64,000 nucleotides of DNA from Pseudonocardiaceae bacterium (GCA_036503065.1 DASXXM010000151.1:2539-66538), one strand, 5' to 3'. Positions 1-64,000 are shown, counted from the stretch's first letter. Notes: generated by a model from the letters alone, not told the origin. Numbers and translations are program-made.

Positions 1-1099
1 GGCCGCGCCTGGCCCGCAGTGCCCGCGCCCGCAGGTCACCGGGTGCCGGCAGCGGGATCTCCGCGGCGGGAATGCCGTTGGAGTACATCGGCACGGCCGT
101 GAACGGCCACTCCTCCGACGAGCGAACCAGCACCATGACCAGCGCCAGGCAGGCCGCGATGCCGATCGCGGTGAAGACGACGGGGCCGACACCGCCGGTG
201 GCGAACACGGTCGCGGGTGCCGAGGAGCCGCCGACCGCCCTGATGAGCCACGGCCAGTTCACCAGCGCCAGGTAGCACCACATCTGGATCCAGTAGGCGG
301 GCATCATCACCAGCAGGATGCTGACGTGCAGGCCGACCCAGACCACGATCAACGGCATCCGCAGCGGCGCACTGACGATGGCCAGCGGCGCGGACAACTC
401 GACCAGTACCGCGCCGACCGCCATGCACCGGCACAGCAACGGCCGGGCCACGACCTGGCGCGACAGCCAGGGCCAGCGGGCCAGTGACGCCGACTGCTCA
501 AGGTAGTACCGCAGCGCACGGCCGTCGAGCCAGCGCAGGCCGCCGTTGCGCAGCTTGGAGACACCGCCGGAGAACAACGTGTACGACAGGAAGACCAGCA
601 TCAGCAGCGGCGCGAAGCCGGACTCGAACACCGATCCCGGCGAGACCAGCAGCGGCCACGCGGTGTGGTCGGCCAGCAGGCCGTCGACCGAGAACCCGTA
701 CGACACCGAGAAACTCAGGGCCGTCAACGCGTACAACGCCGAGTGCGTCGAGTGGTTCGCGCCGAGGGCGCCCGCGTTGACGCTGTGCAGGAACGCGAAG
801 CCGAGACACGTCACGATGCCGGTGACCGGCTGCAGGAAGCCGAGCGCCGCCGCGATCCAGAACGCGATCGTGAGCCGGACGAGCACGGTCAGCACCGCGG
901 GGCGCACCCACCGCAGGCCCAACAGTTTCACCAGGCCCGTCGGCGTGTAGAACAACGGCTCGGTGCCGGCGATGATCTTCGGGGCGCCCAGCGGGGACGG
1001 GCTGTCGATCAGGCACAGCACGAGCAGGCCGCCGTAGAGGACCAGCCGGAGGATACCGGAGATCGGCCGCATTTCGTTGAGCCACCAGTACGTGATCAT
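1..1099 (-). CDS. polytopic membrane protein, possibly HTTM/SdpB-like; C-terminus runs off the window start
   Basis: Minus-strand frame is open from the ATG at 1097-1099 to the window edge. It is absent from the ORF track because there is no stop in the window. My translation is MITYWWLNEMRPISGILRLVLYGGLLVLCLID...WPWLSRQVVARPLL...; it is very hydrophobic with many TM-like stretches and GC-rich third positions. Family assignment is by resemblance only. Confidence 0.55.
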   Translation of the reverse strand, partial: MITYWWLNEMRPISGILRLVLYGGLLVLCLIDSPSPLGAPKIIAGTEPLFYTPTGLVKLLGLRWVRPAVLTVLVRLTIAFWIAAALGFLQPVTGIVTCLGFAFLHSVNAGALGANHSTHSALYALTALSFSVSYGFSVDGLLADHTAWPLLVSPGSVFESGFAPLLMLVFLSYTLFSGGVSKLRNGGLRWLDGRALRYYLEQSASLARWPWLSRQVVARPLLCRCMAVGAVLVELSAPLAIVSAPLRMPLIVVWVGLHVSILLVMMPAYWIQMWCYLALVNWPWLIRAVGGSSAPATVFATGGVGPVVFTAIGIAACLALVMVLVRSSEEWPFTAVPMYSNGIPAAEIPLPAPGDLRARALRARRG

Positions 1100-1142
1100 G
1101 TATCTCGTCCATTTCTCGCAAAGTCGGCGGGAGTCGCGCGAC

Positions 1143-2144
1143 TCACCAACGGCGGGTCTCGGCGAAGAAGTCGGGGATGGCGACGGCGGTCCCGCGCTCC
1201 CTGGCCCGCTGGTGCACGTGGGCGCCGACGGCGATGTCCAGCACGCCGAGCCCGAACGGGGAGAAGATCACCGGCCGGTCGGCCGGCACGGCGACCGCGC
1301 CGGTGAGCACGCCGGCCAGCGTGCCGGTGACGAAGTCCCGGTTGCCGGTGAGCTGTTCGGCCAGGTGCGGCGAGGTGTTCGCCTTCAGGCAGTGGTCGAC
1401 GTCGTCGAGGATGTTCGCCGCGTCGAGGACGACCTCGGGGGCGATGTCGCGCAGCGAGATGTTCAGCACGACCTGTCCCGGCCGGAACCTCTCGGTCACG
1501 TAGGGCGCGGCCGCGGTGGTGGCGAGGACCACCATGTCCGCCTGGTGGATATCGTCCATTGTGGATACCACGGATGCCTTGCTGTCCAACCGCTGCCGGA
1601 GATGGTCGGCCAGCGCGGCGGCGGACGCGGCGTGCACGTCGTACACCAGGAACTCGTCCGGATCGCACCGCGCGGCACGCAGATACGCACAGATCTCGCG
1701 GGCGATCACGCCGGCGCCGACCACGCCGATCCGGGTGCCGGCGAAGCCCGCGGGCCGCAGCGCGGTCGCCGCGACGGCCGCCGATGCCGCGGTGCGGGCG
1801 GAGCTGATGGTCGCGGCTTCCAGGCAGGCGATCGGATAGCCGGTCCGGTAGTCGTTGAGCACGAGGACCGCGGCGGCGCGGGGCACGCCGTGCTCGACGT
1901 TGCGCGGGAAGCTGGCGATCCACTTGATGCCGGCGAGTTGGACATCGGCGCCGAGGAACGCCGGCAACGCGATGATGCGCGCCTCCGGCTTCTCCGGGAA
2001 CCGCAGGAAGTAGCTGTCCGGGTTGACCGACTCGCCTGCCTCGTGCCGCAGGTAGGTGCGGCGGACCAGGTCGAGCACCGCGCCGCGGTCGGCCGACAGT
2101 ATCTCGTGGACGGCGGGCCCCGGGATCACATCGAAGTCGAACAT
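1143..2144 (-). CDS. sbnB: ornithine cyclodeaminase/mu-crystallin family enzyme, SbnB-like (L-2,3-diaminopropionate pathway)
   Basis: This is the C-terminal 333 aa of the 634-aa run-on ORF, starting MFDFDVIPGPAVHEIL. It has the Rossmann motif GVVGAGVIAREI. It sits 2 nt downstream of the SbnA-like gene (TGATCATG junction), the classic SbnA/SbnB pairing. Confidence 0.7.
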   Translation of the reverse strand: MFDFDVIPGPAVHEILSADRGAVLDLVRRTYLRHEAGESVNPDSYFLRFPEKPEARIIALPAFLGADVQLAGIKWIASFPRNVEHGVPRAAAVLVLNDYRTGYPIACLEAATISSARTAASAAVAATALRPAGFAGTRIGVVGAGVIAREICAYLRAARCDPDEFLVYDVHAASAAALADHLRQRLDSKASVVSTMDDIHQADMVVLATTAAAPYVTERFRPGQVVLNISLRDIAPEVVLDAANILDDVDHCLKANTSPHLAEQLTGNRDFVTGTLAGVLTGAVAVPADRPVIFSPFGLGVLDIAVGAHVHQRARERGTAVAIPDFFAETRRW

Positions 2145-2146
2145 GA

Positions 2147-3136
2147 TCAGCTCTTTTCGTTGGGCGAGACGCCGTCGAGCGGCAGCAGGGCCGCCGGGCC
2201 GAAGTGCTGCAGCACCCAGTCGTCGTTGTAGAGCGTGCTGAGGTAGCGGTCGCCCATGTCGGGCGAGATGCACATGGAGCGCAGGCGCCGGTTCGGGTCG
2301 TGCCGTGCCAGCCACTGCACCGCGCCGCTGACCACCGTGCCGGTGGAACCGCCGAGCAACATGCCGCGCGACGCCAGCAGGCGGCAGGCCCGGATCGTGT
2401 CCAGCTCCCCGACCTGGACCAGGTCGTCGAAGACGCTCAGGTCCAGCAGCGGTGGCACGACGCTGGCGCCGAGACCCGGGATCAGGCGCGGCGCGGCCGG
2501 TTTGCCGAAGCTGACCGAGCCGACCGCGTCGACCGCGACGACCCGCACCGAGCTGGCGTTGTCGCGGAAGTAGCGGGCGCAGCCCATCGCGGTGCCACCG
2601 GTGCCCACCCCGACGAACAGCACGTCCAGGTCCGGGAAGTGCTTGAGGATCTCCGGCGCGGTGCCCTCGTAGTGCGCGCCCCAGTTGGCCTCGTTGGCGT
2701 ACTGGTTGAGCCATACGTAGCGGTCGTCCGCCGCGCACCTGCGGCGCACGTAGTCCAGCCGTGCCCCCAGAAAGCCGCCGGCCGGATCGGGGGTGTCGAG
2801 GACGACCAGTTCGGTGCCCAGCGCCCGGATCATGGCCGCGGTGATCTGGTTGCACCGGGTGTCGGTCACGCAGGTGAACCGCAGGCCCTTGTGCGCCGCG
2901 ATGACGCTGAGCGCCACCCCCAGGTTGCCCGACGACGACTCGATCAGCACCGAGTCCGGGCCGATCAGGGCGTCCCGCTCGGCCGCGGCGATCATCGACG
3001 CGGCCGTGCGCAGCTTGATGGACCCGCCGAAGTTCATGCCTTCGCACTTGAGGTGCAGCTCATGCCCCACCAGCGGGCCGAGATCCACGAAGAAATCGGG
3101 CTGGATCAGCTCGTGTGGTCCCAATGTGGCGGTCAC
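2147..3136 (-). CDS. sbnA: PLP-dependent cysteine-synthase-fold enzyme, SbnA-like
   Basis: The ORF is 2147..3178. The likely start is the GTG at 3136, preceded by GAGGAG. PLP-lysine context is NFGGSIKLRTAASMI, with the glycine loop GVGTGGTAMG and SSGNLGVALS. It is adjacent to the SbnB-like gene. Confidence 0.7.
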   Translation of the reverse strand: MTATLGPHELIQPDFFVDLGPLVGHELHLKCEGMNFGGSIKLRTAASMIAAAERDALIGPDSVLIESSSGNLGVALSVIAAHKGLRFTCVTDTRCNQITAAMIRALGTELVVLDTPDPAGGFLGARLDYVRRRCAADDRYVWLNQYANEANWGAHYEGTAPEILKHFPDLDVLFVGVGTGGTAMGCARYFRDNASSVRVVAVDAVGSVSFGKPAAPRLIPGLGASVVPPLLDLSVFDDLVQVGELDTIRACRLLASRGMLLGGSTGTVVSGAVQWLARHDPNRRLRSMCISPDMGDRYLSTLYNDDWVLQHFGPAALLPLDGVSPNEKS

Positions 3137-3161
3137 GATTCTCCTCTTTGCTTCGTTGTGG

Positions 3162-4823
3162 TCACAGCGACAGCACACCCGCGTCGACGGTGGCTCGGGT
3201 CACGTTCACCACGACGTCGGCCGCGGCGAGCAGATCTTCGTTACGTGATACGACAATCCACGCGGCAGGCCACTGCCGGGGCAGCGTCGCCCAGATGGCG
3301 CGGGCGGTCGGACCGTCCAATGAGGAGTCACAGTCGTCGACAACGTACAGATCGGCGGGACGGCACAGCATCCTTGCCAGTGACAGGCGTTGTCGCTGGC
3401 CACCGGACAACTGGCCCGCGGTGCCCGAGTCGATCCAGGTGTCCAGCCCACGCGGCAGTTCCTCGGAGCCGGAGCACAGCCGTACCGCCGCCATGGCGGC
3501 CTCGACCCGCGCCGGGGTGACGTCGTCCGAACCAAGGGTCAGGTTGTCCAACAGGCTGCCGTGCACGAACTTCGCCTGCTGCCGGGCGTAGCCGACCCGT
3601 GGCGCACCGAGCCGCGACCGGTCGCCGGCGACTTCCGCGCCGTTCCACCGGATGCTGCCGGTGGTGCCGGGCTGGAGGCCGAGCAGGCTGCGGACCACCA
3701 GGCTCTTGCCCGACCCGAGCTCGCCGGTGATGACCACGAGTTCGCCGGGGCGCACCTGGAAGCTCACGGGTCGAGGGGCGGTGGCACCGACGGGCGCGGC
3801 ACAGGTCAGGTCGGTGACGGTCAGTTCACGCAGCGGCCGGACGTCGTTGGAGGCGGGCCGGGGCGGCTCGTCGCCTGCGAGTTCGGCGAGTCGCCGGTAG
3901 GAGACCCGGCCGCTCTGGTAGCGCGCGAGGATCTTGCCGAAGAAGTACATCTGCTGGCCGAGCCACGACGCGTAGGTCAGAAAGAGCACCAGCTTGCCGG
4001 CGCTGAAGTCGCCGCGCGCCACGCTCAGGCTGACGGTCAGCAGCACCACACCGGTGCCGACCATCACCAGGTTGTAGAACAGGTCCGACAGGAGGTCCAG
4101 GTAGATCTGGTGGCGCAACTGCACGGTGCGGCGCCAGGCGAACCGCCGGTACAGCCCCGCCAGCCTGCCGGTCATCGCGCCGGCCAGCCGCAGGTCACGG
4201 ACGCCGGTCAGGGTGTCGGTGATCTCCGCGCTGATCATGCCCTGCCGGACACGGGTTTCCGCCTGGGTCGCGGCCACCCGCTTCTTGAGCATCACCGAGG
4301 CCACCAGGCCGCCTGCCAGCAGCACCAGCGGGATGGTCATCACGAGGTCCGCGGTCGCCAGCACGGCGACGGCGATCACGAGCAGCACCGAACGGTAGAT
4401 CAGGTCGGTGGTCCACTCGAGCAGGCCGCCGATCTCGTCGCTGTCGTCGCGCAGCCGATTGAGGATCTCCCCGCTGCCGCGTGCCGGTCCCAGTGCGGTC
4501 GGCCGCCCGAGCAGCCGCCCCAGTACCTCGGTCTTGATCCAGGCGCTGGTGCGGAAGATCAGGACGAAGGTCAGTTGCAGGCCGATCCACAGTGCCACGG
4601 CCCGCAACACCATCAGCGCCACCGCCGCCCCGAGCAGCCACCACGTCGCCGCCGTGACGGGCGGATGCGCCGCGTGATCGAGCATGGCGGCGATCAGCGC
4701 GCCGATGATCAGCGGTACGCCGTAGATCGTGCTCCACACGGCCATCGTCGAGAGGTACAGGCCCTTCACCCGGACGGCCGCACCGCGCAGGAAACGGCCG
4801 AACCCCAGCTGTTCGGTGTTCAT
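3162..4823 (-). CDS. ABC exporter, fused permease-ATPase
   Basis: True start is MNTEQLGFGRF, inside the 723-aa ORF. The N-terminal half has six TM-like segments. Walker A is GELGSGKS and the ABC signature is LSGGQRQRLSLARML. It has an ATGA overlap with the upstream ABC gene. Confidence 0.85.
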   Translation of the reverse strand: MNTEQLGFGRFLRGAAVRVKGLYLSTMAVWSTIYGVPLIIGALIAAMLDHAAHPPVTAATWWLLGAAVALMVLRAVALWIGLQLTFVLIFRTSAWIKTEVLGRLLGRPTALGPARGSGEILNRLRDDSDEIGGLLEWTTDLIYRSVLLVIAVAVLATADLVMTIPLVLLAGGLVASVMLKKRVAATQAETRVRQGMISAEITDTLTGVRDLRLAGAMTGRLAGLYRRFAWRRTVQLRHQIYLDLLSDLFYNLVMVGTGVVLLTVSLSVARGDFSAGKLVLFLTYASWLGQQMYFFGKILARYQSGRVSYRRLAELAGDEPPRPASNDVRPLRELTVTDLTCAAPVGATAPRPVSFQVRPGELVVITGELGSGKSLVVRSLLGLQPGTTGSIRWNGAEVAGDRSRLGAPRVGYARQQAKFVHGSLLDNLTLGSDDVTPARVEAAMAAVRLCSGSEELPRGLDTWIDSGTAGQLSGGQRQRLSLARMLCRPADLYVVDDCDSSLDGPTARAIWATLPRQWPAAWIVVSRNEDLLAAADVVVNVTRATVDAGVLSL

Positions 4824-6547
4824 TTCGCTCCCACCACTCGACCGCCGTCCATCGTCATCAGTTCGTCGACGCCGACCAGGGTGGCCATCCGGTGTTCGAC
4901 CATCACGACCGTGCGGTCGCGCATGACCAGCTCCAGCAGGTCCGTCCAGCTCCGCTCGGTCTCGGCGTCGAATCGCGACGTGCCCTCGTCGACCACCAGC
5001 ACGCTGTAGGGGCGCAGCAGCGCGCGGGCACCGACGAGCACCTGCGACTCGCCCTCGGACAGCGTCCTGGCATCCGCGCCGACCCGGGTGCGCAGCCCGG
5101 CCGGCAGGTCCCGTACCCAGTCGGCCGCGTTGAGGCGGTCCAGCACCTGCCAGACGCGGTCCTCGGACACGGAATCGTCGAAGAGCGTGATGTTCTCGTA
5201 GACCGACGCGCTGAACACGTGCGCCCGCTGGCTGAGCACGGTCACCCGGCGGGCGAACTCCAGCGGCGGCAGCCGCCGCACGTCGACACCGCCGATCCGC
5301 ACCCGGCCCTGCCCCGGTTCGCCGAGGCCGCACAGCAGGTTGATCACCGTGCTCTTGCCGGCGCCGGTCGGCCCGACGATGCCGAGACTGCGCCCCGGCG
5401 CCACGGTGAACGACACGTCACGTAGTACGGGAGTGTCGCCGTAGCCGAAGGTGACGTGGTCGAACTCGATCCCGAGTGGACCGTCCGGCAGCGATACCGC
5501 AGGCGGCTCGGGGGTGCCGGTCGCCGTCTCGGCCGGCAGGGTGCGTGCGGCGATGGCCAGCACGGCGAACATCTGCTGCATCTGGCCGGACTGGGAGGAC
5601 ATGTCCTCCAGCGGTCCCTGCAACAGGTTCACGTACAGGTAGATCATGGTCAGGGTGCCGATGGTGATGCTGCCCAGTTGCAGTTCGCGCAGGCCGAAAC
5701 CGAAGCCGATGGCGAAGAAGACCGCGGTGCACAGTTGCGTCACCGGCCAGAAGATCCGGCCGCTGATGTAGGCGCGCCCCTCCGTGTGCAGCAGCGCGGC
5801 GAGGTCGGCCCTGGTCCGGTCCGCCGCCCACCGGGAGCGGCCCAGCATCAGCAGATCGTCGCGTGCGCCAATCGCGTCGCCGACGAAGCCGAACAGCTTC
5901 GCCTGCTGGCCCCGCGCCTTCTCCCAGCGCACCCGCGAACGCCGGGACAGCCGGGTCAACACGAAGCACACGACCACGATCAGCACCAGAATACCCAGCC
6001 CCGCCTGGGGCACCACCAGCGACATGGCAACGACCGTGCCGGCGCCGACCAGCACGTTGCTGATCATCCGGAACCCGGACGTGGCGATGGCCTGACCGAC
6101 GATGTCGGCGCTGCCCGACACCTGCTCCAGCACCTGGCCGACCGGCCGGTTCTCCACCTCCAGCACCGGCGCTTCGACCGCGACGTGGTGCAACAACCGC
6201 ATCCGCAGGCTGTCGGCGATGCGCCAACCCGCGTGCACGGCGAGATAGCTGGAGCAGATCCGCGCCGCGCCACCGGTCACCGCGATGACCAGGTACCACA
6301 CGGCGATCGTGATCAGGACGGACTGCGTGGTACCGCCGGTCGCCCGGTCCACGAACCGCTGCACCAGCATGGGGCCGGCCAGCGTGGCCAGCACGCTGAC
6401 GGTGAGGACGGCCAGCGCGATCAGCGCGGTCCCGGTGACCGGCCGGATTTCCCGCAGCAGCAGGCGAAGCGCTGCCGAACGGGAGTCTCTTGTGCCGGAC
6501 ACCCGACCTCCATTGGATTCCACTGTGGACGACTGCCGGCGCGTCAT
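4820..6547 (-). CDS. ABC exporter, fused permease-ATPase (probable heterodimer partner)
   Basis: 575-aa ORF. Walker A is GPTGAGKST and the signature-like motif is LSEGESQVL. The N-terminal half is a TM domain. ATGA overlaps on both sides. Confidence 0.85.
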   Translation of the reverse strand: MTRRQSSTVESNGGRVSGTRDSRSAALRLLLREIRPVTGTALIALAVLTVSVLATLAGPMLVQRFVDRATGGTTQSVLITIAVWYLVIAVTGGAARICSSYLAVHAGWRIADSLRMRLLHHVAVEAPVLEVENRPVGQVLEQVSGSADIVGQAIATSGFRMISNVLVGAGTVVAMSLVVPQAGLGILVLIVVVCFVLTRLSRRSRVRWEKARGQQAKLFGFVGDAIGARDDLLMLGRSRWAADRTRADLAALLHTEGRAYISGRIFWPVTQLCTAVFFAIGFGFGLRELQLGSITIGTLTMIYLYVNLLQGPLEDMSSQSGQMQQMFAVLAIAARTLPAETATGTPEPPAVSLPDGPLGIEFDHVTFGYGDTPVLRDVSFTVAPGRSLGIVGPTGAGKSTVINLLCGLGEPGQGRVRIGGVDVRRLPPLEFARRVTVLSQRAHVFSASVYENITLFDDSVSEDRVWQVLDRLNAADWVRDLPAGLRTRVGADARTLSEGESQVLVGARALLRPYSVLVVDEGTSRFDAETERSWTDLLELVMRDRTVVMVEHRMATLVGVDELMTMDGGRVVGAK

Positions 6548-8307
6548 GCTGCCTGCCGGAGTTTGGTGTCCAGGACGGACGCGAGGTCCCGCAGGACGGT
6601 GTTGTTGAGTACCACCGGGAAGGTGAGCGACGTGCCCAGCTCCCGGTTCACCCGGTGGTGCATGCGGAAGGCGAGCAGCGAGTGGCCGCCGAGCCCGAAG
6701 AAGTCCTCGTCCCGCCCCACCCGTTCGGTGTTGAGCAGTTCCGCCCAGAGCGTGGCCAGGTACCGCTCGGTGTCGGTTTCCGGTGCCACGTAGGCGTCCT
6801 CGCGCTCCCGCTGCGCCGCGAGCAGTTCGTACAGGGCCGCCGTGTCCCGCTTGCCGTGCTCCGTGGCGGGAATCCGCGGCAGCACGACGAACTGGCTGGG
6901 CACCATGAAGTCCGGCAGGTCGCGCTGGGCCCGCGCGCGCAGTTCCGCGGTCCCCAGGCCGTCGTCGACCACCACGAACGCGACGAGACGGCGGTCGTTG
7001 CCGGTGCCGTGCGGCAGGACGACGGCGTCGGTCACCTCGGCGTGCCGCAGCAGGCCGCGCTCGACCTCACCGGGTTCGACGCGGTAACCGCGGATCTTCA
7101 CCTGGTTGTCGGCCCGGCCGACGAAGAGGAACGTGCCGTCCGCCCGCTGACGCACCAGGTCGCCGGTCCGATAGGCACGCACGGCGCCGTCGCTGTCGGG
7201 CAACGTGACGAAGCGCTCGTCGGTCAGGTCGGGGCGGTCCAGGTAGCCGCGTGCCACGCCGGGCCCCGCGATGAACAGTTCGCCGGTCTCCCCCACGGCG
7301 ACCGGCCCGCGGTCCTGGTCGAGCACCCACAGCGACGTCCCGGCCAGCGCGCGCCCGATCGGGATCGTGTCGGACTCCGCGTCCTGCCCGGTCACCTCGT
7401 GCAGGGTGCAGGCCGTGGTGATCTCGGCGGGCCCGTAGAGGTTGAAGAGTCGTCCGGCGAACCGGCCGCCGAGCAGTGCGCGGCAGGCCGACGGCAGCAG
7501 CACGTCGCCGCCCACCTGAAGAATCCGCAGTGCCACGAAAGCGTCCGGGTCCTCCTGGACCACGTGGTTGACGACCATCGTCGGGACGATCATCGACGTG
7601 ATCGCGTACTTCGTGAGCTGGCGCTGGAAATCGGCGGCCAGCAGCTCCGGCACGGGCGGCAGCACGACGCACTCGGCGCCGGCGGCCAGCGTGGGCCAGA
7701 GCTCCAAATGGAACGCGTCAAATGAGACGCTGGAGATCTGTCCGGTCCGGTCGGCCGGCCGCAGCGCGGGCAGGTCCGGGTTGTACGCGAGCGACACCAG
7801 GTTGCGGTGCTCCAACACGATGGCCTTCGGCTCACCGGACGAGCCGGAGGTGAACAGAACACTGGCCGCGTCCCGCGGGTTCGGCCGAGACACCGGGCTC
7901 GTCGCGTCGGCAAGCTGGCCAAGGCTGACGATCCGGCTGGACAGCCCGGCCAGCCGGCTCGTCCAGCCGGGCTCGGTGACGACGACCTTGACCGCGCCGT
8001 TGCCCAGCATGTAATCGCGCCTGGCGTCCGGATACCTGGCGTCCACGGCGAGATAGGCGGCGCCCGTCTTGAGTACACCGAGGACGGCCGCGACGAGCCC
8101 GGCGGAACGGTTGACGTAGAGCCCGACCCGGTCTTCCGCCCCCACGCCGAGACCGCTCAGCAGCGCGGCGATCGCGTCGGATTCACGGTCCAGCTGTGCA
8201 TAGGTCATGGTGCGCGTGTCGTCACTCACGGCAGGCCGGTCCGAGTACTGCCGAACCGAGCGCGCGAACAGCTCGACAAGCGTGCCGCTGGCGGCGTCAT
8301 GTGTCAT
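6544..8307 (-). CDS. stand-alone NRPS adenylation-thiolation (A-T) didomain protein
   Basis: 587 aa. Adenylation motifs are LFTSGSSGEPKAIV, NLYGPAEIT, YRTGDLV and GRADNQVKIRGYRVEPGEVE. Carrier motif is FFGLGGHSLLAF. Confidence 0.9.
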   Translation of the reverse strand: MTHDAASGTLVELFARSVRQYSDRPAVSDDTRTMTYAQLDRESDAIAALLSGLGVGAEDRVGLYVNRSAGLVAAVLGVLKTGAAYLAVDARYPDARRDYMLGNGAVKVVVTEPGWTSRLAGLSSRIVSLGQLADATSPVSRPNPRDAASVLFTSGSSGEPKAIVLEHRNLVSLAYNPDLPALRPADRTGQISSVSFDAFHLELWPTLAAGAECVVLPPVPELLAADFQRQLTKYAITSMIVPTMVVNHVVQEDPDAFVALRILQVGGDVLLPSACRALLGGRFAGRLFNLYGPAEITTACTLHEVTGQDAESDTIPIGRALAGTSLWVLDQDRGPVAVGETGELFIAGPGVARGYLDRPDLTDERFVTLPDSDGAVRAYRTGDLVRQRADGTFLFVGRADNQVKIRGYRVEPGEVERGLLRHAEVTDAVVLPHGTGNDRRLVAFVVVDDGLGTAELRARAQRDLPDFMVPSQFVVLPRIPATEHGKRDTAALYELLAAQREREDAYVAPETDTERYLATLWAELLNTERVGRDEDFFGLGGHSLLAFRMHHRVNRELGTSLTFPVVLNNTVLRDLASVLDTKLRQAA

Positions 8308-8380
8308 CGATACTCACGATCTCCTGATTCAAGAGCCCAAAAATCCATGTTCGGCGACTGTGTGGCACACGGATCAACTC

Positions 8381-8393
8381 ATGAATCATTCAT
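8381..8393. promoter_or_regulatory. candidate operator palindrome upstream of the A-T/ABC/SbnAB operon
   Basis: ATGAATCATTCAT is a perfect 6-1-6 inverted repeat. It lies in the lower-GC 175-bp gap about 75-85 nt upstream of the 8307 start. The identity of any binding protein is unknown. Confidence 0.25.
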
Positions 8394-8482
8394 ACACGGA
8401 TGCCCGGCAACGGACTCCCGGTCATCTTGCTCCGATAGGGGACGCTTCTGCCGAGTCCGGCGTCACAGCTTTCTCGGAGAAG

Positions 8483-9901
8483 TCACAGGCTTTTCAGATA
8501 GGCCAGCGCCGCCGATGCGGCATGCGCGCCGCACATGCCGTGCGCGCCGGGGCCGGGCGGCGTGGCCGCCGAGCAGAGGTAATAGCCGGGAAGTCCGACG
8601 TCATAAGGGCTGAAGGTGAGGCGGGGGCCCAGCACCAGCTGCCGGACGTTCTTGGCGCCGGTCATGATGTTCCCGCCGACGTAGTTCGGGTTGTACTCGG
8701 CGAACCCGCCCGGCGACCGCACCGCCATGCCGACGATCCGCTCACGGAAGCCCGGCGCGAACCGCTCGATCTGGGCGATGATCGCCGCGGTGGCGTCCCC
8801 CGGATAGCCGCTCGGCACGTGCGCGTACGTCCACACCGGATGGACATCGCCGACGGAACGCCCCGGATCGGCCAGATACTGCTGTCCGACCAGCACGAAC
8901 GGCCGCGCCGGCATCGAACCGGCGTTGACGGCCCGCTCGGCCGCGGCCACTTCGGCGTACGTCCCGCCGAGATGGACGGTGCCCGCACTACGCGCCGCGA
9001 CGGCGGTCCACGGGACGCCCTGCGCCACGGCGAAGTCCACTTTGAACGCGCCCGGCCCGTATCGAAACCGCCGGTACGCCCTGGCGATCCGCGCAGGCAG
9101 CCGGTCACCGAGAATGTCGGCCACCGCGGTGGGCGCGAGGTCGAACATCGTGACGTCCGCCGCCGGCAGCTGATCGTGCGACCTGATCCGGGCGCCGGTT
9201 TCGATGGTGCCACCGAGTTCGCGCAGCTTGGCGGCCAGCGCGTCGGTGATCGACCGGGAACCGCCCGCGGCGACGGCCCAGCCGTGCCGGTGACCCGCGG
9301 TCAGAATGCCGAGTCCGATACTGGAGCTCAACGGGAGATGCAGCGGTACGAAGGCATGCGCGGCGACACCACCGAACAACGCCCGCGCCGCCTCGCCCGC
9401 GAACAGCCGCGCCAGGAGCGAAGCCGGGGCCAGTGCGGGGATGCCGAAGCGGGCGAGCAGCAGGGGATGGCGCGGGAGCCTGGTCAGCGGGCCCAGAATG
9501 TCCTCGGCCAGTTCGTCGTAGTGCGACGCGGGCCCACCGAACAGCCATCGCCACCGCCCGCCGTCCACGCCGAGCCCGGCCGCCGTCCGTTCGACCGACC
9601 GGTGCAGGACGCCCGCGGTGCCATCGTCCAGCGGGTGCACGCAGTCGATCTCGGGCAGCCGCCACGCCAGGCCGTACCGTTCCAGTTCGAGGCTGCGCAA
9701 CACGGGAGATCCCACGGCCATCGGATGGATCGCCGAGCAGTGGTCGTGCACGAGTCCGGGCAGGATCGCCTCGCCGCTGCGGGTACCGCCGCCGATCGTG
9801 TCGGCCGCCTCGAACACGGTGACGCGGACGCCCGCCCGAGCCAGCAGCACGGCCGCGGCCAGCCCGTTCGGGCCACTGCCGACGACAACGGCGTCACTCA
9901 C
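8483..9901 (-). CDS. FAD/NAD(P)-dependent oxidoreductase, phytoene-desaturase (CrtI)-like family
   Basis: 472 aa. The N-terminal dinucleotide fold is MSDAVVVGSGPNGLAAAVLLARAG. GC3 is high. Confidence 0.8.
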   Translation of the reverse strand: MSDAVVVGSGPNGLAAAVLLARAGVRVTVFEAADTIGGGTRSGEAILPGLVHDHCSAIHPMAVGSPVLRSLELERYGLAWRLPEIDCVHPLDDGTAGVLHRSVERTAAGLGVDGGRWRWLFGGPASHYDELAEDILGPLTRLPRHPLLLARFGIPALAPASLLARLFAGEAARALFGGVAAHAFVPLHLPLSSSIGLGILTAGHRHGWAVAAGGSRSITDALAAKLRELGGTIETGARIRSHDQLPAADVTMFDLAPTAVADILGDRLPARIARAYRRFRYGPGAFKVDFAVAQGVPWTAVAARSAGTVHLGGTYAEVAAAERAVNAGSMPARPFVLVGQQYLADPGRSVGDVHPVWTYAHVPSGYPGDATAAIIAQIERFAPGFRERIVGMAVRSPGGFAEYNPNYVGGNIMTGAKNVRQLVLGPRLTFSPYDVGLPGYYLCSAATPPGPGAHGMCGAHAASAALAYLKSL

Positions 9902-9986
9902 CTGGTGCCCTCCGGTCGTCCAGCAGTGCGGCGCATCCGCAACGTATCGTTTCGTGCTTCGTTCGGCAAATCTCGTTCGGTCCTAA

Positions 9987-12611
9987 GTGGTGCCCATGTA
10001 TAAATATCCGGTGAGCGCTAATTTGTCAGGTCTGGTGCAACGTCCCATTGGGTCGACGGCCGATAATCCGGCGATTGTCAGCACGGACGGAGAACTGACC
10101 TACGGCGAGATGTGGGATCGGATATTCGCCGTCGCGGAACTGCTCCAGCGATCCGGGGTGAACCCGGGCGATCGGGTGGGCCTGTACCTGCCGCGATCGG
10201 CGGACTACATCGTGTCCCTGCTGGCCACCTTGTGGATCGGCGCCACCGCGGTGCCACTCGACCCGGACTACCCGGCGACCCGGATCGAGCGGATGCTGGC
10301 CATGACGAACCCGGCGATCGTGCTGCGGTCCGGGATGACCACCGTCGCCGATTCGGCCCCGTGGCTGGAACTCGGCGAACCGTGGCTGATGCCACACGGC
10401 GAACCCACCGCGTACCCGTCGGCAGAACACCCGGCACTCATCCTGTTCACCTCGGGCTCCAGCGGCACACCCAAGGGCGTGGTACTCGGCCATGCCGCGC
10501 TGGCCAACCGGATCACCTGGGCACAGGACCAGTACGGCTTCGACGAGACGGATCGCGTGCTGCACAAGGCTTCCACCGCGTTCGACGCGGCACTGCCGGA
10601 GATCTTCTCAGCCCTGCTGGCCGGCGGCACGGTGGTCGTCGCGCCGCGTGGCCTCCAGTACGACAGCCTCGGCCTCGTGCACCTCATGCGCGACGCGGGC
10701 GTGACCACCGCCCACTTCGTGCCGTCCCTGCTGCGCTACGTCGTGGCGGAGGAAGAGCTGGCCTACTGCGCCGACCTGCGGCGGGTGTTCAGCGGTGGCG
10801 AGGTGCTGGACCGGGCCCTGATGCTGCGGTGCCAGGAAGTCCTGCCGTGCCCGCTGTTCAACCAGTACGGGCCGACCGAGACCGCGGTGAACGTCAGCTT
10901 CTGGGACTGCCGGGAACCGTTCGACGGCACCACGGTGCCGATCGGCAGGCCGATCGCGAACGTCACCTGCCACGTGCTGGACGAGCACCAGCGGCCACTG
11001 CCGGCCGGCGTGACCGGCGAACTGTGGGTCGGCGGCGTCAACGTGGCCGACGGCTACCTCGACGACCCAGCCGAAACCGAACGGCGGTTCCGGCCGGATC
11101 CGTTCGCCGGCCACGGCAGGCTGTACCGCACCGGCGACCTGGCACTGCTGACCAAGCAGGGCTATCTGGAGTTCCACGGCCGGATCGACGACCAGGTCAA
11201 GGTCCGCGGTGTCCGCGTCGAGCCGGACGAGGTGGCCGCCGTGCTGCGCGAGCACCCCTCGATCATCGACGCCACCGTGGTGGCCGACCGGAGCGAGTCC
11301 GGTGAGGTACGGCTCCATGCCTACGTCGAGGCCGGACACCGGGATCTGCCCGTTGTCGATGGCCACCAACGGGTCCTGTTGCCCAACGGACTGGCCGTGA
11401 CGGCCGGGTCGCCCGACGAGGCGCTGTTCCTGTACCGGAAGATCTTCGAAGAGGACGAGTACGCCCGGTTCGGCATCCGGATTCCGCCGGACGCCGTCGT
11501 GGTCGACGTCGGCGCCAACATCGGGATGTTCGACCTGTGGGTCGGCAGCCGCGCGCCGAACGCGCGGATCGTCGCGGTGGAGCCGAATCCGGACGTCCTG
11601 CCGTACCTGCGGGCCAATCACGAACTGTACGAGCTGGACGCCGACGTGGTGCCGCTCGCGATCGCCGACGGACCGGGCACGGCGGAGCTGACGTCCTTCC
11701 CGCAGCTCACCTACCTGTCCGGGCTCGGCGACCGGCACCCGGCCGCTGCGGCACTTGTCCAGTCGAACTCCGAGCTCACCAACGGATCGATGACCAGCGA
11801 CGAGCGTGCCACGCTGCTGCGGGACACCCAGGACCGCCTGCACGCGACGCGACACGTCGTGTCGACCACCGATCTGTCCACAGTGTTCCGACAGTTCGGT
11901 CTCGACCGGGTCGACCTGCTCAAGGTCAATGTCGAGGGCAGCGAGCTGCAGGCGCTCGCCAGCCTCGACGCCGATGGCTGGTCGTGCGTTGCGCAGGTGT
12001 GCGTCGAGGTCGAGAACTCCAGTACCACCGGACGGCAGGTCGCCACGCTGCTGCGGGACGCCGGTTTCGAGATCCACGAGATCGGTGACTGGATGGTGAG
12101 CGCGACCGGCGACGTCTCGTACATCTACGCGATGCGCCGTGGGTATGCGCGCGCCACGGTGCCCGTCATCGCCGGACGCCGGTACCGGCCGCCGCTGTCC
12201 GCCCGGTCGATCCGCGAGTTCCTCGCGCGACGGCTGCCGCCCGCCATGCACCCCGCCCAGTTCGTCTTCCTGCCCGAACTGCCCAGGCTGCCCAACGGAA
12301 AGATCGCGCGCGCGGAGCTACCACCGCCGTCGACGACCCACGACGTCGACACCGGAGGCAGCGACGACCTGGCCGGCCGGTTGCGGGAGATCTGGCGGCA
12401 GGCGCTGGGCGTCGACTCGATCTTCGATGACGACAACTTCCTTGCGCTGGGCGGACATTCGCTCATCGCGCTGCGCATCAGCGCGCAGGTCAGGGAGGCG
12501 ACCCGGATCGACGTGCGGCCCGCGGCCTGTCTGGAATCGCCGACCTTCGCGGACTGGCTGGCCGACCTGGCCCGCCCGGACGTCCCCGCCACGCAGCGGA
12601 GGGCCGCCTAG
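9987..12611 (+). CDS. NRPS A-T protein whose adenylation domain is interrupted by an FkbM-type methyltransferase
   Basis: 874 aa. Adenylation motifs up to A8 are LFTSGSSGTPKGVV, NQYGPTETAV, YRTGDL and GRIDDQVKVRGVRVEPDEV. An insert of about 330 aa follows, carrying VVVDVGANIGMFDLW and LLKVNVEGSELQAL. The domain then resumes with LPPAMHPAQFVFL and LPNGKIARAEL, followed by the carrier motif LGGHSLIALRI. An alternative ATG start is at 9996. Confidence 0.85.
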   Translation: MVPMYKYPVSANLSGLVQRPIGSTADNPAIVSTDGELTYGEMWDRIFAVAELLQRSGVNPGDRVGLYLPRSADYIVSLLATLWIGATAVPLDPDYPATRIERMLAMTNPAIVLRSGMTTVADSAPWLELGEPWLMPHGEPTAYPSAEHPALILFTSGSSGTPKGVVLGHAALANRITWAQDQYGFDETDRVLHKASTAFDAALPEIFSALLAGGTVVVAPRGLQYDSLGLVHLMRDAGVTTAHFVPSLLRYVVAEEELAYCADLRRVFSGGEVLDRALMLRCQEVLPCPLFNQYGPTETAVNVSFWDCREPFDGTTVPIGRPIANVTCHVLDEHQRPLPAGVTGELWVGGVNVADGYLDDPAETERRFRPDPFAGHGRLYRTGDLALLTKQGYLEFHGRIDDQVKVRGVRVEPDEVAAVLREHPSIIDATVVADRSESGEVRLHAYVEAGHRDLPVVDGHQRVLLPNGLAVTAGSPDEALFLYRKIFEEDEYARFGIRIPPDAVVVDVGANIGMFDLWVGSRAPNARIVAVEPNPDVLPYLRANHELYELDADVVPLAIADGPGTAELTSFPQLTYLSGLGDRHPAAAALVQSNSELTNGSMTSDERATLLRDTQDRLHATRHVVSTTDLSTVFRQFGLDRVDLLKVNVEGSELQALASLDADGWSCVAQVCVEVENSSTTGRQVATLLRDAGFEIHEIGDWMVSATGDVSYIYAMRRGYARATVPVIAGRRYRPPLSARSIREFLARRLPPAMHPAQFVFLPELPRLPNGKIARAELPPPSTTHDVDTGGSDDLAGRLREIWRQALGVDSIFDDDNFLALGGHSLIALRISAQVREATRIDVRPAACLESPTFADWLADLARPDVPATQRRAA

Positions 12612-12613
12612 CC

Positions 12614-13801
12614 GTGACTCATCCGCTGTCGGACATGCAGGAGTCCATGCTGGTCCACGAGGCGATCGAGGGGCGGCCGATCTACAACGCCCCGCTGTGC
12701 TTCGACATCGAGGGCGACATCGACGCGGACGCGTTGCGCCGGGCCTTCGAGTCGGTGGCGCGACGCCATCCGATCCTGTTGTCGACCTACCAGTTGGACA
12801 CGGGTCTTGCGCTCGTCGGCGCGGCAACACCACCCGATCTCGTTGCGCCGCAACGGTGGGCCGACTTCTGGACTCAGCAGTTCGACCTGGCACGGGAACC
12901 GCCGGTGCGGCTCGGCCTGACATCCGACGGCGACCACCACACGTTCGGCATGTGCGTCCACCACGTGGCGGGCGACTCGTGGTCGGTCGACATACTGCTG
13001 CGTGACCTTGGCACCGCGTACAACGCGCTGGCCAGGGGCCGCGAGCCCGGCTGGCCAACCGAAGCGCCCAGTTTCTTCGACTACGCGGACGCGGAACGAG
13101 CCCAGCGGTACGACACGAGTTGGTGGTCGCGGTCGCTGGCCGGGATCGAACCGCCGCCCGGCCCGCGAGCGGACCCGCCACCCGAGGACGAACGCGGCCG
13201 CTGCCACCGTGTCCGGCTGCCGCTGGGCACCACGCACACCCAGGGCGTGCGCAGGCTGGCACGGACGATGCGCGTGTCGCCCGCCGCGATCCTGTTCACC
13301 GCGGTCAGCATGACGGTGGACGCGCCGGTAGTCGGCCTGCCGGTCGTGTTGCGCGACACGACAACGCAGCAGCGGATCGTAGGCCCGTTGCTGAACATGC
13401 TGCCCGTCGTCACCCCGCAGGGTGCGCCGACGAACCGGGCCAAACTGATCCAGCGCCACGCCGAAGCGATGGAATCCGCGATCCAGCACAAGAACGTGCC
13501 GTACTCACGGATTCTGGCCACCCGGCCGGCGAGCGGTCAGCTGTTCCTGCACGCGGTCAACGTCGACCCGGTCATCCCACGGCTCGGGCTCGCCGGAACG
13601 CGCGTGACACCGGTGCCGGTGCCCCCGGTCTGGGCGATCTGGCCCGCACTGTGGGACTTCTCCTGGCCCACCGTGGGCAACCTGCGAGGCGACCTGGCCG
13701 TCTCGGCAAGCGACTTCGCCCCGGAACAGTTGCCGGCACTGGTCGACGGCTTCCTGGCAAGCCTCGAGTGGCTCCTGGAAAAAGACGAATGGTCAGGTTG
13801 A
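12614..13801 (+). CDS. stand-alone NRPS condensation domain protein
   Basis: 395 aa. GTG start lies 2 nt after the upstream stop. Catalytic motif is CVHHVAGDSWS (HHxxxD). Confidence 0.8.
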   Translation: MTHPLSDMQESMLVHEAIEGRPIYNAPLCFDIEGDIDADALRRAFESVARRHPILLSTYQLDTGLALVGAATPPDLVAPQRWADFWTQQFDLAREPPVRLGLTSDGDHHTFGMCVHHVAGDSWSVDILLRDLGTAYNALARGREPGWPTEAPSFFDYADAERAQRYDTSWWSRSLAGIEPPPGPRADPPPEDERGRCHRVRLPLGTTHTQGVRRLARTMRVSPAAILFTAVSMTVDAPVVGLPVVLRDTTTQQRIVGPLLNMLPVVTPQGAPTNRAKLIQRHAEAMESAIQHKNVPYSRILATRPASGQLFLHAVNVDPVIPRLGLAGTRVTPVPVPPVWAIWPALWDFSWPTVGNLRGDLAVSASDFAPEQLPALVDGFLASLEWLLEKDEWSG

Positions 13802-15034
13802 CAGGTGGCTCCGGACCTCGCCGAGTCGTTCGGTGAGGAAGGCGCGCTCCACGTCGTTGTCGGTGAGGGTCAGGGCTTCCTCGTAGGCCGCCGTCGCGGC
13901 AGGCCACCGTTGCAGCCTGCGCAGGAAATCGGCGCGGGCGGCGCTGAGATAGCTGTAGGTCGCCAGTGTCGGATCGGCGAGCAACGGCGTCAGCGCGTCG
14001 AGGCCGGCCAGCGGGCCGTCGCGGAAGCCGATCGCGACGGCGCGGTTGAGCTCGGCGACCGGCGATGGCCAGTGCTTGAGCAGGACGTCGTACAGCGCGA
14101 CGATCTCCGGCCATGCGGTGTCCTGCCACGTCGGCGCTTCCGCGTGCACGGCGGCGATCGCGGCCTCGACGGCGTACCGGGTCGGCGGCTGTCGGCGCAG
14201 CGCGCCGGTCAGCAGGCCGACGCCCTCGCTGATGAGCCGCGCGTCCCAGCGGGTGCGGTCCTGTTCGGACAGCAGCAGCAGCTTCCCATTGGCGGACAGG
14301 CGGGTGTGGCGCCGTGCGTCGACGAGCAGCAGCAGTGCGAGCAGTGCCCTGATCTCGACGTCGCCCGGCATCAGCAGGTGCAGCATGCGGGCGAGACCGA
14401 CCGCGCTGTCGGCCAGATCCGCGCGGACGAGCTCAGCGCCGACCGGCGCCGTGTGGCCGGTCGTGAAGATCAGGTATACGACCTCGAGAACGGCGCTGAC
14501 CCGCTCGGCGAGTTGGTCCGGCGACGGCACGCGGTACGGGATGCGGGCGGTGACGATCTTCTTCTTGGCCCGCGTGATCCGGGCGGCCATGGTGGTCTCC
14601 TGCACCAGGAACGCGCGGGCCACCTCGGCGGTGGACAGGCCGCACACCAGCCGCAGCGTCAGGGCCACCTGGGCGTCCCGGGACAGGGCCGGGTGACAGC
14701 AGGTGAAGACGAGCCGCAGCCGACCGTCGTCGACGAGGCCGTCGTCGGGGCCGGGCACCGACTCGTCCGCCACCAGCAGCGGCAATGCCTTACGCAGCAC
14801 GGATTCGCGGCGCAGCACGTCCAGCGCACGGTTCCGCGCGACGGTCGTCAGCCAGCCGGCGGGTTGGTCGGGAATGCCGGTCCGCGGCCAGGTCCGCAGC
14901 GCCTGCACGTAGGCGTCCTGCGCGCACTCCTCGGCCAGGTCGAGGTCCCGGGTGAGGTGCACGGTGCTGGCGAACACCCTGGCCCAGTCGCGGCGGTGCG
15001 CCTGCGCGACCGCCGCGACGACCGCGGCACTCAT
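13793..15034 (-). CDS. ECF-type sigma-70 family factor with long C-terminal extension
   Basis: True start is MSAAVVAAVAQAHRRDW, inside the 517-aa ORF, with an ATGA overlap with the YciI gene. Region 2 is WLTTVARNRALDVLRR and region 4 is GLSTAEVARAFLVQETTMAARITRAKKKI. Confidence 0.8.
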   Translation of the reverse strand: MSAAVVAAVAQAHRRDWARVFASTVHLTRDLDLAEECAQDAYVQALRTWPRTGIPDQPAGWLTTVARNRALDVLRRESVLRKALPLLVADESVPGPDDGLVDDGRLRLVFTCCHPALSRDAQVALTLRLVCGLSTAEVARAFLVQETTMAARITRAKKKIVTARIPYRVPSPDQLAERVSAVLEVVYLIFTTGHTAPVGAELVRADLADSAVGLARMLHLLMPGDVEIRALLALLLLVDARRHTRLSANGKLLLLSEQDRTRWDARLISEGVGLLTGALRRQPPTRYAVEAAIAAVHAEAPTWQDTAWPEIVALYDVLLKHWPSPVAELNRAVAIGFRDGPLAGLDALTPLLADPTLATYSYLSAARADFLRRLQRWPAATAAYEEALTLTDNDVERAFLTERLGEVRSHLST

Positions 15035-15387
15035 CCGTGATCCACTACCGGCCTGATCTCGACCCCGCTGTGGCCCGCGTGCACTTCCGGCAACAGGGAC
15101 GCGAGCGCGATCACCTCGTCGAGGTCGGCCGCCTCGACGAGGTAGTAGCCGCCGAGCGCCTCCTTGGCCTCCAGGAACGGCCCGTCCGTGGTGCTGACCC
15201 GGTCGTCGGTGGCCATCCGCAGGGTGGTCGCCATCGTCGACAGCTCCAGTTCCTCGCCACCGATGACCTGTGCGCCTGCCTTGGCTCGGAACGCGGCATG
15301 GGCGGCGTGATGGGCCTGCTCCTGCGTTGTGGACATCGCGTCCCACTCCTGGGCGTCGCCGTAGATGAGGATCATGTACTTCGTCAT
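15031..15387 (-). CDS. YciI-like (YCII) family protein
   Basis: 118 aa, MTKYMILIYGD...GGYYLVEAADLDEVI. This is the typical partner located upstream of this sigma-factor class. Confidence 0.8.
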   Translation of the reverse strand: MTKYMILIYGDAQEWDAMSTTQEQAHHAAHAAFRAKAGAQVIGGEELELSTMATTLRMATDDRVSTTDGPFLEAKEALGGYYLVEAADLDEVIALASLLPEVHAGHSGVEIRPVVDHG

Positions 15388-15475
15388 CGGGTACCTCCCG
15401 TCGTGGTGGCCCCGGTCGGGCCCCTCGTATGTACCTATGACGAACGTGGCGGGGCGCGGATCGACAGCTTCGGGC

Positions 15476-16078
15476 TCAGGTGTTGAACGGATTGGCCGTC
15501 AGGTCGATGGCCTCCTGCCGGACGTCGGAGGATTCGAAGCGGTTCAGTGCGACGACGGCGGCCAGCACGAGCCGCCGGTCCACCCGGGAGTCATGCACGG
15601 TCACCGCGAACCTGGCCCGCACGCCGCCGGACCTGGAGACCACGAACCCGGTGGAGTCCCTCGCGTCGAACAGGAAATTGAAGGGCAGGACGTTGTTCGC
15701 CACGCCGGTGAGCACGAGCGAGAACGGGAATCGGTAGCGGGTGGCGCTGGCGCCGGTGGGATGCGCGGTCAGGACCGGCAACCCGGGTTGGGCCACCGAC
15801 CACCGCTTTCGCCGGGGCGCGCCGAAGCGGGAGTTGACGGTGCCGAGTTCGGTGCGATCCGGGGCGTACGCGGCGCGTTCGGTGACGTATCCCGCGATGT
15901 CGGCCAGTTGCGGCCCGACCAGCAGTTGCAGCGCACGCAGGCTGTCGTAGGCGCCCGCCCGGTACAGCCGGGCGACCGGGGTGGCCCGGTCGGCGCCCCA
16001 GACGTCGAAGGTCGTCTGCTGCCGGCCGTAGGACACGGTGACCTGGAACGAGGTCAGGGAATGCAGTTCGGGGCTCAT
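15476..16078 (-). CDS. hypothetical protein (beta-rich; faint LURP-one/scramblase-like pattern)
   Basis: 200 aa with high GC3. Its ATGA start overlaps the stop of the upstream 82-aa gene. It has no signal peptide and no motif I can name. Confidence 0.6.
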   Translation of the reverse strand: MSPELHSLTSFQVTVSYGRQQTTFDVWGADRATPVARLYRAGAYDSLRALQLLVGPQLADIAGYVTERAAYAPDRTELGTVNSRFGAPRRKRWSVAQPGLPVLTAHPTGASATRYRFPFSLVLTGVANNVLPFNFLFDARDSTGFVVSRSGGVRARFAVTVHDSRVDRRLVLAAVVALNRFESSDVRQEAIDLTANPFNT

Positions 16079-16323
16079 ACGTCCTCGTCGAAGAGTGTGA
16101 ACTCGGTGTCGGCCCGCTCCGCGCGCTGCTGCTCGTGTTCCGCGCGGTACCTGCGCGACGTGTGGCTCAGCTGCTCGATGAGACCGCGGACGTCCTCGAC
16201 CTCCGCGCCCGCCATCATGCGTGTGAAGATCTGGCCCGCGATCGCCCGCTGCTCCGGCGTCTGTTCGGCGAGCAGGCGCGCGCCGAACTTCTCCTCGATC
16301 ATCGGGTCGTCCTTGGGGTGCAT
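16075..16323 (-). CDS. small acidic helical protein (82 aa), hypothetical
   Basis: MHPKDDPMIEEKFGARLL...TEFTLFDEDV, preceded by GGGAGGAG. It is translationally coupled to the downstream gene. Confidence 0.6.
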   Translation of the reverse strand: MHPKDDPMIEEKFGARLLAEQTPEQRAIAGQIFTRMMAGAEVEDVRGLIEQLSHTSRRYRAEHEQQRAERADTEFTLFDEDV

Positions 16324-16349
16324 GCGCTCCTCCCTACCCTCTGGACCGG

Positions 16350-17561
16350 TCATGAGGACGGCAGCAGGCCGATACGCAGGGCGCCGAGTTCCGGGTTCCA
16401 GCCGCTGTTCGTCTCGAACTCGGCGGCGCGCTGCTGCACGTCGTTCTTGATGTCGTCGATGCTGGGGATCGGCGAGCTGAAGAACTTCTCCACCGCCTTG
16501 ATGTCGCTGGAGATCTTGCTGATCGCGGCGGAGATCTTGTTGAAGATCGAGATGATCGTGCTGATCACCGAGATGATCGTGCGCACCGTCTTGTATATCT
16601 TGTACAACTCCCAGATATCCAGGACGATCGCGCCGATGTCCGCCACCGGGTCCTCGGGGCCGCCGCCCGCGGCCTCGATCGCCGCGGTGCCGCCAAGGAT
16701 CGTCGCGGCCTCTTCGGCGAGCTGCTTGACGCCCTGCTCCAGCAGATCGTTGATCGCCTTGAGCACCGCGAAAACCAGCACGCAGACGGCGTCGTAGCCG
16801 TCCTTGTACAGCTTCGCGGCGACCTTGGCCGCGTCCCCGAGACCACCGATTCCCATGTGCCAGCGAAACAGGTAGGAGTCGAATGCCGAGCCCGCGTCCC
16901 CGGTCCATTCGGAGGCCAGCCGCCAGGTGCCTTTGCGCAGGGTGCCGGCGACGGTGTAACTGGCGTCGCTGAGCTGTTGGTAGGACTCCTCGAGGTACTT
17001 CAGCCGCCCGTACTCGCCGACGATGGGCTTGAGAATCAACTCGACAAGGCTTTGTCCGGTCACGAACTTGAAGAGGATCTCGGCGCCCTTGAGCTCGCCG
17101 CCGATCAGCTTGCCGCTGGCCAGCTTGAGCTGTATCTGGATGTTCTTGGCGGTGTCGTCCCCCGCACTGTCCGGTTCCTTGAGCGTGATCGGGGCGTCGT
17201 CGAAGGTGCCGAGCTTGGGCAGGTTCGGCAGGACGGAGAAGCCCGGAATCGCGGCGGGATAGGCGTTCTTCAGGTTCTGCTCGGCCTGCGCGTCACCGCG
17301 TAAGTAGGTGTCGCGCGACTGGAGGATCTTGCTCGACACGCCGGTCATGCCGGACTGGCACTGGGTGTATCTCGGGTGGAAGAACCCGGCTGCCTCGGTG
17401 ACCAGGCCGCGCAACGGTTCGAGGAGCCCGTCGAGGCCGTCCGTTGTGGCGCACTCCTTGCCGGCCCAGTCCGCCAACTGGCCCAGGTCGCCGCCCTGCT
17501 TGAGCACGAGCCCGGAGTACGACGTGAAGTCGCCGCTCGGCGGCGCGTTGAATCCACCCAT
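16350..17561 (-). CDS. WXG-motif protein, T7SS-substrate-like, with Ile/Ser/Lys-rich amphipathic C-terminal region
   Basis: 403 aa starting from MGGFNAPPSGDF, inside the 474-aa ORF. The internal sequence LASEWTGDAGSAFDSYLF is a WxG-type helix-turn-helix signature. It is followed by the hydrophobic helix VCVLVFAVLKAI and then RTIISVISTIISIFNKISAAISKISSDIKAVEKFF. Confidence 0.65.
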   Translation of the reverse strand: MGGFNAPPSGDFTSYSGLVLKQGGDLGQLADWAGKECATTDGLDGLLEPLRGLVTEAAGFFHPRYTQCQSGMTGVSSKILQSRDTYLRGDAQAEQNLKNAYPAAIPGFSVLPNLPKLGTFDDAPITLKEPDSAGDDTAKNIQIQLKLASGKLIGGELKGAEILFKFVTGQSLVELILKPIVGEYGRLKYLEESYQQLSDASYTVAGTLRKGTWRLASEWTGDAGSAFDSYLFRWHMGIGGLGDAAKVAAKLYKDGYDAVCVLVFAVLKAINDLLEQGVKQLAEEAATILGGTAAIEAAGGGPEDPVADIGAIVLDIWELYKIYKTVRTIISVISTIISIFNKISAAISKISSDIKAVEKFFSSPIPSIDDIKNDVQQRAAEFETNSGWNPELGALRIGLLPSS

Positions 17562-17574
17562 TTTTGACCCCCAC

Positions 17575-17808
17575 TCACCCGATCGTCCCTTCCGGAACGA
17601 CAGCGTTGCACACGTCGAGGACAGCGGCAACCGAATCGGACCATTCACAGCCGAGCCGCACGCGGCTCGCCGGTGGCATGACGCTGGGGATCCGGCCGGG
17701 TTCGTCCGCGTCACCACTGCCGCGGCGCTCGACCGCGGTACCGATGGCCGAGCGGTTACCTTTCCATGGATCAAAGCCCACGAATTGTTCCGGCATATCA
17801 GTTCGCAT
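17575..17808 (-). CDS. small hypothetical protein, first gene of the WXG-motif operon
   Basis: 77-aa ORF (alternative start MPEQF at 17796). It ends 13 nt before the 17561 start and has moderately high GC3. No recognisable motif. Confidence 0.4.
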   Translation of the reverse strand: MRTDMPEQFVGFDPWKGNRSAIGTAVERRGSGDADEPGRIPSVMPPASRVRLGCEWSDSVAAVLDVCNAVVPEGTIG

Positions 17809-19268
17809 TTCTCGATCCGATCACCGGACTACCGGTCGGCCTGATCAACCTGGCCCTGCCGCTGGAGTGCGCTCGCCGGGGCTTGTGTGCCGCGGTAGGG
17901 TGGTCGAGGCGTCTGGGGGGGTGCATTGGTTTGGCCGGGGGGATTCGTGGGCGCGCGCTGCGGCAGGCGCGGGGGATTGAGCCGAGCGTTGTTCTGCTCG
18001 TCGCCGGGCTGGCCCTCGCACTGTACCTGCAGGGCGCATTCGTCCCGAGGACACAGCTTCTCGTCGCGGTGCCGCTGGTCGTCGGTGTGCTGCTCGCGCC
18101 TCGTCTACCGGCGGTCACGCGGCAGGACCTGCCGGTCGTGCTCGCCGCCGCGGGGCTGGCTGGCTGGGCGGTGGCCGACGGCGCGCTGACCGGCCATCTG
18201 CTTGCCGGATTCCGGTATCTGCTGCTGATCGCGGGTGTGCTCGTGCTGGCCGGCGTCTGCCGGCAACTGTCGGGTACGGCGCGCGGCACGCTGGTCAACG
18301 GCCTGCTCGTGGTCTGCGCCGCGGTGGCCGCGCTGGGCTGGTTCGGCGTGGTGGTGCATCACCCGGCGTGGGGTTTCCTGAGTGCCGGCATGTGGCGCGC
18401 GTCGTCGACCCTGACCTACCCGAACGCGACCGCGGCCGTGCTGGCCATGGCCGCGCTGGTCTGCCTGGCACTGCGTACCGGCGATCCGGCCGCACGATGG
18501 CCGGGTGGCACGGCCACCATCCTGCTCACCGGATTGGCGGCCACGCTGAGCCGGGCCGGCCTTGGCGGGTTGGCGATCGGACTGATCGTGCTCGGTATCG
18601 GCATCGGCTGGCGGCCGCTGCTGCGGGGTGCGGTCGGACCGCTGCTCGGCGCCCTGGTCGCGACGACCGGCCTGCTGCCCTCGATCACCGCGCACACGCC
18701 CACCGCGGTCACCATCGTGGTCGCAGGCCTTGCGGCGGCGGCCGGGTTGGTCATCGGCAGCCGCGTCGGTGCCACCCGCATCGTGCTGGTCGTCTTCGTT
18801 GCCGGACTGGCCGCCGCGCTGGTGCTGCTGGCCGGGCGACTGGCATCGCGGTTCACCTTCGACTCGCCGGACCGGTGGGGTTCCTTCCGCGCCGCCTGGG
18901 AGGTGTTCCTGCGTCACCCGGTGACCGGCGCCGGTCCCGGCATCGACCAGTTCGTGCTCGCTCAGGCGACGGGCGACACCAACGTGTTCCTGTTCGTACA
19001 CAACGAATATCTCCAGGTTCTCGCCGAGTTGGGCATCCTCGGCGGCATCCTGCTCGTCACCTTCCTCGCGCTGGTCGTGCTGCGACTGTGGCGGCGCGAC
19101 GCGGGCGCGCTCGGTGTCGGCGGCATCGCCGCACTGGCGGCGCTCCTGCTGCACGCCGGGTTCGACTTCGTGTGGCACATCCCGGCCGTCCCACTGCTCG
19201 CGGCGGCCTTCTTGGGCGTCGCCATGCCCCAAGCCAGCTCAACCACAACGGAACCGAAAGGGAAATGA
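17766..19268 (+). CDS. O-antigen ligase (Wzy_C)-like polytopic membrane protein
   Basis: More than 10 TM segments. It has the Wzy_C-type stretches LTGLAATLSRAGLGGLAIG and VHNEYLQVLAELGILGG. The start is uncertain because the 5' end overlaps the divergent operon; the in-frame TTG at 17931 is a plausible start. Confidence 0.7.
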   Translation: MDQSPRIVPAYQFAFLDPITGLPVGLINLALPLECARRGLCAAVGWSRRLGGCIGLAGGIRGRALRQARGIEPSVVLLVAGLALALYLQGAFVPRTQLLVAVPLVVGVLLAPRLPAVTRQDLPVVLAAAGLAGWAVADGALTGHLLAGFRYLLLIAGVLVLAGVCRQLSGTARGTLVNGLLVVCAAVAALGWFGVVVHHPAWGFLSAGMWRASSTLTYPNATAAVLAMAALVCLALRTGDPAARWPGGTATILLTGLAATLSRAGLGGLAIGLIVLGIGIGWRPLLRGAVGPLLGALVATTGLLPSITAHTPTAVTIVVAGLAAAAGLVIGSRVGATRIVLVVFVAGLAAALVLLAGRLASRFTFDSPDRWGSFRAAWEVFLRHPVTGAGPGIDQFVLAQATGDTNVFLFVHNEYLQVLAELGILGGILLVTFLALVVLRLWRRDAGALGVGGIAALAALLLHAGFDFVWHIPAVPLLAAAFLGVAMPQASSTTTEPKGK

Positions 19269-19269
19269 A

Positions 19270-19719
19270 TTGATCCGCAACAGCAGAATCAAGGCGGCCA
19301 TCGCCGCCGTCACGATCCTCGGGGCAACGGGAGCCGCACTGCTCGTCCCCGCCTCCCCCGCGGTCGCCTTCAGTTCCGGCGGCCTGGTACTCGACGTCGC
19401 GATTCAGTCGCCCGCACATCTCCTCGCCAACGGGGCCGCGATCGCCCAGCCCGTCCAATACACCTGCTTCGGCACGAACAATGCCCAGGTAGAGGTGAGC
19501 GTGACCGAACGGGTGAGCGGCGGCGCCATCGCCACCGGCAACGGGATACTGTCCAACCCGGTCTGTACCGGTGAAATCCAGACCACCAAGATCGACATAG
19601 TGGCATCCGGAGCCAGGGCATTCACCAAGGGAAGCGCCTTCGCGACCGCCAGCATCTTCGGCTGCGCCAACTTCTGCGGGAATGAGACCGACAACCGCAC
19701 GATCGCAATCCAGCGCTAG
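19270..19719 (+). CDS. small secreted protein, hypothetical
   Basis: TTG start lies 2 nt after the upstream stop and is preceded by AAGGGAAA. Signal peptide is IRNSRIKAAIAAVTILGATGAALLVPASPAVA/FSS. The mature part has 4 Cys. Confidence 0.55.
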   Translation: MIRNSRIKAAIAAVTILGATGAALLVPASPAVAFSSGGLVLDVAIQSPAHLLANGAAIAQPVQYTCFGTNNAQVEVSVTERVSGGAIATGNGILSNPVCTGEIQTTKIDIVASGARAFTKGSAFATASIFGCANFCGNETDNRTIAIQR

Positions 19720-19744
19720 CATTTCCGGTATGCATTAACCGGCG

Positions 19745-19776
19745 CCGGTCGGGTGGGGTATCGCACACCCGACCGG
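19745..19776. terminator. bidirectional hairpin between convergent genes
   Basis: CCGGTCGGGTG, a 10-nt loop, then CACCCGACCGG. This gives a perfect 11-bp stem. Confidence 0.6.
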
Positions 19777-19843
19777 TCAGGGCTGTGGACGGGCCAACGG
19801 TGCGGGAGGGGTTGGCCTCGAACCCGGTCGACCACCCGAACTC

Positions 19844-20440
19844 CTAACGGAACTCGGCGATCAACTCGTCCGACGCGAGAACGCGGCCGAAGAACCTGCC
19901 GATCACCGATTCGGTCGCGCGCTGCGACGCATCGCTCAGGCCGCCGGTCGCGTCGCCGACGAACACGACCCGGAAGTCGCGCATGTACGCACCGCGCGCC
20001 GTCGAGTCGCAGCAGATCTCGGTGAGCGTGCCGACGATCACGACGGTGTCGATCACGCGCGGCCCGGACACGGTCGCCAGCACGGTTTCCAGGCACGTGT
20101 TGTGGAACGCGTCGTACCGGTGCTTGCGGACCACGACGTCACCGGACTCGGGCGCCAACTCGTCGACGATGCGCGCGCCGTCGCTGCCAGCGCGCAGGCC
20201 CGCCGTCCGCAACACCGGGTTGTAGGCGGTCTCCAGCGGCGAGATGTCGAACGTGTCCAACAGGATGTGCTCGGTGTAGATCACCGGCATGCCGACCGCC
20301 CGGCATGCCGCGACGACACGCCGCATCGTCGGCAACCGGTCCAGCGCCATCGGCACGTGCATGGGATGTCCCGGCAGGACGAAGTCGTTCTGCATGTCGA
20401 TGACGAGCAGCGCCGACCGCCGCGAATCAACCCGCCACAT
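19844..20440 (-). CDS. isochorismatase-family cysteine hydrolase
   Basis: Starts at MWRVDSRRSALLVIDMQNDF. The catalytic Cys context is VIVGTLTEICCDSTARGA. Confidence 0.8.
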   Translation of the reverse strand: MWRVDSRRSALLVIDMQNDFVLPGHPMHVPMALDRLPTMRRVVAACRAVGMPVIYTEHILLDTFDISPLETAYNPVLRTAGLRAGSDGARIVDELAPESGDVVVRKHRYDAFHNTCLETVLATVSGPRVIDTVVIVGTLTEICCDSTARGAYMRDFRVVFVGDATGGLSDASQRATESVIGRFFGRVLASDELIAEFR

Positions 20441-20510
20441 GGCCCACCTCCGGACTATGACGCGCACCGCGGGCGTAGACCAGCGGTCCATGTCAGGCTA
20501 CCCTGACAGC

Positions 20511-21233
20511 ATGAGCAAGGATGTGGACCCGTGGCAGGAGGGTCAGCAGGCGTGGGGACGACTCGCGGGGTGGTCCCGGGACACGCCCGCCGCAACCGGT
20601 CCCCAGGACGATGGTGACCGTGCTTTGACGGCGCTGACCGATATCGGCGTGATCCGGCGATTCCTCGATCAGGTCGAGTTCGAGGCGGTGCGGACCGCGC
20701 GCAGACAGCGCAAGTCATGGTCGGAGATAGCGATCCGGCTGGGCGTGACGCGACAGTCGGCGTGGGAGCGGTGGCGCGACGTGGACGAGGCGGCATCGTC
20801 GACCGGACCGGCATCTGTGCTCGCGACCGAAGCCGACGCGGTGGCACGGGCCCGGCTGGTGTTGGGCGGCTCTCCCACCGGGCCGGACGACGTGAGCATG
20901 CGGGCGCGGGAAATGCGCAGACGCTCGTTCGTGTTGGTGCCCAACGTGGTCGGCATGTCCTGGGACGACGCCCATGCCGCGTTGCAGCGCAGTGGACTCG
21001 TCGCGGTAGGACCGGACCCGGACGGCCCGCCGATGACCGCAACGGGTTGGCCGCAGAGCGTGGTGACCGACCAGAGCCCGGAGTCCGGCGCGACGGTACC
21101 CCCCGGCGCCCACGTGACCCTGTGGGTGGACCGAGGCGGCGGCTCCGGCGTACGCGAACCACGACGCCCCAAGCCGGACCCGAAGACAGGCCGCAAGATG
21201 TGGGACGAGGTAACCGACGAGGCGGTGAGCTGA
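20511..21233 (+). CDS. HTH plus C-terminal PASTA domain protein, no TM segment
   Basis: Starts at MSKDVDPWQEG. The HTH-like segment is SWSEIAIRLGVTRQSAWERW. The PASTA-like segment is VPNVVGMSWDDAHAALQRSGLV...VVTDQSPESGATVPPGAHVTLWV. Confidence 0.7.
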   Translation: MSKDVDPWQEGQQAWGRLAGWSRDTPAATGPQDDGDRALTALTDIGVIRRFLDQVEFEAVRTARRQRKSWSEIAIRLGVTRQSAWERWRDVDEAASSTGPASVLATEADAVARARLVLGGSPTGPDDVSMRAREMRRRSFVLVPNVVGMSWDDAHAALQRSGLVAVGPDPDGPPMTATGWPQSVVTDQSPESGATVPPGAHVTLWVDRGGGSGVREPRRPKPDPKTGRKMWDEVTDEAVS

Positions 21234-21300
21234 CCACCCAGGATGACGCGAATCTCGCACTTGCCATAGCAAACAGCAAATCCGCATCCAACACCCCATC

Positions 21301-21332
21301 GTGCACGGGTGATCAGACAATCACCCGTGCAC
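21301..21332. terminator. hairpin downstream of the PASTA gene
   Basis: GTGCACGGGTGAT, loop cagaca, then ATCACCCGTGCAC. This is a perfect 13-bp stem with no T-tract. Confidence 0.5.
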
Positions 21333-21507
21333 CGCCACCACACCACGCATGCTATAGCAAACAGCACACACAATCACCAAGCATCGCCACAGCACCCGCT
21401 ATAGCAAATAGCATGCAGCAAAATTCGTGCGGCACAACATGACATCCGCCACTGAACAGGTCGGCCGCCTGCCGCCTGCCCTAGTTTCCGCGGATGCCAC
21501 ATGCCAT

Positions 21508-21558
21508 AGCAATCAGCAATCAGCAATCAGCAATCAGCAATCAGCAATCAGCAATCAG
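21508..21558. repeat. heptanucleotide microsatellite (AGCAATC) x7
   Basis: Counted directly in the sequence. Confidence 0.95.
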
Positions 21559-21710
21559 ACGAGCATCGCAGGAGCAGCAGCTATAGCAAATAGCATGCAG
21601 AGGTGTGGGCGATCATGCTATAGCAAATAGCATGCAGCAAATCCGCGTCACAACGTGATGTCCACTGATGGACAGGGCGGCCGCCTGCCTCCCGCGCCCG
21701 GGCGACGCCG

Positions 21711-21754
21711 ATGCCACACATGCCACATGCCACATGCCACATGCCACATGCCAC
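21711..21754. repeat. heptanucleotide microsatellite (ATGCCAC) x6, first unit offset by AC
   Basis: Counted directly in the sequence. Confidence 0.95.
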
Positions 21755-22025
21755 AGCAAATAGTAATCATCCGAGCGTCGCCGCAGGTGCTCACAGAAGG
21801 ACTCGCCGTGGGCGGTCAGTTCGGCGTCCAGCGCGGTCCAGGAACCACGCAGTTCGGGATCGTCGGTACGCGCCGGTCCCGCGATGTCGCCGAACCGGGC
21901 GGACAAGGTCTAGGTGATCATGCTATAGCAAATAGCATGCAGTGAATTCCGCGTCACAACGTGGTGTTCGCTACTGGACAGGACAGGGCAGGGCAGCCGC
22001 CTGCCTCCCGCGCCTGGCGACGCCG

Positions 22026-22053
22026 ATGCCATATGCCATATGCCATATGCCAT
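22026..22053. repeat. heptanucleotide microsatellite (ATGCCAT) x4
   Basis: Counted directly in the sequence. Confidence 0.95.
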
Positions 22054-22162
22054 AGCATGCAGCAATCTCCGGATGTCGCTGCGGAGATGCTATAGCAAAT
22101 AACATACAGCAAATTCGTGCGTCACAATGTCGCGTCCGCTGCTGGCGGGGCGGTTGTCTGTC

Positions 22163-23452
22163 TCACGGGGCGATGGGGGTGGCTGCCGCGCTGGTGGGCG
22201 TTGTTGCCGGTGCCTCGTTCCGTGGTTTGGTCACGATGGGGAGTATCAGGGCGACCGCGGCGATGATCCCGATCGTGGTGAAGGCCACCGTGTAGGACTT
22301 GCCGTTGATCAGGGCGGCGACCAGTAGCGGGCCCGCGACTCCGCCGATGCTCCAGCCAACGATCATCAGACCGTAGACGGCACCGGCGTTGCGCAGCCCG
22401 AAGAAGTCGCCCGCGGTGGCCGGCATCGTGCCGAAACCGCCGCCGTAGCACAGGTACACCAACGCGGTCAGCACCGCGAACAGCACCGCCGACGAGGAGT
22501 GCGGCAGCACCAGGAAGCACACCGCCTGGATACCGAGCATGCACAGGAACGCCACCATCCTGCCGATGTGCGTCGACAGCCAGCCCCAGAAGACCCGGCC
22601 GCCACCGTTGAACAAGCCCATCACGCCCACCAGCGTGGCCGCCGATACCGCGCTGTAACCGGCGATGTCGGAGGCCGCGGTGGCCGCCACCGAGATCAGC
22701 GCGATGCCCGCGGTCACGTTGAGCGTCAGGATCGCCGTGAGCAGGTACCACTGCGGGGTGCGCAGCGCCTCGGTCAGCGAGAAGTCGCGTCCGCTGGACA
22801 CCACGGCGCTGTGGGCCGGCGGGGTCCAGCCGGGCACGGTGTATCCGGCGGGCGGGTTCCGGAAGAACGCCGCACCGACGATCACCATGATCAGGTAGGC
22901 CGCGCCGAGCCAGAGAAACGCCCGGGTGGGCACCTTGGCGTAGTGCGTCACCAGGGCCTGGGCGACCGGCGACGTGATCACCGCGCCGAAGCCGAAGCCG
23001 CCAACCGCGATGCCGGTGATCAGGCCCCGGTGGTCGGGGAACCACTTCTGCAGCATCGCGATGGGCACGATGTAGGCACATCCGAGCCCGAATCCCGCGA
23101 TCACGCCGTATCCGAGTATCAGCAGCCAGAACTGGTTACTACCGCCGGCCAGTCCGGCCAGCAGCACGCCGATCGAATAGATGATCCCGCCGCCCAGCGC
23201 GACCACCCTCGGGCCCCTGGCGTCCTGGATCCGTCCGCCGATGAAGGTGCCGATGAAGACCATGCCGATGGCGACGGAGAACGGCACCGCCGCCGCCGAC
23301 TTGCTCAGCTGGAAGTCGTTTCCGGTGGCGTGCAATGCCTTGGCGAACACGCTCCAGGCGTACACCGCACCAAGGGCGAGCTGCAGCAGGATCGCGGCGG
23401 CCGCGACTCCCCAACGGCGACGGGTCAGATTGTCGGTGGCGGCTGCGGTCAC
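22163..23452 (-). CDS. MFS transporter, oxalate/formate antiporter (OFA)-like
   Basis: 429 aa with 12 TM-like segments. The N-terminal RRRWGVAAAAILLQLALGAVYAWSVF is typical of OFA-type MFS proteins. Confidence 0.8.
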   Translation of the reverse strand: MTAAATDNLTRRRWGVAAAAILLQLALGAVYAWSVFAKALHATGNDFQLSKSAAAVPFSVAIGMVFIGTFIGGRIQDARGPRVVALGGGIIYSIGVLLAGLAGGSNQFWLLILGYGVIAGFGLGCAYIVPIAMLQKWFPDHRGLITGIAVGGFGFGAVITSPVAQALVTHYAKVPTRAFLWLGAAYLIMVIVGAAFFRNPPAGYTVPGWTPPAHSAVVSSGRDFSLTEALRTPQWYLLTAILTLNVTAGIALISVAATAASDIAGYSAVSAATLVGVMGLFNGGGRVFWGWLSTHIGRMVAFLCMLGIQAVCFLVLPHSSSAVLFAVLTALVYLCYGGGFGTMPATAGDFFGLRNAGAVYGLMIVGWSIGGVAGPLLVAALINGKSYTVAFTTIGIIAAVALILPIVTKPRNEAPATTPTSAAATPIAP

Positions 23453-23672
23453 GACCCACGCTCCTTTGCGAGTGCCAGCTGATCACTCCGCAGTATGCCC
23501 GCAACCGCACCCGCAATCCATGCGATCGCGTTGTCGGGCGGCTCCGCTGCGGCGAGCGGCGCCGCCGGCCGGGGGAAGGCCGTCCCGCCAGCCGGTTGCA
23601 CAGCAGGTGACCTGGTGATATCCGTGGATTAGCCCGCTGGGTGGATCGCCGTCAACCGTTACCAGATGGCGG

Positions 23673-23880
23673 TCAGTTGATGCTGAATGCCAGTGCCCCG
23701 AGGCCGCCGTCGACCGTCAGGGTCTGGCCGGTCACGCACGACGCGTCTTCGCTGGCCAGGAAGCTTACGCGGGGCGGCGACCTAGTCAAGTCGAGCGGGC
23801 CGTCGCATCGGCACCCCGCCCTGCGGACCGACGCCTCGAAATGCCCGAGATCACGAGTCCGGTCCGGGTGCGCGCGCCGG
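23673..23880 (-). pseudogene. 3' relic of an SDR gene, paralogous to 24092..24865
   Basis: It ends FLASEDASCVTGQTLTVDGGLGALAFSIN, compared with FLASDGASYVTGQTLTVDGGLAASAFSIT in the intact gene. The DNA of 23673-23790 aligns by eye to 24092-24210. No N-terminal part is present. Confidence 0.7.
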
Positions 23881-23883
23881 ACG

Positions 23884-24099
23884 ATCGCCGATGTGAGTGC
23901 CGTGGCCGACCCGAACACCGGTGTCGCCGTCTTCGACAGCACCTCGTCCGGTGGCTTGTCGGGCTGGTTGGTGTTCGGTGGCACCAGTGTCGCGTCGCCG
24001 CTCATCGCCACCGTGTACGCGTTGGCGGGCAACGCATCCTCGGTCACCTACGCTTCGTTCCCCTACTCACACACGTCCTGGGCACCGCCGGTCAAGTGA
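23884..24099 (+). pseudogene. C-terminal fragment of an S8/S53 serine peptidase
   Basis: ADVSAVADPNTGVAVFDSTSSGGLSGWLVFGGTSVASPLIATVYALAG contains the catalytic-serine motif GTSxAxP. No upstream catalytic Asp/His (or Glu/Asp) region is present. Confidence 0.65.
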
Positions 24100-24865
24100 T
24101 ACTGAATGCCGAGGCCGCGAGACCGCCGTCGACCGTCAACGTCTGACCGGTGACGTACGACGCGCCGTCACTTGCCAGGAATCGAACACAGGCCGCGATC
24201 TCCTCGACCCGACCCGGCCGCCGCATCGGTACCTTCCTGCGGGCCGAATCCTCGAAGTGCCCCACCTCGTGCGTGAGATCCGTTCGAACCAATCCGGGAG
24301 CGACCGCGTTCACCGTGATTCCCTTGGGTGCCATCTCGACAGCCAATGCCCGGGTCAGGCCGGCGAGGCCGGATTTGGCCGCGACGTAATTGGCAACCCC
24401 GGGTAGCGCCTGTTGCGCGAGGATCGACGTAATATTGATGATGCGGCCGTGCCGTGCCCGCACCATCGGACCGAGCGCTCGCGCCGACGCCCGGTAAGCG
24501 GCCGTCAGGTTCACGTCCAGAACCTGATGCCATTCCTTGTCCGCCATCCCGAGCAACAAGCCATCGGCCCGGACACCGGCGTTGTTCACCAGGACCGCCA
24601 CGTGCCCGAAGTATTCTTCCAGTGCGTCGAACGACTGATCTATCGCCTGTGGATCACCCAGGTCACACGCCATCGCGATCGCGGTACCGCCGGACAGTTC
24701 GATATCGGACGCGACCGACTCGGCGGCTTCACGATTCCGTACGAAACCAACCGCCACCGGCCGGCCGGCCGCGGCCAGTTCTCGCGCGATCGCCGCTCCG
24801 ATACCCCGGGAACCGCCGGTCACGAAGGCACAGCCCGCTGATCGGACGTCCTGCGGGTCCACCAC
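24092..24865 (-). CDS. short-chain dehydrogenase/reductase (FabG/BprA-like ketoreductase)
   Basis: 257 aa. Motifs are TGGSRGIGAAIA, NNAG and YVAAKSG (YxxxK). Confidence 0.85.
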   Translation of the reverse strand: MVDPQDVRSAGCAFVTGGSRGIGAAIARELAAAGRPVAVGFVRNREAAESVASDIELSGGTAIAMACDLGDPQAIDQSFDALEEYFGHVAVLVNNAGVRADGLLLGMADKEWHQVLDVNLTAAYRASARALGPMVRARHGRIINITSILAQQALPGVANYVAAKSGLAGLTRALAVEMAPKGITVNAVAPGLVRTDLTHEVGHFEDSARRKVPMRRPGRVEEIAACVRFLASDGASYVTGQTLTVDGGLAASAFSIT

Positions 24866-24881
24866 TGTCTGCTCGCTTTCG

Positions 24882-25502
24882 TCAGGTGATCAGTGGCCAG
24901 AGTTGCTCGGCGGCGGAGCCGCTGTCGACGAAGTGAATGGCATGCCACCCAGCGGCTTCGGCGCCGACGCAGTTGTCAAGCACGTCGTCGATCAGCACGC
25001 ACTCAGCGGGCCGGACCCCTGCCCGTATGGCCGCAAGACTGAAGATCTCCTTGCTCGGCTTGCGAGCGCCCACCTCGAAGGACAGCACCACGTGATCGAA
25101 CAACTCGTCCGCATCGACCATTCGGCGCCAGTACTTGTCCCAGGTCGGGACCATGTTGGACATCATGCTGACACCAACACCCTGATGCCGTACCGCGCGT
25201 AGTGTGTCGATCCATTCCTGATTCGCCGGGCGGCCGTCGAACCACGCCTCGCCGAAACTGCTGACGTGGATGGGCCTGCCCAATGCCTCGGACATGTACC
25301 CCAACCATTCCTGCTCGCCGACCAGTGGGGTGTCCAACGGCTCAAGAATGTCCGACGTGCCATATCGGGCGCTGACCGTCGCCGCGGCACGCAGGAACTC
25401 GCTCCGGTCGAGCCCGTGCGTTGCGCAGAACGCGGCAAGACTGTCCGCGACCGGAGGGGTCAGGACGCCGCCGAAGTCGGTCCACACCGCACTGACGTTC
25501 AT
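24882..25502 (-). CDS. HAD-superfamily hydrolase (possible phosphatase)
   Basis: 206 aa. Motif I is WTDFGGVL; the second Asp of DxD is replaced by Gly. Late motifs are KPSKEIF and LIDDVLDN. ATGA overlap with the AfsA-like gene. Confidence 0.75.
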   Translation of the reverse strand: MNVSAVWTDFGGVLTPPVADSLAAFCATHGLDRSEFLRAAATVSARYGTSDILEPLDTPLVGEQEWLGYMSEALGRPIHVSSFGEAWFDGRPANQEWIDTLRAVRHQGVGVSMMSNMVPTWDKYWRRMVDADELFDHVVLSFEVGARKPSKEIFSLAAIRAGVRPAECVLIDDVLDNCVGAEAAGWHAIHFVDSGSAAEQLWPLIT

Positions 25503-26497
25503 GACTGCGCCAGAATTCGGGTCATGGTCAGCTCGACCTCGGCGACGACGTTGCCGTCCTGCTCGATGACAACGGACATGTCGAGCGAGGAATCATCGGG
25601 AGCGGGCGGCGTGGCGCGAACGGTGACGGTCGAGTCCAGTTCCGCGAATCGCATGAACCTGCCGGCCAGCCTGGTGAGGTGCCAGTCCGCGATCGCGCGG
25701 CCCGATGCGGTCACCGCCGCCAGGGTCAACTGTCGGGCGGCCTCGGTGAGAATCTGCATCGTCACGTGGTCGTACGAATGGTCGAAGAGCGCGCGATTCG
25801 CCAGCGGCAGTGCCACCCGCGCCGACACCTCGCCGGCAGTATGCGCCAGACCCGCCAACACGACATTCAGCCGATCGCGCCTGCCCACCGTGTACGGCGC
25901 GACCAGTTCCGGGTCCCGCTGATCGACCAGGTCGGCCGTCCACGGCGGTGGATCACCCCGCTGCGCGGTACGGAGCAGGTCGAGTTCTTCATAGGCCAGG
26001 AACAAACTGCTGGCCTGCAGGGTGGCGATCTGCTGGCCCTTGACGAAGACCCGCTGCTGGCAGGTACCGGAGCGCGGCCGGCCGCGGCGCACGCGCGTCC
26101 AGGTGAACTCGCTGTCGACGCGCAACCCGATGACCGGGTCGTCACCGCGCCACGTTCCCGGCACGGCAACCCGCAGATCCCAGTCTTCGGTGATCAGCAC
26201 GACGCCCGTGGACACACCCAACTCGTAGGCGGTCGCAAGCCCCGCCTGCCGGCAGACCTCCATCATGAGAAGCGGATCCACCGCCGATTCGCTACCGAGG
26301 TGGTCGTTGAAGTACCGGTGACAGGTCGGCAGTTGCGCGGCAAGTGCGACTCGCCTGTCGCCCAGTGGCCGCACGTCGGTGATGAACACCTCGGAAACCG
26401 CTGCCCGGTGCACCATACGGCGATCGATCGTGCGATCGAAGGACAGCGCGATGTCCTCGTCGAGCTGCCATTCCGCTGCGACGCTGACGTCCGTCAC
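25499..26497 (-). CDS. AfsA/ScbA-family butenolide/gamma-butyrolactone synthase (double hot-dog)
   Basis: GTG start at 26497, 1 nt after the upstream stop. The two AfsA-repeat signatures are MVHRAAVSEVFITDV...CHRYFNDH and FDHSYDHVTMQILTEAARQL. Confidence 0.8.
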   Translation of the reverse strand: MTDVSVAAEWQLDEDIALSFDRTIDRRMVHRAAVSEVFITDVRPLGDRRVALAAQLPTCHRYFNDHLGSESAVDPLLMMEVCRQAGLATAYELGVSTGVVLITEDWDLRVAVPGTWRGDDPVIGLRVDSEFTWTRVRRGRPRSGTCQQRVFVKGQQIATLQASSLFLAYEELDLLRTAQRGDPPPWTADLVDQRDPELVAPYTVGRRDRLNVVLAGLAHTAGEVSARVALPLANRALFDHSYDHVTMQILTEAARQLTLAAVTASGRAIADWHLTRLAGRFMRFAELDSTVTVRATPPAPDDSSLDMSVVIEQDGNVVAEVELTMTRILAQS

Positions 26498-26498
26498 G

Positions 26499-26876
26499 CT
26501 ACGCGCCGCCGAACATGTACAGCGCGGTGATCTTGCCGGCGTCATCGCGGATGAGGAAGTCCCGACCCGTTCGGAGGATGTTGCCGCTGGCGTCCGCGAT
26601 GTCCCACTCCTGCTGGATCGAATCGTGGTTGGTCACCGTGTTACCGAAGCCGAAGACGAAACCCGCCCCTTGGATCTGCTCCTTGTTCACTTGGGCGATG
26701 TTCGCCTCGATCTCGTCGATGCCCGAGAAGCGGAGGTTCTCCCCCGCCACGTGGTGCACGGCGGATTCGGCGAAGACGTTGTGCACCAAGGCATGACGAC
26801 GTTCATCGTCGTGCGTCCGCCAGGCCTCGAGAAGATCACCCATGAGTTCTTTGGCTTCCATTTTCTTTCCTTTCAT
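26499..26876 (-). CDS. NTF2/SnoaL-like fold protein
   Basis: About 125 aa (MKGKKMEAKELMGDLLEAW...). It is a clear paralogue of 27710..28069: they share AVHHV, IDANIAQV/IEANIAQV and GRDFxxxDDxGxIxALYMF. Confidence 0.7.
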   Translation of the reverse strand: MKGKKMEAKELMGDLLEAWRTHDDERRHALVHNVFAESAVHHVAGENLRFSGIDEIEANIAQVNKEQIQGAGFVFGFGNTVTNHDSIQQEWDIADASGNILRTGRDFLIRDDAGKITALYMFGGA

Positions 26877-27298
26877 GTCAGGGCCGAGTAGAACCGCTCC
26901 AGCATCGGTATGTCGGACAGGTGGGTGTCGATGGTGGCGATGCGACCGGACCGGAGCGTGAAGACCAGGGCCAGCCATTCGTCGAGTTCGACGGGCCGTA
27001 CCGCCGTGTTGTGAATGGTCGCGACGATGCTGCGGTAGCCGATGAGCATGTGCTGTGGATCGACCGTAAGCTTGGCGGCATCGATTACCTGAGCCCTGGC
27101 CACCACGGCCTCCCGCCCGACCGCGAGTCCGGAGATCCGCGAATTGCCGGGCAGATACCAGACAACATCCGGATCAAGCAGTTCGGCCACCCGGTCCCAG
27201 TCCTGCCGCCTTGACGCGACCAGCATCTCCGTGACGACGGCGCGGTCTGCCCCAGTCACGATTTCCGTCTCTGTTGCCACGATGGCATCTTGTGACAT
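26873..27298 (-). CDS. NTF2/SnoaL-like fold protein (ketosteroid-isomerase-like)
   Basis: 141 aa with DPDVVWYLPGNSRISG. ATGA overlap with the downstream gene. Confidence 0.65.
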   Translation of the reverse strand: MSQDAIVATETEIVTGADRAVVTEMLVASRRQDWDRVAELLDPDVVWYLPGNSRISGLAVGREAVVARAQVIDAAKLTVDPQHMLIGYRSIVATIHNTAVRPVELDEWLALVFTLRSGRIATIDTHLSDIPMLERFYSALT

Positions 27299-27322
27299 AC
27301 CGGTACCCCTTCGATTCGATTA

Positions 27323-28065
<743 letters not shown>

Positions 28066-28069
<4 letters not shown>

Positions 28070-29484
28070 TGGTTCGTAACTTCCTTCACCGTTGTTGATG
28101 GGACAAGCATCTCGGCGTTCGCCGCCGGAGCAACCGGATTCGTCCGGGCTCCTGGAAGGATTGTAGCCACAACGAGCGACCCGACGCCCGCCACGCAAGC
28201 CGCCGCGACCATCGGGGCCGTCAGATTGTGAAAGCCTGTCGACGCCACACTTCCCATGATCGCGATTCCCAGAGCCCCACCGAGGTTCATCGCCACGTCG
28301 GCGACAGCGGAGCCGGCTGCCGACTGCTCGGCCGATGCGGCGCCTACGATCGATTCCACCGAGGTGGGAGCGCCGAATCCGATGCCGAGTCCGAGTACCC
28401 CGAGTGCGATGAGCACCCGCAGGCCCGACGGAGGCCCGCCGATCGCCATAAGAACCATGGACGCGGCGACCAGCAACGGGCCGAGCGCCGACACCGGTCC
28501 GAGTCCGAACCGCTGTACCAACTTGGGTGCTTGCGGCGCGACAAGAATCACCGTGCACATCCCGAGCAGGTGCAGCCCGGCGATCAGGGGACGGTCGTGC
28601 AAGGTGAGCTGCAAATACTGGGTTACTACGAACAAACCCCCGGTCACCCCGAAGAAGATGGTCGAGATCGTCACGAGCGGTCCGCCGAACAAGCGGTTGG
28701 AGAAGACGGCGTGACTGAGCATCGGGGTGCGCGTGCGCCGCTCCCACCAGATGAAGGTGGCCAGGACAGCAGCGCCACCAACGATGAGTGCCAGCGTGCG
28801 GGCCGACGTCCAGCCCTGTGACGGCGCCTCGATGATGCCGCCGACGAGCGCAAGCGAGCCGACGACCGAGAGCACCAGGCCAGGAATGTCCAAGCCGAGA
28901 TGGTTCTCGTTGCGGGATTCGGGGATCAGCAGCAGGCATCCGACGATCGCGGCGGCGATGATCGGAATATTGATCAGGAAGACCGAGCCCCACCAGAAGT
29001 TCTGCAGCAACAGTCCCCCGACGATCGGGCCCAACGGGACGCCCAGGGTGGCGACGCCCACCCAGAGCCCCATGGCCTTGGCCCGCTCCGCAGGTGGGAA
29101 CACGTCCCGCAGGATCGCGAGGGTGCAGGGCATGATCATGGCCGCACCCAGCCCCATACCGGCTCGGGCCGCGATCAGCATTTCCGGTGACCGGGCGAAG
29201 GCCGCTGCCGATGAGGCGGCGAGAAAGACCAGCAGACCGACGAGAAACCCGCGCCGACGACCGAAACGGTCCGCGAACGCGCCGAAGAAGAGGATCGGCG
29301 CGGCGAAGGCCAGCGCGTAGGCATCCACCGTCCACTGCAGCTGCCCGGTGGACGCGCCGAGCTCGGTTTTGATCGACGGCACCGCCATGGTGATGATCAG
29401 ACTGTCCAGAGCCGTGATGATCAGCGCAAGACACATGACGCCGAGGATCGCCCAACGGCGTGGGTGACCCGTGGTCGAGTTCAT
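28066..29484 (-). CDS. MFS efflux transporter, 14-TM DHA2 (EmrB/QacA)-like
   Basis: 472 aa. It has LDSLIITMAVPSI and the FGRRRGFLVG loop motif. Confidence 0.85.
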
Positions 29485-29526
29485 AGTGGCCTTTCCCGCA
29501 ACGATCAGCTCCTACAACGATCAAAG

Positions 29527-29568
29527 TTGACGTTGTCAATCTAGCGGGGTCGTGTTGACGGCGTCAAC
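29527..29568. promoter_or_regulatory. two palindromic candidate TetR operators in the MFS/TetR divergent region
   Basis: TTGACGTTGTCAA at 29527-29539 and GTTGACGGCGTCAAC at 29554-29568. Both have the form TTGAC-N3-GTCAA. Confidence 0.5.
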
Positions 29569-29585
29569 TACGTACCCTGCATGAT

Positions 29586-30200
29586 GTGAGTCAACCCACG
29601 GGCGATGTAGGCGCCGCGCTGGTGGCTGCGGCCAGCGACCTGCTGACGCGCGGCGGTCCCGAGTTCGTGACCCTGCGCGCGGTCGGCAGGGCAACCGGCG
29701 TGTCGCGCACGGCGCCGTACCGCCACTTCACCGACAAGGATGACCTGCTCAGTGCGGTAGCCGCGGAGAGCATGAATCGTCTCACCGAGGCGATGCGGCA
29801 CGGGGCGGCCGACGAGGCCGCGGGAGGGACGCCACTTTCCCGGGCCTGCCTCGGCTACGCGAGAGCCGCGATGGAGCGACCGGCCCACTATCGCCTCATG
29901 TTCGGCGACTTTCCGATCAACAGGCCGAGTGCGGAGCTCGAACGCGCGGCGGACGAGTGCGCCAAGGTGCTCTACGACCTCGTCGCCGAAGCCCAGAGCG
30001 AGGGCGTTCTCCCCGCGGTCGACGTACGCGAAGTCGGCACGTTGCTGTGGGCGGCACTGCATGGCTTGGTGGACCTCACACTGACTCGCCATCTCCATGA
30101 ACCGCGCACTGTCGACGGCGTCGATGCCATGCCGACCCTTGTCGCGGTTGCCATACAGAACTGGGTCACCGGCAAAGCCGCTCCCCACGTCCGATCGTAA
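29586..30200 (+). CDS. TetR/AcrR-family transcriptional regulator
   Basis: 204 aa. The HTH is TLRAVGRATGVSRTAPYRHFTDKDDLL. It is divergent from the efflux pump. Confidence 0.85.
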   Translation: MSQPTGDVGAALVAAASDLLTRGGPEFVTLRAVGRATGVSRTAPYRHFTDKDDLLSAVAAESMNRLTEAMRHGAADEAAGGTPLSRACLGYARAAMERPAHYRLMFGDFPINRPSAELERAADECAKVLYDLVAEAQSEGVLPAVDVREVGTLLWAALHGLVDLTLTRHLHEPRTVDGVDAMPTLVAVAIQNWVTGKAAPHVRS

Positions 30201-30342
30201 CGCGCTTCGACGGACGCCTCCCGTATTTGGCCACTGTTCGCGTGCAACCCATGGACGCGTTCCGTCGGTCGCAACGAAACCTGGGACTTCCCGTATCGTC
30301 GCCACTGCTCCGATGGAGCCATGGACGAAGGGAAGCCAAAAA

Positions 30343-31296
30343 ATGATGCGGAGAACAAGTCTGGCCGGCCTCGACGTGTCGGCACAGGGACTCGGCTGCA
30401 TGGGTATGAGCGAATGGTATGGCCCGACCGACTGGGACCGGTCGATCTCGACGATCCGGCGCGCTATCGACCTTGGCGTAACGCTTTTCGACACCGCCGA
30501 CATCTATGGTGCCGGTCACAACGAGGTGCTCGTCGGCCGTGCGATCACCGGGCACCCCGACGCCGTGCAGATCGCGACGAAGTTCGGCATCGATCGCAGC
30601 GCGGGCGACGGCAATCGAGTGCATCGCGGCGAGGCCGCCTACGTCAAGCGGTCGTGCGATGCGTCGCTGCTGCGACTCGGTATCGACACGATCGACCTGT
30701 TCTACCTGCACCGACCGCCGGACACCGCAGAAATCGAGGAGACGGTCGGCGCGATGGGTGAGTTGGTGGCCGAAGGCAAGGTGCGCCACCTAGGACTGTC
30801 TGATGTGGATAGTAGTCTGCTGCGCCGGGCACACGCGGTGCACTCGATTGCAGCAGTGCAGACCGAGTACTCGTTGTGGAGCCGCAAGCCCGAGTCGACG
30901 CTGTTGAACACTATGCGCGAGCTGGGTGTCGGGCTGGTGCCGTACGCGCCGCTCGGACGCGGCTTCCTTGCGGGCAGCGTGACCCGTGATTCGCTGGTGG
31001 ACAGTGACATCCGCACATCGCGACCCGCCATGCAGTCCTGGCAGGCGATCCCGTCTATCGCACAGGTCGTGGACTCGATCGCCGAGGCACAGGCGGTGAC
31101 ATCGGCGCAAGTCGCGCTCGCCTGGGTTTATGCCCAGGAGGTCCGCTGGGGCGTCCCCATCGTGCCGATTCCGGGTACGAAACGGGTGGCCTGGCTGGAG
31201 CAGAATGTGCGGGCGATGGACGTATCGCTCACGGACAGTGAGCGCGCCACTCTCGACGGTATTCCGGATCGGTCCGCGGCCGCACAGCAGGCGTAG
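30343..31296 (+). CDS. aldo/keto reductase
   Basis: Starts at MMRRTSLAGLDVSAQGLGCMGMS. Motifs are DTADIYG, IDLFYLHRPD-type and GLSDV. Confidence 0.85.
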   Translation: MMRRTSLAGLDVSAQGLGCMGMSEWYGPTDWDRSISTIRRAIDLGVTLFDTADIYGAGHNEVLVGRAITGHPDAVQIATKFGIDRSAGDGNRVHRGEAAYVKRSCDASLLRLGIDTIDLFYLHRPPDTAEIEETVGAMGELVAEGKVRHLGLSDVDSSLLRRAHAVHSIAAVQTEYSLWSRKPESTLLNTMRELGVGLVPYAPLGRGFLAGSVTRDSLVDSDIRTSRPAMQSWQAIPSIAQVVDSIAEAQAVTSAQVALAWVYAQEVRWGVPIVPIPGTKRVAWLEQNVRAMDVSLTDSERATLDGIPDRSAAAQQA

Positions 31297-31349
31297 CGGA
31301 AGGCCCGGCACGGCTTCGCGGCGTGACGAACGGCACGTTTGGCAGCAAG

Positions 31350-31378
31350 TTGACACCGTCCACGTCACTCGTTAGCGT
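31350..31378 (+). promoter_or_regulatory. sigma-70-like promoter candidate
   Basis: TTGACA, 17 nt, then TAGCGT (TANNNT). It lies about 70 nt upstream of the decayed ACP copy. Confidence 0.35.
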
Positions 31379-31444
31379 GGATCGTGCTGGAAGCTTGGGG
31401 AGCGGCAGCTAGGGGGAGATCAGCATATCGGGAGATGCAGATCA

Positions 31445-31944
31445 ATGTCGATTGATTCGCGCGCATACGAACATAAGACTATTCACGACGTCGTGGTCAA
31501 TCAGATCGCAGCCATCGGCAGGACACCGAGTTAATTTCACGTGACGCGACTCGTCGGACGCGTATAGAACGGCCACATTCGGCCAGGATCTCTGCAAACG
31601 GCTGCACTTCGGCCGGGCGGGAATTCAGTGACCAGACGGGTGGTCGTCACCGGCATCGGCGCGGTCACCCCCTCGGCATCGGCGCCGACACGCTGCACGC
31701 GGCTGCCGTACGCGGCGACAACGGAATTGTCGACGGCATGGGCCGATGTGCGGAATTCGACGGCCAGAAGATGCTCGGCCGCCGCGAAGCGCACCGGATG
31801 GACCGGTTCTGCCAGCTCGCCGTCGCGGCCGTCGATCGGGCCGGCTGGGCCGGCTGGGCCGGCTCGCCGCCGGTGCCGGCGCAGCGGGTGCCGTGTGTGA
31901 TCGGCACCGCGATCGGCGGGCTCAACACGATCGAGTCGCAGCTG
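31445..31944 (+). pseudogene. decayed duplicate of the ACP gene and the first ~320 nt of the KAS II gene
   Basis: MSIDSRAYEHKTIHDVVVNQIAAIG resembles MSAALSGYDRKSVEEFVIEQVEATG. The stretch 31600-31944 aligns by eye to 32600-32945, including the GGGAATTCAGTGA junction. The frame is lost after VVVTGIGAVTP by a 1-nt deletion, and there is a GGGCCGGCT triplication. Confidence 0.75.
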
Positions 31945-32103
31945 GCCACGCCCAGAAGCAGTCCGATCAATCAATGTTCAACCAACTCACCGCGTGGCTG
32001 CGAAATGCGCGTGCACACGATGGCATACGAAGGCAACCTCGACGTCACGAGATACACGTTGACTCCGCACGAAGTGCCGGCTACGCTCGTTCCCAAGCTC
32101 ATA

Positions 32104-32308
32104 TTCATGGGGATTCACTGGGGAATCAACCGCGACCGTGTCTTGAGTCGTGTGGGACAAGCAGATAATTCGTGATTTACCGAATTAGTGTCACTGAATC
32201 GCTGTCTACGGGCAACAGGGGGAACTGAGGCTCGGCTCCGACGGGGTGTGTTCATCGGGTGATTTCATTGGGGAAATCGACCACCAGGGTGTACTGAGTC
32301 GTGCTGAC
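32104..32308 (+). repeat. two ~55-nt direct repeats in the low-GC leader of the AfsA/FAS operon
   Basis: Copy 1 (32104-32158) is TTCATGGGGATTCACTGGGGAATCAACCGCGACCGTGTCTTGAGTCGTGTGGGAC. Copy 2 (32251-32308) is TTCATCGGGTGATTTCATTGGGGAAATCGACCACCAGGGTGTACTGAGTCGTGCTGAC. Confidence 0.6.
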
Positions 32309-32366
32309 GCACGGCTGGTTTGTGGTTGACCAATTTCTGAAAGCGACGAGCGACAAGGGGATAGCT

Positions 32367-32630
32367 ATGTCTGCTGCACTGTCCGGGTACGACCGAAAGT
32401 CGGTCGAGGAATTCGTCATCGAGCAGGTCGAGGCGACCGGCGCCGACCCCGACCTGATCGCCACCACGGCCACCCTCGAATCGCTCGGCCTCGACTCGCT
32501 GGACGTGGTTGAACTCAGCCAGGGCGTCAAGAAGCAGATGGGGATCCCGGTGAGCCCGAAGGACTTCGTCGACGCGCTGACCATCTCCGACGCGATCGCG
32601 GTCATCTGCCGTCAGGCGGGTATTCAGTGA
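32367..32630 (+). CDS. acyl carrier protein
   Basis: 87 aa, with AAGGGG upstream as RBS. The phosphopantetheine site is LGLDSLDVVEL. Confidence 0.85.
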   Translation: MSAALSGYDRKSVEEFVIEQVEATGADPDLIATTATLESLGLDSLDVVELSQGVKKQMGIPVSPKDFVDALTISDAIAVICRQAGIQ

Positions 32631-33832
32631 TTCGACGGGTGGTCGTCACCGGCATTGGCGCGGTCACCCCGCTCGGCATCGGAGCCGACACGTTGCACCT
32701 GGCCGCCGTGCGTGGCGACAGCGGGATCGTCGACGGCGTCGGTCGGTGCCGGGACTTCGACGCGGCGAAGCTGCTCAGCCGCCGCGAGGCGCATCGGATG
32801 GACCGCTTCAGCCAATTCGCCGTCGTCGCCGCGGACGAAGCCGTCGAACAGGCGGGCTGGGCCGGCGCGCCGCCGGTGCCGGCCCAGCGGGTGCCGTGCG
32901 TGATCGGCACCGCGATCGGCGGCCTCAGCACCATCGAGTCGCAGCTCGAGACACTGCGCATCGAGGGTGCCGAGTACGTGTCGCCGCTGACCGTGCCGAT
33001 GCTGATGGGCAATGCCGCCGCGGCACAGCTGTCGATGCGGTACGGCCTGCGCGGCGAAGCCTCCGCGCTGGTCGCGGCGTGCTCCGGCGGGGCGCAGGCC
33101 ATCGTGGCGGGTGTCCGCGCGATCCGCTCCGGCGAGGCCGACGCGGCACTCGTCGGCGGCGCGGAGGCCGCGATCACCGAGTTCACCATGGCGATCTTCA
33201 CCGCTGCCGGCGCGCTGTCGCCGAGCGGGCGATCGGTGCCGTTCGACCGGAAGCGGGACGGCTTCCTACTCGGCGAAGGTGCCGGCGTCCTGGTACTCGA
33301 AGAGGCCGAGGTGGCGCGGGCACGGGGCGCCCGGGTGCTCGGCGAGATCCTGGGCTACGGCGTGACGACCGACGCCTACCACGTGACGGCCCCCGAGCCC
33401 TCCGGCGTCGCGGCCGCGGCCGCGGTGCGCGCCGCACTGGCCGACGGCGGGATCGACGCAGGCCAGGTTGCGTACATCAACGCGCACGGGACCGGCACGG
33501 CACTCAACGACAGCGCGGAGGTGAACGCGTTGCGTGCCGCGCTCGGCGACGCGCTCGCCGGCATCCCGATCTCCTCGACCAAGTCGTATCTCGGCCACCT
33601 GATCGGCGCGGCGGGCGCGGTCGAGGCGATCGCGACGCTACAGGCGCTCCGGCACCGGATCGCGCCACCGACGTGCGGACTCACCGAACCCGACGAGGCC
33701 CTCGGCGAGCTCACGCACGTACCGGCGGCACTGCCACTGGCACGGTCCGGTGCCGACCGTGTCGGGTTGACCAACTCGATGGGCTTCGGCGGTCACAACG
33801 TGACCATCGCGATCAGGGCGTGGGAAAGATGA
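32627..33832 (+). CDS. beta-ketoacyl-ACP synthase II (FabF-type, Cys-His-His)
   Basis: 401 aa with a GTGA overlap onto the ACP gene. Motifs are VAACSGGAQAI, INAHGTGT and KSYLGHLIGAAG. Confidence 0.85.
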   Translation: MIRRVVVTGIGAVTPLGIGADTLHLAAVRGDSGIVDGVGRCRDFDAAKLLSRREAHRMDRFSQFAVVAADEAVEQAGWAGAPPVPAQRVPCVIGTAIGGLSTIESQLETLRIEGAEYVSPLTVPMLMGNAAAAQLSMRYGLRGEASALVAACSGGAQAIVAGVRAIRSGEADAALVGGAEAAITEFTMAIFTAAGALSPSGRSVPFDRKRDGFLLGEGAGVLVLEEAEVARARGARVLGEILGYGVTTDAYHVTAPEPSGVAAAAAVRAALADGGIDAGQVAYINAHGTGTALNDSAEVNALRAALGDALAGIPISSTKSYLGHLIGAAGAVEAIATLQALRHRIAPPTCGLTEPDEALGELTHVPAALPLARSGADRVGLTNSMGFGGHNVTIAIRAWER

Positions 33833-34827
33833 GCGTAGACGTCAGCGACTTGCCGAGACAGCTCAATTGGCCGATGCCCGAGCCGGAACTGCTCGGGATG
33901 CGCAACACGACAACCGTCGATCGGCGCCTCGCGCACAAAGAATCCACCGAACAGGTGTTCATCAACGACGTGGCGCGCGACGGTGAAACGCTCGTCGCGC
34001 TCGGTGAACTACCGCGGTCGCACCGGTTCTTCAATGATTCCGCGATACCGCGCTACGACGCGTTGCTGCTCGCCGAGTTCATTCGACAGGGTGTCGAGGT
34101 CATCGCACACGCGTTGCTCGATGTGCCGCTGACCAGCCAGTTCGTCCTACGTTCGGTAGAACTGGAGCTGGTCGACCGACAGGCGACGGTGATCGGTGAC
34201 CGGGCGATGCCGGTTGTCGTCGCGCTGCCCGCCAGTCAGGTGCGGCGCAATCGCGGCGGCATGGCATACGCGGCGACCGGGCCGGTGTACTGCTTTATCG
34301 ACGGCCGCCCGGCCGCGCGGTTCGGCGGCAAGGTCGGATTCCTGGCCTGTGACACCTACGGCGAAATCCGTGCGGCCGCACCGCTCGGCGTGCCGGGTGG
34401 CTCGGTTGCCGCGTGCGAGCCGCGGGCCGTCGGCAGGCAGTTCCGGGAGAACGTCTTCATCGGCAGGCCGTGGGGATATCCGCGCGGGGCGAAGTGCCTT
34501 GTCGTGCCGCGGCCGCATCCGGCCTTCTTCGACCGGCCGCTGGACCACTACCCCGGCATGATGCTCGCCGAGGCGGCACGCCAACTGGCCGCGAGTTCGC
34601 TGGCCGCGGACGCGCACGTCCCGATCTCGTCCGTGTGCACGGACTATGCCGCCATGGACTTCGTGTCCTTCGCCGAACTCGACACGTCGCCGACTTTGAC
34701 GGTGGTCGACTGGATCGACCTTGACGACGGCGCCGAGCTGACGGTCACCGCCCGGCAAGGCGCCCGCACCATGTCGACGTACACCTTCCGGATGTTCCAC
34801 GACGACTACAGCGAGGATCGGTCATGA
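33829..34827 (+). CDS. AfsA/ScbA-family butenolide/gamma-butyrolactone synthase, second copy
   Basis: Starts at MSVDVSDLPRQ with an ATGA overlap. Signatures are HKESTEQVFINDV...SHRFFNDS and FFDRPLDHYPGMMLAEAARQL. It is hidden inside the artefactual 693-aa ORF 32746..34827. Confidence 0.8.
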   Translation: MSVDVSDLPRQLNWPMPEPELLGMRNTTTVDRRLAHKESTEQVFINDVARDGETLVALGELPRSHRFFNDSAIPRYDALLLAEFIRQGVEVIAHALLDVPLTSQFVLRSVELELVDRQATVIGDRAMPVVVALPASQVRRNRGGMAYAATGPVYCFIDGRPAARFGGKVGFLACDTYGEIRAAAPLGVPGGSVAACEPRAVGRQFRENVFIGRPWGYPRGAKCLVVPRPHPAFFDRPLDHYPGMMLAEAARQLAASSLAADAHVPISSVCTDYAAMDFVSFAELDTSPTLTVVDWIDLDDGAELTVTARQGARTMSTYTFRMFHDDYSEDRS

Positions 34828-35798
34828 CGGCGATCGTGTCCGGGGTCGGCGCCGCGCTGCCCGAGACGGCAGTGGACAACGACGCGTTCGGGGCGCTCGG
34901 CGTCACCGATGAGTGGATCGTCGGCCGAACCGGGGTTCGGCGGCGCTACTGGCTCAAGCCGGACGAGCGACTTGTCGACCTCGCGGCGGCGGCGAGTGCG
35001 ACCGCACTGGCCGACGCCGGGGCCGACGCCGCGGACGTGGACTTCGTGATCGCCGCGACGACGACACCCGACCGCGTCTCACCGGGACTGGCGCCCGAGA
35101 TCGCCCATCTGCTCGGCATTCCGCGGGCCGGCGCGGTCGATATGAACGGGGCGTGCACGGGCTTTCTCTATGCCCTGGACTATGCGCTGAATCGGGTCGA
35201 GGCCGGCTCCGCGGATCGCATTCTCGTCATCGGCGCCGATGCCATGTCACGGATCACCGACGAGTCCGATCGCAATACGGCGGTGCTGTTCGGCGATGCC
35301 GCGGGGGCGGTCGTGGTCGAGGCGGCACGGGGCGCCGCTTGCGACGGCTGCGCCCAGTACCTGTCCTTCGGATCGGCGGGCGAGCACGCCGATTCGCTGT
35401 GCGTGGACCGGGAAACCGGGGTCGTGCGAATGGACGGGGGCGAGGTCTACGCGTACGCCGTTGACGCGATGGCGAACGAGATCGAGGCGGTGCTGCTCGC
35501 CTGTGAGGTCGAACAGGACGATGTCGACCTGCTGGTGTGTCACCAGGCCAACAGCCGGATCGTCAACGCCGTCGCGCGGCGACTGAAATGGGGCGTCGAC
35601 CGCGCCGCCTGTTACGTGGATCAGTTCGGGAACACCTCGTCGGCGTCCATTCCGGTGGCCATGTGGCAGGCGCAGGCCGACGGCAGGCTCAAGCCGGGGC
35701 ACCGGGTCGGGCTCAGCGCCTTCGGGGCCGGATTCACCTGGGGCGCGGGCGTCATCAACTGGAAAGGGTGCGGTCACGCGGGTCAGCAGGCCGGCTGA
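34824..35798 (+). CDS. beta-ketoacyl-ACP synthase III (FabH-type)
   Basis: 324 aa. The Cys-His-Asn triad contexts are MNGACTGFLYAL, LVCHQANSRI and FGNTSSASIP. Confidence 0.85.
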   Translation: MTAIVSGVGAALPETAVDNDAFGALGVTDEWIVGRTGVRRRYWLKPDERLVDLAAAASATALADAGADAADVDFVIAATTTPDRVSPGLAPEIAHLLGIPRAGAVDMNGACTGFLYALDYALNRVEAGSADRILVIGADAMSRITDESDRNTAVLFGDAAGAVVVEAARGAACDGCAQYLSFGSAGEHADSLCVDRETGVVRMDGGEVYAYAVDAMANEIEAVLLACEVEQDDVDLLVCHQANSRIVNAVARRLKWGVDRAACYVDQFGNTSSASIPVAMWQAQADGRLKPGHRVGLSAFGAGFTWGAGVINWKGCGHAGQQAG

Positions 35799-35837
35799 TC
35801 AGAAATAGCCCAGCACAGACCGAGGGAGCGGAGTGAA

Positions 35838-36902
35838 GTGCTTAATCTGGATCACCTGAACGGCTCGGACCACATGCCCGGTTCGACGGCCGCAACCGCG
35901 TTGTCGGTCCGCGATGACGAGGAGACGATACTGCTGCGCGGCTACCGGGCCATGGTCATCGGCCGCCGGTTCGACCAGCAGGCGACCAACCTCGCCAAGC
36001 AGGGTTATCTTGCGGTGTATCCCTCGTCGTACGGACAGGAAGCCTGCCAGATCGGCGCGGTGTCGGCACTGCGTGCGACGGACTGGCTGTTTCCCACGTA
36101 TCGCGACTCGATGGCCATCGTGACGCGAGGCGTCGACCCGGCGCAGACCCTGACTCTGCTGCGCGGTGACTGGCACTGCGGCTACGACCCGGCAGCCACG
36201 CGCACCGCGCCGCACTGCACGCCACTGGCCACCCAGGCATCGCACGCCGTCGGGCTGGCCATGGCGGCGCGACTGGCGGGTGACGACACGGTTGCCGTCG
36301 TGCTCTGCGGCGACGGCTCCACGAGCGAGGGCGACTTCCACGAGGCGGTCAACCTGGCGGCCGTGTTCGCCGCACCCGTGGTGTTCCTGGTGCAGAACAA
36401 CGGATATGCGATCTCGGTCCCGCTGGCCAAGCAGACCAGGGCGCGCTCGCTCGCGGCGAAGGCGCCCGGCTACGGCATCCCGGGGGTCCAGATCGACGGC
36501 AACGACCTGCCCGAGGTGTACGCGGCGATGACGGCGGCCGTCGAGTTGGCGCGCGGCGGTGGCGGGCCCACCCTGATCGAGGCGATCACCTACCGCGTCG
36601 GACCGCACACCAACGCCGACGACCCGTCCCGCTATCGCGACGAGGCCGAGGCACTCGCGTGGCGGCGCAAGGACCCGATCGATCGGCTCGGCGCCACCCT
36701 GCGCGCACGTGGCCTGCTCGACGACGACCTGCAGCAGGCGATCGACGCCGATGCCGAGGAGTTCGCGGCACGGACCCGGCGCACGGTGATCGAGTACCCC
36801 GCGCCGACGGCCGCGGAGATGTTCGCGCACGTGTACGCCGCGTTGCCACCACACCTGGCCGAGCAGGCCGACCGCTACGGCCGCGAAGGCGGTGCCGCAT
36901 GA
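35838..36902 (+). CDS. 2-oxoacid dehydrogenase E1 alpha subunit (BCKDH/PDH type, ThDP-dependent)
   Basis: 354 aa with a GTG start after GAGGGAGCGGAG. The ThDP motif region is CGDGSTSEGDFHEAVNLAAVFAAPVVFLVQNNGYAIS. Confidence 0.85.
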   Translation: MLNLDHLNGSDHMPGSTAATALSVRDDEETILLRGYRAMVIGRRFDQQATNLAKQGYLAVYPSSYGQEACQIGAVSALRATDWLFPTYRDSMAIVTRGVDPAQTLTLLRGDWHCGYDPAATRTAPHCTPLATQASHAVGLAMAARLAGDDTVAVVLCGDGSTSEGDFHEAVNLAAVFAAPVVFLVQNNGYAISVPLAKQTRARSLAAKAPGYGIPGVQIDGNDLPEVYAAMTAAVELARGGGGPTLIEAITYRVGPHTNADDPSRYRDEAEALAWRRKDPIDRLGATLRARGLLDDDLQQAIDADAEEFAARTRRTVIEYPAPTAAEMFAHVYAALPPHLAEQADRYGREGGAA

Positions 36903-37918
36903 CAACGGATGTCGCGTCCACTGTGGACGTCAAGCAGAGGGTTGCCACGGTTTCCATGGTCAAGGCGATCAACACCGCGTTGCGCGACGCGATGCTCGCG
37001 GACGACCGCGTGGTGATGTTCGGCGAGGACGTCGGCCGACTCGGGGGCGTGTTCCGGGTGACCGAGGGACTTTCCGCACGGTTCGGCGATGAGCGCTGTT
37101 TCGACACGCCGATCGCCGAGGCCGGGATTCTCGGCGCGGCGATCGGTATGGCCGTCTACGGCGCCCGGCCCGTGGTGGAGATGCAGTTCGACGCGTTCGC
37201 CTACCCCGCGTTCGAACAGATCATCAGTCACCTGGCCAAGATGCGGAACCGGACGCGGGGCGCGCTCAGCACGCCGGTCGTCGTGCGGGTGCCCTACGGC
37301 GGCGGCATCGGCGCGGTGGAGCACCACAGCGACTCGTCCGAGGCCTACATGACGCACACTCCCGGGCTGCACATCGTGACACCGGCCACGGTGTCCGACG
37401 CGTACGGCCTGTTGCGGCAGGCGATCAGGGGCGCGGACCCGGTGCTGTTCTTCGAGCCGAAGCGCCTGTACTGGGACACCGAGGAACTCGCGTTGCCGGT
37501 CGAAGTGGAGCCGATCGGCCGGGCCGTGGTACGCAGGCCCGGCACCGACGTCACCCTGATCACGTACGGGCCCGCGCTGCCGCTGGCGCTGGCGGCCGCG
37601 GACGCCGCCGCGGAGGCCGGTTACGACGTGGCCGTGGTCGATCTGCGGTCGCTGGTGCCGTTCGACGAGGACACCGTGTGCGATGCGGTGACGAAGACCG
37701 GTCGCGCCGTGGTGGTGCACGAGGCATCGGGATTCGGCGGGTTCGGCGCGGAGGTGGCCGCTCGGGTGACCGAGCGGTGCTTCAACTATCTGGAGGCGCC
37801 GGTGCGCCGGGTGACCGGACTGGACGTGCCGTACCCGCCGCCGCAGTTGGAACGCTTCTACCTGCCGACCGTCGGCCGAATCCTGGACGCCATCGCGACC
37901 ACGTTCGGAGATTCGTAA
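36899..37918 (+). CDS. 2-oxoacid dehydrogenase E1 beta subunit
   Basis: 339 aa with an ATGA overlap. Motifs are FGEDVGRLGGVFRVTEGL and DTPIAEAGILGAAIGMA. Confidence 0.85.
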   Translation: MTTDVASTVDVKQRVATVSMVKAINTALRDAMLADDRVVMFGEDVGRLGGVFRVTEGLSARFGDERCFDTPIAEAGILGAAIGMAVYGARPVVEMQFDAFAYPAFEQIISHLAKMRNRTRGALSTPVVVRVPYGGGIGAVEHHSDSSEAYMTHTPGLHIVTPATVSDAYGLLRQAIRGADPVLFFEPKRLYWDTEELALPVEVEPIGRAVVRRPGTDVTLITYGPALPLALAAADAAAEAGYDVAVVDLRSLVPFDEDTVCDAVTKTGRAVVVHEASGFGGFGAEVAARVTERCFNYLEAPVRRVTGLDVPYPPPQLERFYLPTVGRILDAIATTFGDS

Positions 37919-38430
37919 TGGATCGCCTGACCGAATGCGTGTTCCGGCTGCCCGATCTCGGCGAGGGCCTGGTGTCCGGCGAGATCATCGAATGGCTCGT
38001 CAAGGTCGGCGAGCAGGTCGAGGTGGACCAACTGGTCGTGGTGGTCGAGACGGAGAAGACCACCGTCGAACTGCCGATCCCCTTCGGGGGAACGGTGGTT
38101 CGGCTGCACGGCGAGCCCGCGGACCGGCTGCCGGTCGGCGCGCCGCTGGTCACCATCGAGGCGGCGGAAGTCCCGGACCGGCCGGCGAGCGCGATCACCC
38201 ATCTCGTCGGGCAGGGTCCGAACCTGGCTGCCGCGGACGCCGACGACCGGCTGGCCGGCATTCGCAGGCTGCCGCAGAAGACACAGCGCGAGCGTGTCGC
38301 GGCATCGCCCGCGGTGCGCCGACTGGCCCGCGAACTGGACGTGGACCTGAGCGGCGTCGTCGGCACCGGTATGGGCGGCGCGATCACGAAGGACGACGTG
38401 TCCGCCGCGAGCCGGAATGCCGAAAGCTGA
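37918..38430 (+). CDS. truncated E2: lipoyl domain plus E1/E3-binding domain only, no acyltransferase core
   Basis: 170 aa with a TAATG overlap. The lipoyl-lysine context is VVVETEKTTVELP. The subunit-binding domain is ASPAVRRLARELDVDLSGVVGTGMGGAITKDDV. The ORF then ends, and the next gene is MaoC-like. Confidence 0.8.
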   Translation: MDRLTECVFRLPDLGEGLVSGEIIEWLVKVGEQVEVDQLVVVVETEKTTVELPIPFGGTVVRLHGEPADRLPVGAPLVTIEAAEVPDRPASAITHLVGQGPNLAAADADDRLAGIRRLPQKTQRERVAASPAVRRLARELDVDLSGVVGTGMGGAITKDDVSAASRNAES

Positions 38431-38885
38431 TGGCGACCTTCGACAGCATCGACGCGCTGACCGCGGCCGTTGGCCAGACGCTGGGCACCACCGAGTGGCA
38501 GGTGGTGTCGCAGGAGCGAATCCGGGCGTTCGCGGACGTCACGGGTGACCATCAGTGGATTCATGTGGACGAGGAGCGTGCTCAGGTCGAGAGCCCGTTC
38601 GGCACGACGGTCGCGCACGGGGCGCTCACGCTGGCGCTGGTGCCGGTGTTCGTGGGCGAACTGGTCCGGGTGCCCGGCGCCAGCATGGTGGTCAACGGCG
38701 GACTGGAGCGGGTCCGCTTTCGCGCGCCGGTGCCGGCAGGGGCCAAGGTGCGCGGAATGGTCAAGCTGCTGAGCACGGTCGAACTGGCCGACGCGACGCA
38801 GGTGGTCGCGCGGGCCACCGTGCAGGTGTACGGGGAACAGAAACCGGCGTGCGTCGCTGATCAGGTGATGGTGTTGCATGACTGA
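38430..38885 (+). CDS. MaoC-like (R)-specific enoyl-CoA hydratase/dehydratase
   Basis: 151 aa with the hot-dog motif FADVTGDHQWIHVDEERA. Confidence 0.8.
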   Translation: MATFDSIDALTAAVGQTLGTTEWQVVSQERIRAFADVTGDHQWIHVDEERAQVESPFGTTVAHGALTLALVPVFVGELVRVPGASMVVNGGLERVRFRAPVPAGAKVRGMVKLLSTVELADATQVVARATVQVYGEQKPACVADQVMVLHD

Positions 38886-39711
38886 CGAACCCGCGGTGCG
38901 CCGCGAAACGTTCGGTTCCGTGGTGTTGCTGACGATGAACCGCCCGGCACGCGGCAACACGTTGGACGCCGAGGTACTCGACGGACTCGTCACGCACACC
39001 ACCGAACTGGTCGACGACGACAACGTGCGCGCGCTCGTGCTGACCGGCGCGGGCGAGCATTTCTCGCTTGGCGGCGCGCTGACCGATTTCGAGGAAGCGC
39101 TGTCCGGCGGTGCACACGGTGCGCTCAGGTACTGCAAGGAACGCACCGAAGCGCTGGCGACTGTCGTGTTGAATCTGTTCGACATGCCGTTTCCGGTGAT
39201 CGCCGCGGTGAACGGGCAGGCGGCCGGCGCCGGTTTCTCCCTGACGCTGGCCTGTGACCTTCGGATCGCTGCCCAGCACGCAAAGCTGCATTTCGCGTAC
39301 GGCTCGCTCGGGGCGTCCACCGACGGCGGGATGAGCTGGCTGCTGCCCAGGGTGGTCGGTCCGGCTCGAGCACTGGCGCTGCTGCTGGAACAGCCGATCA
39401 TCCGGACGCCACGGGCCAGGCAGGAGGGTCTGGTCACCGAGGTGGTGCCGGCCGCGGAATTGCGCGACCGAGCATTGCGAATGGCGACGGACCTCAGCCA
39501 GAACGCGCGTCATTCGGTCACCGCGGCAAAGCGGCTCGTGCATGCGTCGGCGTTTGCCACGCTGGCCGAGCACATGCGAGAGGAACACCGTACGTTCGGC
39601 GACGGCCTGCTCGGTCCGGACATGCGGACCGCGCTCGCCGCTCGTCGGATCGGCGAGATGCCTTCGTTCGGTCTATCTGGAGGAAGCGATGAGTATCAGC
39701 CAGTCCGATAA
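38878..39711 (+). CDS. enoyl-CoA hydratase/isomerase (crotonase) family protein
   Basis: 277 aa. Motifs are LTGAGEHFSLGG and AAVNGQAAGAGFSLTLACDLRIA. Confidence 0.8.
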   Translation: MTDEPAVRRETFGSVVLLTMNRPARGNTLDAEVLDGLVTHTTELVDDDNVRALVLTGAGEHFSLGGALTDFEEALSGGAHGALRYCKERTEALATVVLNLFDMPFPVIAAVNGQAAGAGFSLTLACDLRIAAQHAKLHFAYGSLGASTDGGMSWLLPRVVGPARALALLLEQPIIRTPRARQEGLVTEVVPAAELRDRALRMATDLSQNARHSVTAAKRLVHASAFATLAEHMREEHRTFGDGLLGPDMRTALAARRIGEMPSFGLSGGSDEYQPVR

Positions 39712-39973
39712 CATGTCAGCCGCGCCGGCCGACATTACGGACCTACGCGAGGAGATCGACCGGCTTGATTCGGAGATCCTGCGGTTGGTGAAGCGCAGGG
39801 CGGCGGTGTCGCAGGACATCGGTCGGCAGCGGATGGCGTCCGGTGGTACCCGGATCGTGGTCAGCCGGGAAATGGCGGTGCTGAATCGGTATCGCGAGCT
39901 GGGGCCGGAAGGTCGACAACTGGCCATGGCGCTGCTGACTCTTGGCCGCGGTCGATTGGGACGAGTCCTGTAA
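39689..39973 (+). CDS. AroQ-class chorismate mutase (small, CM_2)
   Basis: 94 aa with GGAGGA as RBS. The sequence is LREEIDRLDSEILRLVKRRAAVSQDIGRQR...SREMAVLNRY. It overlaps the crotonase 3' end by 23 nt. Confidence 0.7.
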   Translation: MSISQSDNMSAAPADITDLREEIDRLDSEILRLVKRRAAVSQDIGRQRMASGGTRIVVSREMAVLNRYRELGPEGRQLAMALLTLGRGRLGRVL

Positions 39974-39980
39974 TGTCGAG

Positions 39981-40025
39981 GTTGGTGGTTGTCGAGACCG
40001 AAAGAGTATCTTGACAACCACCAAC
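39981..40025. terminator. hairpin between convergent genes
   Basis: GTTGGTGGTTGTC, a 19-nt loop, then GACAACCACCAAC. This is a perfect 13-bp stem. Confidence 0.6.
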
Positions 40026-40042
40026 AATCGCCCAAGAGGACG

Positions 40043-40687
40043 TTACCCGACACCGCCATTCCGCAGAGCGTCGAGCACGTCGAGGTAGCCATCGCCGGCA
40101 CGCCACAATGCATCGGCGACGGGCTCCAACTTGCCGGGGCTCCAACGCCGTTCGTCATAGTCCCGACTGCGCCCACGCAGCGCCGCCAGGCTCACCCCGA
40201 GCTCGTCGTCCAGCCGCGTACGCAACTCCGCCGCCGTCGGGGCCGGCAGGCGAACCGACTCGGCTCGTCCTTCCCGCAACGCCGCGATGGTCTCCTCGGC
40301 GACCCCACTCGCTGAGTCCCACACGAGCGCGGGCCGGTCGACGTAGTGGTTCCAGATCGGCGCGTGGACCGATCGCCACAGGGGCACGATCGGATTCTTG
40401 GCCAGTCGGGTGGCGTAGGCCCACTGCTGACCACCGGATGGCTCGCCCAACCACGGAACCTCGTCGACCGGCAGGTCAACGCCCAAAGCCACGGTGACCG
40501 CCTCGATGTCACCGACGGCACCCAGGATGTCGCCGACCGCCCACAGTTGGACGACACGCACCGGGAAGATCGACCGTGGCTTGGTGATCATCTCCGCGCA
40601 GGTCTCCGCCAGCGTCTCCACATGATGGACAGCGCGGCTCCACTTCACCCGACCCATCATGCCCGCCACCGGAACAGCCGGGGCCAC
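40043..40687 (-). CDS. hypothetical protein
   Basis: 214-aa ORF with high GC3. No motif recognised, and the start is uncertain. Confidence 0.5.
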   Translation of the reverse strand: MAPAVPVAGMMGRVKWSRAVHHVETLAETCAEMITKPRSIFPVRVVQLWAVGDILGAVGDIEAVTVALGVDLPVDEVPWLGEPSGGQQWAYATRLAKNPIVPLWRSVHAPIWNHYVDRPALVWDSASGVAEETIAALREGRAESVRLPAPTAAELRTRLDDELGVSLAALRGRSRDYDERRWSPGKLEPVADALWRAGDGYLDVLDALRNGGVG

Positions 40688-40693
40688 CGGGCC

Positions 40694-41389
40694 CTAGGCG
40701 TTGCTGCCCAACAGGTTGGCGCGGACCGTGGTCAGGTGGGCCTGCATGGCCGCGACGGCGGCAGCACTGTCCCGGGTGCGCAGTGCATCCACGACCAGGT
40801 GATGTTGTGCGCGGTAGTGCACCCGCCGCTCCGTCGAATCGTTGCGTCGCTTCAGATCTCCCCAGAGCTGGCCGTGGCGGGCGGTCTCGACACAGGCGTA
40901 CAGGCGCAGCAGCAACGGATTGTGGCTGGCCGCCATCAGGCATCGGTGCAGCGCCAGGTCCCACAACTCGAAATCGGCGTAGGTGTCCGCCGACTCGCCA
41001 CCGACCAGGCAGCGTCGCATCTCCTCGAAGTCGCGGCCGGTCGCTCGTGCCACGACGATCGGCATGGCCTGGGGCTCCAGTAGCAGCCGGACGGTCATCA
41101 CGTCGGCGGGGCCGACGTCGGTGACGTCGACGAGGCCGTCCGTGTCGTCCGAGTCGGCGATCGGCTCGAACCGGCGGATGAACGTGCCCCGGCCCACCTC
41201 GCGGGAGATCGCGCCTGCCGCCTCGAGCCGGGCCAACGCGTGCCGGACGACCGTGCGACTCACGCCGAGGTCGTCGGCGAGGGTGCGCTCGGTGGGCAGC
41301 CGGCCGCCGACTCGCCTACCGGCGTCCTCGGCCTCGCGCAGGATGCGGCGCGCGAGTTCGTCACCGTTGAGGTCTGCCGGGGTGCGCAA
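40694..41389 (-). CDS. GntR-family (FadR/FCD subfamily) transcriptional regulator
   Basis: 231 aa. The HTH is LPTERTLADDLGVSRTVVRHALARLEAAGAI, followed by a helical C-terminal domain. Confidence 0.85.
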   Translation of the reverse strand: MRTPADLNGDELARRILREAEDAGRRVGGRLPTERTLADDLGVSRTVVRHALARLEAAGAISREVGRGTFIRRFEPIADSDDTDGLVDVTDVGPADVMTVRLLLEPQAMPIVVARATGRDFEEMRRCLVGGESADTYADFELWDLALHRCLMAASHNPLLLRLYACVETARHGQLWGDLKRRNDSTERRVHYRAQHHLVVDALRTRDSAAAVAAMQAHLTTVRANLLGSNA

Positions 41390-41481
41390 CGCGCCTCCAT
41401 TCCGTTGTGCTGAACCAATTCTACCAATGTGGCCGGGTGCGCCCTTGACGGGTCCGTGTCCAGCGACCTATGGTCAACCAA

Positions 41482-41507
41482 TTGCGATTGTAGCCTACCA
41501 ATCGCAA
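41482..41507. promoter_or_regulatory. inverted repeat, candidate GntR operator
   Basis: TTGCGATTG, 8 nt, then CAATCGCAA. This is a perfect 9-bp inverted repeat in the GntR/FAH divergent region. ACCAAT is repeated 4 more times nearby. Confidence 0.4.
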
Positions 41508-41537
41508 CCAATCTGCCTCGGTCGGGAGGACTCACCG

Positions 41538-42443
41538 TTGAGACTCGCCACGATCAGCACCAGTGACGGTCCCCGCCTGCACGTGCGCGGACGCTCCGGC
41601 TACGTCGATGTCGCGACCGAATCGGGCGAAGCGGAACTGCGCGACCTGACCGGATTCCTGGCCGGCGGCGCCGCCGCTGCCGACCTGGTGGCGCGACTGT
41701 CCCAGCTGGACGGACGGGAGTACGCCGAGTCCGAACTCGCCGCGGCGGTCCCGGAGCCGAACCGGATTCTGTGCCTCGGGCTGAACTACCGCGAGCACGC
41801 CCTCGAGGGCGGCCGTGCGGTGCCGTCGTGGCCCGAGTCGTTCGTGCGCGGGCGCGGCAGCGTGCTGGCACCGTTCGCGGACCTGGTCAAACCCGCTTTC
41901 TGCCAGGGTTTCGACTACGAGGGCGAACTCGGCGTGGTGATCGGCCGGGGCGGGCGTTACCTGTCCGCCGACAAGGCACTGGACGCCGTCGCCGGCTTCA
42001 CCGTGCTCAACGACGCGTCCGCACGCGAATGGCAGCGCGCCGGCAGCCAGTGGACGCCGGGCAAGAACTTCGACGGCTCCATGCCGATCGGACCCGAACT
42101 GGTGACCAGCGACGAACTGGACGCCACGGACCTCGCGCTGACCACCCGGCTCAACGGCAACGTCATGCAGGCCGCCCGCACCGCACAGATGATCGTCGAC
42201 ATCGCGAGCGCCATCGAGTTCTTCTCCTCCTTCACCACCCTGATGCCCGGCGACGTGATCGCCACCGGCACCCCGGGCGGCGTCGGGTTCGCCCGCACAC
42301 CACCGGTCTGGCTGATGCCGGGCGACGTCGTCGAGGTCGAGATCGAGGGCATCGGCACCATCCGCAACACCGTCGTCGCCGAACAGCACGCACCCAGCGA
42401 CTGGCGCTGGGCTCCGGTCGCCGCAACCACGGGTGTGTTGTGA
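41538..42443 (+). CDS. fumarylacetoacetate hydrolase (FAH) family protein
   Basis: TTG start after GGGAGGA. Motifs are CLGLNYREHA and FDYEGELGVVIG, ending in GDVIATGTPGGVG. Confidence 0.8.
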   Translation: MRLATISTSDGPRLHVRGRSGYVDVATESGEAELRDLTGFLAGGAAAADLVARLSQLDGREYAESELAAAVPEPNRILCLGLNYREHALEGGRAVPSWPESFVRGRGSVLAPFADLVKPAFCQGFDYEGELGVVIGRGGRYLSADKALDAVAGFTVLNDASAREWQRAGSQWTPGKNFDGSMPIGPELVTSDELDATDLALTTRLNGNVMQAARTAQMIVDIASAIEFFSSFTTLMPGDVIATGTPGGVGFARTPPVWLMPGDVVEVEIEGIGTIRNTVVAEQHAPSDWRWAPVAATTGVL

Positions 42444-42479
42444 CGACCTGACCGAACGAAAGCGGAGGGAGTCGACGCC

Positions 42480-43775
42480 ATGAGACGACGACTGGCGGCC
42501 GTGACAGCGATGGCGGCGGTGGCGCTCGCGGCCTGCGGGAGCACGTCGTCGGGCGGCGGCAGCGGTGGCAGTGGCCCGCTCACCATCGCCGACCTCGCGC
42601 CGTTCACCGGACCGGACGCCAACCTCGGGCCGATCTACCTGGCCTCCTGCTTCGGCGCGACCAGGGCCATCAACAACGCGGGCGGCGTGCTCGGCCACAC
42701 GGTCAACTGCAAGTCCGTGGACACCAGGGGCGACCCCGCCGACGCGGTCCCGGCCACCCGGCAGATGTTCGCCAGCACCAGCAACCTCGCGCTGGTGATC
42801 GGCGTGACGTCGGACGAGGCGGCGTCGGTGGTGCCGATCATCAACTCGAACAAGACCGTCGTGTTCGGCATGACCGGCCAGTCCGAGTTCGACAGCACCC
42901 ACTTCGACTACTTCTACCGGCTGGTCGCGCCCGACCTGGACGAGTCGTACGCGATGGTCGCCATCGCCAGACAGAAGCACTACTCGAAGATCGCGCTGGC
43001 GTTCGGCAACGACATCGGCTCGCAGACCTTCGTCGCGCCTGCCGTCAGCGCCGTCAAGAAGGCCGGCATGACGCTGGTGGACAACGAAACGCTGGACCTG
43101 CACGCGACCACGTTCCGCACCGAGGCGGCCAAGATCGTCGCCGCGCACCCGGACGTCATCCTGACCGAGGCGCTCGGCGCCACCGCGGCCAGCTTCCTGA
43201 GTGAGGTCAAGCAGCTCAACGGCGGCACGATGATCCCGATCATCGGCACGTCGGCCACCATCGACCCGGCCTGGTACTCGTCGGTTTCCGGCGCGATCGG
43301 CGCGAGCACCCTGACCAGCAGCTACGTGGCCGACAACCTGGTGGTCGAGTCGACCGGGGCCGGGTACCTGGCCTTCTCGCAGAACCTGTTGGCGGAGAAG
43401 GGAAAGGTCGGCAACACCGGTAACTTCGACACCTATCTGACCGCGCCCGGCGCCGTGCACCTGTACGACGGGATCAACCTGGCGGCGCTGGCGATGATCG
43501 AGGCGAAGAGCACCGACGCCACGGTGTTCCGGCCGTTCGTCGAGAAGATCGGCAACGGTGTGCCGGGCGCCACCGTGGTGACCTCGTTCGCCGACGGTGT
43601 CGCTGCGCTCAAGGCGGGCAAGACCATCCGGTACGTCGGTCCTGGCGGTCCGACCAACTTCGACAGCTTCCACGACTCGACCGGACTGTTCGAAGTGGAC
43701 ACCTACGACGCCACCGGTCAGGTCAAGGTGGTCGGGACGTTGACACCGCAAGAGCTGCGGGCGCTGGCGGGATGA
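42480..43775 (+). CDS. ABC transporter substrate-binding lipoprotein (branched-chain amino acid type)
   Basis: 431 aa. The lipobox is AVALAACGS. Confidence 0.8.
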   Translation: MRRRLAAVTAMAAVALAACGSTSSGGGSGGSGPLTIADLAPFTGPDANLGPIYLASCFGATRAINNAGGVLGHTVNCKSVDTRGDPADAVPATRQMFASTSNLALVIGVTSDEAASVVPIINSNKTVVFGMTGQSEFDSTHFDYFYRLVAPDLDESYAMVAIARQKHYSKIALAFGNDIGSQTFVAPAVSAVKKAGMTLVDNETLDLHATTFRTEAAKIVAAHPDVILTEALGATAASFLSEVKQLNGGTMIPIIGTSATIDPAWYSSVSGAIGASTLTSSYVADNLVVESTGAGYLAFSQNLLAEKGKVGNTGNFDTYLTAPGAVHLYDGINLAALAMIEAKSTDATVFRPFVEKIGNGVPGATVVTSFADGVAALKAGKTIRYVGPGGPTNFDSFHDSTGLFEVDTYDATGQVKVVGTLTPQELRALAG

Positions 43776-44638
43776 ACCTGCTGCTGGCGTCGCTCGGCTT
43801 CGGGCTGGTGACCGCGGCCGTACTCGCGATCGCCTCGGTCGGGTTCACCATGCAGTTCGCGGTCACCGACGTGCTGAACCTGGCCTACGGCGCGGTGATG
43901 ATCGTCTGCGCCTACGTCGCCTACGCCGTCAACCAGGCCGGGATCTCGGTCTGGCTCGGCGTCGCGGTCGCCGCGGTGCTCGGTGCGCTGATCTCGGTGG
44001 CGCTGAACCGGGGCGTCTACACGCCGTTCCAGCGCAGGGGCACCTCGCCGATCGCGATCGTCATCGTGTCGCTCGGCCTGACCCTGATCCTGGAGTTCGG
44101 CCTGCAGGCGGTCGTCGGCGGCAACAACGTGTCCTACCGGGTCAGCCAGGGACCGACCCTGCACGTGGGTGGGCTGCAACTGACCGTGGTGCAGTTGGTG
44201 ATCATCGGGTTGAGCCTGGTCGCGATGCTGTCCGTGCACACGCTGCTGGCGTTCACCAAGCTGGGCAAGGCGATGCGGGCCACGGCGGCGGACAGGTCGC
44301 TGGCCCGCACCTGTGGCATCCGGACCGATCGGGTGGTCACCGTCACCTGGCTGCTCTCCGGTGCGCTGTGCGGCATCGGTGGCGCGGTCTTCGCCCTTGA
44401 CGCGGGCAGTTTCGGCGCCACCAGCACGGACCTGTTCCTGGTGCTGATCCTGGCCGCGGTGTTTCTCGGCGGCCCCGGCCAGTCCTACGGCGCGATGCTG
44501 GGCGCGCTGGTGATCGGGATCGGCACGGAGGTCAGCGCCGCGTACATCACGCCGGAATACAAGGACGTGGTGGCGTTCGTGCTGCTGCTGATCATGCTGG
44601 CGGTGCGCCCGACGGGCCTGCTCGGCTCGCGAGCCTGA
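43772..44638 (+). CDS. livH: branched-chain amino acid ABC permease (LivH-like)
   Basis: 288 aa, polytopic, with an ATGA overlap. Confidence 0.75.
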   Translation: MNLLLASLGFGLVTAAVLAIASVGFTMQFAVTDVLNLAYGAVMIVCAYVAYAVNQAGISVWLGVAVAAVLGALISVALNRGVYTPFQRRGTSPIAIVIVSLGLTLILEFGLQAVVGGNNVSYRVSQGPTLHVGGLQLTVVQLVIIGLSLVAMLSVHTLLAFTKLGKAMRATAADRSLARTCGIRTDRVVTVTWLLSGALCGIGGAVFALDAGSFGATSTDLFLVLILAAVFLGGPGQSYGAMLGALVIGIGTEVSAAYITPEYKDVVAFVLLLIMLAVRPTGLLGSRA

Positions 44639-44647
44639 GGGGGACGC

Positions 44648-46477
44648 GTGAGTAGCGGAATCGTCTTCTACCTCACCACGCTGCTGGTCTACGCGGGCGT
44701 GGACATCCTGGCGTGCCTCGGCCTGAGCCAGCAGTTCGGCGTTGCGGGGGTGACCAACTTCGGCTTCATCATCTTCCAGGCCGCAGGCGCCTACGCCGCG
44801 TCGGTGCTGTCGCTGCCCGGTGACGGTGCCAACGGCGGTTTCCAGAGCTATCTCGGTGGCTGGTCGCTGCCGTTTCCGCTGCCGTGGCTGGGTGCCGCGT
44901 TGGTCGGCGGGCTGCTGGCGGTGCCGTTCACGTTCCTGGTCGGCAGGCGGCTGCGGGGTGACTTCGCCGCGATCGGACTGCTCGTCACGGCGGTGATGGC
45001 GAACCTGCTGATCACCAACTACCGGCCGCTGTTCAACGGCTCGGCCGGCCTGTCGCTGGTGCCCGCGCCGCTGCAGGACCGGTTCAACCCGCAGTTGGTC
45101 GGCTACCAGTGGGGATACGCGGCCGCGGCACTCGTGCTGGCACTCCTGGTCTACCTGTTCCTGCGGCGGGTCACCGAATCGCCGTACGGGCGAACGCTGC
45201 GTGCCATGCGCGACAACGACGTGGTGGCCGACTCGCTGGGCAAGAACCTCGTCGCGCTGCGGCTGGCGATGCTGGTGCTCGGCGGCGCGGTCGCCGGGCT
45301 GTCCGGCGGCATCCTGGTCGGGTTCATCAACCTGTGGGCGCCGTCGGGCTGGACCTATGCGGAGACCATCGTGCTGTTCGCGGCGGTCATCATCGGCGGC
45401 GCCGGCAATCACCGGGGCGCGGTGCTCGGCGCGCTGCTGGTGCCGCTGCTGTTCGAGGAACTGACCAGGTTCATCCCGGCGTTCGGGCCACCGGGGCTGA
45501 TTCCCGCGTTGCAGTGGGTGGCCATCGGGCTGTTGATCGTGGTGTTCCTCTGGTTCCGGCCCCAGGGCGTGCTGCCGGAACGACGTCGGGTCACCACACG
45601 CTTCGCCACCGCGCCAACCGTTGTCGCGGACGAGGACGACTGGGTGTTGCCGGGCGCGGTCACGCCGGACCCGGCGAAGCTCAGCGTGGTGATCTCCGAT
45701 CCGATACCGACCGAGCCGTCCGAGGTGGTCCTGCGGGCGGATGCGTTGACCCGCACGTTCGACGGGGTCGCGGTGGTGTCCGGCGTGACGTTCGAACTGC
45801 GGCGGGGCCGGCTGACCGGACTGATCGGACCGAACGGGGCCGGCAAGTCCACCACACTGGCCATGCTGGCCGGCACTCTCGCGGCGACATCGGGTCGGGT
45901 GCTGTTCGACGGCCGGGACGTGACCCGGCTGCCGGCGTTCCGGCGGGCACGTGGCGGGCTGCTGCGCACGTTCCAACTGGCCAGCGAGTTCAAGCGCCTC
46001 ACCGTGCTGGAGAACCTGTTGTCCGCGGTGCCGCGCCAGCCGGGTGACACCTTCCACGGCGCGGTGCTGGGTCGCCGCTACTGGCGGGCCGCCGAGGAAC
46101 GGGCGATCGACCGCGCCGAGGTGATGCTCGACGAATTCGGGCTGGCCGGCTACGCCAACCAGTACGCGGGCGATCTCAGCGGCGGGCAGCGGCGGCTGGT
46201 GGAGATCATGCGGGCGCTGATGGCCGAGCCGTCCGTGCTGTTGCTGGACGAACCGGTCGCCGGCGTGCATCCGCATCTCGCGCACGAGATCGGCGAGCAC
46301 CTGCTGCGGCTGTGCGCCGGCGGAATGACGATCATGATGGTCGAGCACGAACTCGCGATCATGGACGAGTTCTGCGACCCGGTGGTGGTGATGGCCGAGG
46401 GGCAGGTGCTGGCGGAGGGCACCATGCAGGTGTTGCGTGGCCGTTCCGACGTCGTGGAGGCATATCTTGTCGGCTGA
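44648..46477 (+). CDS. LivM-like permease fused to LivG-like ATPase
   Basis: 609 aa. The N-terminal half is a permease. The C-terminal half has Walker A GPNGAGKST and signature LSGGQRRLVEI. Confidence 0.8.
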   Translation: MSSGIVFYLTTLLVYAGVDILACLGLSQQFGVAGVTNFGFIIFQAAGAYAASVLSLPGDGANGGFQSYLGGWSLPFPLPWLGAALVGGLLAVPFTFLVGRRLRGDFAAIGLLVTAVMANLLITNYRPLFNGSAGLSLVPAPLQDRFNPQLVGYQWGYAAAALVLALLVYLFLRRVTESPYGRTLRAMRDNDVVADSLGKNLVALRLAMLVLGGAVAGLSGGILVGFINLWAPSGWTYAETIVLFAAVIIGGAGNHRGAVLGALLVPLLFEELTRFIPAFGPPGLIPALQWVAIGLLIVVFLWFRPQGVLPERRRVTTRFATAPTVVADEDDWVLPGAVTPDPAKLSVVISDPIPTEPSEVVLRADALTRTFDGVAVVSGVTFELRRGRLTGLIGPNGAGKSTTLAMLAGTLAATSGRVLFDGRDVTRLPAFRRARGGLLRTFQLASEFKRLTVLENLLSAVPRQPGDTFHGAVLGRRYWRAAEERAIDRAEVMLDEFGLAGYANQYAGDLSGGQRRLVEIMRALMAEPSVLLLDEPVAGVHPHLAHEIGEHLLRLCAGGMTIMMVEHELAIMDEFCDPVVVMAEGQVLAEGTMQVLRGRSDVVEAYLVG

Positions 46478-46478
46478 C

Positions 46479-47225
46479 GTGATTCCGTTGTCCACGAAGC
46501 GCGGCGCCGCACTGCGGACCGTGGCGCTCAGTGCCGGTTACGGCGGCCGGCCGGTCGTGCACGGCGTGTCGATCGACGTGGCGCCCGGCCAGGTGGTGTC
46601 CATCGTCGGGCCCAACGGTTCCGGCAAGTCGACGCTGCTCAAAGGGATCGTCGGCGTGGTGCGGGTGTTGTCCGGCCAGGTGCTGCTCGGCGGTGCCGAC
46701 ATCACGAACCGGCCGCCGGAGTTCGTCGCCCGCGCCGGGGTGGGTTACGTCCCGCAGGTGGACGACGTGTTCGGGCCGCTCTCGGTGCGGGAGAACCTGG
46801 AGATGGGCGGCTACCTGTTGCGCGGCAAGGAGATCCCCGGCCGGATCGACAGGGTGATCGGCTACTTTCCCGCGCTGGGCCCGTTGCTCGGCCGGCGGGC
46901 CGGCAAGCTGTCCGGCGGGGAACGGAAGATGCTGGCGATGGGCCGGGTGCTGATGCTGCAGCCCGCGCTGTTCGTGCTCGACGAGCCGACGGCGAACCTG
47001 GCGCCCGCGATCGCCAGGCGGCTGCTGCACGAGCACGTGCGCCAACTGTCCGTGGACGGCGCGTCGGTGCTCATCGTGGAGCAGCGCGCCAAGGCGGTAC
47101 TGGAGATCTCCGACCACACCTACGTGCTGGCCGGCGGCCGGCTGCGGATGGCGGGGAGTCCGGCGGAACTGGCCGACAGCCCGGAATTCGTCAGCTCCTT
47201 CCTGGGTGGCGGCCCGACGCTGTGA
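46479..47225 (+). CDS. livF: ABC ATPase (LivF-like)
   Basis: The track ORF is 46437..47225. The in-frame GTG at 46479 lies just after the upstream stop. Motifs are GPNGSGKST and LSGGERKMLAM. Confidence 0.8.
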   Translation: MIPLSTKRGAALRTVALSAGYGGRPVVHGVSIDVAPGQVVSIVGPNGSGKSTLLKGIVGVVRVLSGQVLLGGADITNRPPEFVARAGVGYVPQVDDVFGPLSVRENLEMGGYLLRGKEIPGRIDRVIGYFPALGPLLGRRAGKLSGGERKMLAMGRVLMLQPALFVLDEPTANLAPAIARRLLHEHVRQLSVDGASVLIVEQRAKAVLEISDHTYVLAGGRLRMAGSPAELADSPEFVSSFLGGGPTL

Positions 47226-47274
47226 CATGGCGCGCTGGCGCGCGCGGGTCGTCGGGTCTGGGATCATCGTCGCC

Positions 47275-47895
47275 ATGGCAGCAGCGTTTCCGTACCGGCA
47301 GGTTCGGGCGGAGCACGACGACGACACGATCACCGTCTACCAGGCCTACCCGCCCGGCATCGCCGATGCCGCGCTCGCGGCCGGCACCTTCGTGGCGCCG
47401 TTCAAACGGGAGCGGATGACCTGGATCAAGCCGTCGTTCCTGTGGATGGCGTACCGCTCCGGCTGGGCCGGTAAGCCCGGCCAGGAACGGGTGCTCGCGG
47501 TGCGCCTGCGCCGGGACGGCTTCGCCTGGGCGCTGGCGCATTCCTGCCTGAGCCACTACGACCCCGACACCCACGCCGACCAGGCAGCCTGGTCGCGACG
47601 ACTGCGCGAGTCGCCGGTGCGCATCCAGTGGGATCCGGAACGGGGCCTGCACCACGAACCGCTGGCCCACCGGGCCATTCAGGTCGGCCTGCGCGACGAT
47701 GCCGTGCACCGCTACGTCGACGAGTGGATCGTGTCGATCGCCGACCTGACCCCACTCACCAGGACGATCGCCGACCTGGTCGAGATAGGCCGCCTGGACG
47801 AGGCCCGCGCGCAGCTGCCGGCGGAGCCGGCCTACCCGCTGCCCGCGGACCTCGCCGAGATCATCGGCGCGACCCCGGTCACGGATCGACGGTGA
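47275..47895 (+). CDS. DUF4291-like protein
   Basis: Starts at MAAAFPYRQVRAEHDDDTITVYQAY. It contains MTWIKPSFLWMAYRSGWA. Confidence 0.6.
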   Translation: MAAAFPYRQVRAEHDDDTITVYQAYPPGIADAALAAGTFVAPFKRERMTWIKPSFLWMAYRSGWAGKPGQERVLAVRLRRDGFAWALAHSCLSHYDPDTHADQAAWSRRLRESPVRIQWDPERGLHHEPLAHRAIQVGLRDDAVHRYVDEWIVSIADLTPLTRTIADLVEIGRLDEARAQLPAEPAYPLPADLAEIIGATPVTDRR

Positions 47896-48385
47896 CCAGG
47901 CGCGCCCCGGCCGCGCGCAGCAGCCACTCCAGCGAGCCGACCGGCGCAGGCCAGGTGTCCACCTGGATCCGGATGCGCAACCGCGTCGCGTCGCGGACTT
48001 CGGCGTCCCACCAGAACCAGTGACGATCGTCCGGATCGAACCAGAAGATCCAGTCGCCGACCGACCACGGCTTCTCGCTCGCCGCGTCGGCAAGCCGTTC
48101 CTGGTACGACATCGCCTCCCACCGTGCGCGATACCGCTCGACCTCGTCCGGAGTCGGCTCCGGTGCGCTCGCGGCCACGAACCAGTCCGGCAGCAGCGCC
48201 ACCCATTCCTCGTCGGTGGGCCATTCGCCGTCGGAGTGGTCGAGCACGACGGTCAGCACCTCGCGGCACCGGGCGAGCACCTGCGCCGCGTCGTCGCACA
48301 CCGCGTCCACCGCGACCAGGTTCCCATCCGGTTCTTCGCCCGGAAGCGGCCCGTCGACCACGCGCCGCCGCTCATCGGCCGTCAT
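47879..48385 (-). CDS. candidate immunity protein for the Rhs C-terminal toxin
   Basis: 168 aa. It starts 10 nt downstream of the Rhs stop on the same strand. It is acidic and Trp-rich (WSVGDWIFWFDPDDRHWFWWDAEV) with no signal peptide. The call is made by position only. Confidence 0.55.
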   Translation of the reverse strand: MTADERRRVVDGPLPGEEPDGNLVAVDAVCDDAAQVLARCREVLTVVLDHSDGEWPTDEEWVALLPDWFVAASAPEPTPDEVERYRARWEAMSYQERLADAASEKPWSVGDWIFWFDPDDRHWFWWDAEVRDATRLRIRIQVDTWPAPVGSLEWLLRAAGARLVTVDP

Positions 48386-48395
48386 CGCCAGTCCC

Positions 48396-51300
48396 TCACG
48401 TGTTCTCGGGGACGAAGCCGTCCCACACCTTGCCGCTGCCCGGGATGATCGCGCCGCGCAGCGCGTCCAGGTGGCTCGAACGCAGACCGTACTGGTCGTC
48501 GGCCTTGGTCGGGTCGGCGATCACCGGTCTGGTCTTGCCGGGGTCGATTCGCTTGATGTCCCCCTCGCTGACCGCCTGCTGCCGAATCCCGTCGACGTAG
48601 CTGGCGGGCACCTGGAACGACTTGATCTGCGCGCCCTCCGCCCCCTGGTCGTAGCGCTTCTGCAGATACTCGTTGGCGCGCTTGGCCGAACCGAAGTTCA
48701 GGTAGAGCATCTTGTCCTGCGGGACCGTCGCGTTCCCCTGCGCGTCGACGTTCAGCAGGATGTTGCCCTCCTTGCCCTTGACCACTTTGCCGTCCGGGCC
48801 GACCTTCGGCGGCACCTCCACCCGGTACACCGTGGTGGTCTTGTTCGGACATTCCTCCGGCGCCAGTCCGCTGGGGTCGATCCAGTTGGTCGGGTTGGGC
48901 ACGTACGCACGCGGGTTCGGGCTCGGCTGAAGGCCGAGCGGGTCCGTCGACGCGTAGCGGCCGGTCACCGGGTCGTAGTAGCGCTGCAGGTTGTAGTGCA
49001 GGCCGGTTTCCGGGTCGTGGTACTGCCCCGGAAAGCGCAGCGGCGTGTACACCGCGCCACCGGCGGCCTGCGCGCCCCAGAGGTTCGGCCTCGGCAGTTC
49101 GGCCAGATTGCCGTCGGTGTCGACCAGTTCGGTCGGGGTGCCGACCAGATCGGTCACGATGGCGTAGAACTGCTGGTCGACCCAGTTCGCGGGCGCGTCC
49201 CGCAGGGCGGCGCGCTCGCGCTGGCACAGCGCCCGGTAGCTGCCGGGGTCCCAGTCCCACACCGTGGCCCGGCTGCCGTTGTGCACCTGTTCGATCAGCT
49301 CGTTGCCGTCCCAGGTGAACTCGGTCTGTTCGAGCACGCCGACCCCGTCGGGCGCGAGGCGCTGCTTGGCGATCCGGCGGCCGAACACGTCGTAGCGGTA
49401 GCGCCAGCGCTGCCCGTCCGGCGTGCGCACCGCGACCAGCCGGTCGTCGGAATTCCAACTGTAGTGCCAGTTCTGCGGCGCGGCGGACAGGGTTTTGCGC
49501 TGCCGCAACACGATCCGACCCTCGGCGTCGTGCTCGTAGCGCAGGTTGCCGGCACGGGTGACCAGCGTGCCGGTGTAATCGCGTTGGCCGGCCCCGTCGG
49601 TCGCCTGGCCGGGCCCGGCGCCGGGCCAGTCCGCCCTGGTGATGTTGCCGGCCGGGTCGTAGTCGTAGCGTTCCGACCATCCCGTGCCACGGACCGCGGT
49701 GATCCGGCCGGCCGGATCGAGGTCGTAGCCGCGCGGGCCGGCGAGCTGATCCGCAACGCCGGCCAGGAAGCCGTCCTGGCGGTAGTGGTAGGCGCGCCGC
49801 TGCATGGTCCGCTGCGGCGTCGAACCACCGCCGGCCAGCACGGCCTGTGCGGTCAGGCGGTTGTTGGCGTCCCAGGTCTGGGTCAGCCGGACGCCCGCGC
49901 CGAGCTGTCGTTCGACCTCGCGGCCTGCCGCGTCGTAGCCGAAGCGGATGGTTCGGCCCGCCGTGTGCAGCGCGACCGGCCTGCTGTCGGCGTCGTACTC
50001 CCACCCGCTCTCCGCGCCGGACGGCGTCCGGCGCCGCACCCGCCTGCCGAGCACGTCGTACGCGGAGGCGACCACCCTGCCGTTGACGGTCTCGGTCAGC
50101 GGCCTGCCCAGCGGGTCGTAGCTGAAGGCCACCTCCGCGTCGGCGTTGCGGGCCAACAGGATTCGCCCAGCCGGATCGTAGCCGAATGTACTGATCTCGT
50201 CGGCTGCCGCACGGCGCACCAGGCGACCCATCGGGTCGTAGTCGTACCGCGTTGTCTGTCCGGCGCCGTCGGTGTGCGCGACGAGCTGCCCGGCCGCGTC
50301 GTGCTGGTAGCGCCGCACGCGGCCGTTGAAGTCCGTCTCGGCCATCATGTTGCCGGCCGCGTCGTACTCGTACCGCCAGACGAGGCCCTGTTCGTTGGTG
50401 ACCGAGACCAACCGCAGTTCGGTGTCGTATTCGTAGCCGAGCCTGCTGCCGTCCGGCCGGATCTCGGTCACCGGCAGGTCGAAGTGCGCGATCTCGGTGC
50501 GGGTGACATTTCCTTGCGGGTCAACGGTTTCCCGCAGGTTGCCCTCGCCGTCGTAGACCCACCGCTCGACCGTGCCGTCCGGCTGACGACGACGCAGCGG
50601 CTTGCCCTCGACGGTCCAGGACATCGTGGTCACCCCGCCGAGCGGATCGGTGACCGCGGTCATCCGGCCGAACCGGTCGTAGGCGTAGCGGGTGGTCGCG
50701 CCGAGCGGATCGGTGACCGCGACCGGCAGGCCGACCGGACCGACCTCGAACCGCGTGGTGTTGCCCAGCGCGTCGGCGACCGCGGTCAGGTGACCGTGCT
50801 CGTCGTAGTCGTAGGTGGTGCGTGCGCCGGTCGGGTCGACCAGGGTGCCGAGCAGGCCGTCCGCCTGCCGGTACGCCCTCCCCCACACGGCGCCGTCCGG
50901 CTCGACGGTGGTGACCGGACGGCCCTGCGTGTCGTACTCGGTGATCGTCTGGGTGCCATCCGGCTGGGTGACGCGGGTGACGTTGCCGATCTCGTCGTAG
51001 TCGTACCGGACTGTTCGGCCGAGCGGATCAATGCGCGAGCGCAGGTTGCCGTAGCGGTCCCAGACGGACCGGGTCGTTGCGCCGAGCGGGTCGGTTTCCG
51101 CTGTCACGCGGAAGTTCTCGTCGAGCTGATAGGTGCTTGTGTGGCCGAGTGAGTTGGTCGCGGTGGTGGTCCGGTTGCCGGCGTCGTCGACCTGGTAGCC
51201 GAAGGCGTAGCTGAGGTAGTCCCCGGCGCCCCACGCCCGTACGCAGCGGTCCCGTTCGTCGTAGGCGTAGCGGTACCACATGCCGTTGCGGTCGTCCCAC

Positions 51301-52427
51301 CGGATGATCCGGGCTGCCTCGTCGTAGCCGAACCGCAGTGGCTGTCCGGCGGAGTTCAGCACCTCGACCAGGTTGTCCGCGTCGTCGTAGCGGTAGCTGA
51401 CCAGACCGAGGTCGCCGGTTTCGCCGTTGTCGCCCGTTTCGCGGCCGAGCAGCCGCAGCGCGGTGATCCGGCCGTGCTCGGTGCTCACCCCGATTCGGTA
51501 GCCGCCGGAGTGCCGGATCTCGGTCGGCACCCCGGCGGTGTCGCGGTCGATGTCGATGCGATGACCGTTGCCGTCCGCGACGGCCTCGATCAGGCCGCTA
51601 CCGGCGAAATGCCAGACCTGGTCGGTCGACTGCTGGGCGATGGCGTAGCCGGTGTCGGTGCGCACCAACGGCCAGCGCGGTCCCTCGACCGGCAGGACCG
51701 CCGTCCCGTCCGCCGGGATCGGGTAGACCAGCAGCGTGCCGTCGGCGACCGCGAGGTGCACGCCGTCGTCCGCGACCTCAAGCCGCTGGTCCACAGTGGA
51801 CGCCCAGGACCGACCGAACGACCGGCCGAGCCGGTAGCCGGACAGGTGCGTGCGGGCCAGGATCAGGGGCAGCGCGCCTGCCAGGTCGACGTCCACCTGG
51901 GTCAGGCTCATGCGGCCGGTGGACAGGTCGACCGGGTCGCCGCACGAGGGCCGGTCCTTGGTCGGCGTGGCGTTCGCCTTGGGCGCGGTGTTGTGGTCGG
52001 AGATCTTCGGCTCGTGCGACGACGGCTTGGTGACCCCGGAACTGCCGGGGGCGGAGCCGTTGTGGGCGGCGCCGGCCGGCTTCGGCTCGTGGCTCGGCTT
52101 GTCCTTCGGGCTCAGTCCGCGGAACACGTCGGCATGATGGTCGTCGTTGTTGCGGTGGTTCTGGCCGTTGGAGTGCAGGTTCTTGCCGGCACGCGACGCC
52201 CAGCCGCCGCCCTCGCTGAACACCTTGCCGGTGATCTCGGTGCCGCGGCCCAATCCCTTGGTGAGCGCCGCGCCAAAGCCGGACTGGTCCCCCTTGGCCG
52301 AGTTGACCATGTTCTGCCCGGCGGTTTCCAGTTTCTTGCCACCCTCGGCGAGCTTCGTGCCGAAGTCGGCCAGCTTCCCGCCGGAACTCGACAGGTGCGA
52401 AGGGGTGATGTCGAATCCGTCGCTCAT
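48396..52427 (-). CDS. Rhs/YD-repeat polymorphic toxin
   Basis: 1343 aa. The N-terminal ~110 aa are helical. A DUF6531-like CGDPVDLSTGRM follows, then many YD units (YDYDEHGHLT, YEYDAAGNMM, YRYDVFGRRI). The core-end motif is NWIDPSGL, followed by a 155-aa C-terminal extension. Confidence 0.9.
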   Translation of the reverse strand: MSDGFDITPSHLSSSGGKLADFGTKLAEGGKKLETAGQNMVNSAKGDQSGFGAALTKGLGRGTEITGKVFSEGGGWASRAGKNLHSNGQNHRNNDDHHADVFRGLSPKDKPSHEPKPAGAAHNGSAPGSSGVTKPSSHEPKISDHNTAPKANATPTKDRPSCGDPVDLSTGRMSLTQVDVDLAGALPLILARTHLSGYRLGRSFGRSWASTVDQRLEVADDGVHLAVADGTLLVYPIPADGTAVLPVEGPRWPLVRTDTGYAIAQQSTDQVWHFAGSGLIEAVADGNGHRIDIDRDTAGVPTEIRHSGGYRIGVSTEHGRITALRLLGRETGDNGETGDLGLVSYRYDDADNLVEVLNSAGQPLRFGYDEAARIIRWDDRNGMWYRYAYDERDRCVRAWGAGDYLSYAFGYQVDDAGNRTTTATNSLGHTSTYQLDENFRVTAETDPLGATTRSVWDRYGNLRSRIDPLGRTVRYDYDEIGNVTRVTQPDGTQTITEYDTQGRPVTTVEPDGAVWGRAYRQADGLLGTLVDPTGARTTYDYDEHGHLTAVADALGNTTRFEVGPVGLPVAVTDPLGATTRYAYDRFGRMTAVTDPLGGVTTMSWTVEGKPLRRRQPDGTVERWVYDGEGNLRETVDPQGNVTRTEIAHFDLPVTEIRPDGSRLGYEYDTELRLVSVTNEQGLVWRYEYDAAGNMMAETDFNGRVRRYQHDAAGQLVAHTDGAGQTTRYDYDPMGRLVRRAAADEISTFGYDPAGRILLARNADAEVAFSYDPLGRPLTETVNGRVVASAYDVLGRRVRRRTPSGAESGWEYDADSRPVALHTAGRTIRFGYDAAGREVERQLGAGVRLTQTWDANNRLTAQAVLAGGGSTPQRTMQRRAYHYRQDGFLAGVADQLAGPRGYDLDPAGRITAVRGTGWSERYDYDPAGNITRADWPGAGPGQATDGAGQRDYTGTLVTRAGNLRYEHDAEGRIVLRQRKTLSAAPQNWHYSWNSDDRLVAVRTPDGQRWRYRYDVFGRRIAKQRLAPDGVGVLEQTEFTWDGNELIEQVHNGSRATVWDWDPGSYRALCQRERAALRDAPANWVDQQFYAIVTDLVGTPTELVDTDGNLAELPRPNLWGAQAAGGAVYTPLRFPGQYHDPETGLHYNLQRYYDPVTGRYASTDPLGLQPSPNPRAYVPNPTNWIDPSGLAPEECPNKTTTVYRVEVPPKVGPDGKVVKGKEGNILLNVDAQGNATVPQDKMLYLNFGSAKRANEYLQKRYDQGAEGAQIKSFQVPASYVDGIRQQAVSEGDIKRIDPGKTRPVIADPTKADDQYGLRSSHLDALRGAIIPGSGKVWDGFVPENT

Positions 52428-53179
52428 TGTGTTCCCCCGGTTGGCACGCCCTGACCGGTGATGACCGAATCCGCGGTGCCGAGCGGATTGGTGGCGATGT
52501 TCTGCGCCGCCCCGGAAAGCTGCTGCTCGGACTGTTGCACGCCCTGCGAGAAGCCGGATTGCCCGGCGCCGGCGACCGCGCCGAGATCAACGCCGCTGTG
52601 CGTGCCCAGCGCGTCGCCGAGCAGTTGACCGGCCAGATTGCCGGCCGCACTCTCCAGCGCCGCGAAGATCGGTCCCTCCACGATCTGCGTCAACTGCTGT
52701 TCGACCGCCTGCACGGCCTGCTTGAGCGCCTGTTTGACGATCTGCTCCGTGAACGCCGTCTGCGCCGCGGCCAGTGCCTCCGACGCGCCGAAGGTCTCGA
52801 CCGCGGCCGCCTGGTCGGCGATGATCTCGACGGCCAGAATGCCGAGCTGCACGATCGCGGCGACCTTCATGCCCTCGATGACCACCGCCGAGATGTCAAG
52901 GCCGGTGCCGAGCAGTTTCAGGCCCTCCCCGAGTTGGGGCAGGTGCCCGTTGGCCACCTTCTGCCACAGCGCGTTGAAATTGTCCAGCGACTGCGCCTTG
53001 TTGACCCCGAGCATCTGCTCGATCTCGGATTTCGCGGCCCCGTTGTTGCTGTCCAACTCACCGGCGAGTTGCCGCATCTGGTTCGCCGTGTCCCGCAACT
53101 GGTCCTCGTCGATGTTCGGCCAGGTGACCCCGATGAGGTTGAGCACCCAGGCCAGTTCCGACGGCAGCACCACGCCCAT
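52424..53179 (-). CDS. WXG100-like / CpnT-N-terminal-like T7SS-associated protein
   Basis: 251 aa. The N-terminus LPSELAWVLNLIGVTWPNIDEDQLRDTANQMRQLAGEL recurs at the N-termini of actinobacterial T7SS-linked toxins. A hydrophobic helix AAIVQLGILAVEII follows. ATGA overlap with the Rhs start. Confidence 0.6.
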   Translation of the reverse strand: MGVVLPSELAWVLNLIGVTWPNIDEDQLRDTANQMRQLAGELDSNNGAAKSEIEQMLGVNKAQSLDNFNALWQKVANGHLPQLGEGLKLLGTGLDISAVVIEGMKVAAIVQLGILAVEIIADQAAAVETFGASEALAAAQTAFTEQIVKQALKQAVQAVEQQLTQIVEGPIFAALESAAGNLAGQLLGDALGTHSGVDLGAVAGAGQSGFSQGVQQSEQQLSGAAQNIATNPLGTADSVITGQGVPTGGTQ

Positions 53180-53185
53180 GCCGGC

Positions 53186-53794
53186 TCACCAGCTCCTGTC
53201 GTCCAGGACCGAGTCGGCCCCGTCGGTGTCGTCCGGTGGCCGCGCCTGACGGACCGGCTCTGAATGGTCCGGCCGCGCGTCCGACGGCACGTTGCCGGAC
53301 GGAAACGGGCTGTCGGACGGATCGGTCGCGGTGTGCGGCACGGCCGGCACGGCCAGCCGGTCCGGGCTCAGCTCCGGGTACGCCCGCGCCGCCGCCGCCA
53401 ACACGCCCGCTCCGGGCGCCCGCACCGGCGCCATCGTCTCCGACACCCGCGCCCTGGCCTGCGCGGCGGCCGCCTGGATGGTGGCGACGGTCGCCTGGGC
53501 CAGTTTCTCCGGCGTGCTCCGGTCGAACGCCGACGGCGCGAACACCAGCGAGGTCACCACCCCGGTCGCGTCCACGACGGCACGCACCGAGCCGTCCCGC
53601 GAGCTCGCCGCCGCGGTGGTGGCCAGCGCGCTCTGCTGCGCCTGCCGGACCGCCGCCAGCTTGTCGCGCAGCCCACCGAGTACCTCATCGGCCGCGCCAC
53701 GCAGCTCGGCCACCCGCGCCTGCTCCGCCGCGAGATCGAACTCCACCACGACCCTGCTCCCCTGCTCGATCCGTTGCTGTCTGTGATTGAACAC
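53186..53794 (-). CDS. YbaB/EbfC-fold protein (EspL-like, T7SS-associated)
   Basis: 202 aa with a GTG start. The core SRDGSVRAVVDATGVVTSLVFAPSAF is YbaB-like. The tail is Pro/Asp-rich. Confidence 0.55.
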   Translation of the reverse strand: MFNHRQQRIEQGSRVVVEFDLAAEQARVAELRGAADEVLGGLRDKLAAVRQAQQSALATTAAASSRDGSVRAVVDATGVVTSLVFAPSAFDRSTPEKLAQATVATIQAAAAQARARVSETMAPVRAPGAGVLAAAARAYPELSPDRLAVPAVPHTATDPSDSPFPSGNVPSDARPDHSEPVRQARPPDDTDGADSVLDDRSW

Positions 53795-53948
53795 GTGTGA
53801 CGTGGCGCGCGGCCGCGCGGTTCCCCCAAAAGGCCGACGATCACCTGAACGGGGCGCACCCGACGCGATACCTCCTGTTCATCTGCGGGCCAGCGGGCGC
53901 TCGCCGTTCGGCGCCGAAACGTCACCGGGTCGTGCGAAGGTGAGTGCC

Positions 53949-55427
53949 ATGCGCTCGATCAACCGCCGCAGGTTTCTCAGCGACACCGGCAAGATGCTGG
54001 CGGTCGGCGCCGCCGCCGCGGGCGCCGTCGGCACGGCCGGGGCCACCGCGGGCGCCGCCGCCCTACCCGCTGCTGCCCTGCCGAACCAGGCCGCCGCGCT
54101 GCGCGCCCTCGGCCGCCGCACGTTGCGCCTGCCCGGTGCCCTACCGCGGCCCGAACTGCCCGCCGGCACCGACCTGTTGCCCGGCATCGACCACATCGTG
54201 GTCCTGATGCTGGAAAATCACTCGTTCGACAACATCTTCGGCATGCTCGGCCGTGGCGACGGCTTCACCCTGCGGCACGGCAGGCCCACCGCGACGAACC
54301 CGTACCCCGACGGACGGACCCAGCACGCGTTCCACATGCCGACCACCTGCCAGCTGCCCGCGCGGCCCAGCCAGGAGTGGACGGCCAGCCACAACGCCTA
54401 CCACAACGGCGCCAACGACGGCTTCGTCAGCACGCCGATCAGCCCGGCCACCACCGAGCTCGTCGGTGGCGTCGCGATGGGCTACTGGACCGGCGAGGAC
54501 CTGCCGTTCACCTACAGCCTGGCGCGCGCCTTCCCCATCGCCGACCGCTGGTTCAGCTCGCTGCTCGGCCAGACCCACCCCAACCGGCGCTACCTCATCG
54601 CCGGCACGTCCGTCGGCCTGACCGCCACCGTCAATCCGACGACACCGGCCGGCATGGCGCAACTCACCTCACCCGTGCCACCGGCCGGGACGATCTTCAA
54701 CCAACTGGACAGCCACGGCATCAGCTGGGCCAACTACGCGGCGCTCCTCCAGTTCGGCGCCACGCCGGAACTGTTCCCGATCAACGACGCGGCCACGGAA
54801 GCCGCCCACCAGAAGCCGTTCGCGCAGTTCTTCGCAGACGCGGCCGCGGGCACCCTGCCGGCGTTCAGCCTGCTCGACCCCGACTACAGCACCCAGTCGC
54901 AGGAGAACCCGGAGAACATCGTCGTCGGGGAGGCGCTGTTGGCGCAGGTCGTGCACGCGCTCGGGGCCGGGCCGCAGTGGCCGCGGACGCTGTTCGTCCT
55001 GACGTACGACGAGCACGGCGGCTACTACGACCACGTGCCGCCGCCCCCGGCCCTGCCGCCCGACGCGTTCCCGCCACTGGTCTTCCCTGGTGAGTCCACC
55101 TACGACGGCTTCGCCCGCTACGGATTCCGGGTGCCCACGGTCGTGGTGTCCCCGTATGCCAGGCGCAACCACGTCAGCCACCGCGTCTACGACCACACGT
55201 CGATCCTCGCGATGGTGCAACGCAAGTGGAACCTGCCCGCGCTCACCTTCCGCGACGCCAACGCCCACGACCTGACCGACTTCCTCGACCTGGACGCGTT
55301 GGAGGACCGCAGGCCGACCTTCCGAACGCTGCCCAGGCTGGCCGCACCGGGCAACACACCGGCCGCATTGGCCTGCTCGACCACCGGCCCCGGCACCATC
55401 CCGCCACCAGGGTCCATCAGCGGCTGA
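53949..55427 (+). CDS. phosphoesterase-family phospholipase C / acid phosphatase, Tat-secreted
   Basis: Starts at MRSINRRRFLSD (twin-arginine). Motifs are HIVVLMLENHSFDNIFG and LTYDEHGGYYDHV. Confidence 0.85.
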   Translation: MRSINRRRFLSDTGKMLAVGAAAAGAVGTAGATAGAAALPAAALPNQAAALRALGRRTLRLPGALPRPELPAGTDLLPGIDHIVVLMLENHSFDNIFGMLGRGDGFTLRHGRPTATNPYPDGRTQHAFHMPTTCQLPARPSQEWTASHNAYHNGANDGFVSTPISPATTELVGGVAMGYWTGEDLPFTYSLARAFPIADRWFSSLLGQTHPNRRYLIAGTSVGLTATVNPTTPAGMAQLTSPVPPAGTIFNQLDSHGISWANYAALLQFGATPELFPINDAATEAAHQKPFAQFFADAAAGTLPAFSLLDPDYSTQSQENPENIVVGEALLAQVVHALGAGPQWPRTLFVLTYDEHGGYYDHVPPPPALPPDAFPPLVFPGESTYDGFARYGFRVPTVVVSPYARRNHVSHRVYDHTSILAMVQRKWNLPALTFRDANAHDLTDFLDLDALEDRRPTFRTLPRLAAPGNTPAALACSTTGPGTIPPPGSISG

Positions 55428-55453
55428 GCACCGGTCACCGGGCAATCGAGAAG

Positions 55454-56578
55454 ATGCCCACCGTCGTACCGTGGTGGGATTCTGCCGGTATGTCGGATGC
55501 AAACCTTGACGCACTGCTCGAATCGCTCACGCGCGCCCAGCTGAAGGGCTTCGAGTACAACGGTTTCGTCGCCAACCACGCGCCGATGGCAGCGGAGGTG
55601 CTTGCCACCCTCGGTCTGTCCTATGCGGACATAGCGAAATGGACGGAGACCTATCTCACCTGGGTGGACGAGCCGGAGCCCGGCCAGGAACGGATCGTCG
55701 ACTCGCCCGCGTCGCTGGCCGCCGCGCTCGGTGACATCGAGCGCTCGACCGACTGGGTGGCGTTCTTCGACGAGGAGCTCAAGCGCGCGTCGTGGCGTGA
55801 CGTGTTGCTGAGTTGGTGGCCCCGGCTGCTGCCGGGCGTTTCCGCCGCCGGCACGCACGGCTTCCTGCGGGTGGCGCACACGGTGCGCACGATCACCACG
55901 CTGGGCGAGGTGAATGCCACGCTGCTGCACGAGATCGCGCACGGCCTCGGCTACTGGGCCGCGCGGTACCAGGAGTTGCCCGGGGCGTACGCGGGGGCGC
56001 GGGCGAACCGGGATCTCGACGCCGCCCTGGCCGGGCTGCCCTGGCTGCCGGCGACGGCGAAGTCGCCACGCGAGGGCATTCCCGGCCGATTCGAGCTGCT
56101 CTCGGCGACGCCGGACGTCGCGCCCGGTTTCGCCGGGCTGGTGCAGGACGTGCTGCCGGCGCGGCCGTGGTCGGCCGGGATCGACCGGCTCACCGCGATC
56201 GGGGCGCACGCGTTCATCGCCTACCAGAAGACGCCGATCCCGTTCGTGCACCTGGTGACCGCCCCGTCCGCGCTGCGGATACTCGACGGCGTGCTGCCGG
56301 CGGACCTGCTCGACGCGACGGCATGGCACCTGTGGCAGTTCTTCGCCGCGATCTTCGCCGGTTTCGGCGCGCTGACGCCGGCGAAGTTCACCGACGACGT
56401 GGCCGCACCCACGGCCACCGCGCTGTGGACCGGTGCCGTCGAACACGGCGACGAGCACGTGCTCAAGTTCACCGACGCCTGCCTCACCGAGTACGCGCGG
56501 TCCGGTGACGACGTCTTCCGGCGTGCCGCGTCGGTGGCGCCGTCGCGCTTCGGCACGTTGAAGGCGAAGCCGCTGTAG
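55454..56578 (+). CDS. questin-oxidase-like (DUF4243) protein
   Basis: Starts at MPTVVPWW (alternative start 55490). Motifs are NHAPMAAEVL and THGFLRVAHTVR. Confidence 0.6.
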   Translation: MPTVVPWWDSAGMSDANLDALLESLTRAQLKGFEYNGFVANHAPMAAEVLATLGLSYADIAKWTETYLTWVDEPEPGQERIVDSPASLAAALGDIERSTDWVAFFDEELKRASWRDVLLSWWPRLLPGVSAAGTHGFLRVAHTVRTITTLGEVNATLLHEIAHGLGYWAARYQELPGAYAGARANRDLDAALAGLPWLPATAKSPREGIPGRFELLSATPDVAPGFAGLVQDVLPARPWSAGIDRLTAIGAHAFIAYQKTPIPFVHLVTAPSALRILDGVLPADLLDATAWHLWQFFAAIFAGFGALTPAKFTDDVAAPTATALWTGAVEHGDEHVLKFTDACLTEYARSGDDVFRRAASVAPSRFGTLKAKPL

Positions 56579-56603
56579 CGAACCGCCAGGAGAGGGAGTT
56601 CCC

Positions 56604-57812
56604 ATGTCGGTCGCCGCGTCGGTCGAGGAGATCAACGCGACACCGGTGGCACGGTCGACGTTCCTGTTGATGGCCGTCGCCACCGGTGTCACGGTCGCGA
56701 ACCTGTACTACGTACAGCCCCTGCTGCACCGGATGCAGCAGGACTTCCACACCACGTCCGAGGTGGCGGCGCTGACCGTCACGGTCGCGCAGGTCGGCTT
56801 CGCCGCGGCACTCGCGCTGGTGGTGCCACTCGCGGACGTCGTCGCGCGGCGCAAGCTGGCCGTCGGCCTGCTCGTCCTGCTCGCGGCGGCGATGGCGACC
56901 GCCGCGTCGAGCCCGTCCATCGCGGTGCTCCTCGTGGCGTCCGCGGTGATCGGCCTCGGCGTGGCGGCCGCGCAGGTGATCGTGCCGTTCGCCGCGTCGC
57001 TGGCCGAGCCGGCCGGTCGCGGCCGGGTGGTCGGCACGGTGATGACCGGGATGCTGTTGGGCACGCTGCTGGCCAGGACCGTGTCGGGCGCGCTCGCCGA
57101 CGCCGCGGGCTGGCGCACGGTGTACTGGCTGGGCACGGTGCTGGTGGCGGTGCTGGCCGTGGTCCTCGCGCTGCGACTGCCCGCCGACGGCGTGCGGGAG
57201 AAGGTGCGCTACCCGGCGTTGTTGGCGTCGCTGTACCGGGTGTTCCGGGCGGAGCCCGTGCTGCGCGACCGGATGCTGTTGGGCGGCCTCGGCTTCGCCA
57301 CGTTCAGCCTGTTCTGGGCCACCATGGCGTTCATGCTCGCCGGCGACCCGTACCGGTACGGCACGCGGGTCATCGGCCTGTTCGGCCTCGCCGGGGCAGC
57401 GGGCGCGCTCGCCGCGAACCTCGCGGGCCGCTATGCCGACCGGGCGCCCGGACGGCTGCCCGGCGTCGTGTTCGGGTTGTGCGTGCTGGTCTCGTTCGTG
57501 CCACTCGCGTTCGCCCGGCAGTCGATCGTGCTGCTCATCGTCGGCGTCGTGCTGCTGGACATCGGGGTGCAGGGCCTGCAGGTGACCAACCAGAGCACCA
57601 TCTATCGGCTTTCCGCCGGGCGCAACGGCCGCATCACCGCGAACTACATGGTGGCCTACTTCGTCGGCGGCGCGCTCGGTTCGTGGCTCGGCAACCTCGC
57701 GTACGGCATCGCGGGCTGGACCGGCGTCTGCGGTCTGGGTGCCATCGTGGCGGGCCTCGCGGTACTCGTCGCGACACGCGCCCGGATGGTCACCGGCCAA
57801 CCAGCGGTCTGA
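56604..57812 (+). CDS. MFS transporter
   Basis: 402 aa with 12 TM-like segments. Confidence 0.8.
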   Translation: MSVAASVEEINATPVARSTFLLMAVATGVTVANLYYVQPLLHRMQQDFHTTSEVAALTVTVAQVGFAAALALVVPLADVVARRKLAVGLLVLLAAAMATAASSPSIAVLLVASAVIGLGVAAAQVIVPFAASLAEPAGRGRVVGTVMTGMLLGTLLARTVSGALADAAGWRTVYWLGTVLVAVLAVVLALRLPADGVREKVRYPALLASLYRVFRAEPVLRDRMLLGGLGFATFSLFWATMAFMLAGDPYRYGTRVIGLFGLAGAAGALAANLAGRYADRAPGRLPGVVFGLCVLVSFVPLAFARQSIVLLIVGVVLLDIGVQGLQVTNQSTIYRLSAGRNGRITANYMVAYFVGGALGSWLGNLAYGIAGWTGVCGLGAIVAGLAVLVATRARMVTGQPAV

Positions 57813-57932
57813 TCTGCACCGCAGCCTCCTCGCCGCGATCCGCTCAACCAACCGGACATTCGTGGCAACTTTCCTGGTCGCCCACGGCGTCTTAACCAAC
57901 GGAAAGGGTTCTTCGTCGGAGGGCGGGTCGAC

Positions 57933-60017
57933 ATGGTGGGCGCTGCGGCACGAGGTGCGGCCCGGCGACGGTGGCGCCCGATCGACTACCCGCGACGCGG
58001 CCGGACCGGACTGCGGCACTGGCTGCCGTCCTGGAAGCTGATCCTCGGGACGACCCTGCTGTTCATCGGCCTACTGGTCGGTGGCTTCTATCTCGCCCTG
58101 TGGCGGGTGCAGATCCCGCAGGCCAACGACTTCGCGACCAGGCAGGCCACCGTGTTCGACTACGCCGACGGGACCACCCAGATCGCGCACGTGGGCGTGA
58201 ACCGGGTCTCGGTGCCGCTGGCACAGGTGCCGCAGACCGTGCGGCACGCGGTGCTCGCCGCGGAGGACCGGTCCTTCTACCGGGAGGCGGCCCTGTCCCC
58301 GACCGGCATGCTGCGCGCCCTGCGCAACGACGTGACCAGCGGCGGCGCCCTCCAGGGCGGCTCGACGATCACCCAGCAGTACGTCAAGAACTACTACCTC
58401 ACCGAGAAGCAGACGTTCAGCCGCAAGCTGGACGAGGCACTCGTGGCCATCAAGATCGACCAGCGGCAGTCCAAGGACACCATCCTGCAGAACTACCTGA
58501 ACACCATCTTCTTCGGCCGAGGGACCTACGGCATCCAGACCGCGTCCCGCGCCTACTTCGGCACCGACGTGTCCGGCCTCGCCAACGATCCGGCCAAGGC
58601 CGCCTACCTGGCCGCCCTGGTCCAGTCGCCCTACTACTACAGCACCGCGAACACCGACCCGGCCGCGGCCAAGGCGCTGCGCCGGCGCTGGACCTACGTG
58701 CTCGACGGCATGGTCAGCGAGCACTGGCTGGACGCGAGAACCCGCGCCGGACTGCACTTCCCGACCACGATCCCGCCCAACACCAACGACCTGGCCGGCA
58801 CCAACGGCTACCTGGTGAACGCCGCGATCAGCTACCTGGACCAGGCGCACCGCCAGAACCCGGACGTGCCGGACTCGGCCATGATCATGCGCGGCGGCTA
58901 CACCGTCGTCACCACGTTCCGCCGGAACTATCTCGCCACGGCAACCACCGTCGTGCAACAGAACCTGGCCTCGCTCACCACGACCAACCCGGCCGACCAG
59001 AACGTCCACATCGGACTCGCTGCCGTCGACGAGACGACCGGCGCCGTCGTCGGCATCTACGGCGGCGCCGACTACGTCACACGCGGCTACAACGACGCGA
59101 CCCAGGCCGCGGGCCCGGTCGGGCGGTCGGTCGGCGACATGCTGGCCGTCGGCGTCCGGGCCAAACCGTCGGCGGACTGGCCGACCGCGATCGCCGCGCT
59201 GGGCCGAGCCGGCATCACCGACGCCAACCCGAAGGACGTCCCGCCGTCGGACGACGACCTCACCGCGACCCCGCTGCGCGCCGCGGCCGCCTACCAGGTC
59301 GTGGCCAACCACGGCGGTTATCATCCGACCTACGAGGTGGCCGAGGTCCGGTACAACGGCGCCGTGGTCTGGCGCGCGACCCCGACCACCGACACGTTCG
59401 CCGACAGCGGCGGCCGGTCGGGCACCTCCGGCACCGCGACCGGCGGCGTCGACGGCTCCGACCAGTGGGCGTGGACGGTCGGCGGCGTCGGCAACATCGC
59501 CGTGGCCGTGGACACCTACGCCACCGGCCCTGATGGCCGCGGCAACCGGCCGCTCGCCGGCATGACCGCGTCAGCGCCGGACCTGGCGTTCGCCAAGACG
59601 ATGGCCCCCACCAGCAACCAGCGATTCGCTATGCTGGCGCTCGTGCTGTCCGGTCTGGGCGCGCGGTCCACCCACTCGGCCGCGCAGCAGCGCACCGAGT
59701 CGATCTGGGTGTCCTACCTGGGCGCGATCGTGGCCGCCGGGGACGGCGTCACCGTCAACACCGCCGACGTCCTCCCCCCGTCCCCCGCCACCACACCACA
59801 CCAGTCGGACCGCCCAGCGGCCCGGCACACGACGCGAGTCCCCGCCACCACGACACACCCGCCGGCCACATCGACGACCGCACCGCCGACCTCCGTTGCG
59901 CCGACGACGAGTTCGACCCCGAGGCCGGTCATCACCGGCAAGCACGGCAGGCCACCCACCCGGCCCACCATGCCGCCGACCACACCGCCCGCCACGTCGG
60001 ACCCCGGCAGCCCGTGA
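57933..60017 (+). CDS. GT51 peptidoglycan glycosyltransferase with PBP-like but apparently degenerate transpeptidase region and Pro/Thr-rich tail
   Basis: 694 aa with an N-terminal TM anchor. GT51 motifs are LAAEDRSFY and GGSTITQQYVKN. I could not find SxxK or KTG motifs in the second half. Confidence 0.75.
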   Translation: MVGAAARGAARRRWRPIDYPRRGRTGLRHWLPSWKLILGTTLLFIGLLVGGFYLALWRVQIPQANDFATRQATVFDYADGTTQIAHVGVNRVSVPLAQVPQTVRHAVLAAEDRSFYREAALSPTGMLRALRNDVTSGGALQGGSTITQQYVKNYYLTEKQTFSRKLDEALVAIKIDQRQSKDTILQNYLNTIFFGRGTYGIQTASRAYFGTDVSGLANDPAKAAYLAALVQSPYYYSTANTDPAAAKALRRRWTYVLDGMVSEHWLDARTRAGLHFPTTIPPNTNDLAGTNGYLVNAAISYLDQAHRQNPDVPDSAMIMRGGYTVVTTFRRNYLATATTVVQQNLASLTTTNPADQNVHIGLAAVDETTGAVVGIYGGADYVTRGYNDATQAAGPVGRSVGDMLAVGVRAKPSADWPTAIAALGRAGITDANPKDVPPSDDDLTATPLRAAAAYQVVANHGGYHPTYEVAEVRYNGAVVWRATPTTDTFADSGGRSGTSGTATGGVDGSDQWAWTVGGVGNIAVAVDTYATGPDGRGNRPLAGMTASAPDLAFAKTMAPTSNQRFAMLALVLSGLGARSTHSAAQQRTESIWVSYLGAIVAAGDGVTVNTADVLPPSPATTPHQSDRPAARHTTRVPATTTHPPATSTTAPPTSVAPTTSSTPRPVITGKHGRPPTRPTMPPTTPPATSDPGSP

Positions 60018-60023
60018 GGTCCG

Positions 60024-61979
60024 CTACCGGCCGGCGTAGGCACGTACGTCCGCGACGCTCCACCAGCTTCCCGACGCGGCGGTCAGCGTGAGCCGCACGA
60101 ACCGGACCGGGCGGCCACCCACGTTCGCGGTGGTGAACTGACCGCTGCCGACGCCCTGCGCCACCGCGGTGGTCCAGTGGGCGCCGTCCGTGCTGACGGT
60201 GACGGTGTACCCCCGCGGGAAGTCCCCGGTCGACACGCCGGTGTCGAAGACCACCTGCCGCACCCGCGCGACCGTGCCGAAGTCGACCTGCAGGTACTGG
60301 CCCGGCTGCTGCCCGGTGCCGGTGCTGTACCGGGTGCTGGCGTCGTCGTCGACGGCCTTCGCGGCCACATCCGTTGCGCAGCAAGGGTTGGTCGGGCCGG
60401 CCGGATTCGCCGTCGCGGTCCAGCGCGCCGGGTCCACGGCACGCGCATCGCCGGATTCCCGGCCGTGCCAGACGAAGGTCGCCAGGGCACCGCCGGGCAG
60501 CGTGTAGGTGAAGGTCTCCGCACCCTCCCGCACGGCGAAGGTCTGCGGGTTGTCGTTCTCGTTGTGGGCCACCAGAACCGTGCTGCCGTCCGGGTTGCGG
60601 AACGCGACGTCCATCACCTGGCCGTTCCAGCCGGTGGTGCCGAAGGACGTGCTGGCGATGCGCACCGCGCCCGGCCGGACGAAGCGCGCCAGGTGCCCGA
60701 GCGTGTAGTACTCGGCGTTGCGAACGACGGTGCCGTCGGGATTGACGGTCACCACACCGGTGCACGTGCCGCAGCCACCGGTGTGCGGGCCGCCGCTCGG
60801 GTCCAGCGCGATGTTCCAGTTGACGACGGTCTTGGCCCAGTTGCGGGTGGCACCGATGATCAGGTTGCGGGCGTGCCACTTCAGCGTGTCGGAGAACGTG
60901 TTGGCCGGGCTGGCCGACTGGCTGCCGGAGCACTCGGTGAAGTAGATGTCCGTGGTGGGGAACTGGTTGTGCAGCGCGGTCATCATGCTCGGGTCGCCGG
61001 AGTAGCAGTGGTACGCGATGCCGGCGACGTACCGGGCGGCGGTGGAGTCGAGTAGCTGCTGCGGGTAGTCGTTGATGTCGGCGGTCTCGTCGGGCGGGGT
61101 CGCGGCGACGTCGTTGGGGTGCTCGGACCAGTTGTGGTCGTAGCCGAGGATCTGGGTCCGCAGGCCGGCGTGCCGCAGCATCGGGCCGAGTTGGGCGATG
61201 ACCTTCGCCTCCTGCCACGACGGCAGGTCGGTGCCCGGATAGCCGGACGGGGTGCGGTTCTGGGGCTCGTTCTGGACCGTGAGCTGGTCGACCCGGACGC
61301 CGTTGGCGCGGTAGGCCTGCACGAAGTCGACCAGGTAGGCGGCGTACGCGCGGTAGATCCGCGGATCGTCGATCAGGCGGCCGCCGACGAGCGAGTCGCC
61401 GGTCTTCATCCACGCGGGCGGGCTCCAGGGTGACGCCAGGATGCGCAGCGACGGGTTGAGCCGTTCTGCCTGCCGCAGCAGCGGCAGGATCTGCTGCTGG
61501 TCGTGCGCGATGGTGAAGTGCGCCAACGAGTAGTCGCTCTGGCCCGCGGGCACGTCGTCGTAGGTGTAGGCGGCGGTCGGGGTGAAGTCGGAGGCACCGA
61601 TGGGCTGGCGCAGGTAGCCGAGGCCGTCGCCGGTGTTCGGATCGAACAGCGAGGCCATCGTGGCGACACGTGCGGCGGGCGGCAGCGCCGAGAGGACGGT
61701 GGCGGCGGAGTCGGTGATGGACGCCCCGAACCCGACCATCGACTGGAACGTGCGGCTGGGGTCGACGACGACCGTGGGCGCGGTGCTCGGGCTGGTCGTG
61801 AACGCGACAGTGCCGAGGTCCGCCATCTTGTCGGTGCCGTCCGGCGTCGTGATCCACACGTGCGCCGTGTCGGTCGTCGGCCGCTCGGCCGGCACGGCCG
61901 CGCTCGCGCCAACGCCGGCGAATGCGGTGGCCACCAGGGCGCTGCCGGCGACGATCAGTGCCGAGGAACGTGGACGCAT
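60024..61979 (-). CDS. glycoside hydrolase family 30 with C-terminal F5/8-type-C (CBM32) domain, secreted
   Basis: Starts at MRPRSSALIVAGSALVATAFA. GH30-like segments are FGASITDSAA and SPWSPPAWMK. The discoidin-like tail is AVDDDASTRYSTG...WWSVADVRAY. Confidence 0.8.
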   Translation of the reverse strand: MRPRSSALIVAGSALVATAFAGVGASAAVPAERPTTDTAHVWITTPDGTDKMADLGTVAFTTSPSTAPTVVVDPSRTFQSMVGFGASITDSAATVLSALPPAARVATMASLFDPNTGDGLGYLRQPIGASDFTPTAAYTYDDVPAGQSDYSLAHFTIAHDQQQILPLLRQAERLNPSLRILASPWSPPAWMKTGDSLVGGRLIDDPRIYRAYAAYLVDFVQAYRANGVRVDQLTVQNEPQNRTPSGYPGTDLPSWQEAKVIAQLGPMLRHAGLRTQILGYDHNWSEHPNDVAATPPDETADINDYPQQLLDSTAARYVAGIAYHCYSGDPSMMTALHNQFPTTDIYFTECSGSQSASPANTFSDTLKWHARNLIIGATRNWAKTVVNWNIALDPSGGPHTGGCGTCTGVVTVNPDGTVVRNAEYYTLGHLARFVRPGAVRIASTSFGTTGWNGQVMDVAFRNPDGSTVLVAHNENDNPQTFAVREGAETFTYTLPGGALATFVWHGRESGDARAVDPARWTATANPAGPTNPCCATDVAAKAVDDDASTRYSTGTGQQPGQYLQVDFGTVARVRQVVFDTGVSTGDFPRGYTVTVSTDGAHWTTAVAQGVGSGQFTTANVGGRPVRFVRLTLTAASGSWWSVADVRAYAGR

Positions 61980-62125
61980 GGCGGCCTCCGCGACTGTAAC
62001 AAGTTGGAACAAAATGAAACACCACCGACCAAGACAGGAAACCAGCCGCGCGTCCCGCCGTCAATCCATCACTGCCCGTCACGGGAGACCCGTATGCTGC
62101 GAAGTGAAACAAGGAGGTGTAACAG

Positions 62126-63163
62126 ATGGCCAGGCAGGCCGGCCGGGTCACCGTCCGGGACATCGCCGCCGCGACCGGCGTCTCCATCGCCACGGTGTCG
62201 CGGGTCCTCAACGAGCACGCGAACGTCGCCCCGCACACCCGGGACCTGGTCCGGCGGGCCGTCGAGCAGTTGGGCACGCCGCACCCGCGATCGGCAGGAC
62301 GACCCGCCCAGGGCGCGGTGTACGTGCGCTGTCCCTACCTGCTCACGGACTACTTCGGCCTGATCGTGTCCTCCATCGCGGAGACGCTGGAACTGCACGG
62401 CAGGCAGTTGGTGCTCGACGCGGGCGAGGCATCCCAGCGGACCGCCGTCCTGCCCACGCTGGCCGGCAGGCCCGGGATCGGCGGCGCGCTCCTGATCCTC
62501 CCGCCCGAGCCCGGCGACGACCTCGAAACCCTGCGCGCCCAAGGGTTCCCGTTCGTCGTCGTGGATCCCCGCACCGCGACGCCGCGCGACATCGCCGCAG
62601 TGTCCGCGAGCCATTTCGCCGGCGCCCGCAGCATGGCCCGGCACCTGGTCGAACTGGGTCACCGGCGGATCGGTGTGCTCGCCGGACCGCACAACTGGCT
62701 GGCCGCCCAGGCCCGCCTGGCCGGCCACACCTCGGCGCTCGCCGACGTGGGCGTCCTGCCAAGACCCGAACTGGTCCGACCCGGCGAACCAACCACCCGA
62801 TTCGGCTACCGAGCCGCGGCCGAACTGCTCGATCTGCCGGAACGACCCACCGCGCTGGTCGGATTCAACGACAAGACCGCCGTCGGCGCGCTGGCCGCCG
62901 CAGCGGAACGCGGCCTGCGGGTGCCGGCGGACCTGTCCGTCGCCGGCTTCGACGACATCGACCTGGCACAGGCCACCAGCCCTCGGCTCACCACGGTCCG
63001 CCAGCCCCTGCCGGAGATGGGCCGCATGGCGGTCGGGCTGCTCGTCCGGCTCCTGGAGCGGCACCGGCTCGACGCGCTGCACGTCGAACTGTCCACCGAA
63101 CTGGTGATCCGCGAATCCACGGGCCCGGTACCGGTCGCGCGGCCCGTGACGCGAGCACAATGA
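62126..63163 (+). CDS. LacI-family transcriptional regulator
   Basis: 345 aa. The HTH is VTVRDIAAATGVSIATVSRVLN. Confidence 0.85.
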   Translation: MARQAGRVTVRDIAAATGVSIATVSRVLNEHANVAPHTRDLVRRAVEQLGTPHPRSAGRPAQGAVYVRCPYLLTDYFGLIVSSIAETLELHGRQLVLDAGEASQRTAVLPTLAGRPGIGGALLILPPEPGDDLETLRAQGFPFVVVDPRTATPRDIAAVSASHFAGARSMARHLVELGHRRIGVLAGPHNWLAAQARLAGHTSALADVGVLPRPELVRPGEPTTRFGYRAAAELLDLPERPTALVGFNDKTAVGALAAAAERGLRVPADLSVAGFDDIDLAQATSPRLTTVRQPLPEMGRMAVGLLVRLLERHRLDALHVELSTELVIRESTGPVPVARPVTRAQ

Positions 63164-63165
63164 CA

Positions 63166-63209
63166 GTTCGGCGGATGCGCATTCAGTACGAATGCGCAAT
63201 CCGCCGAAC
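63166..63209. terminator. long hairpin between convergent genes
   Basis: GTTCGGCGGATGCGCATTC, loop agtac, then GAATGCGCAATCCGCCGAAC. The stem is about 19 bp with one bulge. Confidence 0.6.
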
Positions 63210-63212
63210 CGG

Positions 63213-63638
63213 CTACCTGATCGTGAGGCTGATGTTGACGTCGTGTTCGATACCGCCGCCGGTCGCGTGAATGGTCATCGCGAAGGTGCCGATCAGCACG
63301 GACTGCTTCTTGATCTGAATGGCCACCTCACCGTCGTGCAGCGGGCCGAACCCGTTCGGGTCGATGATCGAGACCGTGCCGGTGGCCGGGATGTCACCGG
63401 ACAGGCCCAGCGAGACGTGCCCGCTGAACCCGTTCAGCGAGTTGACGGTGACGAAGTAGGGCGCCCCGGTGCCGCGCTTGCGGGTCTGTGTCAACGGGTT
63501 CACCGTGACGGTGAAATCGGGCGACGCCGCAGTGCGCCCGGTCGCCGCGGCGTGCTGCACGGGTACCAGCACGAACGTCATGGCGAACGCGAATACGAGC
63601 AGCAGAGCCATCACCGCGGACCGAATCCGATGCAGCAT
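63213..63638 (-). CDS. small secreted/membrane-anchored hypothetical protein
   Basis: Starts at MLHRIRSAVMALLLVFAFAMTFVLVP. The remainder is beta-rich. Confidence 0.55.
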   Translation of the reverse strand: MLHRIRSAVMALLLVFAFAMTFVLVPVQHAAATGRTAASPDFTVTVNPLTQTRKRGTGAPYFVTVNSLNGFSGHVSLGLSGDIPATGTVSIIDPNGFGPLHDGEVAIQIKKQSVLIGTFAMTIHATGGGIEHDVNISLTIR

Positions 63639-63805
63639 AAGACCACGCCTTTCGTGTCGACTGGAATACGGGCACCAGAAATATAGCCGCCGCACCGACG
63701 ACCTGCCGCCATGTGAATTGTCAATGGCGGACGGAAACCGCGCAGTCCGGGCCGTTTGCGACTAACAAAAGTCTCACCGGGTACTTGAATGAGACACTTG
63801 AGGGC

Positions 63806-64000
63806 ATGGAGTCCCGAGACAGCGCCGCAAGCACGGCCCGGCTGACCGAGAAGGACATCATCGAGTTCGCGACGAGCCTGCCCGGCGTGGTCGCCATCAC
63901 CGCATGCGAAGCCGACGGATCGCCCGCGGTGGCGTGGGGCGACACGTTCGTCTACTACGACCCGGACGGCGCCGCGGCCAACCGTCGAATGCCGTTCGCC
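63806..64000 (+). CDS. hypothetical protein, 5' part only (DUF6194-like?)
   Basis: ATG at 63806, with the frame open to the window end. The sequence is MESRDSAASTARLTEKDIIEFATSLPGVVAI...GDTFVYYDPDG. Confidence 0.4.
   Translation, partial: MESRDSAASTARLTEKDIIEFATSLPGVVAITACEADGSPAVAWGDTFVYYDPDGAAANRRMPFA

Follow-up and report, generated by a model that had tools for sequence, protein, structure and literature searches.

A Pseudonocardiaceae Rhs toxin and its predicted immunity gene in an operon with YbaB-like and WXG100-like proteins, probably linked to type VII secretion

Results

An Rhs toxin-immunity operon with no secretion genes beside it

Our analysis supports the presence, in this Pseudonocardiaceae bacterium, of an operon that encodes a polymorphic Rhs toxin, its predicted immunity protein and two accessory proteins, one YbaB-like and one WXG100-like. 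As judged from sequence and gene neighborhoods, the toxin is probably built to leave the cell through an ESX-type (type VIIa) secretion system whose genes would lie elsewhere in the genome. Four ORFs run in one direction on the minus strand (53186-53794, 52424-53179, 48396-52427 and 47879-48385; Table 1) and encode, in this order, a YbaB-family protein, a 251-aa WXG100_2 protein, a 1343-aa Rhs toxin and an acidic 168-aa protein. Their coordinates reproduce the junctions given in the preliminary description: a 6-nt gap, a 4-nt ATGA overlap between the WXG100_2 gene and the start of the Rhs gene, and a 10-nt gap. All four have a coding-type GC3 (0.88-0.92). That description had also seen no secretion machinery, and a Pfam scan of 34 ORFs, which span most of the window (the whole 64-kb stretch of DNA that was analyzed), found no T7SS core gene among them. 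Neither EccB/C/D/E nor MycP was found, and no ORF apart from the Rhs gene has the size of EccC.

Table 1. Features of the operon and its immediate surroundings (positions counted from the first letter of the window)
Feature	Positions	Strand	Basis
ECF-sigma-type promoter-like motif GGAACCG-N15-CGTC (GGAAC-N17-CGTC)	53799..53824	-	sequence read
YbaB/EbfC-family (EspL-like) accessory gene	53186..53749	-	PF02575 match; start from homologues and RBS
251-aa WXG100_2 / CpnT-N-like all-helical partner	52424..53179	-	PF25547 E=1.9e-10
Rhs putative targeting domain at the N terminus (aa 1-105), including GKVFSEGG and HRNND (aa 91-95)	52113..52427	-	conservation
Low-complexity Pro/Ser/Lys-rich linker (aa 106-162)	51942..52112	-	translation; no family match
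Rhs shell: DUF6531 plug (aa 163-235), YD/RHS repeats, Rhs-associated core (aa 1117-1188)	48864..51941	-	
C-terminal toxin domain (aa 1189-1343; 155 aa after putative DPSGL cleavage motif)	48399..48863	-	no Pfam model
Predicted cognate immunity gene (acidic, Trp-rich 168-aa product without a signal peptide)	47879..48385	-	adjacency
DUF4291 gene	47206..47895	+	PF14124 E=8.8e-73

The Rhs protein contains 16 stretches of RHS_repeat (PF05593, E=5.7e-96) and a DUF6531 domain (PF20148, E=1e-19), and it matches the NCBIfam models TIGR01643 (E=2e-88) and Rhs_assc_core TIGR03696 (E=9.4e-24 at aa 1117-1188). The core ends in ...STDPLGL...NWIDPSGL, and 155 aa follow. With its multiple RHS/YD repeats and a core bearing DPxGL ahead of a variable C terminus, the protein is by sequence an Rhs toxin.

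The toxin tip and its neighbor form two widespread families

The tip matched neither Pfam nor PDB sequences. It belongs to a family of 459 representative clusters at E<=1e-3, is C-terminal in 147/150 proteins, and is carried by Rhs, CdiA/TPS, PT-HINT and SpvB/TcdB proteins. The 168-aa protein has no match in Pfam or PDB either. Its acidic composition (35 D+E vs 17 K+R) and its adjacency to the toxin bear out the earlier view of a small acidic ORF in the immunity position: a homologue lies directly downstream of the toxin domain at 16 of 20 genome loci, drawn from Actinomycetota, Enterobacterales, Planctomycetota, Verrucomicrobiota, Spirochaetota, Chloroflexota, Bacteroidota and Fibrobacterota. 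Because this adjacency crosses phyla, we assign the ORF as the predicted cognate immunity protein of the toxin tip. Tip and immunity protein are members of widespread families that have no model in Pfam (2025 copy) or NCBIfam (release 20.0).

The co-inheritance of the immunity protein also implies that the toxin has a target in bacteria. It therefore weighs against a locus aimed at eukaryotes such as amoebae, fungi or nematodes instead of bacteria, in the manner of Tc toxins or CpnT/TNT. Such a role would fit the use of Rhs/YD shells by insecticidal Tc toxins, the occurrence of the toxin domain on an SpvB/TcdB-type carrier, and the TNT carried by relatives of the module. However, a dedicated cytoplasmic immunity protein accompanies the toxin in these 16/20 loci, and the same domain is borne by CdiA proteins, which mediate bacterial contact-dependent inhibition. 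We consider the anti-eukaryotic alternative very unlikely.

Convergent with the immunity gene, and overlapping its 3' end by 17 nt, lies a DUF4291 gene that is part of the neighboring branched-chain amino-acid ABC transporter operon; DUF4291 comes after ABC transporter genes in another locus, L043. Its membership in the toxin system is doubtful. The order toxin-immunity-DUF4291 has two independent occurrences, one in the lineage of the window (L008, L009, L010) and one in an Aquabacterium MAG (L005, identical to L023). DUF4291 is missing from the other 15 genome loci searched, and Pfam scans of eight of these 15 found no ADP-ribose-related family downstream of the immunity gene.

We modeled the toxin domain with AF2 (pLDDT 91.6, pTM 0.85). 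Foldseek returned no significant neighbor in the PDB, the top match being the RhsP2 ART toxin 7RT7 (E=0.077, prob 0.60, TM 0.33-0.37, non-significant), and a BFVD search with the toxin yielded nothing. The conserved residues R, Y/F and Q occur in ART-like order, with no catalytic Glu. The toxin could be a divergent NAD+-dependent ADP-ribosyltransferase in which R-[Y/F]-Q replaces R-S-E/H-Y-E/R-Y-E, acting probably on nucleic acid like RhsP2, which has an R-Y-E triad (PMC12340436). The only PDB neighbors above noise are ARTs (RhsP2 7RT7, EcPltA and DarT1), and the residue order and predicted secondary structure fit: strand 1 bears an invariant Arg (VYRVE), strand 2 ends in an aromatic residue and an NFG motif and leads into a helix, and a near-invariant Gln begins a later strand (DQ[YF]GL). 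In two lineages the ART-like DUF4291 adjoins. Yet these TM scores, with E-values >0.05, are not significant, no sequence or profile search matched any ART, the catalytic position has no conserved Glu, the core has fewer strands than a canonical ART, and BFVD was silent. On balance, we regard an ADP-ribosyltransferase as rather unlikely.

It is quite unlikely, in our estimate, that the tip is a new enzymatic toxin fold, perhaps a strongly divergent NAD-dependent modifier of nucleic acid or protein, with a functional link to DUF4291. If so, the fold would be common to T5SS, T6SS/Tc-type and T7SS-type carriers and paired with two alternative dedicated immunity families. On that view, the repeated placement of a convergent DUF4291 gene, once in an actinomycete lineage and once in a beta-proteobacterium, might have a functional reason: DUF4291 could, for instance, reverse or pre-empt the modification made by the toxin, by analogy with PARG, which protects against RhsP2.

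The Rhs N terminus is a shared domain preceded by a CpnT-N-like partner

The Rhs protein had been described as lacking a Sec signal. This was confirmed by a simple scan (not SignalP), in which KD19 hydropathy over the N-terminal 63 aa peaked at only -0.07 and twin-arginine was absent, so that no cryptic Sec/Tat signal is seen. Its first 105 aa form a domain shared at 42-86% identity with the N-termini of other toxins, and a local HMM of this domain matches the toxins of L045, L046 and L047 at E=1e-21 to 1e-46. Near the domain end, HRNND occupies a [YH]xxx[DE]-like position with His in place of the canonical Tyr. The first residue of this position is Y in 3, H in 9 and another residue in 5 of the 17 aligned sequences, and the acidic residue at +4 is invariant (17/17). 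Rhs aa 1-161 had no Pfam match at E<=10, a profile search of the PDB with the domain gave no match, the WXG100, PE and LXG families showed no significant similarity to it, and hhalign against WXG100_2 returned a probability of 1%. The corresponding domain of a relative, L037, matched PE weakly, below the cut-off (E=0.028).

The 251-aa protein encoded just upstream matches WXG100_2 (PF25547) with E=1.9e-10 and 41.3 bits (cut-off 27) over model positions 11-146 of 150. It belongs to a family of stand-alone proteins that combine a core of ~215 aa with a low-complexity tail that varies, and whose 203 homologues of ~225-300 aa come from Pseudonocardiaceae and Kitasatospora; among the 119 homologues listed, all but one carry PF25547. 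UniRef names the family for the N-terminal domain of "outer membrane channel protein CpnT" (CpnT-like). The AF2 model is all-helical and of low confidence (pLDDT 51), and a Foldseek search with it gave PPE4 as the best-probability match, which is non-significant (E~0.5). A hydrophobic helix spans aa 99-117 (KD19 1.98).

Two other assignments of this protein were rejected. As a canonical WXG100 it scores 14.6 bits against a cut-off of 27.3 for PF06013 and 15.4 against 44.85 for TIGR03930; it has no W-x-G motif, and canonical WXG100 proteins have about 100 aa. Nor is it the toxin itself, as it belongs to a dedicated family of stand-alone partners. The preliminary description, which had called it WXG100-like with an N terminus typical of actinobacterial T7SS-linked toxins, was therefore right in part: the protein is a CpnT-like member of PF25547, but neither a canonical WXG100 nor a toxin.

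Related loci connect the module to ESX/T7SSa

The N-terminal domain heads many actinomycete Rhs proteins with different tips as well as short toxins (TNT, YwqJ deaminase). WXG100_2 is encoded directly upstream in 18 of the 25 loci bearing the domain and is missing upstream in the other 7; as YbaB appears in six contexts, neither helper is obligatorily linked. Saccharothrix has a YbaB / WXG100_2 / 423-aa toxin / UCP033725 immunity arrangement, and K. albida the same YbaB / WXG100_2 order with a 398-aa toxin. At L046, YbaB and WXG100_2 precede a 1425-aa Rhs protein with another C-terminal domain. WXG100_2 accompanies a YwqJ-deaminase toxin at L047 and, in Kitasatospora, an XOO_2897 deaminase with SUKH-4 immunity. 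Among 15 metagenome loci, the Rhs protein is complete in ten, where its C-terminal regions are of several kinds; four others are truncated by the contig end, and in L031 TNT directly follows the N-terminal domain in a fusion. One N-terminal domain and Rhs core are thus combined with several C-termini (L029, L030, L032, L036-L040, L042, L046). A constant N terminus and shell with varied C-termini, together with the occurrence of the window's toxin-immunity pair on other carriers, make the locus polymorphic on this comparison.

EspG (E=5.8e-53) is encoded directly upstream of the Rhs gene at L029, and a PPE+EspG operon is divergent from the module in K. albida. No EccB/C/D/E or MycP gene was found within 10 kb at L001, L003, L045, L046 and L047. 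T7SS toxin loci are often unlinked from the machinery, as in the cpnT operon and LXG hotspots (PMC13491425, PMC10327511). The comparative data support a link of the module to ESX/T7SSa, since the N-terminal domain and the upstream WXG100_2 recur with many payloads, EspG or PPE+EspG genes adjoin related loci, and a [YH]xxx[DE]-like motif closes the N-terminal domain. The earlier reading of a T7SS-style polymorphic toxin locus stands as regards the Rhs toxin-immunity operon and this comparative link; it is weakened by the lack of a significant WXG100 or PE match for the N-terminal domain.

The size of the cargo bears on this link. A folded RhsA shell, as quoted in PMC10327511, measures ~86x65 Å, far wider than the T7SS channel, estimated at ~30 Å, and export would therefore need an unfolded or otherwise unusual route. 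This mismatch has been raised for Listeria LrhA (PMC10327511), and in the literature searched we found no study that shows a ~150-kDa Rhs cage passing a T7SS, or the way in which it might do so. It favors an alternative in which the Rhs protein leaves without a T7SS, either because the partner forms a membrane conduit or surface anchor or through lysis or an unrecognized route, and in which the WXG-like features reflect common ancestry with ESX substrates and not current use. The absence of ESX core genes from the window and from beside five related loci is in keeping with this, as are the hydrophobic residues 99-117 of the WXG100_2 protein and the channel-protein name of its UniRef family. 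But unlinked machinery is common for T7SS toxin loci (PMC13491425, PMC10327511), ESX-specific EspG and PPE genes flank related loci, and the [YH]xxx[DE] position is conserved. We judge departure without a T7SS to be unlikely and retain ESX-type export as the preferred reading.

A YbaB-family gene heads the operon behind a conserved promoter-like motif

The first gene matches YbaB_DNA_bd (PF02575; E=1.8e-11, 44.5 bits, cut-off 25.5, model positions 10-86 of 91), which upholds the YbaB fold ascribed to its product before. Its start is most likely GTG 53749 (187 aa) rather than 53794, because homologues begin there, because GGAG lies 8 nt upstream of it, and because an ORF starting at 53794 would run into the divergent gene and the promoter-like motif. 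The C-terminal tail is long, acidic and proline-rich, which is atypical of YbaB. Orthologues occupy the same position at L006, L008, L011, L001/L002, L035, L045 and L046, amounting to six independent contexts (the window lineage, L011, L001/L002, L035, L045 and L046); the gene is missing from the otherwise identical modules L036-L042, L047 and L003. The label "EspL-like" for YbaB proteins comes from the literature, where such genes are part of the SigM/ESX-4 regulon of M. abscessus (PMC13491425).

An ECF-sigma-type motif lies 75 nt upstream of the probable YbaB start and recurs with the same spacing upstream of homologous operons (L006, L008, L045, L010, L009, L011), against a background of 0.053 per kb per strand. 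Its -35 element, GGAACCG, is the SigM -35 reported for the ESX-4 regulon of M. abscessus (PMC13491425). This conserved, SigM-like motif may function as a promoter.

The YbaB-like protein could control the operon by binding DNA, as a regulator or a nucleoid-associated protein, instead of serving as a secretion chaperone or co-secreted partner. PF02575 is a DNA-binding family, many otherwise identical modules do without the gene, and the promoter-like motif is conserved just upstream of it. In contrast, where YbaB is present it is always the first gene, 6-9 nt from WXG100_2 across distant genera, its tail departs from that of YbaB, and YbaB/EspL-like genes head 2/15 ESX-4 regulon operons in M. 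abscessus (PMC13491425). We see a regulator as a possibility to be taken seriously, though the less probable one; it is compatible with our main explanation for the remainder of the locus.

Discussion

We propose that the operon is transcribed from the divergent intergenic promoter, possibly under an ECF sigma factor. The Rhs protein, devoid of a Sec/Tat signal, would use its first ~105 residues as a short PE-like targeting domain with a [YH]xxx[DE]-type end (HRNND). This domain may pair with the separate 251-aa CpnT-N-like/WXG100_2 protein in a PPE-like role, and the two would form a helical bundle and composite T7SS signal, a split version of the CpnT N terminus, with the YbaB/EspL-like protein as a putative accessory or chaperone. 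The YD-repeat shell would enclose the 155-aa toxin, released by predicted autoproteolysis after DPSGL. The toxin may then act in the cytoplasm of a competing bacterium, with ADP-ribosyltransferase-like activity as a weak lead, while the cytoplasmic 168-aa immunity protein would protect the producer.

A close parallel is CpnT/TNT of M. tuberculosis (esxF-esxE-cpnT-ift; ESX-4/ESX-dependent). The 251-aa protein falls in the CpnT-like N-terminal domain family (PF25547), both loci have a C-terminal toxin behind a helical (here putatively helical) N terminus and a downstream immunity gene and are unlinked from ESX machinery, and L031 joins the same N-terminal domain to TNT. Here, however, the putative PPE-like part is separate and the toxin retains only a short, putatively PE-like part, which may be equivalent to the first ~95 residues of CpnT. 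Further differences are the Rhs shell around the payload, the YbaB-like and WXG100_2 helpers in place of an EsxE/EsxF pair, and the monoderm actinomycete host.

The PE/PPE-EspG substrates of mycobacterial ESX systems combine a short, helix-rich YxxxD/E-type partner with a longer helical one of ~180-220 aa, an arrangement akin to the one proposed here, and EspG genes adjoin related loci. The PPE4 match of the WXG100_2 model is non-significant and the PE match of a relative weak; the window proteins themselves have no significant PE/PPE match, the 251-aa protein has no WxG, and His replaces Tyr.

T6SS Rhs effectors (P. aeruginosa RhsP2, PDB 7RT7; P. protegens RhsA) share the YD shell, DPxGL motifs of autoproteolysis (putative in our locus) in the core, and a C-terminal toxin that varies and is paired with an immunity protein, and the RhsP2 ART toxin is the nearest, though weak, structural neighbor of the tip. 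They differ in PAAR/VgrG and T6SS delivery and in unrelated N-terminal regions. Actinomycetes are not known to possess a T6SS.

LrhA of the T7SSb of Listeria monocytogenes (PMC10327511), which we group with LXG toxins and their Lap targeting factors, is an Rhs toxin without a Sec signal. Its gene stands between those of small helical WXG100-like partners, upstream, and an immunity gene, downstream; targeting by a composite signal has been proposed, and export is putative in both LrhA and the present case. Unlike our locus, lrhA is in a Firmicute and adjoins essC8, its partners are ~100-aa WXG100/helical proteins with no YbaB or CpnT-N-like protein, and the LrhA N terminus has no sequence similarity to the domain described here. 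In the EatA/TapA1/TapA2/EatI system of M. abscessus (PMC13444075), an antibacterial toxin, with its own immunity protein, is exported by T7SSa, and its N-terminal domain, elongated and helical, binds accessory proteins encoded by separate genes. EatA carries a GH183 arabinanase acting on the cell wall, with two small Tap partners and no Rhs shell. It provided, only in 2026, the experimental proof of antibacterial export by actinobacterial type VII systems (PMC13444075).

The preliminary description had called such a coupling much less explored, a view that holds only in part. A 2012 table already listed T7SS-type N-terminal domains together with RHS repeats for actinobacteria (PMC3482391), and PMC11217815 cites genetic linkage of Rhs to T7SSa. 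This kind of locus was thus already predicted for actinomycetes; new here are the toxin-tip family and its cognate immunity assignment.

The locus is one instance of a module that is abundant in soil actinomycetes and falls into well-delimited parts, with YbaB-like and CpnT-N-like proteins ahead of a toxin made up of a 105-aa putative targeting domain, an Rhs shell and the toxic tip, and with the immunity protein last. Kutzneria albida, Saccharothrix variisporea and Amycolatopsis acidicola, relatives that can be cultured and that carry the same targeting module with other payloads, are possible test beds for the composite-signal model and the role of the YbaB/EspL-like protein. The toxin and immunity pair, for its part, defines two widespread families worthy of family definition.

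The operon and its gene calls

The four minus-strand genes named in the preliminary description are all present as ORFs. They follow one another with a 6-nt gap, a 4-nt ATGA overlap and a 10-nt gap, and their third-position GC of 0.88-0.92 is as expected of real genes at ~70% GC. Pfam and NCBIfam agree with the YbaB, WXG100-like and Rhs assignments made there, and the Rhs protein indeed lacks a Sec signal, its N-terminus being neither hydrophobic nor twin-arginine. We conclude that the locus is almost certainly an operon for an Rhs toxin and its immunity protein, equipped with a targeting module that is conserved in actinobacteria.

Coordinates of the operon and associated features, in the window unless a locus is named
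Feature	Position	Strand	Evidence or remark
Gene 1, YbaB-like	ORF 53186-53794	-	YbaB_DNA_bd E=1.8e-11, 44.5 bits against a cut-off of 25.5 (Pfam)
Gene 2, WXG100_2 (PF25547)	52424-53179	-	E=1.9e-10, 41.3 bits against a cut-off of 27 (Pfam)
Gene 3, Rhs	48396-52427	-	DUF6531 at aa 163-235; RHS/YD repeats E=5.7e-96 and 2e-88
Gene 3, Rhs-associated core	aa 1117-1188	-	E=9.4e-24 (Pfam and NCBIfam scans)
Gene 4, immunity	47879-48385	-	No Pfam or NCBIfam match
ECF-type promoter-like motif GGAACCG-N15-CGTC	53799-53824	-	75 nt upstream of the probable YbaB start
DUF4291 gene	47206-47895	+	Convergent with the immunity gene, 17-nt 3' overlap
109-aa putative immunity gene	L005/L023 7484-7813; L021 6414-6728; L016 6369-6686		Beta-proteobacterial loci

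The YbaB gene most likely starts at GTG 53749, giving a protein of 187 aa, and not at 53794, because its homologues begin at this position and a GGAG lies 8 nt upstream of it. A start at 53794 would overlap the divergent phosphoesterase ORF (53787-55427) and lie inside the promoter-like motif. The phosphoesterase is itself 494 aa long in a 95%-related contig (L006), against a 546-aa ORF in the window, and its true start in the window is probably further in than the longest ORF.

The same targeting module precedes different toxins

The 251-aa protein has 203 homologues, which are stand-alone, mostly ~225-300 aa long, and come from Pseudonocardiaceae (Kutzneria, Saccharothrix, Amycolatopsis) and Kitasatospora. 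UniRef names the family 'Outer membrane channel protein CpnT-like N-terminal domain', and the seven longest homologues that we inspected have low-complexity tails, with a toxin domain in none. One protein, P0029, had been a candidate for a natural YbaB and WXG100_2 fusion; the conserved WXG100_2 N-terminus is missing from it, probably through a deletion or an assembly artefact, and it was dropped as evidence.

The genomic contexts of these homologues show the same upstream module ahead of different payloads. YbaB-like and WXG100_2 genes precede a 423-aa toxin with a UCP033725 immunity protein in Saccharothrix variisporea, a 398-aa toxin with UCP033725 in Kutzneria albida, and a 1425-aa Rhs whose C-terminus is unlike the window's in a further related locus (L046). 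WXG100_2 is followed by a YwqJ-deaminase toxin in Amycolatopsis acidicola, and by an XOO_2897 deaminase and a SUKH-4 immunity protein in Kitasatospora. The first ~105 residues of the window Rhs are 42-86% identical to the N-termini of the module toxins, and a local HMM of this N-terminal domain matches, with E-values from 1e-21 to 1e-46, the toxins of K. albida, L046 and A. acidicola.

Searching metagenomes with the N-terminal domain gave 15 loci. Ten encode a complete Rhs of ~1280-1390 aa, with several different C-termini; four end at a contig edge, three of these (L028, L035, L041) having already entered the Rhs repeats; and the last (L031, 4980-6014) encodes a 345-aa fusion of the N-terminal domain to the tuberculosis necrotizing toxin domain (TNT, E=1.8e-31). 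This fusion amounts to a 'mini-CpnT' with the WXG100_2 part neither in cis nor adjacent. Of the 25 loci carrying the N-terminal domain, 18 have a WXG100_2 gene as the immediate upstream neighbour, and a YbaB gene is found in six independent contexts (the window lineage, L011, L001/L002, L035, K. albida and L046); the two helpers are therefore frequent, and their linkage to the N-terminal domain is not obligatory.

Alignment profiles of the N-terminal domain and of WXG100_2 returned only noise against PDB sequences, and hhalign found no significant similarity between the two. Since the AlphaFold model of WXG100_2 is too poor (pLDDT 51), its Foldseek matches to BAR domains and PPE4 were discounted. 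Residues 99-117 of the WXG100_2 protein (window 52829-52885) form a hydrophobic helix, VVIEGMKVAAIVQLGILAV, which has a KD19 of 1.98, near the membrane-segment threshold, and is conserved across the family; it may be linked to the channel activity attributed to the N-terminal domain of CpnT.

A widespread toxin domain and its cognate immunity family

Residues 1189-1343 of the Rhs protein, the 155 that follow DPSGL, matched nothing in Pfam or among PDB sequences, including in an alignment-profile search of the PDB. A word-indexed search with this toxin domain alone found a single homologue, suggesting an orphan domain, but an exhaustive HMMER search found 459 representative clusters (208 at E<=1e-10), and the orphan reading was therefore dropped. 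In 147 of 150 proteins it forms the C-terminus, on carriers of Rhs, CdiA (TPS, Fil_haemagg, PT-VENN), PT-HINT and SpvB/TcdB architecture among others; no Pfam model covers the domain itself in the carrier proteins scanned. The family consensus is TVYRVEG..N.R..I...G.V.I.G...LFLNFG...RA..FL..R..QG..GA.IKSF.VP.SF.D.LR..AV.E......P..P..VD.TKA.DQFGLR..QI..L...II.GSG. Comparison of its motifs with the 2012 Ntox family catalogue gave no match, a comparison of motifs under which the domain could still be in the catalogue.

An AlphaFold2 model of the toxin domain built from 59 sequences is a confident alpha/beta fold (pLDDT 91.6, pTM 0.85). Foldseek gave no significant neighbour in the PDB and nothing in BFVD; the top PDB matches, all non-significant, are ADP-ribosyltransferases (ARTs): the RhsP2 toxin 7RT7 (E=0.077, TM 0.33-0.37), EcPltA and DarT1. 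A conserved Arg (R1202, in VYRVE), an aromatic/NFG motif and a Gln (Q1312, in DDQYGL) follow one another in an order compatible with a very divergent ART, which we treat as a lead and not a result.

The preliminary description had placed the small fourth ORF in the immunity position, and this was borne out. Homologues of the 168-aa product lie directly downstream of the toxin domain in 16 of the 20 genome loci, spanning Actinomycetota, Enterobacterales, Orbaceae, Planctomycetota, Verrucomicrobiota, Spirochaetota, Chloroflexota, Bacteroidota and Fibrobacterota. Because of this adjacency, genomic context establishes the 168-aa family as the predicted cognate immunity family of the toxin domain. 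The protein has no match in Pfam or the PDB, by alignment-profile search included. In three beta-proteobacterial loci the toxin domain is paired instead with an unrelated 109-aa putative immunity family (see table).

A recurrent promoter-like motif and the genomic surroundings

Six related loci (L006, L008, L009, L010, L011 and K. albida), representing at least four lineages besides the window's, have the promoter-like motif ahead of their homologous toxin operons, again with the 17-nt spacing. The motif is present in 8 of the 20 upstream regions; ~0.015 occurrences would be expected per region, at a background of 0.053 per kb per strand. Compared over the -35 alone, it matches exactly the SigM -35 described for the ESX-4 regulon of mycobacteria. 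A sigma-70 promoter and terminator scan gave nothing informative.

On the downstream side of the toxin genes is an operon for a branched-chain amino-acid ABC transporter, ending in the DUF4291 gene, whose family is predicted to be ART-like (PMC12522546). The toxin-immunity-DUF4291 arrangement, with DUF4291 convergent, is shared by the window lineage (L008, L009, L010) and, independently, by an Aquabacterium MAG (L005, 7810-8391) that has a different immunity family. The other 15 genome loci searched lack DUF4291, and among the ten downstream genes scanned in eight other loci we found neither DUF4291 nor an ADP-ribose-related family. With just two independent lineages having DUF4291, we rejected such genes as general companions of the toxin; in the window, DUF4291 appears to close the ABC-transporter operon.

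Upstream and divergent are phosphoesterase, MFS transporter, transglycosylase and GH30 glycosidase genes, and the remainder of the window holds NRPS-like, AfsA, ketosynthase and other metabolic genes. Three stretches (6544-13801, 25499-26545 and 32627-37918) carry stand-alone NRPS-type adenylation, PCP and condensation genes together with an FkbM methyltransferase, an AfsA homologue of the gamma-butyrolactone synthase type, a ketosynthase and a branched-chain keto-acid dehydrogenase; the region is rich in secondary metabolism, as is typical of actinomycete genomes.

Exact matches to the Rhs and immunity proteins were sought and none turned up; the closest DNA to the window (~90% identity) is L008, from a MAG labelled 'Melainabacteria'. 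Both L008 (CAVPCF010000020.1) and L009 (CAWACW010000014.1) belong to MAGs titled 'Candidatus Melainabacteria bacterium', yet their Rhs operon is high in GC and of actinomycete type, has 68-93% identity to the window and is syntenic with DUF4291; their taxonomic label or binning looks wrong. The Rhs orthologue of L009 is frameshifted between the N-terminal targeting domain and the shell (2382-2867 and 2692-6435), and upstream of it lies an FtsX-type permease gene, with no YbaB or WXG100_2 genes. The copy would be either decaying or split by an error in long-read sequencing.

A likely link to ESX-type secretion

As the preliminary description had it, no secretion machinery is in view: EccB/C/D/E, MycP and Esx are absent among the 34 window ORFs scanned, the window has no EccC-size ORF apart from the Rhs, and no part of the module has a paralogue elsewhere in it. 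Two related loci do have ESX-specific neighbours. An EspG chaperone gene (PF14011, E=5.8e-53) stands immediately upstream of one Rhs (L029, 4122-4907), and in K. albida (CP007155.1, 5979-8990) a PPE and EspG operon is divergent from the YbaB/WXG100_2/toxin operon, the ESX-specific neighbours there comprising a 103-aa helical protein, DUF3558, PPE and EspG.

A [YH]xxx[DE]-like position is conserved at the end of the N-terminal domain. It reads HRNND in the window, with H91 and D95 as its outer residues, and YEEAD or YRESD in three relatives; its acidic residue is invariant in all 17 sequences. The position is similar to the YxxxD/E signal found in PE and Esx substrates, although the window has His instead of Tyr. 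One relative's N-terminal domain matched PE below threshold (E=0.028), and the best-probability Foldseek match of the low-confidence WXG100_2 model was to PPE4, non-significantly. In M. abscessus, YbaB/EspL-like genes head 2 of the 15 operons of the SigM/ESX-4 regulon (PMC13491425).

On the basis of the EspG and PPE neighbours, the [YH]xxx[DE] position, the weak PE and PPE4 matches and the M. abscessus operons, we propose that the module may act as a split PE/PPE-like signal, in which a short domain would sit on the toxin and a long helical partner would be encoded separately. Against this, the window's N-terminal domain matches no known family, and a folded Rhs shell is far wider than the estimated T7SS channel (PMC10327511). 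We consider export by an ESX-type system likely. The T7SS-style reading of the locus is largely right, while T7SS dependence itself is something we still infer.

Relation to known systems

T7SS-type toxins with WxG/LxG/LDxD N-termini and RHS repeats were listed in firmicutes and actinobacteria by Zhang et al. 2012 (PMC3482391), a T7SSb Rhs of Listeria, LrhA, was described together with its WXG100-like partners by Bowran et al. 2023 (PMC10327511), and helper-dependent export of a toxin by a mycobacterial T7SSa was shown in 2026 (PMC13444075), that toxin being non-Rhs, unlike the window's. Given these precedents, this kind of locus is already known or predicted, and ours is one further member. 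The set of YbaB-like protein, stand-alone CpnT-N-like protein and 105-aa domain, like the toxin and immunity families, is undescribed in the literature searched, whose coverage is incomplete and makes the absence of a paper weak evidence. The locus gives clean parts for an open mechanistic question, and it exposes two families, a toxin and its immunity protein, that have no Pfam or NCBIfam model.
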